Source: an uncultured Phycisphaerales bacterium (lineage in GTDB: Bacteria; Planctomycetota; Phycisphaerae; Tepidisphaerales; Tepidisphaeraceae). Taken from it: a stretch of 64,000 nt of DNA. The notes beneath the pieces are model-generated. The model worked only from the letters and a program-made list of their open reading frames with translations. It was not told the DNA's origin and searched no databases. The stretch is taken from positions 992,001 through 1,056,000 of the forward strand of contig CAVWVQ010000003.1 of the NCBI GenBank assembly GCA_963758525.1. Direction: 5' to 3'. Each line of letters opens with the position of its first letter. Position 1 is the first letter of the stretch. Shown in pieces: positions 1 to 64,000 of the stretch. The position numbers were made by a program, and so were the translations under genes.

Positions 1-1128
1 TCCCAGCCGGTGGCGTATCTTGGCGGATTGGCGGTGTTTCTCGGCTGGCTGACGGGCGTTACCGTCAGCCAGTATCTCACGCTCCATCGCGTCGATCCGG
101 GCTGGCCGACAGTTCATCCGAAAGTGCATTTCAGCATCGTTCTGGGGGCGCTGATCATCGTCACGCTCGGGCTCTGGGACGACGTGCTGAAAGTGCGGCC
201 GAAGATCAAAATACTGGGGCAGGTCGCGGCGGCGCTTTGCCTGCTGGGGGACGGTGTTGGCGCACGCTGTGGCAGCGCGCTGGTACAGCCGATCGTTCAG
301 CGGGTGGCTTATTGGATCAGCGGAACGCAGCCGATTGTTCCCGCCTGGATTCTGACGGTCTGCAGCGCCGCGCTGGTGATCGGAGTGATCGTCGGATGCT
401 GCAACGCATCCAATCTGATGGATGGGCTGGATGGCTTGTGCGGCGGGGTCACCGCCATCATCGCGGCGGGCTTTCTGTTCCTGGCCGTTCATCTGGCGAC
501 GGTGGGCGGCCTGGTCGATACGAACTGGGACGCGTTGCGGATCATCCTGGGGCTGGCGCTCCTGGGCGCAGTGCTGGGGTTTGTCCCCTACAACTTCAAC
601 CCCGCCTCAATTTTCATGGGGGACACCGGCAGCATGTTCCTCGGATTTGCCTGTGGGACCATGATTATCCTCATGGCCCAGGAACGGGCAAAGTGGTTCC
701 TTGCCTCCATGGTGATGTTCGCGTTGCCGGTTCTGGACACGGCGCTGGCGTTCACCCGCCGATGGATCAACGAGCGCCCCCTCTTCAGCGCCGATCGGAA
801 ACATTTTCACCATCAACTTGTCGCTCGCGGATTCACCATAAAGCAAACGGTGCTGATTAGTTACGGTCTTGCCATCTTCTTCGGAGTGCTGGGCGTGGCG
901 ATGGTTTTTCTCAGAACCCGCTACACTCTGGCTATCTATTTGGTAGTCTTCGGGTCAATCATCGTGGCCGCGTACAAGATGGGGATGGTGCATGAGAACG
1001 GAGTCCCGCACCCCCCTTCCACGCTAGGCGATGTTGCTGCTGGTGCGTTCTCCCAGGCAGTTGACTCGGACATGGTTTTGAATGTGACGCTACCCGCCGC
1101 GGGCGGTGCCCCTTCTGTTGGGCGCTGA
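1..1128 (+). CDS. MraY/WecA-family polyprenyl-phosphate sugar-1-phosphate transferase (5' end outside window)
   Basis: Multi-TM protein with GLWDD, N..DGLDGL, NFNPASIFMGDTGS and DRKHFHHQL motifs; frame open from base 1. Confidence 0.9.
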   Translation, partial: SQPVAYLGGLAVFLGWLTGVTVSQYLTLHRVDPGWPTVHPKVHFSIVLGALIIVTLGLWDDVLKVRPKIKILGQVAAALCLLGDGVGARCGSALVQPIVQRVAYWISGTQPIVPAWILTVCSAALVIGVIVGCCNASNLMDGLDGLCGGVTAIIAAGFLFLAVHLATVGGLVDTNWDALRIILGLALLGAVLGFVPYNFNPASIFMGDTGSMFLGFACGTMIILMAQERAKWFLASMVMFALPVLDTALAFTRRWINERPLFSADRKHFHHQLVARGFTIKQTVLISYGLAIFFGVLGVAMVFLRTRYTLAIYLVVFGSIIVAAYKMGMVHENGVPHPPSTLGDVAAGAFSQAVDSDMVLNVTLPAAGGAPSVGR

Positions 1129-1276
1129 CAATCCCCGGTGCGTCAAAACGTCGCTTTGCCCAGTTCCGACGAGGCAACTATATTGCGTGTCTGCCAAAAT
1201 CCGACCGCACGGCGCAAAAGGTACGACCGCCAGACTCCGAAATAGAAGCAGTAGTTCTTACTGATAAGGTGAATTC

Positions 1277-2629
1277 ATGGATGTAACGGTTATTGGATGC
1301 GGCTACGTTGGTCTTGTTACTGGCACCTGTCTGGCCAGCATCGGGCACTCGGTTCGCGGTGTGGAGAAGGATGTCAGGAAGCTCAAGACTCTGCAGGACG
1401 GCCACTGCCCCATCTTTGAGCCGGGGTTGCAGGAATTGATGCAGGAGCATTACGCCTCGGGACAGCTTCAATTCACCGACAATGTGAGGGCTGCGGTCAA
1501 GGAGGCGGAGGTGGTTTTCCTCTGCGTCGGGACGCCTCCCAAGCCCGACGGCACCGTCGACATGAGCTACCTCGAAGGCGCGGGCAAGGAAGTCTGCGAC
1601 GCTCTGGCCGAGCAGAACAAAGACTACATGGTGACCATCATCGTGAAGTCGACGGTTCCTGCCGGCACCAACCGCAATCTCTACAACTTCCTCAAGCAGC
1701 AAACCCGGGCGCACGTGCAGGTCGTTTCCAATCCGGAATTCCTCAAGGAAGGCACGGCAGTCAATGACTGCCTGAACCCCGATCGCATCGTCATCGGCGG
1801 CGAGTCGCCCGAGGCGTTTCGCCAGATGCGCCGCTTGTATGATCCGCTGGTGAAGCGCGAGGAAAACTTCCTGACCATGAGCTGGGAATCGGCCGAGCTG
1901 ACGAAGTACGCCGCCAACAGCATGCTCGCGGCGCGCATTTCGTTCATGAACGAGATGACGATTCTTTGCGAGCACTACGGCGCGGACATCGAGGAAATTC
2001 GCAAGGGGATCGGGTCAGACAGCCGCATCGGGCCGGCTTTCCTCCGCGCCGGGTGCGGCTACGGCGGCTCCTGCTTCCCCAAAGACGTCGCCGCAATGGA
2101 GCACATTTCGCGCATCGCCGGCCACGAAAGCCTTTTCGTCCACGCGGTGCAGACCGTCAATAAGAATCAGAAGAAGCGTTTCGCCGACAAGATTGAGTTG
2201 AAGCTGGGCCGGCCGATCGAAGGCGCGCGCATCGCCGTCTGGGGCCTGGCATTCAAAGCCGACACCGACGACATCCGTGAGTCGGCCGCGTTGGACGTCA
2301 TCCGCTATCTGCTCGACAAGGGCGCCCATGTCGTCGCGACCGATCCCAAGGCGATGGAGCACATGAAGCTGATTTTCAAGGACGAGGTGGAATGGTCGCC
2401 CGATCCCGTGCATGCCGCCGTCGGCGCCGACGCGGTCGCGCTGCTGACCGATTGGGCGCAGTACACGACGCTCCCCTTCCGAAAGATCGCCGCGACGATG
2501 AATCAGCCGATCATCTTCGATGGCCGCAACTGCCTGCACCGCGATGTCATGCGGGAGACGGGGTTCCAGTATTACCCGATGGGTCGGCCGGCGGTTGAGA
2601 ACACGCTGCGTTTGAAGCAGAAGGTGTAA
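1277..2629 (+). CDS. ugd: UDP-glucose 6-dehydrogenase
   Basis: GCGYVG Rossmann motif, KSTVP, SNPEFLKEG, catalytic GYGGSCFPKD, GLAFKADTDDIRES. Confidence 0.95.
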   Translation: MDVTVIGCGYVGLVTGTCLASIGHSVRGVEKDVRKLKTLQDGHCPIFEPGLQELMQEHYASGQLQFTDNVRAAVKEAEVVFLCVGTPPKPDGTVDMSYLEGAGKEVCDALAEQNKDYMVTIIVKSTVPAGTNRNLYNFLKQQTRAHVQVVSNPEFLKEGTAVNDCLNPDRIVIGGESPEAFRQMRRLYDPLVKREENFLTMSWESAELTKYAANSMLAARISFMNEMTILCEHYGADIEEIRKGIGSDSRIGPAFLRAGCGYGGSCFPKDVAAMEHISRIAGHESLFVHAVQTVNKNQKKRFADKIELKLGRPIEGARIAVWGLAFKADTDDIRESAALDVIRYLLDKGAHVVATDPKAMEHMKLIFKDEVEWSPDPVHAAVGADAVALLTDWAQYTTLPFRKIAATMNQPIIFDGRNCLHRDVMRETGFQYYPMGRPAVENTLRLKQKV

Positions 2630-2660
2630 GCGTAACGAGTTTTGCAGTCTCAAATGCATC

Positions 2661-2686
2661 GGGCCCGGCGCACCCGCGCCGGGCCC
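2661..2686 (+). terminator. GC-rich hairpin after ugd (possible terminator)
   Basis: GGGCCCGGCGC-ACCC-GCGCCGGGCCC, perfect 11-bp stem; weak U-tract. Confidence 0.5.
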
Positions 2687-2701
2687 TGCTTCGTCTGACG
2701 C

Positions 2702-2731
2702 TTGACATTCAACGCCCTGCGAATAAAAGAT
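2702..2731 (+). promoter_or_regulatory. Putative sigma70 promoter for tRNA-Asp
   Basis: Consensus TTGACA at 2702 followed by A/T-rich -10 region just upstream of the tRNA. Confidence 0.45.
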
Positions 2732-2745
2732 ATAGGCATTCCGCT

Positions 2746-2819
<74 letters not shown>

Positions 2820-2952
2820 TTGTGCCAGCAGGACTTACGTGAGGATCGCTATTCCTGACGTAGTAATGCCAGACCTTTCAGCTGATTTCGTCGTCGGCGA
2901 GACGCCGGCACGATTGATTTGTGCGTCGTCGCGGTGATCGCTTCGTCTCTGT

Positions 2953-4209
2953 TCATGTGTTCACCGCGCAGGTCTGCCTGTAGAAATCGACGAACTGAGG
3001 CAGGACCGCCTCAAGGCTGTATCGGTCGGCGATAATCTTTTCGGCGGTCCGTCCCAGGGGACGAAACGCAGCCGGATCTTTCAGCACCTTCACCGCTGCG
3101 GCCGCAAGCCCCTCGATGTCGAAGAAATTTCGCAGCAGGCCGTTCTCCCCGTCCCGGATCATTTCTGAGACGGGAGACGTATCAGAGCCGAGCACCACCG
3201 CGCCGCAGCTTAGCGCGTCCATCATGCTCCACGACAAGACAAACGGCACCGTCAGATAGATGTGCAGATCGGTTGCCGCGAGGAGCTGACTGAGCACGTG
3301 GGGCGCCAACATTCCAACGAACTTGAATTTCGTCAGGTCATATTCATCTCTCGACAACACCCATTCGCGAAAAGAAGCGGCGCCTCCGATGTGATTTTCG
3401 TCGCCGCCGTAGCAGATCCGGTCGCTGCCGACGACGAAGAACAGCACATCGGAATATTCTTTGGAAATGCGCTGTGCGGTTTTCATAAAGATGTCGAAGC
3501 CGCGCATGCTTTCGAAGCCGCGGCCGACATAGGTCACGATCCGGGTGGAAGCCGGCACGGAAACGCCCAGAATTTCGCGCGTCGCACGCGTTGCGGGAGC
3601 CGGCCGAAGTTGCTCATCGTGGCCGTGGTAAATCGCGCGGTCGATGCCGTCAAAAATCACGCGCAGCTTGGAGCGGTACTCGGAGGGAAATCGCGAGAGT
3701 TGAAACTGCGTCGGCGTATATCCAGCGTCGCAATTTTGAAGATCAAGCAAAATCATCGCATTGCGGGCACGAGCCCGATGAAGGTGCGCATCTGGCAGAG
3801 GCCAGCCGAGGTCGCGTCGAAACCCCATATCGCAGTCCCGGCCCGACGTGTGGTAATAAAACTCGAAGAGATTGATGACGGGAACGTTCGGATATAGTTC
3901 GCGCAAAAACAGGCTGCTTCCAAACCCGCTGTGAGCCACAATCAGATCCGGCTTCACATCCGGCCGAATCCTGAGTGACTGATAAACGCCATCGCAATTC
4001 CAGATCGCATTTTCAAACGTGCGCGAGCAAAAGTGATTGCGATTGGTTGCGCCTCCGGCAACGCGATAAACAATGCGCTCCATCCCGCCCGCGTTCCCCC
4101 CGGCGGCCGCCGTTGCGAAGGTGATCTTCCAGCCATGCTCCCCCGCAAGACGCTGGCCGATGTGTCCGAATTGCGCGGGGAAGTTTGGGTGGATGTAGAG
4201 AACGTGCAT
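2953..4209 (-). CDS. Glycosyltransferase family 4 (Glyco_trans_4_3-type N-terminus)
   Basis: Starts MHVLYIHPNFPAQF; RGFESMRGFD and YLTVPFVLSWSMMDALSCG motifs. Confidence 0.88.
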   Translation of the reverse strand: MHVLYIHPNFPAQFGHIGQRLAGEHGWKITFATAAAGGNAGGMERIVYRVAGGATNRNHFCSRTFENAIWNCDGVYQSLRIRPDVKPDLIVAHSGFGSSLFLRELYPNVPVINLFEFYYHTSGRDCDMGFRRDLGWPLPDAHLHRARARNAMILLDLQNCDAGYTPTQFQLSRFPSEYRSKLRVIFDGIDRAIYHGHDEQLRPAPATRATREILGVSVPASTRIVTYVGRGFESMRGFDIFMKTAQRISKEYSDVLFFVVGSDRICYGGDENHIGGAASFREWVLSRDEYDLTKFKFVGMLAPHVLSQLLAATDLHIYLTVPFVLSWSMMDALSCGAVVLGSDTSPVSEMIRDGENGLLRNFFDIEGLAAAAVKVLKDPAAFRPLGRTAEKIIADRYSLEAVLPQFVDFYRQTCAVNT

Positions 4210-4226
4210 TGGATCCCTCGGGACTA

Positions 4227-4390
4227 AGAGCCGCGAAGGCGCGAAGCCGCGAAGACAGAAGCGAAGCGGGGGGAGCAAAAATATGTGGCGCCAAGATGGG
4301 CGAGACGCCCGAAAGGAAGTGTTTGCTTATCTATTATCTGCAACATATTCATTCGCTTCAGTCTTCGCTCCTTCGCGTCTTCGCGGCTCT
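4227..4390. repeat. REPIN/MITE-like element with 39-bp imperfect inverted arms made of CGCGAAG units
   Basis: 4227-4265 AGAGCCGCGAAGGCGCGAAGCCGCGAAGACAGAAGCGAA is the near reverse complement of 4352-4390; same family at 48577-48734. Confidence 0.75.
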
Positions 4391-4703
4391 CTATTTCCGA
4401 ACCTGCGGATACCCGCAATTATTCGCTTGATTTCAATGCGCCCGATCTTATATTCCACCACCTTGCGTGGCGAGGCAATGGGGTCTCGTCGCCGCAGTGC
4501 TTCTCATCTCGCAAATCTTTTCTTCGAATGGGCTGTGTCGGCGCTCAGCGGGGATCGGAGGGTACCATCCAGCAGGTCGGATGGCGTGTGCCTTAGCTGC
4601 CGGCGAGGCCGCGAGAGTCGTTGCGATCCTCCGCTAGGACCTGCTGCACTTACGGGCAGGCTCCGCTCCCGAAAAACAATTGAGACAGGCGAAGGAGAGG
4701 ACT

Positions 4704-4882
4704 ATGCGGAGCACCGAGAAGCGTTCAAGCAAGCGAACGGCACGAAAACGTGCATATTTTCAAATTCAAGCACTCGAGGCCCGACTGATGCTTTCCGTCG
4801 CGGCCCACTCGGCGGTCACTGCGGCGATACGAACTTCACCACCAGCACCTCGGGGACGCTGAGCCAGACGGTGACGTCATAA
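4704..4882 (+). pseudogene. Collapsed adhesin remnant: planctomycete leader fused to the last strands of an Ig-like (Big_3_5) domain
   Basis: AAGGAGAGG RBS, MRSTEKRSSKRTARKRAYFQIQALEARLMLS, then (1-nt shift) GDTNFTTSTSGTLSQTVTS*, the same ending as the genes stopping at 7386 and 39708. Confidence 0.8.
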
Positions 4883-4985
4883 ACATCGTGGACTGCGGGC
4901 CACGGATTGAACTCAGATCGGTCGGCATGCACGCATTCATGGTCGCACTTGGGAACCACGGATGCATCAGACAGGAGCTCCAGCC

Positions 4986-7386
4986 ATGGGAATTCTATCG
5001 CGATCCTGGCGTCGTCGATTAAAGTTGGCGTCGCCTCAAGAGGCACCCTCTTCCAAGCTCTTCGCCGCGGCACGGCACACGGTCGAGCGGTTGGAGTCGC
5101 GCCTGCTGTTGAGCGCAACAACATGGACGAACGCCGCAGGCGGCGACTTCGACACGATTGGGAACTGGAGCAACGGCGTTCCCGCCGCGGGTGTGCATGC
5201 AGTCATCGATATCGCCGTCAGCGCCTCCGATCACCAAGACGACAACTTCCACCGATACCTTCGCCGGCCTGACGTCCCATGATCCGATGGTCCTTTCGGC
5301 CGGCACGCTGAATGTCACGGGCGCAGTTTCGGAGATTGGCAGCGCGCTGACCCTCAGCGGCGGTGCGCTTCAATACAGCACCCTCCTCTTGAACTCCGAT
5401 ACCGTCAACGGCCCCGGCACCCTCACCAATCCTGCGGGCAGCACGCTCACAATTCAGAATCCGACGATCAATGCCCCGCTGATTAACAATGGCACGCTCG
5501 ATGTGATCGGCGTGAACAACTCCATCAACGGGGGATTGACCACGGCGAAGACTTCCGTGATCAATCTCGCCGACAACGACCTCAACTACCACTCGTATTT
5601 GACCGTCGGAACCAGCTTCACTAACAACGGCGCGATCAACCTCGTGAACAACTCCGCCAACATCCACCTGCCAGCGCTGACGGTCGTTGGCACGCTGACC
5701 AATGCATCGGGAGCCACCATCACCGCCAGCGGCGCCACGGGCAGCACAAGCTCCGCCAGCAGCGCCAAGATCACTGGCGGCCTGGCCAATGCCGGCACGA
5801 TCACCGTCTCCGAGGTGCGGGGGCTGACGGTCAACACCAACGGTTACGGCGGTTCCAATAGCGGAGCGATCAACGTTACCGGCGGACCGCTGACACTGAA
5901 CGAGGACGCCGATGCTTTCACGAACACTGGCTCGATCGCCGTTGCATCCGGCCAGACCCTTGACGTCCACTCCGGGACATTCGATCAGAACGCCGGCTCC
6001 ATCGGCGGCGCTGGATCGATCGTGACTTTCGATTCCGGCACTCTGAACCTCGGAACAAGTCTGAACAACGCATCGGCGTCGCTGGGCATCGACGTTGAAA
6101 CCGTCGACGGCCCCGGCACGCTCACCAACGCAGCGGGAAAGACGCTGACGTTGATCGTGGACACCATCAATGCCCCCTTGGTTAACCAGGGCACACTCGA
6201 AGTAGCTGAGGACGAAAGCTTTATCAACGGCGGATTGACCACCGCGACGTCCTCTGTCATCAACATCGCCGCCAGCAACGCCGACTTTCACACGTCCCCG
6301 GAACTGGCCGTTGGAACCAGCTTCACCAACAACGGCACGATCAACCTGATTGATGACAACACCGACTTCGGTTACCCCGCTCTGACGGTGAACGGCACGT
6401 TGACCAATGCCGCGGCGGCCAGCATCGTCGTTAGCGGGGCTGGCGGCAGTTTCTCGTCTGGGCCGCAGATCACCGGCTCATTGATCAACGCCGGCACCCT
6501 CACGCTCACCGTCGAGCCGGGACTGGTGATCGACGGCAATTTCACTCAGTTAAGCACCGGCGCTGTCAACACCCGGATCACCGGAGGAACCCCAATAGAC
6601 CTCAGGGTTCAAGGCAGCGCCAGCTTTGGCGGATCCCTGGGCATCGTCTTCAGCAATGGCTTTGTTCCCACGGCCGGTGAATCCTTCACGGTCATGAGTT
6701 ATGGTTCCACCACCGGCTCGCTGACCCTGATCAACCCCACCGGATTTGTCCTTACTGGCCAATACAACGCCAGGAGCCTGGACGTCACAGTTCACGCATC
6801 GACCCGGACCGCGTTGACCAAGAGCACGACCGCTCCCAGCACCTTCGGACAACGCGTGACGTTGACGGCCACGCTCGTCCCGATCATCTCTGGCGCGGGA
6901 ACCCCCACCGGATCTGTCATGTTCAAAGATGGATCCACTGTTCTCGGCACCAGCGCCCTCCACAACGGCATCGCCACCTTGACGACCACGGCATTCCCCA
7001 CCGGCAGCAACTCGATCACCGCTGTGTACGGCGGCAACAGCAGGTTCGTTGCCAGCACCTCCAGTTCACTCACGCAGACGGTCACTCCGTCGGCCACGAC
7101 CACCACGTTGACCAAAAATACCACCGGCGCCGTCAAGTTTGGCACGAGCGTGACGTTCACGGCGGCGCTCGCGGCAGTCAGCCCTGGCGCTGGTACGCCG
7201 ACCGGCACGGTTACCTTCATGGACGGATCGACCACGCTGGGAACCGGCACGCTCAGCGGCGGCGGCGCGACGTTCACCACTGCCGCGCTGGCGATAGGCA
7301 GTCATTCGGTCAAGGCCGTCTACAGCGGCGACGCGAACTTCACCACCAGCACGTCGGGGACGCTGAGCCAGACCGTGACCTCGTAA
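4986..7386 (+). CDS. Planctomycete secreted adhesin-like protein: LE.R.LL leader, beta-solenoid repeats, two Big_3_5 Ig-like domains (frameshift near 5225)
   Basis: AGGAG RBS, VERLESRLLLS then TWTNAAGGDF..NWSNG in ORF 4962; continues in ORF 5158 with GTLTN repeats and TPTG.V.F.DG...LG / Y.GD.NF domains. Confidence 0.8.
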
Positions 7387-7395
7387 TGTGAGACC

Positions 7396-8531
7396 TTGAA
7401 GTTACGACTACCTCAAATCATCAGGGCGGAGAATGACATCCTCTTTGACGAAGAGGATCATCAGGTCGTTGATTTGTTTTCTGCCAACGGGACGACCTGG
7501 CTGGGGCATTGCAATCCAGCCGTTACGGCAGCGGTGACCGCGCAATTGCAGCAGGTTTGGATCACCGGCGGTCTGCCTTCGGGGATTTACGCGGAAGCGA
7601 AATCGCTGATAGAAACCTTCTTCCCGTCTTCGCATTCGGTCGCCGGTTTGTATTCAACCGGAATGGAAGCGGCGGAGTTTGCAATTCGCATCGGACGGTC
7701 GACGACAGGGCGGAACGAAATCGTCGGCTTTGAAAGAAGCATGCACGGGAAGTCGATGGCGACAGCCCATCTCGGCTGGGACAACCGCGACGGCCTGAAT
7801 GCGCCGTGGCTGCATCGCCTGCCGTTCATTCACGGTCAAACTGAAGAGCAGGTCTTGCGGCGATTGGAACAAACCCTCGAAGGCGGTTCGGTGGCGGCGG
7901 TGTTCGTGGAGCAAATGCAGGCGACGGGCGGCGGCCATATGGCATCGCGGCGGTTCTATGAGGAGACGATACGGCTCTGCCGTTTGCATGGCGCGCTGAC
8001 GGTGTTCGACGAAATCCTTACCGGGTTCCACCGAACAGGAATGGCGTTTTTGTTCTGCGAGCTTTGTACGATGCCGGACATCGTGCTGATCGGAAAAGCG
8101 ATGGGGAATGGTTTTCCCGTCTCCGGGGTGGTGGTCCGGCGGGACATCGCCATCACCCCAGGGATGCTGCCGGGCAGTACCTTTGCGGGCAATCCCCTGG
8201 CGGCGGCGGCGGTCACAGGGACGCTGAAGCAGATGAAGCGATTAGATCTTCCGGGGATGGTCGCGGCGATCGAGCAAATCATCGTCGAGAATCTGACCGA
8301 AGTGCGGGATCTGGGAATCGCCCTTCGCGGCCAGGGAGCGATGTGGATTATGGAACTCGCTGAGTCAATGGACGCGGAGGCGATCGTTGCGAACATTTAC
8401 CGTCGGGCGCATTTGTCAGTTTTGCCGGGCGATTCATCCGAATCCTTCCCGCGGCAACGATCCGAGCGGACAACCTGGCGAACGCGTGCCGCACGGTGAA
8501 GGAGGAACTGTTGAAAGCTTCGCAAACATGA
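7396..8531 (+). CDS. Class III PLP-dependent aminotransferase (frameshift near 8410)
   Basis: WLGHCNP, STGMEAAE, SMHGKS, FDEILTGFHRTG, IGKAMGNGFP, STFAGNP; shifted tail ...FIRILPAATI...KASQT* whose TGA overlaps the next ATG. Confidence 0.85.
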
Positions 8532-9673
8532 ATGAGGCAGACGCAAATCCGCCGAAGCTGCTGTTCGTTATATCCAACGACTTCGGGGAACTGTCCGGCG
8601 CGCTCTACTTCACACTGGGGGGAACGTTCGATGTGACGTTGGCGTTGCCGCCTCGTCTCTTTGCCCTGCATGCCGAACATTTGCCGATTGCAGCGTTTCC
8701 GTATCAGACGATTCAGGACGTGCTGGCGCTTGCCGATCGCGATCGGCCTGATGTCGTGCTGCTATTCTCGGGCTATCTATTCGCGGCCAACAACCTATTC
8801 AGCCTCGAAGCATTGCGAATGCTCGTAAGGCAATTCCGCGAAAGGGGCGTTCGCATCGTCACCAGCGATCCCTTTCTGGGGCTGATGGCGTACCCGAACG
8901 CCTCGGTCTTTAGCGATGAGCATCCGAAGAAAGCGCTTCTGCTGGAGCATTTTCGAAGTGTGGCCGAGACGATGCGCGGCATCGTTCATCTGTATCCCGC
9001 CGATGTTCGGACCGCGTTAAGTCATGCCGGCCATTCATTTTTTAACGAACACGTCGTCCTCACGGCCGCGGAACGGGCCGAATTCGAGGCCCGGCTGGGT
9101 CGCCGGTTGTCGCTGCGTCCTGGGAGAAAGCGATGGATGTTTGTGTTGTCTGCCGAGGACTATGGCCTTCAGATCGGGCTTCACGGACGGCAGGCGTTTG
9201 ATGACCTGCTGTTGGGCAAGATACAGGAGACGGCCCGTGCCGGAAGGCAACCGATATTGGTCGCGCCCAAGGTCTGCATAGACTCGGTCGCTCGGGCCGC
9301 CGGGACGGTTGACAGCGCGATCTTTCTCCCTTTCTGCCAATATGACTTGTTCCAAATGCTGGTTCTCGAGGCGGAATACCTTTTCTACTGGAATGTCTTT
9401 TCCTATTCGATTCTGGCACGGGTGGCCAACGGTTTTCCGGTCCTCGTCTTCGATAGCGGACACATCGCGCGCGCCGTGCCGCCGCTGCATCGGCTGGGGC
9501 TGCAAACATACTACCTCAACGCGCCGATCCCATATGTTGAGCCGGCGCGTGAACTGGACGAGCGGGCGCTTGCCGCGCTGGCGGATGCGCAGAAGTGTCC
9601 ATTGGCACAATCGATCGCAGCACTTCGCAAGCTGCCGGCTCCCGCGCAGGTGATTCGGGAGATTCTGATCTGA
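8528..9673 (+). CDS. Hypothetical protein, possibly GT-B fold
   Basis: ATGA-coupled on both sides; N-terminal KLLFVISNDFGELS, RPDVVLLF, and late ANGFPVLVF resemble GT-B Rossmann elements. Confidence 0.6.
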   Translation: MNEADANPPKLLFVISNDFGELSGALYFTLGGTFDVTLALPPRLFALHAEHLPIAAFPYQTIQDVLALADRDRPDVVLLFSGYLFAANNLFSLEALRMLVRQFRERGVRIVTSDPFLGLMAYPNASVFSDEHPKKALLLEHFRSVAETMRGIVHLYPADVRTALSHAGHSFFNEHVVLTAAERAEFEARLGRRLSLRPGRKRWMFVLSAEDYGLQIGLHGRQAFDDLLLGKIQETARAGRQPILVAPKVCIDSVARAAGTVDSAIFLPFCQYDLFQMLVLEAEYLFYWNVFSYSILARVANGFPVLVFDSGHIARAVPPLHRLGLQTYYLNAPIPYVEPARELDERALAALADAQKCPLAQSIAALRKLPAPAQVIREILI

Positions 9674-10260
9674 TGCGTATCAAAATTCAGGTTGGCTCTT
9701 TGGAGCTGCTGCAATTTTCCTTGAAGGATACGCGGGAGTTGTATTGCGTCCGCAACCATGATTCAGTGCGCCGGTACATGTCGAACCCCGAGCCAATCCC
9801 GTACAAGTCGCACGCCCGATGGGTAAAAGCACAACTACTCTGCAACAGGAACTTTCTGCTGTTCCTTGTGCGAACAAGGCCTCAAGAGCGTGCCGTCGGC
9901 CTGACCCAACTGCGGATCGAGGGCGACACCGCCGAGATCGGGGTGATGTTTCGCGAAGCGTTCCGGCACCAGATGGCCGCCTATATCTCGACGGTGGCGA
10001 TGTTGCACCTGGCATTCGAACATTTGCAGCTGCGATGGATTGTCAGCTACGTCATCCCCTCGCATGGTGCGGCGATACGCTTTAACAAGAGCTTCGGCGC
10101 ATGGGAAGAAGAGTCTGATATTCCTGGGATGGTCAAGGTTCGCCTGAGCAAAGATCGATGCATACAAAACGAGAATTTCCGACGAGTTTTCGACCGAGTG
10201 AAGCATCGACTGCACGTAGGTACGGCCGACATCGCGAGTGCGGGCCTGGTACAGGCATAG
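9673..10260 (+). CDS. GNAT N-acetyltransferase, PseH/RimJ-like
   Basis: VRNHDSVRRYM..I....H..W, AEIG, AFEHLQL, AIRFNKSFG. Confidence 0.75.
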   Translation: MRIKIQVGSLELLQFSLKDTRELYCVRNHDSVRRYMSNPEPIPYKSHARWVKAQLLCNRNFLLFLVRTRPQERAVGLTQLRIEGDTAEIGVMFREAFRHQMAAYISTVAMLHLAFEHLQLRWIVSYVIPSHGAAIRFNKSFGAWEEESDIPGMVKVRLSKDRCIQNENFRRVFDRVKHRLHVGTADIASAGLVQA

Positions 10261-10331
10261 ACGAGAATTTTTGATCTGACACAGCGTCCGGGGCGATGCT
10301 GCGTCTACCTGAATCGGTTTGGATACGCCTC

Positions 10332-11441
10332 ATGAAGGTTTTCATTTTAACGCTAGGCACGAGAGGAGACCTGGAAACATTTCTGATTCTTGGGCGAGAA
10401 CTGAGACGCAGAGGCCACCGGGTTCTGATCGGGACGTCGTCATTTTATTCCGAGCGGATTGCCGCTTCGCGATTGGAATGGCTGCAAATTGGTAATGGAA
10501 CTGCGGAACAGATGCAGGCCGTTCTGCGTTCCATGGCGGTTCTGGACCACCCGAAGCGGCGAACCGAGACATTCATCCAGCAATGGGTCGCGCCGCAACT
10601 GAGGCAATCGATCCGGACGATTCAGCTCTACGCGGTTAACGCCGACTATTTCATCAGCAATTTGAAGATGCACGTGCCACGCAACACAGAAGTGGTTCCC
10701 GGCGCGTTCGTTACCTACGACGTACCGGAATCACTGCAGGATCTTGCGAAGCATGGCAGCCAGCGGCATGGGGGGCGGATTATTGACCTCGTCGCCATGA
10801 GCAAGCCGCTGATCGATCGCTCAAACGCCTGGGACGTCAGCTATCAGTTCACTGGGTTCTGGCTCGACGATCAGCCCCTGACGTGGATTCCTTCGGAACC
10901 GCTCTTGCGATTTCTTTCAGAGGGGTCGCCACCGGTCGTTTTTACTCTTGGCTCCATGGCGACTCTCGAAGTCAGCGGCTTGCCAGACACGGTGATCGAG
11001 ACGCTGCGTGTCGCAGGCGGACGCGGCGTCATTCTCGGCAATTTGGCGGGAGAAAAGCGAGGTTTCGCGTTCGGCAACACCATCTATTTTGAAGGAGAAA
11101 TTCCCTACCAGTGGCTCTTCCCGAAGGCTTGCGCCGTCGTCCACCATGGCGGAGTCGGAACCGTTGCAGCGGCGCTGCGCGCGGGTGTGCCTTCCGTGCT
11201 GCTGCCTCAGATTTCGGCACAGCAATATCTGGCTCGAGTATTGCTCGACGCCGGACTGGCGACAGGAGTCTTCGAGACTCGAGCATTGGACGCAAAGAAG
11301 CTGGGGGCATCAATCCGATTGGCGGTCACCGAAACGAAATACCAGGAGACCGCCAAAGCATGGCAGGCGGAGATCGTGCGGGATTGCGGCGTGCGCTCCG
11401 CCGCGGATCTGATCGAGGAGCATTGGAAGCAACTTCGGTAA
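10332..11441 (+). CDS. GT1/GT28-type nucleotide-sugar glycosyltransferase (sterol glucosyltransferase-like)
   Basis: TLGTRGD...LGRELRRRGHRV; PYQWLFP..VVHHGGVGTVAAALRAGVPSV. Confidence 0.88.
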   Translation: MKVFILTLGTRGDLETFLILGRELRRRGHRVLIGTSSFYSERIAASRLEWLQIGNGTAEQMQAVLRSMAVLDHPKRRTETFIQQWVAPQLRQSIRTIQLYAVNADYFISNLKMHVPRNTEVVPGAFVTYDVPESLQDLAKHGSQRHGGRIIDLVAMSKPLIDRSNAWDVSYQFTGFWLDDQPLTWIPSEPLLRFLSEGSPPVVFTLGSMATLEVSGLPDTVIETLRVAGGRGVILGNLAGEKRGFAFGNTIYFEGEIPYQWLFPKACAVVHHGGVGTVAAALRAGVPSVLLPQISAQQYLARVLLDAGLATGVFETRALDAKKLGASIRLAVTETKYQETAKAWQAEIVRDCGVRSAADLIEEHWKQLR

Positions 11442-11456
11442 GAGGCGGTTTCATTA

Positions 11457-11496
11457 CCCCTCTCCCGGTACTCCGGGAGAGGGTCGAAGTGAGGGT
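11457..11496. repeat. CCCTCTCCC..GGGAGAGGG-type REP
   Basis: CCCTCTCCCGG-TACT-CCGGGAGAGGG hairpin plus GTGAGGG tail; related copy at 49791-49830. Confidence 0.7.
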
Positions 11497-11675
11497 GCGT
11501 GGCTGCCACGGAATGTCCCGGAAATACCTTCACCACCGGTACCTGGTCTTCCATGACCCACGCTTCTTTGTCTGCGACCGTCACCGGCCTTCCAAGCTGG
11601 CGAATGTAGATTTTACAATAAATCGATCGCCCGGAAAAGTGTTCACGCCGCCTGGAATGTTCAGAGCTTACTTGC

Positions 11676-11745
11676 TTGATTTCGTCACCAATGAGCTTAT
11701 AACTATTTCTCACTTCATTTCTCATTTTTGCTCAGCAAGGAGAGG
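11676..11745 (+). promoter_or_regulatory. Putative sigma70 promoter and RBS of giant adhesin
   Basis: TTGATT-16-TATAAC in an AT-rich stretch; AAGGAGAGG before ATG 11754. Confidence 0.4.
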
Positions 11746-11753
11746 CGGGCGCG

Positions 11754-14700
11754 ATGGGGCGCAGAAACAAGGCGGCCAAAAAAGGCCCAACCCGTAAAAA
11801 GCAGCCCACGACATCTTTGGGAGGCGACGCATTCAGGCGACGCCGGTTCATTGTTGAGCCTCTGGAGGATCGGTTTCTGTTGAGCGGGAGTCACGATCCG
11901 GCTCTTACAGCGGCGATCCAGGGCGCGCTCTCCACCAGCGATGCAACCGGATTGTCCGCTTGGGCGCACCGGCTTACCGACCCGACTGTTCTGGGTCAGA
12001 ACCTTCCCATCATCGGCTCCGGGCTCGAGACGGCCGTGGACCCGCAGGCGCAGCTGAACACAGTCCTCTCAGGGATCAGCGGCTCATATACCACGCTGAC
12101 CGATTTGCAGGCTGCGTTGCAGGCGACGCCGGGCATTACCGTATCCGCGGTCCGCAACAACGCCAACGATTTGGAATTGGATCTGGGCATCACCAGCACG
12201 GGCACCGCAACAGTGCCGATTGACGCGTCGCTAGGCGCCAACTTCAACGCGACAGGCTCACTGGTCGTAGCGACCTCGCTCCACTTCCAATTCACCATTG
12301 GCGCTTATTACGACACCACTGCCAGCACCGCGGTGGCATACGTGGTGGCGAATAATGACAATCTCTCCCTCAGCTTTAACGCCACCTCGGCCAGTCTTGG
12401 AGGCACTGCCCAGCTCGGGTTTGTCAACCTGCAAGTCTCACAGGCATCGGTGAATTTTTCTCCGCAATTCACTTTCACCCTGCAGCAGCAGGATGCCATC
12501 AACGGTTCGGATCGCGTGTCATTCGATGCGTTGAACGCGGATTCGCTCGGCACGTTGATGACCACTACCTTGAGTCAGTCCGCGCCTGCCACCCTTACGG
12601 CCAGCGTCAGCACTTCGTTGGCGCCGACGGCCAAGCAGATCACGCTGACGTGGGCCGATGTTACCGACGCATCGACTGTGACATCGTCCGCTACCACCGA
12701 TCCAACGCTGGCGGCGCTCAATATCCTGTCGGGCATCAGCCCGACCGCGTTCTCCTCGGGCTTGGATCAGGCAGTCGCCGTTCTCGACGCGGCTGCCACC
12801 GACAATATGACCGCCAATGTGCTGCAGACCAGCCTGCCGATTGTCGGCCAGTCATTGTCCAGCCTGGTGAATTTCACGACTTTCTATCAAACCTATCTGA
12901 CGAAGTTCACGGACTCGGTCACCAATACCACTACCAACGTCACTACGAATACTTTCAATAGCGATTCCCAGTTGTTGACGCTGCTGCAGGGCATACCGAA
13001 TGTCGGGACGGGAAACGTGAGTGAGGCCGTTTCTGGGTCACGGTTGGTGTACACCCTGACTCTCCCCGAGACTGTCACGGTCACCGAACCGCTTTCGCTT
13101 AATGTAGGTTCGGCGTTGAATCTCAACGTTGCCGGGACGGTGAACGTCAGTGTTGCGACCACCACCCAGTTCTCATTTGGCGTCGACGCCGGCACGGGAA
13201 CTTTCTTCATCGCGGCTCCGACCAAGCCGGTATTTCAGGCCACGGTTACCGCTTCCACAAGTCTGACGGCGGCGGCTTCACTGGGCTTCCTCTCGGTGAA
13301 TGTGACCGACGGCACGGTTTCGGCGACGGTGCAGGGGAGCATCTCGTTGACCGACCCCGCCACGGATAGTCCCGCAAGTCCGGGAATCATCACCAGTTCC
13401 GAGCTTGCCTCGGCGAACTTCTCGACGCTGATCGGCGTCGGGCTGAGCGGCTCGGCCTCCGCATCGTTGCCACTGAGCGTTGGCGCAGGTGCTGTCGGGG
13501 GGATCTCCCCCGGCACTCTGGCGATCAGCTGGCCGGACGTAACCAGCCCGTCGACTTTCACCGTCGACACATCGGGAATTTCGCAATTTCTGGATTTCAA
13601 TCAATTGTCTGCGTCTTCGATCCTCACTTATCTCGATGCGCTGCCCAACGTGCTCTCCCAACTCGGGGGCACCTCCGGATTGGGCCATTCGATTCCGGTC
13701 ATCGGCTCGAGCCTCGGATCTGCCATCGATTTCGGGAGCAAGCTGACCACAGCTCTGAGCGGATTGTCATCGGCCACCAGTATCCAGGACCTGGTGACGC
13801 AGCTTCAGAGCGCGCTGCCTGGCGGGTCGACGGTGACTTTTGATCCGGCTACAGACCAGTTGGATTTCACCCTTGCACTGACCGATTCGTATACGGCGAA
13901 CAGCCCCGATTCCGCCGCGTGGTCCATCGACGAATCCCTGTTGAGCGGCGCATTGGGCTTTCATGCATCCGGCACCGCGCCGCTGACGGGTTCGATCGGT
14001 CTGCGGTTCGAAGCCGGCGTGCAACTTTCGCCGGATCTGCTGAGCGACGGTACTTCGACCGCTTCGACCACCGTCGATCCCCTCAGCCAGGTGTATGTCT
14101 ACACGGGCAGCAGCACCGATCCGACCGTTGGAAGCAGTCTCTCGGCGAGCCTCTCCGTGCAGGGAACCATCAATGCGTCGGCGACGCTGGCTTTTGCCTC
14201 GATCGGAGTGAGCGCCGGTACGCTCACGATCGCGGGCACGAACAGTTCAGGGGTCGTCACTCCCGGCACCCCCGCCACCGCCAGCCTCGTGATCGGGAGC
14301 GGCGCGGCGGGCAGCAAGCAGACGCTGGCGAACATCCTGGCAAATCCGTCGTCGCTGTTCGGCGGTTTTAATTTCAACGGCGGCGCGATGGTGACGCTGC
14401 CATTGACGGGCATTCCTCGCTCCACGAATACGCCTGACGTAGCCCCGGAAATTGACGTGAGTTGGCCGAACATCACGACGGTTCCGGTGCCCAGCACGAT
14501 GGGTCTCGACTCCACCAATCTGAACCCGCTGGCGAATTTCGACGCCAGCGACTTCACGAGCGGGCTGACCTCCGTGATCGGCTTGATCACCCAGTGGGGC
14601 AACCTCCCGCTGCTCAATCAAAATATCCCGCTGATCAACGAGCCGATCAGCAAAATACTCTCGTATGCAAACGACGTGGTGAGCGTATTCAACTCGATTT

Positions 14701-17700
14701 CGTCCTCGGTCAGCTCGGGAAGCCCCTCCTCAGCCTCGGCGTTGAATACGCTGATCATGAACGCGGTGCCGGGAGACATCACACAAGGTCCTTCTTTTAA
14801 CCTGGCAAACAACGTCCTTGATTACGATTTGAACTACAGCGCAAACGTTTCCACTTCTGTTCCGTTCAACCTGGGCCTTAGCATCTTAAATGTCAATGCG
14901 AACGTGACTGCGTCGGCCGCGGTGAACGTAAAACTCGAATTTGGCTTCGACGCGGCCGACGGGTTCTACATTGTCGGCGGCTCTGATACGGCTCATCCGC
15001 AGTTGTCGGTGACGGGCACGCTGGCGCTGAACGTCGCCCAGGCGGGTCTGGTGCTCGGGCCGCTTCAGGCCGGCGTTGCCAATGGCACGGGCAACATTTC
15101 ATTGGGGTTTGCCGTCAATCTCGTTCCTCCCAGCAGCGGAAACGGAAGCAAGATTTCCGCGACGCAACTGTTGTCCGGCGCCGGGTCCATCCTGAGTCCA
15201 ACGGTGAGCGGCAGCGGAGCGCTGAACCTGCCCCTTGGCGTGCGTCTGGGCTCCGGGGGGCCCGGGGTGCTGGCAACCTTCAGCGCCAGTTGGGATCCCA
15301 ATCGTGATAATCCGCTGGAGTTCGGCCCGAACAACTCCACCGATCCGACCGACGGGTTTGGAAACGTGACATTTGATTTGGGAGAAGTTGTCGACGAGAT
15401 CGTTGGGCCGGTGCTGAACTTCATCAAGGAGTATAATCCCATTCCGCAGAGCGTGCTCGACGCGCTCAACACGCCGCTCCCATTTCCCCTGGAAGGCATG
15501 ACTGCCGGGGATGTTCTCGGCGACTACATCGACAACCCGGGCGTTAAGCTTCTGCTTCAGATAGAACAAGCCATCGGCCTGGTGGAGCAGGTGGCCAGTC
15601 TCGCTTATACGCCGATCGACCTCAGCTCGTATTTGCCGGGATCGGGCTCGAGCCAGGCCGCGGCGCAGCACAACAGCGCGGCTGCCCAATCCTCTTCCCA
15701 AACCCCCGATGATGCATCTGGTGACCCCGAGAATGGGGCCGTGCAGAACATTATCGACGAACTTAAAAACGATTTCTATCTCGACATTCCTCTGCTGGAC
15801 CATCCGACGTCCACAATCATTGCCTTGTTCACGGGCCAAAACGTCAACCTCGTTGATTTCGATCCTGGTCACGTGGAGATCAGCGAGACGTATTCAACGC
15901 CCAAGGTCTCAGTCCCGCTCTTCAGCGTTGGATTCGCCAGTGCCGAGGCGTTCGCACAGATCTCGTTCACCGCGTCGCTTTTCGCCAACATCGACATCGG
16001 CCTGGACACGCGCGGACTGCTGGGCCACTACATCTCCAGCGGCGTCTATTCCACAAGTCAGCCATCCAACGTTCTGATGGGCTTCTACATCAGTGACGCT
16101 GACACCGGCTCAGCCAACGACGGGAATTATCAGGCCGGGATCAAACTCGCGGCGGATATCATATTCGGTGGCGAGATCAGCATCCTCGGCTATGACGCGG
16201 TTGATCTCTATGGCGGCGTGGGTCCCTATGGAATCGTCGGCATTCACTTTAACGACATTTATTACAACAGCGCCGGCCAGCCTGGGGGAGTCGCTAATTA
16301 CAAGGGCAATCCGGCCGGCGACGGGAAAGTCTATTTCGACGAACTCGACTGGATTGCCGACAACTATGGTCCATTGTGCGCCGTCATGCCGGGGGGCGAA
16401 CTGGGCTTGAGCGTCACCCTCGGTGGCGATGTGAATCTGCTTCTCTGGTCGATCAGCTTCACCATTTACCAGCACGACTTCACGCTTGCGACGTTCGACT
16501 TCCCTTGCATGCTGAACCTCACCGACCTGGGCAGCATTCAAGGCCATTCGTTCGTCATGAACAATAACACTGCCACCGACGGGCGCAAAATTGAGGTCAA
16601 CATTGCCGATGACCCGAACAACAACAACGTGCCGGCGCTTCATATCAACGAAACCAACGGTAACGTCTATGAAACTGACTATATAGACCTCTCGACCCTG
16701 CAGGCCGCGGGCGTGGACACGTTAGTCTTGAAGGGCTCCGACGGCGACGACAACTTCAAGATCGATCCCGACATCACCACGACGGGACCCTTCCGACATC
16801 TGCAGGTGCTCACCGGCAAGGGAAACGATCAGGTCGACCTCTCGAATTTCCAGAACGGCACGAACGGAACAACCAACAACTCCAACCTCACCGACGTGAT
16901 CATCACGGGCGGAACCGGCGGAACGTCAGACAACGACACCATCACCGGCAATTACGCGCCCGACACGATATTTGCCGGCGACGGAGCAAATCTGATCATT
17001 CCCGGCACCGGCAACGACGAGGTCGTCGAAAGCAGCGGGGATGACACGATCAACGCCGGCGGCGGCAACGATACTGTGGTGGGCGGCACCGGCGCGAACG
17101 TGTTGATCAACACCGGCAATGGCGCCAATACGATCACCGCCGGCTCGGGCACCAACGCAATCAACGCCGGCGACGGCAACAACGTCATCCACGCCGGCGC
17201 TGGCGACGACCGAATTCAAGTGGGCCAGGGGAACAATCTCATCACTGCCGGCGCGGGACGGGAATCGATCACCGCGGGCAACGGCAACGATACGATTTAT
17301 GCGGACGCCGGCACCAGCTACATCACTGCCGGCAACGGCTCCAACGTGATTACCGCCGGCGCCGGAGCCGACCAGATCCATGTCGGGCAGGGCAACAACA
17401 CTATCAAAGCCGGCGCCGGCTCCGAATCCGTCACCGCGGGCAATGGCAACAACACGATTACCGCAGATGTCGGCGCCAGCAACATCCTGGCCGGCAATGG
17501 GAACAACGTCATTACCGCCGGCGCTGGAGCCGACCAGATTCAGGTCGGTCAGGGGAACAACCTGATCAACGCGGGGACCGGCACTGATACCGTCATCAGC
17601 GGCAACGGCAACAACGTGATTTACGGAGACACGGGCGGGAGCGACATCTTTGCCGGGACCGGCAATAACTTCATCTATGAAGACGGCGGCGCTAACGTAA

Positions 17701-20700
17701 TTTATGGTCATCCAATTGGCGTCCCCAGCGGGAATGACTACATCCAGATAGGGCCAGGCAGCACCACTCTGCACGGGGGCGAGGGCGACAACCTCCTCGT
17801 CGAAACTTCCGATTCCAGCCAGACGCTCACGGACACCACTCTCACCACCGGCCAGACCACCCTCACCTACGACGGCATCGATCGAATCATCATCAATGGC
17901 GGCCCCGAAAACGATTCATTCGATGTCAGCGGGTATTCCGCCGGAAACGTGACGATCAACGGAGGGGGCGGTTCTGACACGATAGCCTCCACCGACGACA
18001 CGAATTTCACGCTCACCAACACCACCCTCACTCGCGCCACCGGCGCGAATTTCTCGCTCAACGGCATCACCAATGCCGTGCTCAACAGCGAAACCACGGA
18101 CAACACGTTTGACGTGACCCATTTCACTGGAAATGCGACGCTCACCGGCGGCGGCGGTGTGGATACGGTCGTCTCCTCCATCCCGGCGAATTACACGCTC
18201 ACCGACTCGTCCCTCACGAGTTCCGCCGGCGGAAAATTTTCGCTGGCCGGCATTTCCCACGCCGTGCTGACCGGCGGATCTGGAAGCGATCAGATCAATA
18301 CCAGTGGTTTCTCCGGGAACGTCACGCTTCTGGGCGCTGCCGGAACTGACACGATCACCAGGGGAACCGGCGATACCAACATCGCCGGGACGACCGCCCC
18401 CAATCCACCGGCCACGCTCCTGACCGGATTTGCCGACGGTGGTCCGTGGAATGAGATGGGCGATTCCGCCTCCGGTCTGGGCGTCAGCGAAAGCACCAGC
18501 GCGGCGATCGAGCCATCGTCGGTCTATGCAGCCGCCGGTCCGTACGTTGCCTGGGCTGACAATCGGAGCGGTGTTTATCAGATTTATGTCGCACAGTACG
18601 TGAGCGGCGCCTGGGTCGAACTTGCCGGCAGCGCCCATGGCGGGGGCATCAGCAATTCGGCGTTCGGAGCCCGTCGACCGAGTATTACCCTCAATTCGTC
18701 GGGCGAACCGATCGTCGCCTGGACGCAGCAGAAGAGTGGATCGAGCGTCGGCTCGATCGACGTCGCTCAATTCAACCCTTCCGGCGCTGGCGCGTGGGTC
18801 GCGTTGCCCACGCCATCCGGAACCTCGGCCGACCAGGCCCACGTTGTCCAAACCAGCGCCGGTCCCGTGGTCGCCTGGCAGGATTCAAGCGGCGCAACCA
18901 CGAATATCTATGTCGCGCGGTATAGCGGTTCGGCGTGGGCCGCGCTGCGCCGGCGCCACCAGCGGAAGCGGCGTTTCAGCCTCCTCATCCAATGTCGCTG
19001 GAATTGCTCTTGCCACAGATGGAACCAATGTGGCGCTGGCGTGGACGCAGACTGTCAGCGGGGTTCAGCAAATTTATGCCAAGCAGTATTCCGGCACGAC
19101 CTGGAGCGCCCTGGGCGGATCGGCCTCGGGGAATGGAATCAGCAACACGACGGCGAGCAGCCAAAGCCCGACCCTGGCCTACAGCGGGGGAAGCCTTTAT
19201 GTCGCCTGGCAAGCCTCCAACGCCGGCGCGTCGGTGATCTATGCCGACAAGTACAACGGCACAAATTGGGTAGCTGCCGGAACGGGTGCAAACAGCGGTG
19301 CGGGGCTGTCGAATAGCGGCGGCGGTTCGACGCAGCCGGTTTTGGCCGCGGGAGGCAGCAATCTCTATCTGCTCTGGACCGACAACCGAATTACCAGCGG
19401 CGCCGGAAATACCACTGCTGTATACGCCCTGCAGTGGAATGGGACGCAGTTCGTCGAACAACTGCCGGGGGAGGCAACCGGATTGGGCATCAGCCCAACC
19501 GCCAGTGCACCGGTAACTCCGTCGCTGTCCGTCAGCCCTGCCGGCAATCCATTCGTCGCGTGGGGCGACACGATGAAAGGTTCACCGCAGATCGCCGCCC
19601 GCTTGAATACCGCCGCGGTCGGCACCGTTTACTATGTCAACGATGCCAGTCAGATCGGCGACGCCACCGCAACTGCCGCCGGCAGTTCTGCGAACAACGG
19701 AAAGACGCCCGCCGCGCCCGCCCTTTCGATCGCTCAGATACTCTCTGCCTATACGCTCAAATCCGGCGATGTGATTGTCGTTGACGCCGGCAATTACGCC
19801 GCGCCCGTGACCATCAACATGGCGGGCGTCACCGTCATCGCAGCCCGGGGCGCCACGGCCAATTTCCAGGGGCTCTTCTCGGTCACTTCGGCAAACAACG
19901 TTGTTTTGCAGGGTCTGATCTTTTCCGGCGGCTTGAGTGTTTCTGCCAGCTCGAATGTCTCAATCATCGGCAACCGTTTCTATGGCGGCGGATTCACCCT
20001 CACCGGCGGAAGCGGTTCGCACATTGCCGGCAACCTCATGCAGGTTCTATCCGGGGAGTCGGGCAGCGGCCTGACGCTCGCGGGAGGCGCCGATTCCACC
20101 GACATCGAATTCAACACGATCACCGGCGGCGCCAACGGCATTTCCGTGGCGGCCGCAACGAATTTGCTTATCCGCGGGAACACCATTTCAGGCGTTTCCA
20201 CCGGAATCTCGCTGGCATCCGCAACCGGCGGTACCATCTCCGGAAACGACATCTCTTCGGCCGGCACCGCTCTCAACATCGCCGCCGCGTTCACCGGATC
20301 GATCGACAGCAACGAAATCCATGACAGCGCGGTCGGTGTCAACTATGCCGCCTCGGCGCCGCTCAACGGCAATCGGATTCGCAATAATGCCACCGGGATC
20401 AACTCCACCGTTGCAGGAACCGTTGCTGGCCTGGGCTTCGTCGCCAGCACCGGCCTGGACGCCGCTTTGGCTCTGACGCCCAATCAGATCTTCGGCAATG
20501 TCACTGGCGTAGCGCTAATCGGGCAAATGCAAAATCAGCACGTGTTCGCCAATACCACGGGCGTTTCGGGATCGGGCATCCTCGGGGTGCTGACCTTGAA
20601 TACCGCCAACGTCATCGAAGCCAACACGACCGGCGTTATCTTCAACGGGCCGGTCCAGTTCAATCGTATCGACCGGAACGGTACCGGGATCGTCGCACAG

Positions 20701-23700
20701 AGCAATCAACAGATTGATCACAACCTCTTCTATCGCAATACCACTGTCGCGATTTCGCTCGTCGGCGTCTCAAACGTAAGCATCGTCAACAACACCTTCT
20801 ATTCTCCGCTGGGTGACAACATCGACGTTTCCGGCGGCTCAAGCGACATCGAGATTCTCAACAATATTCTTTGGGCGCAGAGCGGCTACGACCTGAATGT
20901 CGCCGATGACAGCCACCTCGGATTTTTCAGCGATTACAATGACCTGTATTCCACCGGCGCCGGCAAGCTTGTCCACTACTATCAGGATTTCACCGACATC
21001 CTCGACTGGCAGGATGACGTCAACAAGTTTGATCTGCACTCGATTGGCGCGACGATTGTAAATCCCACCGCGGCCCAGCCGCAGTTCGCTGATCTGGCCG
21101 TTGACAACTACAATATCAATGCGCTGACTGGCGGGCTTCGATCGACCAGTCCCACAGTCGATGCCGGCTCGCCGATTGTCGACGACGGCGTGCCACTCGA
21201 TCGAACCAATCTTCTGTCCAACCCCGGCTTTGAGAGCGGCACCGCCAGTTGGACAATTAACAGTACGGGCGGTATCGGCGTATCGAACCCCACGCCCTTT
21301 GCCGGCATTAATGACTTTGCCTCCAACGGCAGCGCCACCACGTTCGCGCAGCAGACCATCGATCTGCTCGCGGCTGGGTATACCAGCACCCAATTGGCCA
21401 GCATTCAAGATGACGACGTGGTCTTCGGCGGGCGTATCCGCTGGAACAGCAATGTCGCCGGCGACGTCGGCAAGATTCAGGTCACATTCCTGAACAGCAG
21501 CAGCAGCCAGATCGGCACGCCGCTGATTGCCTCAGCGACAAATACTGTCGACCGGTGGGAACTGGTCGGCCTGCGCCAGGCAATCCCCGCGGGAACTCGA
21601 TACATCCAATATCGATTCGAAACCGATCGCTCGTCCGGCTCCAACAACAGCGCGTTCGACGGCGCTTTCATGAATGTCCTTGACAGTGGGGTCGGGGTGG
21701 GACAAGGCGCTTATGGAAATACCACGACAGAGGATGCCCAGGAGGTGGCGTCCACCGCGCCGCGAATCGCCCTGCGGTTCCCTGACCTCTACACCAATTG
21801 GGATCTGTCCGCGCCGCACACCATCCTCTGGGATACCTATAACAATGACGCGGCATCGCCCATCCGAATCGACGTCTATCAGGACACCACCAGCGGATCC
21901 ATGCTTTTGGCCAACGTCACTCCGTCAGCGCCGGATATCGGACAATATTCCTGGATCCCGCAGAACAGCGGGCTGACCGCCGGCACGACGAACCTGCGCA
22001 TACAGGTTTCACTTGTATCCAACTCAGCCGTCTACGACCGAAGCACCGAAGTCTTCGCCATCCCCCAAAGCGGCACGACTTATTATGTCAACGATGCCAG
22101 CACCAGCGGTGACGTTTACACCACCGCCGTCGGTTCCAACCGAAACACCGGCAAACTCCCCACCGCGCCGCTCCCGCTTCTGTCAACGCTCCTGCGAACC
22201 TATGGCCTGGGGCCGAGCAACGTCGTCGATATCGATACGGGTACCTACAACGACTTCAATCCGATTGTCTTCGATGCCGCCGACGATGCGGGCGTAACAA
22301 TCACCGGCCCAACCAGCGCCAGTCACGTCGCATCGCTCAGCAGGGCCTATACCGGATCGGCCGGCACCGTCATCGACGTCAACGGCGCAGCGTCAATCAG
22401 CGTCTCCCATCTGACCCTGGTGGGTTCGCAGCGCGGCGTATGGGTTCATAACGGTGCGATCCGGTTCAACGGCGCGTATCTCACCACCTCCAACAACACC
22501 CTTGAAGGAATTCGCCTCGAATCGGACGCGACCGGGTCCACCCTGCAGAACCTTACCGTCTCCGGGAGCGGCGCCGGCGTCAGTAATTCGAACTCTGACG
22601 GGATTTACGTTGCCGCTCCCGGCGTTAGCGTCAACAACAGTCTTTCCTTCAACAACACCGGCGACGGAATCGACGTTGTGATCAGCACCACCTCGCCCAC
22701 GACCATCAGCAACAACACGGTGTATGGCAACAGCCAAAGCGGCATTTTCGCCAGCAATAGCTCCGCTACGCTCCTGACGATCGGCAATAATCTTGTCTAC
22801 AGCAACGGAAACTATGGAATTGCTGCTTCGAATGACGTGCTCGTCACTGGAAATGCCGTCTATGGTCAGTCCAACTCCAGCGCTGCCGGGATCTATATTT
22901 ATAATGACGCTAATGCAACCGGGAACGTCGTGTATCTGAACTACCGCGGCATCGTCGAGGGCAACGCCAGCGGCGCCCTGATCTCCGATAACCGCGTCTA
23001 CGCCAACTCGTCTATTGGCATCCTCTCGCAGAATGACACGGTGAGCGGAAACGTTGTTTATTCCAACGCGATCGGCATCTACGCCGGCTACTACTACGGC
23101 GGCGGCGCCGTGGAAAACAACCTTGACTACGCCAACAGCGCGGCTGCTCTGCAGATCACCAACAATTACGCCAGCTCCACCGGCGTTCAGGTGCTGAGCA
23201 ACACCTTCTACCAAACCGCTGGCGACGCCGTCGACGTGCTGGCCGGCGCCAACAGCGTCACCGTCCAGAACAACATCCTGCAGGTCAGCGCCGGCTACGA
23301 TCTCAACGTCGATCCCTCCAGCCAGGTCGGATTTGTCAGCGATTACAACGACTTCTACACAACCGGCGCCGGACAAGTGGGATACTGGCAGGGCGTGGCG
23401 CGGGCGTTGTTCGGCGACTGGCAGAACGCCTCCTTCACCGATCAAAATAGCTTGTCGGCCAACCCTCTGTTCGTGAAGCCGGCGGGCGCAAACCTGAAGC
23501 TCGGATATGTCGGCGGCGTTGACTACGGCTCCGATGACGATTTCCATCTGCAAAGCACCGCCGGCAGTCTGCACGGCGGGAGCCTCGCCCCGATACTGAG
23601 CGGCACGACCGGCCTGCCGATCGCCGCCACGGGGGCGCGGACCGCCGACTCCGCTGAATCGCCGGGCATCGACCGCGGCGCGACAAATTCTGCCTATTCC

Positions 23701-26700
23701 AGCGAACCGTCGCCCAACGGCAGTTTCATCAATCTGGGCTTCGAAGGAGATACCGCCCAGGCCTCGCTCAGCCCCGCGCAGTACGTCTCGCTCGTCACTC
23801 CCGATGGCGGCGAAACCTGGCCCGAGGGGCAGACCTTCACCATCCGCTGGCGCAGTGAGTCGACCGGCACATACAACATCGATCTGATGCAGGTCGGCAA
23901 CTCCACGCCAGTTCTCTCCATCGCCAAAAACGTGACCACCACAACCGACGAGGGCACCTTTGCCTGGGCGATTCCGACTACTGGTCTTACGCCTGCCAGC
24001 AACTATCTCGTTCGCGTTACCAAGGCCAGCAACAGTCTCACCGCTACCAGCATCCAGCCGTTTACGATCGGCGCGGTACAACACAATTATTACATTAACG
24101 ACAACTCGACTCTCGGCGATCAATACACCACCGCCGTCGGCAATAATGCAAACAGCGGATTGGACCCCGCTCATCCCAAGGCTTCCCTTCAAGCGCTCCT
24201 GCAGGCTTACAGCCTCGGCGCGGGCAACACGATCTACGTCGACACTGGCGTCTATGGTCTCACGTCAAACGTCGTGTTGTCCGCGACGAATAGTGGCGTA
24301 CACATCGTTGGGGCAACTACCAATGCTTCAGAGAGCGCCGGCTACAAGAGTTCCGTGCTGTCGAGCAGCCCGCTGGCGTACTACCGTCTGGGGGATGCGT
24401 CAGGGACGACGGCGGCGGATGCCTCGGGGCACAATCTCAAGGGAACGTATTCCTCTTCGGGCGTAACGCTGGGCAAGGCCGGGGTGCTGCCGACGGATCC
24501 GACGACGGCAGCGGCGTTTGATGGTTCGGGCGGCTCGGTTGCGCTGCCCTCGGGGTTTGCCAACCTGACCGGCGGGTTCAGCTTCGACGCCTGGATCTAT
24601 CCCACGTCCAGCGCCGGCAACCAGCAGATCTTCCAGTTGAGCAACGGGAACGGGCAGTCGGCCGGCTCCAGCGATCTGCACCTCAGTTATTACGGGGACA
24701 CGTACTACTACGGCAACACGTTGTACCTCACGCTCTATCAGGACGGGAGCAACCACCAGATCAGCGTGGGCAACGCCCTGACGCTGAACACCTGGCAGCA
24801 CGTGGCCTTCACGATCGACGCCTCGGGCAACGCCGTGATGTATGTCAACGGGCTGGCGGTCGCCGGCGGAGCGATGGCCCCGCTTGACAATCTCCCGCGC
24901 ACCCAGAACAGCCTGGCCTCGGGAACCGACGGGATTCCCTTCGCCGGGGAGATGCAGGAGGCGGCGTTGTACGGTTCGGCCCTCTCGGCCACGCAGCTGC
25001 GCGCCCATTACGACATCGCCACCGCCAAGGGAACGCTGCTGGACCGGGGCAACGCCTCGGCGGGCAGCTACGGCATCGAGCTGCAGAATGCCAGTAACGT
25101 CACGCTCGATCACCTGAACATCACCGGCGCGTACGACGCGGTGCATACCACCAGTTCGTCGCTGGCCGATGGCTCGGCGGGCCTGACGCTGACCAACTCG
25201 ACGCTCTTCGCCAACGCCGACGCCGGCCTGAACGTGGATCAGTATTCCACCGGGAGCACGCTGGGGACCGACACGGCGTACGGCCTGCCGGGCGGACCGA
25301 CCACCGCCGACGATCAGACTTACGGCTTCTACATCCAGGGCCAGGGCGCCGCCGTCAGCAGCAGCACCGCCTACGCCAGCAACACCTACGGCTTCTATGT
25401 CACCGGCGACGGCTCGACGCTGACCGGCAACACTGCCTATAACGACGCCAATGCGGGGATCTACCTCAGCGGCTCAGGCTCCTCGGCCACCGGCAATACC
25501 GTCCGCGGCAATGGCTACGGCATCCAAACCGACAACGGCGGAGCCCAGACCCTCACCGTCAGCGGCAACACCGTCTATAACAACGTCACCACCGGCATTC
25601 AGGGCAACAATAACGTTCTGATCACCGGCAATACCGTCTACGGCCAGAGCGGCGTCAACGCCAGCGGCATCTCCCTCACCAGCGGCGCCAAAGCCCTCTC
25701 CAACGTCGTCTACCTCAACTACAACGGCATCGTCGAAGCCAACGACAGCGGCGGCCTGATCCAGGGCAACCGGGTCTACGCCAACTCCAACGCCGGCATC
25801 TACTCGCAGAACGACACGGTGAATGCCAACACCGTCTATTCCAACGGGATCGGCATCTACGCCGGCTACTACTACGGCGGGGGCGTGGTGGAAAACAACC
25901 TCGACTACGCCAACAGCACCGCCGCCCTGCAGATCAGCGGCAACAGTGGCAATCCAGGGAGTGGCGTGCAGGTGCTGAACAACACCTTCTATCAGATCGT
26001 CGGCGACGCCATCGATGTGCTGGGCGGCGCCAGCAGCACCAACATCCAGAACAACATCCTGCAGGTCAACGCCGGATACGACCTCAACGTCGATCCCTCC
26101 AGCCAGGTTGGATTCACCAGCGACTACAACGATCTGTTCACGAGCGGTTCAGGCCAGGTGGCGCGGTGGCAGGGGACGGCGTATGCCACGCTCGCCGGCT
26201 GGTTCTATGCGGCCAACCACGACGGCGACAGCCTGAGCCTCGATCCGTTATTCGTCAAACCTGCCGGGAATGACGGGCTGCTGGGGTATGTCAACAACGC
26301 CGATGACGGGCAGGACGACAACTTCCATCTGCAAAGCAGTTCGCCGGCCATCGACGAGGGGAATCCCAACAGCTACTGGCTGAGCGAACCGATTCCCTCC
26401 GGCGGGCGGGTCAATCTGGGTTACGACGGGGGCACCTCCGCGGCCGCCGTCAGCGCTTCCCAGACTCTGCAGGTGGTCTCGCCCGACGGCCCGGCCAAGC
26501 TGCTGGCGGGACAGACCTACACGATCAACTGGCGTTCCAGCGGACTGCTCAAGACCAATACCGTCGCCCTGATCAACGCCGGCGGCGGAACCATCGACGG
26601 CGGGACCGCGGGCGTGTGGCTGGGCAATCAGTTCCTGACCAGTGCTCCCAACACAACCAATACCGGCTCGTTCACCACGGCGGTTGATACCAGCGGCGTG

Positions 26701-29700
26701 ACCAACCCCGCCCCGCAGGGCGTCTACCAGAACTACATTTACGCCAACGGCAGCTATGGCAGCAGCAACGACTCCCTCTCCTGGTCGCTGCCGGTGCCCA
26801 ACGGGACGTACACGATCCGCCTGCACTTTGCCGACCCCTACGCCACCGCCGCCAACCAGCGGGTCTTTGACGTGCAACTGCAGGGGGCGACGGTCAAGAG
26901 GGGCTATGACATCTACGCCGCCGCCGGCGCCGCCGACAAGGCGGCCACGCTTTCCTACACCGTTACCGCCAGCGGAGGGACGGGAATCAACCTCTCCCTG
27001 GTGGGGGACGCTTCAAACCAAAACTGGGGGCCGCTCATCTCCGGGATCGAGCTGAGCGCCGCCAATGCCGCCGGCGGCGTCACCAGCCCCAAGGTCAATC
27101 TCCAGTACTCGGGCAACGGCGGAAGCAGCTGGTCGACGATCGCCAGCAATCTGACCATGGACCGCTTCGGCCGCGGAAGCTACGCCTGGACAATTCCCAC
27201 GGCCATCGCTTCGGGCAATTACCTCATCCGCGTGGTCTCCACCGATTATCCGACGATCAGCGGAACTTCCCTCACTCCCCTGCAGATCGCCGCCGCGAGC
27301 CACAGCTATTACGTCAATGACAACTCGACTCTGGGCGATCAATACACCACCGCCGTCGGCAATAATGCCAACGACGGCAAGACCCCCGCCACCCCCATGG
27401 CCAGCCTCGCCGCCCTCATCAGCGCCTACCACCCCGGCGCCGGCGACACGATTTACGTTGACACCGGCGTCTACAACTTCTCGTCGAACTTCATCCTGAC
27501 CGCCCAGGACAGCGGCGTGCATATCGTGGGCGCGACGATCAGCGCTTCGGAAAGCGCCGCCTACAAGAGTTCGGTGCTGTCGAGCAGCCCGCTGGCGTAC
27601 TACCGTCTGGGGGATGCGTCAGGGACGACGGCGGCGGATGCCTCGGGGCACAATCTCAAGGGAACGTATTCCTCTTCGGGCGTAACGCTGGGCAAGGCCG
27701 GGGTGCTGCCGACGGATCCGACGACGGCAGCGGCGTTTGATGGTTCGGGCGGCTCGGTTGCGCTGCCCTCGGGGTTTGCCAACCTGACCGGCGGGTTCAG
27801 CTTCGACGCATGGATCTATCCCACGTCCAGCGCCGGCAACCAGCAGATCTTCCAGTTGAGCAACGGGAACGGGCAGTCGGCCGGCTCCAGCGATCTGCAC
27901 CTCAGTTATTACGGGGACACGTACTACTACGGCAACCAGTTGTATCTCACGCTCTATCAGGACGGGAGCAACCACCAGATCAGCGTGGGCAACGCCCTGA
28001 CGCTGAACACCTGGCAGCACGTGGCCTTCACGATCGACGCCTCGGGCAACGCCGTGATGTATGTCAACGGGCTGGCGGTCGCCGGCGGAGCGATGGCCCC
28101 GCTTGACAATCTCCCGCGCACCCAGAACAGCCTGGCCTCGGGAACCGACGGGATTCCCTTCGCCGGGGAGATGCAGGAGGCGGCGTTGTACGGTTCGGCC
28201 CTCTCGGCCACGCAGCTGCGCGCCCATTACGACATCGCCACCGCCAAGGGAACGCTGCTGGACCGGGGCAACGCCTCGGCGGGCAGCTACGGCATCGAGC
28301 TGCAGAATGCCAGTAACGTCACGCTCGATCACCTGAACATCACCGGCGCGTACGACGCGGTGCATACCACCAGTTCGTCGCTGGCCGATGGCTCGGCGGG
28401 CCTGACGCTGACCAACTCGACGCTCTTCGCCAACGCCGACGCCGGCCTGAACGTGGATCAGTATTCCACCGGGAGCACGCTGGGGACCGACACGGCGTAC
28501 GGCCTGCCGGGCGGACCGACCACCGCCGACGATCAGACTTACGGCTTCTACATCCAGGGCCAGGGCGCCGCCGTCAGCAGCAGCACCGCCTACGCCAGCA
28601 ACACCTACGGCTTCTATGTCACCGGCGACGGCTCGACGCTGACCGGCAACACTGCCTATAACGACGCCAATGCGGGGATCTACCTCAGCGGCTCAGGCTC
28701 CTCGGCCACCGGCAATACCGTCCGCGGCAATGGCTACGGCATCCAAACCGACAACGGCGGAGCCCAGACCCTCACCGTCAGCGGCAACACCGTCTATAAC
28801 AACGTCACCACCGGCATTCAGGGCAACAATAACGTTCTGATCACCGGCAATACCGTCTACGGCCAGAGCGGCGTCAACGCCAGCGGCATCTCCCTCACCA
28901 GCGGCGCCAAAGCCCTCTCCAACGTCGTCTACCTCAACTACAACGGCATCGTCGAAGCCAACGACAGCGGCGGCCTGATCCAGGGCAACCGGGTCTACGC
29001 CAACTCCAACGCCGGCATCTACTCGCAGAACGACACGGTGAATGCCAACACCGTCTATTCCAACGGGATCGGCATCTACGCCGGCTACTACTACGGCGGG
29101 GGCGTGGTGGAAAACAACCTCGACTACGCCAACAGCACCGCCGCCCTGCAGATCAGCGGCAACAGTGGCAATCCAGGGAGTGGCGTGCAGGTGCTGAACA
29201 ACACCTTCTATCAGATCGTCGGCGATGCCATCGATGTGCTGGGCGGCGCCAGCAGCACCAACATCCAGAACAACATCCTGCAGGTCAACGCCGGATACGA
29301 CCTCAACGTCGATCCCTCCAGCCAGGTTGGATTCACCAGCGACTACAACGACCTGTTCACGAGCGGTTCAGGCCAGGTGGCGCGGTGGCAGGGGACGGCG
29401 TATGCCACGCTCGCCGGCTGGTTCTATGCGGCCAACCACGACGGCGACAGCCTGAGCCTCGATCCGTTATTCGTCAAACCTGCCGGGAATGACGGGCTGC
29501 TGGGGTATGTCAACAACGCCGATGACGGGCAGGACGACAACTTCCATCTGCAAAGCAGTTCGCCGGCCATCGACGAGGGGAATCCCAACAGCTACTGGCT
29601 GAGCGAACCGATTCCCTCCGGCGGGCGGGTCAATCTGGGTTACGACGGGGGCACCTCCGCGGCCGCCGTCAGCGCTTCCCAGACTCTGCAGGTGGTCTCG

Positions 29701-32700
29701 CCCGACGGCCCGGCCAAGCTGCTGGCGGGACAGACCTACACGATCAACTGGCGTTCCAGCGGACTGCTCAAGACCAATACCGTCGCCCTGATCAACGCCG
29801 GCGGCGGAACCATCGACGGCGGGACCGCGGGCGTGTGGCTGGGCAATCAGTTCCTGACCAGTGCTCCCAACACAACCAATACCGGCTCGTTCACCACGGC
29901 GGTTGATACCAGCGGCGTGACCAACCCCGCCCCGCAGGGCGTCTACCAGAACTACATTTACGCCAACGGCAGCTATGGCAGCAGCAACGACTCCCTCTCC
30001 TGGTCGCTGCCGGTGCCCAATGGGACGTACACGATCCGCCTGCACTTTGCCGAACCGAGCGCCACCGCCGCCAACCAGCGGGTCTTTGACGTGCAACTGC
30101 AGGGGGCGACGGTCAAGAGCGGCTATGACATCTACGCCGCCGCCGGCGCCGCCGGCAAGGCGGCCACGCTTTCCTACACCGTTACCGCCAGCGGAGGGAC
30201 GGGAATCAACCTCTCCCTGGTGGGGGACGCTTCAAACCAAAACTGGGGGCCGCTCATCTCCGGGATCGAGCTGAGCGCCGCCAATGCCGCCGGCGGCGTC
30301 ACCAGCCCCAAGGTCAATCTCCAGTACTCGGGCAACGGCGGAAGCAGCTGGTCGACGATCGCCAGCAATCTGACCATGGACCGCTTCGGCCGCGGAAGCT
30401 ACGCCTGGACAATTCCCACGGCCATCGCTTCGGGCAATTACCTCATCCGCGTGGTCTCCACCGATTATCCGACGATCAGCGGAACTTCCCTCACTCCCCT
30501 GCAGATCGCCGCCGCGAGCCACAGCTATTACGTCAATGACAACTCGACTCTGGGCGATCAATACACCACCGCCGTCGGCAATAATGCCAACGACGGCAAG
30601 ACCCCCGCCACCCCCATGGCCAGCCTCGCCGCCCTCATCAGCGCCTACCACCCCGGCGCCGGCGACACGATTTACGTTGACACCGGCGTCTACAACTTCT
30701 CGTCGAACTTCATCCTGACCGCCCAGGACAGCGGCGTGCATATCGTGGGCGCGACGATCAGCGCTTCGGAAAGCGCCGCCTACAAGAGTTCGGTTCTGTC
30801 GAGCAGCCCGCTGGCGTACTACCGTCTGGGGGATGCGTCAGGGACGACGGCGGCGGATGCCTCGGGGCACAATCTCAAGGGAACGTATTCCTCTTCGGGC
30901 GTAACGCTGGGCAAGGCCGGGGTGCTGCCGACGGATCCGACGACGGCAGCGGCGTTTGATGGTTCGGGCGGCTCGGTTGCGCTGCCCTCGGGGTTTGCCA
31001 ACCTGACCGGCGGGTTCAGCTTCGACGCCTGGATCTATCCCACGTCCAGCGCCGGCAACCAGCAGATCTTCCAGTTGAGCAACGGGAACGGGCAGTCGGC
31101 CGGCTCCAGCGATCTGCACCTCAGTTATTACGGGGACACGTACTACTACGGCAACACGTTGTACCTCACGCTCTATCAGGACGGGAGCAACCACCAGATC
31201 AGCGTGGGCAACGCCCTGACGCTGAACACCTGGCAGCACGTGGCCTTCACGATCGACGCCTCGGGCAACGCCGTGATGTATGTCAACGGGCTGGCGGTCG
31301 CCGGCGGAGCGATGGCCCCGCTTGACAATCTCCCGCGCACCCAGAACAGCCTGGCCTCGGGAACCGACGGGATTCCCTTCGCCGGGGAGATGCAGGAGGC
31401 GGCGTTGTACGGTTCGGCCCTCTCGGCCACGCAGCTGCGCGCCCATTACGACATCGCCACCGCCAAGGGAACGCTGCTGGACCGGGGCAACGCCTCGGCG
31501 GGCAGCTACGGCATCGAGCTGCAGAATGCCAGTAACGTCACGCTCGATCACCTGAACATCACCGGCGCGTACGACGCGGTGCATACCACCAGTTCGTCGC
31601 TGGCCGATGGCTCGGCGGGCCTGACGCTGACCAACTCGACGCTCTTCGCCAACGCCGACGCCGGCCTGAACGTGGATCAGTATTCCACCGGGAGCACGCT
31701 GGGGACCGACACGGCGTACGGCCTGCCGGGCGGACCGACCACCGCCGACGATCAGACTTACGGCTTCTACATCCAGGGCCAGGGCGCCGCCGTCAGCAGC
31801 AGCACCGCCTACGCCAGCAACACCTACGGCTTCTATGTCACCGGCGACGGCTCGACGCTGACCGGCAACACTGCCTATAACGACGCCAATGCGGGGATCT
31901 ACCTCAGCGGCTCAGGCTCCTCGGCCACCGGCAATACCGTCCGCGGCAATGGCTACGGCATCCAAACCGACAACGGCGGAGCCCAGACCCTCACCGTCAG
32001 CGGCAACACCGTCTATAACAACGTCACCACCGGCATTCAGGGCAACAATAACGTTCTGATCACCGGCAATACCGTCTACGGCCAGAGCGGCGTCAACGCC
32101 AGCGGCATCTCCCTCACCAGCGGCGCCAAAGCCCTCTCCAACGTCGTCTACCTCAACTACAACGGCATCGTCGAAGCCAACGACAGCGGCGGCCTGATCC
32201 AGGGCAACCGGGTCTACGCCAACTCCAACGCCGGCATCTACTCGCAGAACGACACGGTGAATGCCAACACCGTCTATTCCAACGGGATCGGCATCTACGC
32301 CGGCTACTACTACGGCGGGGGCGTGGTGGAAAACAACCTCGACTACGCCAACAGCACCGCCGCCCTGCAGATCAGCGGCAACAGTGGCAATCCAGGGAGT
32401 GGCGTGCAGGTGCTGAACAACACCTTCTACCAGATCGTCGGCGATGCCATCGACGTGCTGGCTGGCGCCAGCAGCACCAACATCCAGAACAACATCCTGC
32501 AGGTCAACGCGGGCTACGACCTCAACGTCGATCCCTCCAGCGAAGTCGGATTCAACAGCGATTACAATGACCTGTTCACGGGCACGGACCCTCGCGCTCA
32601 AATCGGGTACTGGGGATACACTGCGTACGCGACGCTCGCAGCCTGGAAGACGATCTCCAACGGCGATGCGCACAGTATTTCAGCCGATCCGAAATGGGAG

Positions 32701-35700
32701 AACATCAGCGGCGCGGACAGCGTGTTGGGATACAGCACCGTCAACGGAGGCTACGACGGCGGCCTCGATGACAACTTTTATCTCGCCGCCAAGTCGCCGG
32801 CGATCGATATCGGGGACAGTTGGGGCGCGCCTCACACCGACTTCAGCGGGTTTCCGCGTTCCGACGATCCGGGGACGACAAACCACGGGACGCCGGATTA
32901 TTTCGAGACGGATCTCGGCAGCCGCACCCTGGCGTTCACGGGAACGGCCCAGGGTTGGCAGAGCAGCGACAGCTACTGGTCGATGGCGTTGCCCTTCGCA
33001 TTCCCGTTCTACGGCGGGTCCTATTCAAGCGTGTTCGTATCATCGCGCGGCCTGCTGCAGTTTGCAGGAAGCGATTGGCCTGGCGACCCAACCAACAGCG
33101 TGAGCTCTCTGGCGTCTGCCGTGCGGATCGCGCCGCTGTGGGCGAATATCGGAACCGATGGCGCCGGCGACGACATCTACGTGGACAGCTCAGTCACAGG
33201 GCAAGTCACGATCGCCTGGAAAGCCACGAATGAGACGGACGGCACACCAGTGAATTTCTCCGCGACGCTGTTTAGTGACGGCCACTTGAAGTTTACCTAT
33301 GGAAGCGGCAACACGAACCTCAATCCGACGATTGGCATATCGGCCGGGAACAATCAGACGTATGCAGTTTCAAAATACAACGGCCAATCGAGCCTGACGA
33401 ACGCGGATGCCGTTCAGTTCAAGACGGCGGCGGGAATCGTTGACCTTGGCGCATTCGAGTTCCAGGGCAACAGTTCCAACACCACGCCCGTGACCATCAG
33501 CGCGACCACTCCCAGCGGCATCCAAACGGGAAACATCAATCCGGTCAGCCAGATCGGCCTGACGCTCACTGAAGCCGTGAACCCGATTGACGCGACCGCG
33601 CCGGCGGAATATGAACTTCGCGGCGCGGGCGCCGACGGACTTTTCGGGACCGCCGACGACACTGTCTATGCATTGACGCCCACGTACATTGCGAACTCCA
33701 ATCAGATTACGCTGAACGTGAACAAAGGCACGCTCGCGGGCGGCATGTATCGTTTGACCGCCTACTCGACCACGGCGGCGAGCCTGCACGACATCAACGG
33801 CCTGATGCTCGATGGCGACGCCAATGGAACCGCGGGCGGAAACTACGTCCGGACATTCACTGTAAAGACCCTGGCGGCGACGACGACAACACTGAGCAAG
33901 AGCTCGACGACCACGCTCAAATTCGGCCAAAGCGTGACCTTCACAGCGACGGTGGCCGGGACCGGGGGAACACCCACCGGCACTGTTACTTTCGAGGACG
34001 GCACGACGGTGCTGGGCACCGGCATGCTGAGCAACGGCATCGCGACGTTCGCCACCACGACGCTCCCGTTAGGCAGCAACTCGATCAAGGCGCTCTATGG
34101 CGGCGACACAAACTTCACGACCAGCACGTCCAACGCTCTCAGTCAGACTGTCAATCAGGCGGCGACGACCGCGATCGTCAGCGGCGCGCCCAGCGTGTTT
34201 GGTCAGAGCGCGACGTTTACCGCAACGGTCAACGCCGTCAGCCCCGGCGCCGGAACGCCAACTGGCGTGATCACCTTCAAGGACGGATCGACGGTCCTTG
34301 GAACCGGCACGCTCAGCGGCGGCGTCGCAACACTGGCCGTCAGTTCACTCGGTGTTGGAAGCCATTCGATCACCGCTGTCTACGGCGGCGACGCTGACTT
34401 TACCGCCAGCACGTCCCCCGCGTTTGCTCAGTCAGTCAGCCAGGCAGCGACGACCGCCACGCTGACCAAGAATACAACCGCCGCCATCAAGTTCGGACAG
34501 AGCGTGACGTTTACGGCAAAGCTCGCCGCCGTCAGCCCCGGCGCCGGAACGCCGACCGGCACGATCACGTTCATGGACGGATCGACCACGATCGGAACCG
34601 GCACGCTCAGCAACGGCGTTGCCACCCTGACAAGCACCACGCTCCCGGCGGGGAGCAACTCGATCAAGGCCGTCTACGGCGGCGACACCAACTTCATCGC
34701 CAGCACATCCAACGCGCTGAGCCAGACGGTCACCCAGACTCAGGGGGCAAGCTCCACGACGTTGACCGCCAGCACCAGCGCTGCGATCACCTTCGGACAA
34801 AGCATTACCTTCACGGCGACGCTCGCCCCCGTGAGTCCCGCGACCGGCACGCCAACCGGCACGGTGATGTTCGAGGACGGCGCTGTCGTACTGGGAACCG
34901 GAACGCTCGCCTCCGGAATCGCAACGTTCGCCACCAGTTCGCTGAGCGCGGGCAGCCATTCCATTACCGCCGTCTATGGTGGGGATTCCAACTTCACCAC
35001 CAGCACGTCCAGTGCGTTTGCGGAGACCGTCACCCAGTCCGCGTCTACGGCCGTATTGACCAAGAGCACGACGACTTCCATCAAGTTTGGACAGCCGGTG
35101 ACGTTGACTGCGACACTCGCCGCCGTCAGTCCCGGCGCGGGTGCGCCAACAGGCACAGTCACCTTCGTGGACGGATCGACCGTTCTCGGGACCGGGACGC
35201 TCAGCGGCGGAATTGCAACCCTGATGACCACGACCCTGCCGACGGGCAGCAACTCCATCAAGGCGGTCTACGGCGGAGATGCCAACTTCACGACGAGCAC
35301 GTCCAACTCCCTCAGCCAGACCGTTACACAGGCGGCGACGACCACAACATTGACCAAGAACGTCAACGTCGCCATCAAGTACGGACAGCCCGTGACGTTG
35401 ACTGCGACACTTGCCGCGGCGAGTCCCGGCGCGGGTACGCCAACAGGCACAGTCACGTTCCAGGCGGGAAGCACCATTCTCGGAACCGCTTCCCTCAGCA
35501 ACGGCGTCGCAACCTTGACGACTACGACGATTCCCGCCGGCAGCGATTCAATCAAGGCGGTATACAGCGGAGACGCCAACTTCACGACAAGCACGTCCAA
35601 TTCTCTCACCCAGACCGTGGCGCAGGCGGCGACGACCACGACCTTGACCAAGAACGTCAACGTCCCCATCAAGTACGGACAGCCCGTGACGCTGACGGCG

Positions 35701-38700
35701 ACACTTGCCGCGGTGAGTCCCGGCGCGGGTACGCCAACGGGCACAGTCACGTTCCAGACTGGAAGCACCGTTCTCGGAACCGCTTCGCTCAGCAACGGCG
35801 TCGCAACCTTGACGACCACGACGATTTCCCCGGGCAGCAACTCCATCAAGGCGGTCTACGGCGGAGATGCCAACTTCACGACGAGCACGTCCAATTCCCT
35901 CAGCCAGACAGTTACGCAGGCGGCGAGCAGCGCCACGGCGGGCGGAACCTCCGGCGTTTTCGGCCAAACCCTGACGTTGACGGCAACACTCGCCGCCGTC
36001 AGCCCCGGCACTGGGTCGCCGACGGGCACGGTCACCTTCAAGGACGGATCGACGGTCCTTGGAACCGGCACGCTCGGCGGCGGCGTCGCAACACTGGCCG
36101 TCAGTTCACTCGGTGTTGGAAGCCATTCGATCACCGCTGTCTACGGCGGCGACGCTGACTTTACCGCCAGCACGTCCCCCGCGTTTGCTCAGTCGGTCAG
36201 CCAGGCAGCGACGACCGCCACGCTGACCAAGAATACAACCGCCGCCATCAAGTTCGGACAGAGCGTGACGTTTACGGCAAAGCTCGCCGCCGTCAGCCCC
36301 GGCGCCGGAACGCCGACCGGCACGATCACGTTCATGGACGGATCGACCACGATCGGAACCGGCACGCTCAGCAACGGCGTTGCCACCCTGACAAGCACCA
36401 CGCTCCCGGCGGGGAGCAACTCGATCAAGGCCGTCTACGGCGGCGACACCAACTTCATCGCCAGCACATCCAACGCGCTGAGCCAGACGGTCACTCAGAC
36501 GCTGGCGGCGGCAACCACCACACTGAGCGAAAGCACCGGCGCGATCAAGTTCGGTCAGAGCGTCATCTTTACTGCAACGCTGGCCCCCGTGAGTCCCGCG
36601 ACAGGGACGCCCACGGGCACTGTCACGTTCAAGGATGGCGCGGTCGTGTTGGGAAGCGGAACACTCAGCGGCGGAATCGCAACATTCACCACCAGCTCGC
36701 TGAGCGTGGGCAGCCATTCCATTACCGCCGTCTACGGCGGCGATCCCAGCTTCGCCTCGAGCACTTCCAGTGCGCTTGCGGAGACTGTCGCCCAGTCGGC
36801 GTCGACTGCCGTATTGACCAAGAGCACGACAACCGCCATCAAGTTCGGACAGCCGGTGACGCTGACGGCGACACTTGCGGCCGTGAGCCCCGGCGGCGGC
36901 ACGCCGACCGGCGCGGTCACCTTCCAGGATGGATCGACCGTTCTCGGAACCGGGACGCTCAGCAGCGGCATCGCAACCTTGACAACCGCGACGATTCCCA
37001 CGGGCAGCAACTCGATCAAGGCGGTCTACGGCGGAGATACCAACTTCACCGCCAGCACCTCCAATTCTCTCAGCCAGACCGTGACGCAGGCGGCAAGCAC
37101 TGTGACGGTGAGCGGCGTGCCCGGCGTGTTCGGGCAGAACGTGACGCTGACGGCAACGCTCACTGCCGTGAGCCCCAGCACCGGCACCCCGACCGGCGTC
37201 GTCACCTTCAAAGACGCAAGCACCGTGCTTGGAACCGGAACACTCAGCGGCGGCGTTGCGACGTTTGCCTCCAACGCGCTGAGCATCGGCAGCCATTCGA
37301 TCACCGCCGTCTACGCCGGCGACACCAACTTCACCGCCAGCACGTCGGGCGCCTTCAACCAGGCGATCTCGCAGGCGGGGACGACCACCGCGTTGACCAA
37401 GAGTGCGACTGCGTCCCTTAGGTTCGGCCAGAGCGTGACGTTCACGGCGACGATCGCCGTGGTGACCCCCGGCGCCGGAACGCCTACCGGCGTCGTCACT
37501 TTCATGGACGGCGCGACCGCACTCGGAACCGGTACGCTCAGCAACGGGATTGCCACCCTCACGACCGCGACGCTCCCGACCGGCAGCAATTCCATCACGG
37601 CCGTCTACGGCGGCGACAGCAACTTCCTCGTAAGCATGTCCAATGCCCTTGCCCAGACCGTCACCCAGGCGGCAACGACCACCACGCTGACCAAAAACAC
37701 CACCGCGGCCGTCAAGTTCGGCACGAGCGTGACGTTCACCGCGACGCTCGCCGCCGTGAGTCCCGGCTCCGGCATGCCGACGGGCATCGTTACTTTCGAG
37801 GATGGAACCACCGTTCTCGGCACCGGGACGCTCAGCAACGGCGTGGTGACCTTCACGAGCACCCAACTCCCAACCGGCAGCAACTCGATCAAGGCCGCCT
37901 ATGGCGGCGACACGAATTTCACCGCCAGCACCTCCAGCGCTTTGAGCCAGACGGTGACGAAATCGGGGTCGACCACGACGCTCAGTGGCGTGCCGGGTGT
38001 CTTCGGTCAAAGTGTGACGCTTACTGCGATGGTGACGGCAGTGTCTCCCGGCACCGGCACGGCCAGCGGCACTGTTACATTCGAGGATGGGACGACCGTG
38101 CTCGGCAGCGGCACTCTCAGCGGCGGCATCGCCACCTTCGCAGTCAGTTCGCTGAGTCTTGGCACTCATTCGATCACCGCGGTCTATGGCGGGGACGCCA
38201 ACTTTACCGCCAGCACCTCAAGTCCTTTCTCCCAGATCATCCAGTCGGCATCGACCACCACGCTGACCAAGAGCACTACTGGCGTGGTCAGGTACGGTCA
38301 GAGCGTCACCTTCACGGCGACACTTGCCGCAGTGAGTCCCGGCGTCGGGACGCCAACGGGCGCGGTCACCTTCAAGGACGGCACGATTGTTCTTGGCGCC
38401 GGCACGCTCAGCGGCGGCATCGCTGCCTTGACGACCACCACCATTCCCGCAGGGAGCAATTCGATCACGGCTGTCTACGGCGGCGACACGACCTTTGCCG
38501 CCAGCACGTCCAATGCACTGAGCCAGACCGTCACGCAGGCGGCAACGACGACGACGTTGACCAAGAACGTCAACGTCGCCATCAAGTTTGGACAGCCGGT
38601 GACGCTGACGGCGACACTTGCGGCCGTGAGCCCCGGCGGCGGCACGCCGACCGGCGCGGTCACCTTCGAGGATGGATCGACCGTTCTCGGAACCGGGACG

Positions 38701-48890: not shown

Positions 48891-49679
48891 ATGACCACCA
48901 GTCTCTACCGCTATCGAGGATTCATCTGGCATCGCGCGATCACCGATATCCGCAATCGCTACGCGGGAACGGGAATCGGCATGTTCTGGAATCTCATCCA
49001 TCCGCTGGCGCTGATTGTGACGTATTCCCTTGTTTTCTCTACAATTATGGCGGCGCGCATCGACCACATGGAGGGCAAAAAGTTGCCTTACGTGGTGTAC
49101 CTGTGCTCGGGGCTGTTTCCGTGGCTGGCGCTGAATGAATCGATCATTGCGGGGTGCAATGCGTTTGTGGCCAATGCCAACTACCTGCGCAAGCTGCCGG
49201 TGCCGGAGCAGGTGTTTGTTGCGTCGGCGGCAATGTCTTCCACGCTGACGCTGTTGATGAATTTCGCGCTGCTGCTGCTGATCGCGGTGCCGCTGAACTT
49301 CATGCCGACATGGTATTGGCTGCTGCTTCCGCTGCCGTTGATCGCGTTGCAGGCATTGGGCTTCGGCATCGGTTTGTTGCTTGGAACGCTGAATGTTTTC
49401 TTCCGCGATATCGCGCAGTGGACGACGGTCACGCTGCAAATTGCGATGTGGACGGTGCCGATCGTGTACGCGGCGAAGATACTTCCGCCGTGGGTGCTGA
49501 GGGGTTTGGCGTGGCATCCGGTCATGCCGGCCATCGAAACTGTCCGGCATCTGCTGATGGATTCGACTTTGCCCCCTGCTCACGATTGGATCGGGATGTT
49601 TGCGTGGCCGGTGGCGATCGGGATCATCGCCGATCTGGTTCTGCGCAAGCTGCGGGCGGAAATCCGGGACTTGGTATGA
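48891..49679 (+). CDS. wzm: ABC-2 polysaccharide export permease
   Basis: DIRNRYAGT..G..W..IHPL, LNVFFRDI, W.VPIVY; six TM helices. Confidence 0.9.
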   Translation: MTTSLYRYRGFIWHRAITDIRNRYAGTGIGMFWNLIHPLALIVTYSLVFSTIMAARIDHMEGKKLPYVVYLCSGLFPWLALNESIIAGCNAFVANANYLRKLPVPEQVFVASAAMSSTLTLLMNFALLLLIAVPLNFMPTWYWLLLPLPLIALQALGFGIGLLLGTLNVFFRDIAQWTTVTLQIAMWTVPIVYAAKILPPWVLRGLAWHPVMPAIETVRHLLMDSTLPPAHDWIGMFAWPVAIGIIADLVLRKLRAEIRDLV

Positions 49680-51132
49680 GCGAGCCGGCGGCGTCGCGAG
49701 AATCTGTGGGCTCTGCTTCCTCCTCCGCTGGTAGTCCGGGGAAGGATCGAGGTGGCGGCCAGACTTGGGCGGCGCCGAGGACAAACTCGGCCCCCACCCC
49801 AGCCCTGCCCCGGAGTATCAGGGGAGGGAGCAAAGACGGCGAGCCACTGGTTCGGGCCTGGAGTCTGGGGAAGCGATACAAGCTGTACGATAATCCGTAC
49901 GCACGATTGGTCGAATGGGCCTCCTTCGGCTCGGCGGTGCGCCATCGCGATTTCTGGGCGCTGCGTGATGTCGCCCTGGAATTGGACCGCGGCGAATGCC
50001 TGGGGATCGTGGGGCGAAATGGGGCCGGCAAGAGCACGCTGCTGCGCCTGCTCAGCGGAACGCTGCGGCCAACCACCGGCGACTTTGACATCACCGGACA
50101 GGTCTTCTCCCTGCTGGAGCTCGGCACGGGGTTCAACGCGGAATTGACCGGCCGCGCAAACGTTCAGCAGACCGCGCAGCTCCTGGGACTTCCGCCGGAT
50201 TACGCAACGGAGCACATGCACACCATTGAAGAATTCGCCGACCTGGGCGATTTCTTCGATCGCCCGGTGCGCATCTATTCATCGGGCATGTCGGTGCGGC
50301 TCGCGTTCTCGATGTTCGCGGCTTTCGAGCCCGAAGTGCTGATCGTCGATGAGGCGCTGGCGGTGGGCGATGCGTCGTTTCAACGGAAATGCTATCGGCG
50401 CATGGAAGAGATGATCGGCAGCGGCCGGCACGGTGTCATCCTTGCCGCGCACGATACCGGCGCCATCACCAAGTTCTGCACCAAGGCGATCTGGCTCGAT
50501 GGCGGACACATGCGCATGAGCGGCAAGCCGCAGGAAGTGGTGCAGGCGTATCTCAGGGAATTGCTTCTCAGCGGCGCACAGATCGCCCCGGCCCCGGCAA
50601 AGCCGATCGCAGCAGCGAGCGGCGCGTCGCAGCCGCTGCGGGCTCCCGCGAAGGTGCCGGGCGAGGGATTGCTGTCGCGCAGCCGCGCGGCGGTGCTCTA
50701 TCCCTCGAGCGGCGCCGAGCTGCTTGGCGTCTGGGTGGAGGACAGCGCCGGGCATGTTGTGCAGACGCTGCAGATCGACGAGTCTGCGAGCATTTGCTAT
50801 GCTCTTCGATTCACGAGCCCGCAGGAAAATCCCGTCTTCGGGACCCGGGTGACGAACATCCGCGGAGATCCGTTGGTGGTCACGAATACGCAGGTGCAAG
50901 GCGTGTCGGTCGGCCGTTACAACGCGGGGGACAGCGAAGTGGTGCGCTGGCCTTGCGCCCGGGGCTGGGCGTTGGAGACTACTTCATTTCCTGCGGTTGC
51001 TCGCTGCATGACGATCCGCAACAGTTTCTGCTGCGCGAAGTGGATGCGTATCAGTTCACGGTGACGGGAACGCCCCGATGTTGGGGCGTTTGCAACCTCC
51101 TGGATGCCCCTCAGTTGAGCAGCCAAGCATGA
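49676..51132 (+). CDS. wzt: Polysaccharide ABC transporter ATPase with C-terminal carbohydrate-binding domain (frameshift near 50955)
   Basis: FWALRDV, GRNGAGKSTLL, YSSGMSVRLAF, VDEALAVGDASFQRKC; C-terminal L..GDYFIS.G in ORF 50389. Confidence 0.92.
49791..49830. repeat. CCCTCTCCC-family REP within the 5' coding region of wzt
   Basis: CCCCCACCCCAGCCCTGCCCCGGAGTATCAGGGGAGGGAG resembles the reverse complement of 11457-11496. Confidence 0.6.
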
Positions 51133-54100
51133 TTTCAGAACAGGGTGACGGTCTGGTTTTTCTGTTGGGCGTGCCGCGCTCCGGCACCACGCTGCTGGCG
51201 ACGATGCTCGCGCAGCACCCGCAAATTGTCAGTCCCCCCGAGCCCTGGCTGATGCTGGCGCTGGAGGCGATGGGGCAAACCCCGTTCGATCACCCTGCCG
51301 ACCCGCAACTGGTCGGCGAGGCGATGCTGAAGTTCGCCAACGACGACGCGAAAGTCGTTGCGTCCCGCGCCTATGCGCTGAGCGTCTACAACCGCATTCT
51401 CGCCGACGCCGGCCGCAGCGTGCTGGTCGACAAAACACCGCGCTACTATCTGATTCTTCCGTTCCTCAAGCAACTGTTTCCCAACGCGAAATATCTCTGG
51501 CTGCATCGCAATCCTCTGGACGTCGCTGCCTCGTTCAAGACGACCTGGAACGTCGACCTGGCGGCGGACATGCGAGCGTCGGGCGCAAACCGCGGTTGCA
51601 TGGACCTGGTGCTGGGAACGCGGACACTGGCGGATTTTGCCGACGCGGCTGCGCCTCCGGTGCATCGCATTGCCTATGAGCATCTCGTCGCGGAACCGCA
51701 GCGCCTCGCTGCCGAGGCGATTGCATTTCTGGGGCTGGAGCCGGCGGAAAATCTCGGCCATTTTGAGTTGCGCGAGAGCGAGCTGGCAAAATCCGATTTC
51801 GGTGATCGAAAGATCATCCAGACGCACGAACCTCACGCGCAATCCGTCGGGAAATGGGAGAAGGATCTGCCGCGCGAGGATCTGCAGACGCTCGTGGACG
51901 CGGTCGGCGCCGAGTTGTTCCGCCGCCTCGGATATCAGGGCGTGCTGTCCCGTTTGGCTGAGCTTGGGGTTGCAGAGCCGTCGGCTGAAGCCACGGCGCT
52001 GGCGCAGCAGCCGATTCAAGCGCGTTACGCCGAGCGGCTCGCGTCGGTCCAGGCGGTCTGCACCCTTCGCGGCGCGGGCTTCGCCGGTCCGGCGCCGCGG
52101 GACATCGCTTCACTTTTTTCCAATCCATTTGTTTCCCTGCTGCTGGAGATGAATGGCTGGCGGCAGAAGATCGTCGATCTGCATCGCGAGATTGCCGCGC
52201 AGACCCAAAGGGCCGCTGCCGCCGAATCGCTCGCACAGGAAAAATCCGCCGAGATGGCGGCGACCGCGTCGCGCATGCACGGACTGGAGACGGGCCTCGC
52301 CGAGGCATACGAGACGGCCCGGAAACTGCGCGATGAACTGGATCACAGTACCAGCGCCGCGAAGAACGGGAGTCCTGGCGGCTTGCAAAGTTCCCCGCAG
52401 GCGTTCGCGCATGTCAACGCCCCGGATGTCGTGCGCGACGCGGGCGAAGATCGCGCCTACCGCCCGAGTTGGTCGGGAGCGAGTGGAATGCTCAACGACG
52501 AACACGCCGGCATTTATGATGCCACCAAGGACCTCCCCGGCTGGCAGGATCCTGCCGACAGCCAGAAGCTCTATGAGATGGCTTATCACAGCGGGGCCAT
52601 CATCCTGGAAATCGGTGTCTATGGCGGACGCAGCGCCGTTGTCGAGTTGCGCGCCGCCCTTGCCGCGCTGGAAAAAAAAGAGGGAAGCAAGCCGCAGTTT
52701 TATGGCGTCGATCTGGATCCGATGGCTATTCCGCGCAGCCTCAAATCGCTGAAAGACGCGGGCATCGATCAATATTGCCTGCTGTTTCACGGCACGCTGA
52801 AGGATTTTCACCGCGATGTTCCCATCACCCCCACGATGGTCTTCGTCGACGGAGATCACAGCTACGAAGGGGTGCTGGCCGATCTGGCGCTCCTGGCGAC
52901 ATTCGTCGCGCCGGGAACGCCGATCATGTGTCACGACTACTCCGGCATCCCCGGCGTCAAGCGCGGAGTCGACGAGGCAATCGCCACCGGCCGCTTTGAG
53001 GTGATGGGTCTGTTTGCCGGCTCGATTTTGCTGCGCGCATCGTCGCTGTGCGCCGGAATTCCGCGCGGACTGGGGCAGCGGACCTTCGAGCAGATTCGCG
53101 ACGCGCTCCTGGAGGTCTACCTATCGCCCGAGGTGAAGCCGGAATCCCCCGTCAACCATGCCGCCAACCGGCAGATCACTCTGGCGGCACGTCAGGAACT
53201 GCGGATCGGAACCGACGTCGCCGGCAGCAGCGGGCGCGGGCAGTGGCCCTACGTTCGCCCGCACGCGGACCCGTTGCCGGCAACGCTTCCCGACGGCCGC
53301 CCCTGGCCGAAGATTTCGATCGTTACGCCGACGCTCAATCAGGGGAAGTTTATCGAGCGGACGATCCTCTCGGTGCTGCACCAGAACTATCCGAACGTCG
53401 AATACATCATCATGGACGGCGGCTCAGTCGACCAAACGCTGAGCATCCTCGCGCGCTACGCGCAGCGGGTCCGCATCATCAGCGAAAAGGACACCGGGCA
53501 GAGCAACGCCATCAATAAGGGCCTGCGGCTCTGCACCGGCGATCTGTTCACCTGGCTCAACAGCGACGACATGCTCGCGCCCGAGGCGCTGTCCAGCCTG
53601 GCGATGGGTTTCTACGCGTCCGGCGCGGATATCGTCGCCGGCGTCTGCCAGGTTCAGAAAGATGGAAGCGTGGTCAATCGTCACATGACCACCTGCGGCG
53701 ATGGCCCCCTCTTGCTGGACGATCTGCTCGATCTCGACGGCACCTGGATGCAGGGCCAATTCTTCTATCAGCCGGAAGTGATGTTCACGCGGGCGATCTG
53801 GGAACGCGCCGGCGCCCACGTCGAGGAATCGCTGCATTACTCAATGGACTATGAGCTGTGGCTCAGATTCGCGGAGCAGGGCGCAAAAGTGCATCCGATC
53901 GGGCGGACGATTGCGCTGTTTGGAGTACACGCCGAACAGAAGACGTTTCGCGTGGAGGATTTTCTTCCCGAGCTGCGAAAGGTGCGCGACGCGTTCATCG
54001 CCCGCACGAGCCGCCGCGCACCGTCCGCGCGTCCCGCGCCCGCGAAAAAGCAACTGCGCATCGTCTTCTTCAATGACTTGGGCTGGGTTGTTGGCGCGGG

Positions 54101-55562
54101 AATCGCGCACCATCGTCTGGCGGTGGCACTGGCATCCACCGGGTGCGAGATTGTCCCCATCGCCATCTCGCCCGACGTGACGCCGGCGCGGCTCTCCAGC
54201 GAGAAGATCATTGAGGCTATCACGCAGCATGCGCCCGATCTGGTCGTCATCGGAAACATTCACGGCGCCAGCCTCTCCCCCACCGTGATCGGCCAGATCA
54301 GCTCCCGATGGGCGACGGTGCAGATCATTCATGATTTGTGGATGCTCACCGGGCACTGCGCCTACAACGGTGATTGCGACAAATATCTGCTGGGCTGCGA
54401 TGAGAGCTGTCCGACGCCGCATGAATATCCCGTGCTGGCGCCTCCGAAAATCCGCCCCGCGTGGGAGGCCAAGGGACAGGTCATCCTCAGCGACCATGCG
54501 CCGATCCTCGCGGGACTCAGCGGATGGACCGTGGAATTCATCAAGACAAGATTTCCGCATCTGGCGTCAGCCAATCCTCCCAAGCTGATCAACGCCCGGT
54601 GCGGCTTGCCGCCGGAATTCTTCAATGCTCCGGACAAGCGCACCGCCCGGCAATGGCTCGCGCTGCCGGAGGATAAGTTCATCATCCTCTTCTCCGCATC
54701 GAACCTCAGCGACAAACGAAAGGGGCTCGGCCGGCTCCTCGAGGCGCTGCAACTGCTTCAACTCCCCGACGTGCTGGCGGTTTGCATCGGGCACATGGAC
54801 GCGGCCGCAACAGCCGAGGGGGTGGCGGTGCGATCGATGGGATATGTCTCCGACGCATCGGAACTGGCGATGTGCTACGCCGCCGCCGATCTGTTCGTCG
54901 GTCCCAGTCACATGGAAACATTCGGACAAACCTTCATCGAAGCCGCCGCATGCGGAACCCCTTCGGTTGCCTTTGCCGTCGGCGGCGTGCCCGATGCGCT
55001 TCTTTCCGGCGCGAGCGGACGACTGGTTCATTCCGTTACCGCGCGGGCCCTGGCCGACGCGATTGAAGAACTGCATCAGAACCCGACGCTTCGCCAGAAC
55101 ATGGGCGCATGGGGCCGGCTGTGGGCCGCCAATGAATGGTCGCTCCGCTCCGCGGCGCAGCGATTTCTCTCGCAGCTCAATGCCATCGGCCTGCTCGCGC
55201 AACTTGGCGCAGCGCCCAGGACCGCTTTCCCCACCGAGCCCGCGAGCGTTCCCGCTCCAACGTATCTCGACATGCAAAACCCCGCCCGCGCCGCCGCCCC
55301 GTCCAACGGCGGCCCCATGGTGCAGGCGCGCATCGCCCGCCTCGAAGCCGAGCGAGACCAGTTGCAGGCCCGCGTCCGGCAGATCACCAACACCCGCCTG
55401 TGGCGAACCGTCTCGACCGTCTATCCCGTCTACTACCGCACGATCCACGCCTCCTATTTCCCCGGCTGGCTGCGCGGAATGGTGCAGCGCCGCGTAAGGG
55501 GGATGGCCGCCGGGCCCCCGGCGAAGGCGCCGCCTAACGGAGATGCCGGGAAGTCGCATTGA
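51129..55562 (+). CDS. Multidomain glycan biosynthesis protein: sulfotransferase - coiled coil - SAM methyltransferase - GT2 - GT4 - short coiled coil/amphipathic tail
   Basis: GVPRSGTTLL and DKTPRY, RNPLDV..S (PAPS motifs); LEIGVYGGRS, FVDGDHSYE, CHDY; ISIVTPTLNQ, WLNSDD; HDLW.LTGHC, KRKG, ETFGQTFIEAAACGTP. Confidence 0.9.
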   Translation: MISEQGDGLVFLLGVPRSGTTLLATMLAQHPQIVSPPEPWLMLALEAMGQTPFDHPADPQLVGEAMLKFANDDAKVVASRAYALSVYNRILADAGRSVLVDKTPRYYLILPFLKQLFPNAKYLWLHRNPLDVAASFKTTWNVDLAADMRASGANRGCMDLVLGTRTLADFADAAAPPVHRIAYEHLVAEPQRLAAEAIAFLGLEPAENLGHFELRESELAKSDFGDRKIIQTHEPHAQSVGKWEKDLPREDLQTLVDAVGAELFRRLGYQGVLSRLAELGVAEPSAEATALAQQPIQARYAERLASVQAVCTLRGAGFAGPAPRDIASLFSNPFVSLLLEMNGWRQKIVDLHREIAAQTQRAAAAESLAQEKSAEMAATASRMHGLETGLAEAYETARKLRDELDHSTSAAKNGSPGGLQSSPQAFAHVNAPDVVRDAGEDRAYRPSWSGASGMLNDEHAGIYDATKDLPGWQDPADSQKLYEMAYHSGAIILEIGVYGGRSAVVELRAALAALEKKEGSKPQFYGVDLDPMAIPRSLKSLKDAGIDQYCLLFHGTLKDFHRDVPITPTMVFVDGDHSYEGVLADLALLATFVAPGTPIMCHDYSGIPGVKRGVDEAIATGRFEVMGLFAGSILLRASSLCAGIPRGLGQRTFEQIRDALLEVYLSPEVKPESPVNHAANRQITLAARQELRIGTDVAGSSGRGQWPYVRPHADPLPATLPDGRPWPKISIVTPTLNQGKFIERTILSVLHQNYPNVEYIIMDGGSVDQTLSILARYAQRVRIISEKDTGQSNAINKGLRLCTGDLFTWLNSDDMLAPEALSSLAMGFYASGADIVAGVCQVQKDGSVVNRHMTTCGDGPLLLDDLLDLDGTWMQGQFFYQPEVMFTRAIWERAGAHVEESLHYSMDYELWLRFAEQGAKVHPIGRTIALFGVHAEQKTFRVEDFLPELRKVRDAFIARTSRRAPSARPAPAKKQLRIVFFNDLGWVVGAGIAHHRLAVALASTGCEIVPIAISPDVTPARLSSEKIIEAITQHAPDLVVIGNIHGASLSPTVIGQISSRWATVQIIHDLWMLTGHCAYNGDCDKYLLGCDESCPTPHEYPVLAPPKIRPAWEAKGQVILSDHAPILAGLSGWTVEFIKTRFPHLASANPPKLINARCGLPPEFFNAPDKRTARQWLALPEDKFIILFSASNLSDKRKGLGRLLEALQLLQLPDVLAVCIGHMDAAATAEGVAVRSMGYVSDASELAMCYAAADLFVGPSHMETFGQTFIEAAACGTPSVAFAVGGVPDALLSGASGRLVHSVTARALADAIEELHQNPTLRQNMGAWGRLWAANEWSLRSAAQRFLSQLNAIGLLAQLGAAPRTAFPTEPASVPAPTYLDMQNPARAAAPSNGGPMVQARIARLEAERDQLQARVRQITNTRLWRTVSTVYPVYYRTIHASYFPGWLRGMVQRRVRGMAAGPPAKAPPNGDAGKSH

Positions 55563-55589
55563 TCAACAACCCAACCGCCCGCACTTCAG

Positions 55590-55755
55590 TTCCTTCTCCT
55601 TCAGCCGCCTCGCTCGCGAGGCGTGTCCGGGAACCGTACCCGTCCAAGAGGATGTCGAAAACGATGCAAAGCGTGGCGGTGGAACGCCGCTGCATTATCG
55701 TGGCGCCAGCGCCGCTGGACACGCCTCGCAAGCGAGGCGGCTAAAGGAGAAGGAA
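55590..55755. repeat. REPIN/MITE-like element with 39-bp inverted arms
   Basis: TTCCTTCTCCTTCAGCCGCCTCGCTCGCGAGGCGTGTCC vs reverse complement of 55717-55755 (2 mismatches); each arm is internally palindromic. Confidence 0.8.
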
Positions 55756-55944
55756 GTGAGCGCCCGCGAACGGCATACCTTCAAGAAGGGCCTGCGCGGC
55801 AGCACCTTGTAGTGCGGGCCTCCAGGCTGCAATTGAAGCTGTGCAAAGGTAGCTTGCTCCCGTTTCATGGCATTATGCGAGCTGCTGGACGCCGCCCGCG
55901 CAATGGCGCCCGGCGATCCGGTCCCGGCTGCGGCGGCCCTCCAG

Positions 55945-56628
55945 TTAGTCCCTCGGCGTGATCACATTCAATTGAATCGCATGGCGAAAGCGGAATCCAA
56001 CCTTTTCGTACAGAAACTTCGCGGCGTTTTCGGATTTCACGTGCAGAAATGGAGTCTTGCCATCGGCAAGAGCCTGCGAGGCGAGTGAGAGCAGGAGCGA
56101 GCGGGCATGGCCGAGGCCTCGGAAGCTGGGATCGGTGCAGACGGCGCTGATCTCGGTAAAGGCGTCGAGCCGGAGGCGCTGGCCTGCCATTGCGATCAGG
56201 CGTCCTTCGTCTGAGCGGATGCCGAGATACTGGCCCATGCGAATGGTGTTGGGCAGGAACGGACCGGGCTCGGTCGCGGCGGTCAGCGCAAGCATTTCCG
56301 GTACGTCGGATTCCTTCAGGTGCAGAAGCGTTGCGGGCGACGAGCCGTTGGGCCGCTCGCAGACCATCTGATCGATCAGCCGGCTGCGAACAATCTGCCA
56401 TGTCTCTGGGATGTCGATTGGACCGGCCGTAAAAAGTCCGACGTTTTCTCCGATCGGCACGAGGCCGCGCAAATCTGAAAACGCGGCGGGCGTGGCTTCG
56501 CGCACCGCGGCCAGCGGAGATACATCGCTGGGATATCGGCGGGCGAGGCCGGACGAACGCGCGATCGACGCATGCGCGCTGGTCAACGCAAACCAGATCG
56601 GATTGTCGAGCATTCTGAAATCGGTCAT
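55945..56628 (-). CDS. GNAT N-acetyltransferase (FR47-like)
   Basis: LDNPIW.AL, TEPGPF, MAGQR, EISAVCT.P.FRGLG, FLHV..EN.A..LYEK.GF. Confidence 0.88.
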   Translation of the reverse strand: MTDFRMLDNPIWFALTSAHASIARSSGLARRYPSDVSPLAAVREATPAAFSDLRGLVPIGENVGLFTAGPIDIPETWQIVRSRLIDQMVCERPNGSSPATLLHLKESDVPEMLALTAATEPGPFLPNTIRMGQYLGIRSDEGRLIAMAGQRLRLDAFTEISAVCTDPSFRGLGHARSLLLSLASQALADGKTPFLHVKSENAAKFLYEKVGFRFRHAIQLNVITPRD

Positions 56629-56639
56629 CGGCCGGTCAC

Positions 56640-57392
56640 TCACCGAAATCCGCCGGTGACAAACAAGGTTTCGCCCGTGACCCATTTTGAATCATCGGTC
56701 GCGAAGTAGACGACAGCCGGCGCGATGTCGTCGGGATGACCGACGCGCCCGAGCTTCGCGCCTGCGACGTACCCTTTCGTGAAGGCACTGTCCGGATCAC
56801 CGGCGCCGGCGTTGCCTTCGGTGACCACCATGCCGGGGTTCACGGAATTGACGCGAATCTTTTTGGGTCCGAGTTCGGCGGCAAGCGTTCGCGTAATCGA
56901 ATCGACCGCGGCTTTGGTCGCCGAGTAGACGCTTGCGCCGGGAAGCGCGGCGGTTGATACAACGGAGCTGATGTTTACCACGCTTCCGCCGGCCGGGCCG
57001 AAATGTTTGACGGCTTCCTGGGTCGCCATGAGCAGCCCGAGAACGTTGAGATCGAAGTGCTCATGAAAATGCGCGGGCGTCACCTGGTCGAGCGGCGCGA
57101 ACTTATAGATGCCGGCGTTGTTCACCAGCACGTCGAGACGGGAATACGCCTTTTTCGTCTCGGCGAACAATCGCGTCACGTCGGCCTGCTTCGACATGTC
57201 TCCCTGCACCGCGATGGCTTTGCCCCCCTTCCCGGTGATCTCGGAGACAACCTTGTCAGCCCCGGCCTTGCTCGACGCATAATTGACGACGACCGCCGCG
57301 CCCTCCGCGGCAAGCTGCCGGGCGATCTCCGCTCCAAGGCCCTTCGACGCTCCGGTAACCACCGCGACTTTTCCAGATAGTTTTGCAGACAT
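56640..57392 (-). CDS. Short-chain dehydrogenase/reductase
   Basis: TGASKGLG, NNAG, YSATK, IRVNSVNPG. Confidence 0.92.
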   Translation of the reverse strand: MSAKLSGKVAVVTGASKGLGAEIARQLAAEGAAVVVNYASSKAGADKVVSEITGKGGKAIAVQGDMSKQADVTRLFAETKKAYSRLDVLVNNAGIYKFAPLDQVTPAHFHEHFDLNVLGLLMATQEAVKHFGPAGGSVVNISSVVSTAALPGASVYSATKAAVDSITRTLAAELGPKKIRVNSVNPGMVVTEGNAGAGDPDSAFTKGYVAGAKLGRVGHPDDIAPAVVYFATDDSKWVTGETLFVTGGFR

Positions 57393-57551
57393 GCCAGCTC
57401 CTGTTTCCCTGTGTGTTTCGTGTGACCCGTCAGTGTAGGCCGGCTTGTTTCCCGGATCGATGACAGGCTTCTTTAATCTGCACATCCTCCGCCTGCCGCG
57501 GTGCAAATGTCGATTCGTCGATTCTCAGATTCGCTTTCAGTTTCCCAGTTC

Positions 57552-57944
57552 TTATTTGCTTCTCGGGGTTCGAGTGCGCGGCCTGCGCGTCGCTGGAGCA
57601 CCATCGCGTGAGTTGCCTTGCAACTGCAGGTGATGCGCCTTGACGATGGCAGCGACCAATCCGGGAAATCGCTTCTCGAGCTCGGCGCATCGGGATGTGT
57701 TGTGCATCTCGACGCCCCGGCGCTCGCCACGAATCAGGCCGGCTTCGCGGAGCGCCTTGAAATGCTGCGACAGCGTTGATTTGGGAATCGCTTTCTCGCT
57801 GATGCTCAGGAAGTCGGAGCAATTGATGGGGCATTGCGAGCCGACGATTCTGGCGTAGATCGCCACCCGCACCGGGTCGGACAGTGCATGAAGGATCCCC
57901 TCGACCGTGATGTCTTCAATCGATGGATGAAAAAGCGGCCGCAT
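57552..57944 (-). CDS. ArsR/SmtB-family transcriptional regulator
   Basis: LHALSDPVR..I, KSTLSQHFKALREAGLI, RFPGL. Confidence 0.9.
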   Translation of the reverse strand: MRPLFHPSIEDITVEGILHALSDPVRVAIYARIVGSQCPINCSDFLSISEKAIPKSTLSQHFKALREAGLIRGERRGVEMHNTSRCAELEKRFPGLVAAIVKAHHLQLQGNSRDGAPATRRPRTRTPRSK

Positions 57945-57966
57945 GAGCAATTTATTCTACTCTGGC

Positions 57967-58001
57967 TTGACTCTCAGTTCAATAGTTCTATTATTCGGAA
58001 C
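57967..58001 (+). promoter_or_regulatory. Putative promoter/operator between divergent arsR-like and SDR genes
   Basis: TTGACT-16-TATTAT overlapped by palindromes AATAG-TT-CTATT and GTTC-N9-GAAC. Confidence 0.5.
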
Positions 58002-58074
58002 AATGCGACTTCAGAAGAACAAACGCGTCGTTTTCCAGTTCTGAAGGACGCACGCACACTCGAAGGAGAAGCAG

Positions 58075-58821
58075 ATGAGCAAGCTCACGGGAAAAGTCGC
58101 GGTGGTCACTGGGGCATCCAAAGGGATCGGCGCCGGCATCGCCAGGGCGCTGGCAGCGGAAGGCGCGTCGGTCGTGGTCAACTACGCCTCGAGCAAATCG
58201 GGCGCGGAGACGGTCGTCGCCGCGATTACCAAGGCCGGCGGGAAGGCCGTGGCCGTCGGCGGCGACGTCTCGAAGAAGGCGGACGCCGAGGGAATTATCG
58301 CGGCCGCCATCAAAAACTACGGCCGTCTCGACATTCTCGTGAACAACTCGGGGGTCTACGAATTCGCGCCGATCGAGGCGGTCACGGAAGAGAATTTCCA
58401 CAGGATCTTCAATATCAACGTGCTCGGCGCGATCCTCGTCACCCAGGCAGCCGTCAAACATCTTGGCGAGGGATCGAGCATCATCAACATCGGCTCGGGC
58501 GTCAGCCGGCTCACTCCGGCGGGATCGACGGTGTATACCGGCACCAAGGGCGCGCTGGACGCCATCACCGGAGTGCTCGCCCGCGAACTGGGGCCGCGAA
58601 AAATCCGCGTGAACACCATCAACCCCGGAATGGTGGAGACCGAAGGCACGCAGACCGGCGGCTTCATCGGCTCTGATTTCGAGAAGGCCCTGATTTCCCA
58701 GGCGCCGCTCGGTCGCACGGGCAAGGTCAGCGACATTGCGCCCATTGCCGTCTTCCTCGCTTCGGACGATTCCGCGTGGCTCACCGGAGAACAACTCCTC
58801 GCCACCGGCGGCATCCGCTGA
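58075..58821 (+). CDS. Short-chain dehydrogenase/reductase (paralog of 56640-57392)
   Basis: TGASKGIG, NNSG, YTGTK, IRVNTINPG; AAGGAG RBS. Confidence 0.92.
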   Translation: MSKLTGKVAVVTGASKGIGAGIARALAAEGASVVVNYASSKSGAETVVAAITKAGGKAVAVGGDVSKKADAEGIIAAAIKNYGRLDILVNNSGVYEFAPIEAVTEENFHRIFNINVLGAILVTQAAVKHLGEGSSIINIGSGVSRLTPAGSTVYTGTKGALDAITGVLARELGPRKIRVNTINPGMVETEGTQTGGFIGSDFEKALISQAPLGRTGKVSDIAPIAVFLASDDSAWLTGEQLLATGGIR

Positions 58822-58862
58822 TACCCCTTGGACTTCCGCGCGGAAGCTGAGAGCATGGGACC

Positions 58863-64000: not shown

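Follow-up and report, generated by a model that had tools for sequence, protein, structure and literature searches.

The open reading frame (ORF) at 51129..55562 (+) of the window, a stretch of 64,000 nucleotides from an uncultured Phycisphaerales bacterium, probably encodes a one-piece polymerase-terminator that caps an ABC-exported surface glycan with sulfate, the cap being read by the carbohydrate-binding domain (CBD) of the exporter ATPase Wzt. The ORF is free of stops and yields 1,477 amino acids (aa), as the initial annotation had stated. The order it proposed, sulfotransferase, coiled coil, methyltransferase, GT2, GT4 and membrane tail, is borne out by Pfam (Sulfotransfer_3 at 10-204, Methyltransf_24 at 493-604, GT2 at 730-854 and GT4 at 1170-1330) and is common to five full-length orthologues that are 71-76% identical. 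Since these orthologues are independent, an assembly artefact was rejected as the source of the fusion. Searches of 60 relatives and of 140 other genomes of the family and order yielded no full-length orthologue, and a scan of GTDB contigs with the single protein as query returned one weak locus. Elsewhere in the window, the ORF 38218-39726 (-) was rejected as a gene, being the shadow of a giant ORF (GC3 0.48 versus 0.84).

The candidate terminator is the N-terminal, NoeE-like sulfotransferase domain (aa 9-311; 51153..52061, +), which was recognised by PF13469, NF052394, identity to NoeE and its PAPS-site motifs. Both of these motifs, which we take to form the PAPS site, are invariant across 22 relatives. 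The domain is 39% identical over 290 aa to NoeE of Sinorhizobium fredii NGR234, a Nod-factor fucose 3-O-sulfotransferase of the same family. It was not classed as NoeE, because the fusion scores 228 bits (whole protein) and 234 bits (domain) against NF052394, below the curated cut-off of 500 bits, and because a nod-gene neighbourhood is missing: the fusion lies beside wzm-wzt, NoeE beside nolO-noeI. According to PMC5080398, NoeE sulfates C3 of the fucose of Nod factors; by homology, the window domain may do the same to fucose or methylfucose. The C-terminal tail of NoeE matches the coil repeats of another fusion, P0067, in five places at 40-54%. NoeE nests inside a family of coiled-coil sulfotransferases, with one stalk repeat retained, and judging by sequence it appears to descend from that family. 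Its sister group consists of P0066 (WP_211407025.1), P0067 and P0140. A literature search, at record level except for PMC5080398, found no published account of the origin of NoeE.

A heptad-like helix had been reported behind the sulfotransferase. AlphaFold2, applied to residues 1-660, likewise predicts an unbroken helix of 69 residues and about 10 nm, the candidate ruler (aa 333-401; 52125..52331, +), with block pLDDT values of 50-89 overall and 79-89 at 351-390. In the best heptad register, 17 of the 23 a/d positions hold L, I, V, M or A. The coil is short, and its coiled-coil score, obtained by a home-made method, is modest at 0.66, 2 of 30 shuffles reaching 0.62; by the same method, the five orthologues score 0.70-0.80. 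The helix is followed by a poorly conserved, variable linker (aa 402-430; 52332..52418, +), predicted to be disordered (pLDDT <50 at 400-423). The short coil and amphipathic tail previously noticed at the C-terminus (55317..55508, +) are recovered by a low-confidence prediction (pLDDT 46-64) as a coil at 1397-1420 and two helices at 1423-1439 and 1446-1460, likely a membrane anchor. At 1423-1440 the hydrophobic moment reaches 0.62, compared with a 95th percentile of 0.42, the net charge there is +3, and the amphipathic helix is kept in all five orthologues.

The Methyltransf_24 domain (52497..53048, +), situated between the coil and the glycosyltransferases, is likely a sugar O-methyltransferase on the polymerase side, its best fold match being the sugar O-methyltransferase MeT1. 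The GT2 module (53307..54008, +) may be a 6-deoxyhexose (fucosyl) transferase, as suggested by structural modelling. The Rhizobium tropici fucosyltransferase WrtF is its best and only GT-A fold match among those listed by Foldseek, with a TM of 0.68-0.73 on the target and 23-24% identity. The GT2 fucosyltransferases WrtF, WcaE, WbdO and GtfD are described as sharing Asp66, His142, Asn143, Asp167 and Phe191, with G/N-x-x-D replacing DxD (PMC12595478). Asp66 and a non-canonical DxD (NSDD, versus GADD in WrtF) align in the window module; the remaining positions were compared by eye, and two are apparently changed, His142/Asn143 appearing as Tyr/Gln. WrtF Ile69/Tyr70 are replaced by Gln/Ser, and the donor is putative. 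The GT4 module (54051..55178, +) carries four invariant cysteines, over which it weakly matches WcaC (E 4e-5), and is predicted to form a compact tandem with GT2 (pTM 0.84).

The exporter genes precede the fusion. The ABC-2 permease gene wzm (48891..49679, +; PF01061) shares an ATGA overlap with wzt (49676..51132, +), which encodes the ATPase (PF00005) and the C-terminal CBD (PF14524) seen by the initial annotation, the latter split over two frames near 50947-50950. The frame from 49676 ends at a stop at 51064. The reported ATGA coupling of the fusion to wzt is thus real at 51129-51132, although it involves the out-of-frame tail of wzt and not the frame from 49676. The first half of the CBD exceeds the PF14524 cut-off, and in relatives both halves lie in a single wzt frame. 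The frameshift is likely an assembly error, because frameshifts affect 12 of 62 conserved genes that were checked in the assembly, wzt among them, and several of the affected genes are 75-88% identical to relatives. A genuine break would mean that the locus is decaying, with a truncated CBD and a system that is inactive or blind to its cap in the source organism. The break does stand in the assembled sequence, and among the public-run contigs none spans it, nor does any public read set. This reading is nevertheless very improbable, given how common frameshifts are in the assembly, that the two CBD halves match those of intact relatives in conservation, and that the 4.4-kb fusion is intact.

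The wzt frameshift, the relationship to NoeE and the exchange of terminators on the same polymerase were overlooked by the initial annotation. The last of these emerged from a survey of related loci. A coil precedes the methyltransferase/GT part in 8 of 8 proteins joining a sulfotransferase to the GT2-GT4 chassis and in 20 of 21 other sulfotransferase fusions, as against 1 of 38 chassis proteins that lack a sulfotransferase, the exception being a GT9-like fusion. The GT2-GT4 pair was found at 14 loci in 400 genomes. All 12 loci that were fetched (G211 and G245 were not) have a coiled-coil partner, the head of which is GT9-like in ten, a sulfotransferase in one and a methyltransferase in one. 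In P0014 and P0015, a different type of sulfotransferase is fused to the same chassis. The far-end enzyme of a common GT2-GT4 polymerase is swapped, being a NoeE-like sulfotransferase, a second type of sulfotransferase, a GT9-like protein or a methyltransferase. Stand-alone relatives are arranged like WbdD, with an enzyme, a coil and an amphipathic tail. Of 80 metagenome loci, 43 were dropped for having less than 2.4 kb of upstream sequence; in the other 37, a CBD-bearing Wzt was found at 7 of 9 loci that have a coil, at none of the 22 that lack one and at none of the six of the NoeE clade. The coil is present in L034, where Wzt has no CBD, and in L033, where no wzt was found within the available stretch; that of L045 is roughly 200 aa long.

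The type of CBD tends to go with the sulfotransferase. Trees were built from 30 Wzt proteins. In the CBD tree, the domains of 14 of 17 sulfotransferase-coil loci form a clade (support 93/94, just below the starred threshold, 10 of the 14 rows being close kin). In the ATPase tree, ten of those 14 join six GT9-associated Wzt proteins (100/98), five of the six having been assigned by best match within the genome rather than by adjacency. AU tests, on groups picked after the first tree, show that the CBD and ATPase datasets reject each other's grouping (p 0.018; p 0.003). The final trees exclude L148 (mis-cut tail) and L074 (partial ATPase). The closest polymerase, at 66% and 54%, is that of L126, where the head is GT9-like and the CBD 13% identical, whereas loci with distant polymerases but the same sulfotransferase have CBDs that are 42-52% identical. 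The exceptions are L042 and L045, whose CBDs group with that of the methyltransferase-headed L022 (100/100), and L046, which groups weakly with GT9 loci. In most loci the CBD-coding sequence immediately precedes the sulfotransferase gene; transfer of the two together could therefore give the appearance of cap recognition, and this linkage confounds the association seen in 14 of 17 loci.

A candidate sulfate contact in the CBD would be Arg391 of Wzt (50846..50848, +), which aligns with Leu300 of the Aquifex domain, a position of the 3-O-methyl pocket. Arg or Lys occupies it in 13 of 14 clade CBDs and in 2 of 16 others, and the His361 position is Arg in 14 of 14 and 3 of 16, respectively. At the Trp362 position the window CBD has Glu, which would not readily be expected to contact an anion. 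Among PDB entries, the clade CBDs best match 2R5O (E 1.5e-12), presumably the Wzt domain of E. coli O9a.

From these features, a route can be proposed. The C-terminal amphipathic helices would dock the fusion on the inner membrane, where GT2 and GT4 would alternate to extend a lipid-linked disaccharide repeat, possibly containing L-fucose or another 6-deoxyhexose. The methyltransferase, by its fold match, likely O-methylates sugar hydroxyls near the polymerase. Once the chain spans helix and linker, the sulfotransferase would transfer sulfate from PAPS to the last sugar, probably at O3, and thereby block extension. Binding of this cap in the Arg-lined pocket of the CBD would then be followed by export through Wzm/Wzt and, most likely, by ligation of the glycan to lipid A-core. 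At its end, the glycan might look like Nod-factor 2-O-methyl-3-O-sulfo-fucose, where methyl and sulfate occupy separate hydroxyls.

The proposal of the initial annotation that sulfate is both terminal cap and export signal thus gains comparative support, while its addition that the sulfate is possibly then methylated does not. Relative to the stalk, the methyltransferase is on the same side as the polymerase, and across loci it is present or absent independently, with no relation to terminator type: in L045 a gene of its own encodes it, the 13 further loci of the shared CBD clade yielded no homologue, and it also occurs with GT9-like heads (four loci and P0021). That the chain is capped by a methyl group or a methylated sulfate, as the methyl-phosphate made by WbdD might suggest, is accordingly a doubtful reading. 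It would account for the retention of the methyltransferase in all six full-length proteins and in P0014 and P0015, for the many sulfotransferase fusions with some methyltransferase (FkbM or Methyltransf_23/11) and for the methyl-locus type of the L042 and L045 CBDs, and the flexible linker could bring the domains together. In every fusion examined, however, the methyltransferase is C-terminal to the coil or a separate gene, and in L128, where this sulfotransferase occurs with the same polymerase and a CBD that is 49% identical, no homologue of the window methyltransferase was found within 20 kb. Methylated sulfate in particular was rejected. The WbdD arrangement, in which the methyltransferase is distal to the coil together with the anion-adding enzyme, is not seen here.

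Somewhat less remote, but still unlikely, is that the sulfotransferase merely decorates the glycan, on internal repeats or at the tip after another stop, with the helix as a tether and with length and export set otherwise. NoeE itself acts on a side-chain fucose as a decorating enzyme rather than as a terminator, and related sulfotransferases without a coil occur in glycan clusters, two of them, in L074 and L140 (neither among the 37 metagenome loci), directly after wzt. In Aeromonas salmonicida, a 216-aa sulfotransferase-domain gene lies between wzt and wbbB, and the account in PMC4483657 reports no sulfate found in the O antigen. The three CBD exceptions among 17 loci point the same way. Against decoration, the sulfotransferase takes the place held in other loci by GT9-like and methyltransferase heads on this polymerase, the CBD clade and its pocket Arg tend to follow it, and an unsystematic scan of the ORFs near the locus revealed no second coiled-coil terminator. 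Sulfate capping is the preferred reading. The wider combination of an exporter-read bacterial sulfate cap made by a widespread family of NoeE-like sulfotransferases on coiled-coil rulers, Arg-pocket CBDs, freely swapping heads and NoeE as a ruler-less terminator that keeps one repeat is about evenly balanced between right and wrong.

The surroundings of the locus contain possible partners. Probable accessory genes at 58863..60952 (+), identified by Pfam and likeness to L031, encode a GT2, a polyprenyl-phosphate-sugar-synthase-like GT2 and DUF2304; about 3 kb of unrelated genes separate them from the fusion, and in L031 similar genes follow the sulfotransferase fusion (a comparison by eye). A divergent block at 39728..47703, possibly accessory, comprises by Pfam three methyltransferases, a split GT2, a membrane protein and a GT-C (PMT_2), and homologues of genes 44606, 40647 and 45709 flank the split system in L045. 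The source genome carries ATP sulfurylase, APS kinase, Gmd, LpxC and four Wzy_C/ligase-family genes, and in L064 cysC, cysD and a cysN-like gene adjoin wzm. KpsE has no match in the source genome, which leans against a capsule, although in a genome that is 91% complete this does not establish absence.

If the preferred reading is true, sulfate adds a new chemistry to the known chain caps, which the literature consulted names as methyl, methyl-phosphate and Kdo; a literature search found no published bacterial sulfate cap. The 2019 census by Mann, Kimber and Whitfield (Glycobiology 29:822), the abstract of which reportedly mentions predicted new chemistries, may already predict sulfotransferase terminators. 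The locus is suited to direct tests, as polymerase, ruler and terminator reside in one gene and one CBD residue is a predicted sulfate reader, with L126 (GT9-like head), L022 (methyltransferase head) and L128 (without the methyltransferase) as natural matched controls. It also suggests where NoeE, which helps to determine Nod-factor chemistry, may have come from, and indicates GT9-like proteins as a further undescribed class of terminator.

Compared with the fusion, NoeE has no ruler-length coil, anchor or GT, belongs to a nod-gene context and decorates a finished signal molecule. Sulfation of a non-reducing end is described as preventing further extension in the case of HNK-1ST acting on matriglycan (PMC9232514); this, however, is an animal enzyme that modifies glucuronic acid and is separate from the polymerase, and the part of that account considered here mentions no ruler or exporter check. 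The distal enzyme, proximal GTs, amphipathic helix and CBM-bearing Wzm/Wzt of capped ABC-dependent glycans of the WbbB/WbdD kind are all predicted for the window. In the known systems described in PMC11231755, the terminating activities are without exception distal to the coil, and the fusion matches the layout of WbbB and K. pneumoniae O7 ORF6 given there, with the terminator distal and the GTs proximal. WbbB of Klebsiella pneumoniae O12 and Raoultella terrigena is likewise a single polypeptide with an N-terminal terminator, a coil and two C-terminal GTs, served by a CBM-bearing Wzt (PMC11231755). The fusion differs from it in having a sulfotransferase instead of a beta-Kdo transferase as its head, an extra methyltransferase between coil and GTs, a GT2-GT4 pair and an anchor at the extreme C-terminus. 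Like the fusion as proposed here, O7 ORF6 and WbdD/WbdA of E. coli O9a add a small anionic non-sugar cap from the far end of the coil; in ORF6 and WbdD, kinase and methyltransferase are both distal and produce methyl-phosphate, whereas the fusion has its methyltransferase on the proximal side and would use sulfate as the cap.

The ORF at 51129–55562 (+) encodes a single polypeptide of 1,477 aa with sulfotransferase, Methyltransf_24, GT2 and GT4 domains. Structure prediction places a 69-residue helix (aa 333–401) and then a disordered linker between the sulfotransferase and Methyltransf_24, and a short coil with two amphipathic helices is predicted at the C-terminus. The domain order given in the initial annotation is thereby confirmed, the domains having been found and the helix and tail predicted. 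The fusion is real, since five proteins of 1,478–1,487 aa share its layout at 71–76% identity. The names of homologues suggest that it comes from a Phycisphaerae planctomycete. Four cysteines of its GT4 domain (aa 1077–1094), in a stretch that weakly matches WcaC, are invariant in 35 aligned proteins and possibly form a metal or iron–sulfur site. The related proteins P0007–P0013 carry two or three tandem Methyltransf_24 copies ahead of GT2–GT4.

The wzm and wzt genes lie upstream of the fusion. Their proposed association with the fusion stands, with one correction: the carbohydrate-binding domain (CBD) of Wzt is broken by a frameshift near 50947–50950. Since this domain is in one frame in relatives and 12 of 62 conserved genes in the window's assembly are frameshifted, the break is treated as a probable assembly error; decay of the locus, to which such a break could also point, is considered very improbable. 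A GT2 gene (41395–42703, −) is also divided between two frames, probably by another assembly indel. The glycan cluster is interrupted after the fusion: a GNAT gene, two short-chain dehydrogenase genes and an HTH regulator (55945–58821) precede the downstream GT2 genes. The same genome encodes a second CBD-bearing Wzt, followed by TylF-like and other methyltransferases and glycosyltransferases (L030; G000:C3:1753800–1762700), the CBD of which is 16% identical to that of the window. An RTX-repeat ORF (2,520 aa; 11754–19316, +) overlaps, in another frame, a 7,028-aa ORF (18622–39708, +) that encodes β-helix, malectin, laminin-G and numerous Ig-like domains; 3.2-kb internal repeats of 96–98% identity lie in this region. 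The two ORFs probably make up a single giant surface protein of ~9,000 aa that the assembly has interrupted, a possible carrier of glycans.

Of 400 other genomes from the class, 14 encode the GT2–GT4 pair, and each of the 12 loci examined among these has a coiled-coil partner for it. Its head is GT9-like in ten, a NoeE-like sulfotransferase in one (L128) and a methyltransferase with a long coil in one (L022). Of the ten GT9-like heads, that of L126 is fused and six are proteins in their own right, each with coil and amphipathic tail; in two more loci the coil is encoded by an ORF of its own after the GT9-like one, and the tenth is broken up by frameshifts. A wzm gene is nearby in seven of the ten loci, and wzt adjoins only in L126. 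Homologous proteins join the same methyltransferase/glycosyltransferase chassis to a coil with a Sulfotransfer_1-type (P0014, P0015) or GT9-like domain (P0021). Among the 67 best homologue matches of the fusion, a coil precedes the methyltransferase/glycosyltransferase part in 8/8 sulfotransferase–chassis proteins, 20/21 other sulfotransferase fusions and 1/38 proteins lacking a sulfotransferase. The NoeE-like sulfotransferase and coil also head other cargo (GT2–methyltransferase, GT4, FkbM), or stand alone with a coil and amphipathic tail, the layout of WbdD. The swapping of heads on one chassis, together with the use of the sulfotransferase–coil on other cargo, therefore places the sulfotransferase in the terminator slot, and we infer that it terminates the chain.

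The heptosyltransferase-like GT9 domains on a coil with amphipathic tail, fused to or beside GT2–GT4 (L126:7383–11153(−), P0021, L023, L024, L025, L127, L129–L133), are a candidate undescribed class of sugar-adding terminators. The separate ORFs encoding a coil and membrane tail behind the GT9-like gene (L129:8600–9600, L130:3300–4250) are possible stand-alone ruler subunits. Coils in the sulfotransferase family range from ~40 to ~400 residues (L045, L064, P0049, P0178), a naturally occurring set of lengths on which the ruler could be tested.

Of 80 metagenome loci with related sulfotransferases, the count covered the 37 with 2.4 kb or more of upstream sequence. A CBD-bearing Wzt was found in 7/9 loci with a coil, 0/22 without and 0/6 of the NoeE clade, using profiles that included these loci's own Wzt, with the seven positives confirmed by Pfam. 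Counter-examples are L034 (Wzt lacking a CBD) and L033 (no wzt seen) among the coil loci and, outside the 37-locus table, L074 and L140, where wzt adjoins a coil-less sulfotransferase. Trees of 30 Wzt place the window and nine closely related sulfotransferase loci differently by domain: their ATPase parts fall with six GT9-associated Wzt (100/98), five of them assigned by best match, and their CBDs with those of four sulfotransferase loci that are distant (93/94). In AU tests on groups chosen after a first tree, both alignments reject the grouping of the other (p 0.018 in one test, 0.003 in the second). Ten of the 14 members of this CBD clade are close kin, and L042, L045 and L046 are exceptions to the CBD–sulfotransferase association. 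The CBD-coding end is physically linked to the sulfotransferase gene, and linkage alone could give the same tree pattern. A sulfotransferase that only decorates the glycan would accord with the coil-less neighbours of wzt; given the terminator slot, it is judged unlikely.

A profile of 13 CBD-clade domains matched PDB 2R5O best (E 1.5e-12), then Aquifex Wzt (6e-6) and 5HNO (1e-3); 2R5O and 5HNO are presumably the O9a and O12 Wzt domains. Pocket positions were read from a printed alignment that is noisy outside the clade; chain numbering and published numbering differ there by one. According to the available text on Aquifex Wzt (PMC9445017), Leu300, Thr346, Ala348 and Trp362 form the pocket for the cap's 3-O-methyl group, with Asn313 binding the ring oxygen. 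In the alignment, the Leu300 position is Arg/Lys in 13/14 clade members vs 2/16 other Wzt and His361 is Arg in 14/14 vs 3/16; within the clade, Ala348 is Gly in 14/14 and Asn313 is kept in 13/14. Such a basic, roomier pocket would fit a 3-O-sulfate, for which Glu at the Trp362 position in most members is a less simple fit.

The suggestion that the sulfate is possibly then methylated found no support. The methyltransferase sits between the helix and the polymerase modules, and its closest fold is MeT1 of Mycobacterium hassiacum, which we take to be a sugar O-methyltransferase. In the split system L045 a homologue is encoded by a gene of its own, and four GT9 loci have one too; none was found in L128, L126, L022, five further GT9 loci or the rest of the CBD-clade loci. 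Being proximal and coming and going independently of the head, the domain more likely acts on sugar hydroxyls than on sulfate. A methyl or methyl-sulfate cap, to which the fused domain might point, is thus quite improbable.

The sulfotransferase domain is 39% identical to NoeE of NGR234, which, in the available text of PMC5080398, transfers sulfate onto C3 of 2-O-methylfucose in Nod factors. It scores 228–234 bits against a NoeE cut-off of 500, so it was classed as NoeE-like rather than NoeE. Trees built from 90 and from 33 domains put the NoeE clade inside the coil-bearing family, with P0066 (coil–GT4), P0067 (coil–FkbM) and P0140 (coil–tail) as its sister (100/99); placement with the coil-less outgroup was rejected (AU p 1.5e-7, LG+G4). 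The tail of NoeE aligns with the coil repeats of P0067, a protein that itself exceeds the NoeE cut-off. In the simplest reading of these sequences, NoeE would be a truncated terminator. A fucose-containing repeat is plausible because, among the matches listed for the GT2–GT4 model, the fucosyltransferase WrtF is the sole GT-A fold and the genome encodes Gmd; fucosyltransferase signature residues are only partly kept in GT2.

The fusion is thus probably a polymerase–terminator that caps an exported glycan with sulfate read by the Wzt CBD, a reading supported by the head in the terminator slot, the CBD trees and the pocket arginine. GT2–GT4 would extend the chain, the sulfotransferase would add a terminal 3-O-sulfate to the last sugar, and the predicted coil would set the length, the predicted C-terminal tail holding the protein at the membrane. 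The 10-nm helix, linker and methyltransferase perhaps imply short chains, roughly estimated at 10–20 disaccharide repeats. The CBD would recognise the cap, and the exported chain may be ligated to LPS: the genome has PAPS-making, LpxC and ligase-family genes, and KpsE was not found in it. Literature searches found no bacterial sulfate cap, and a 2019 terminator census outside their reach may have predicted one. In animals, according to the available text of PMC9232514, HNK-1ST caps matriglycan by sulfation.
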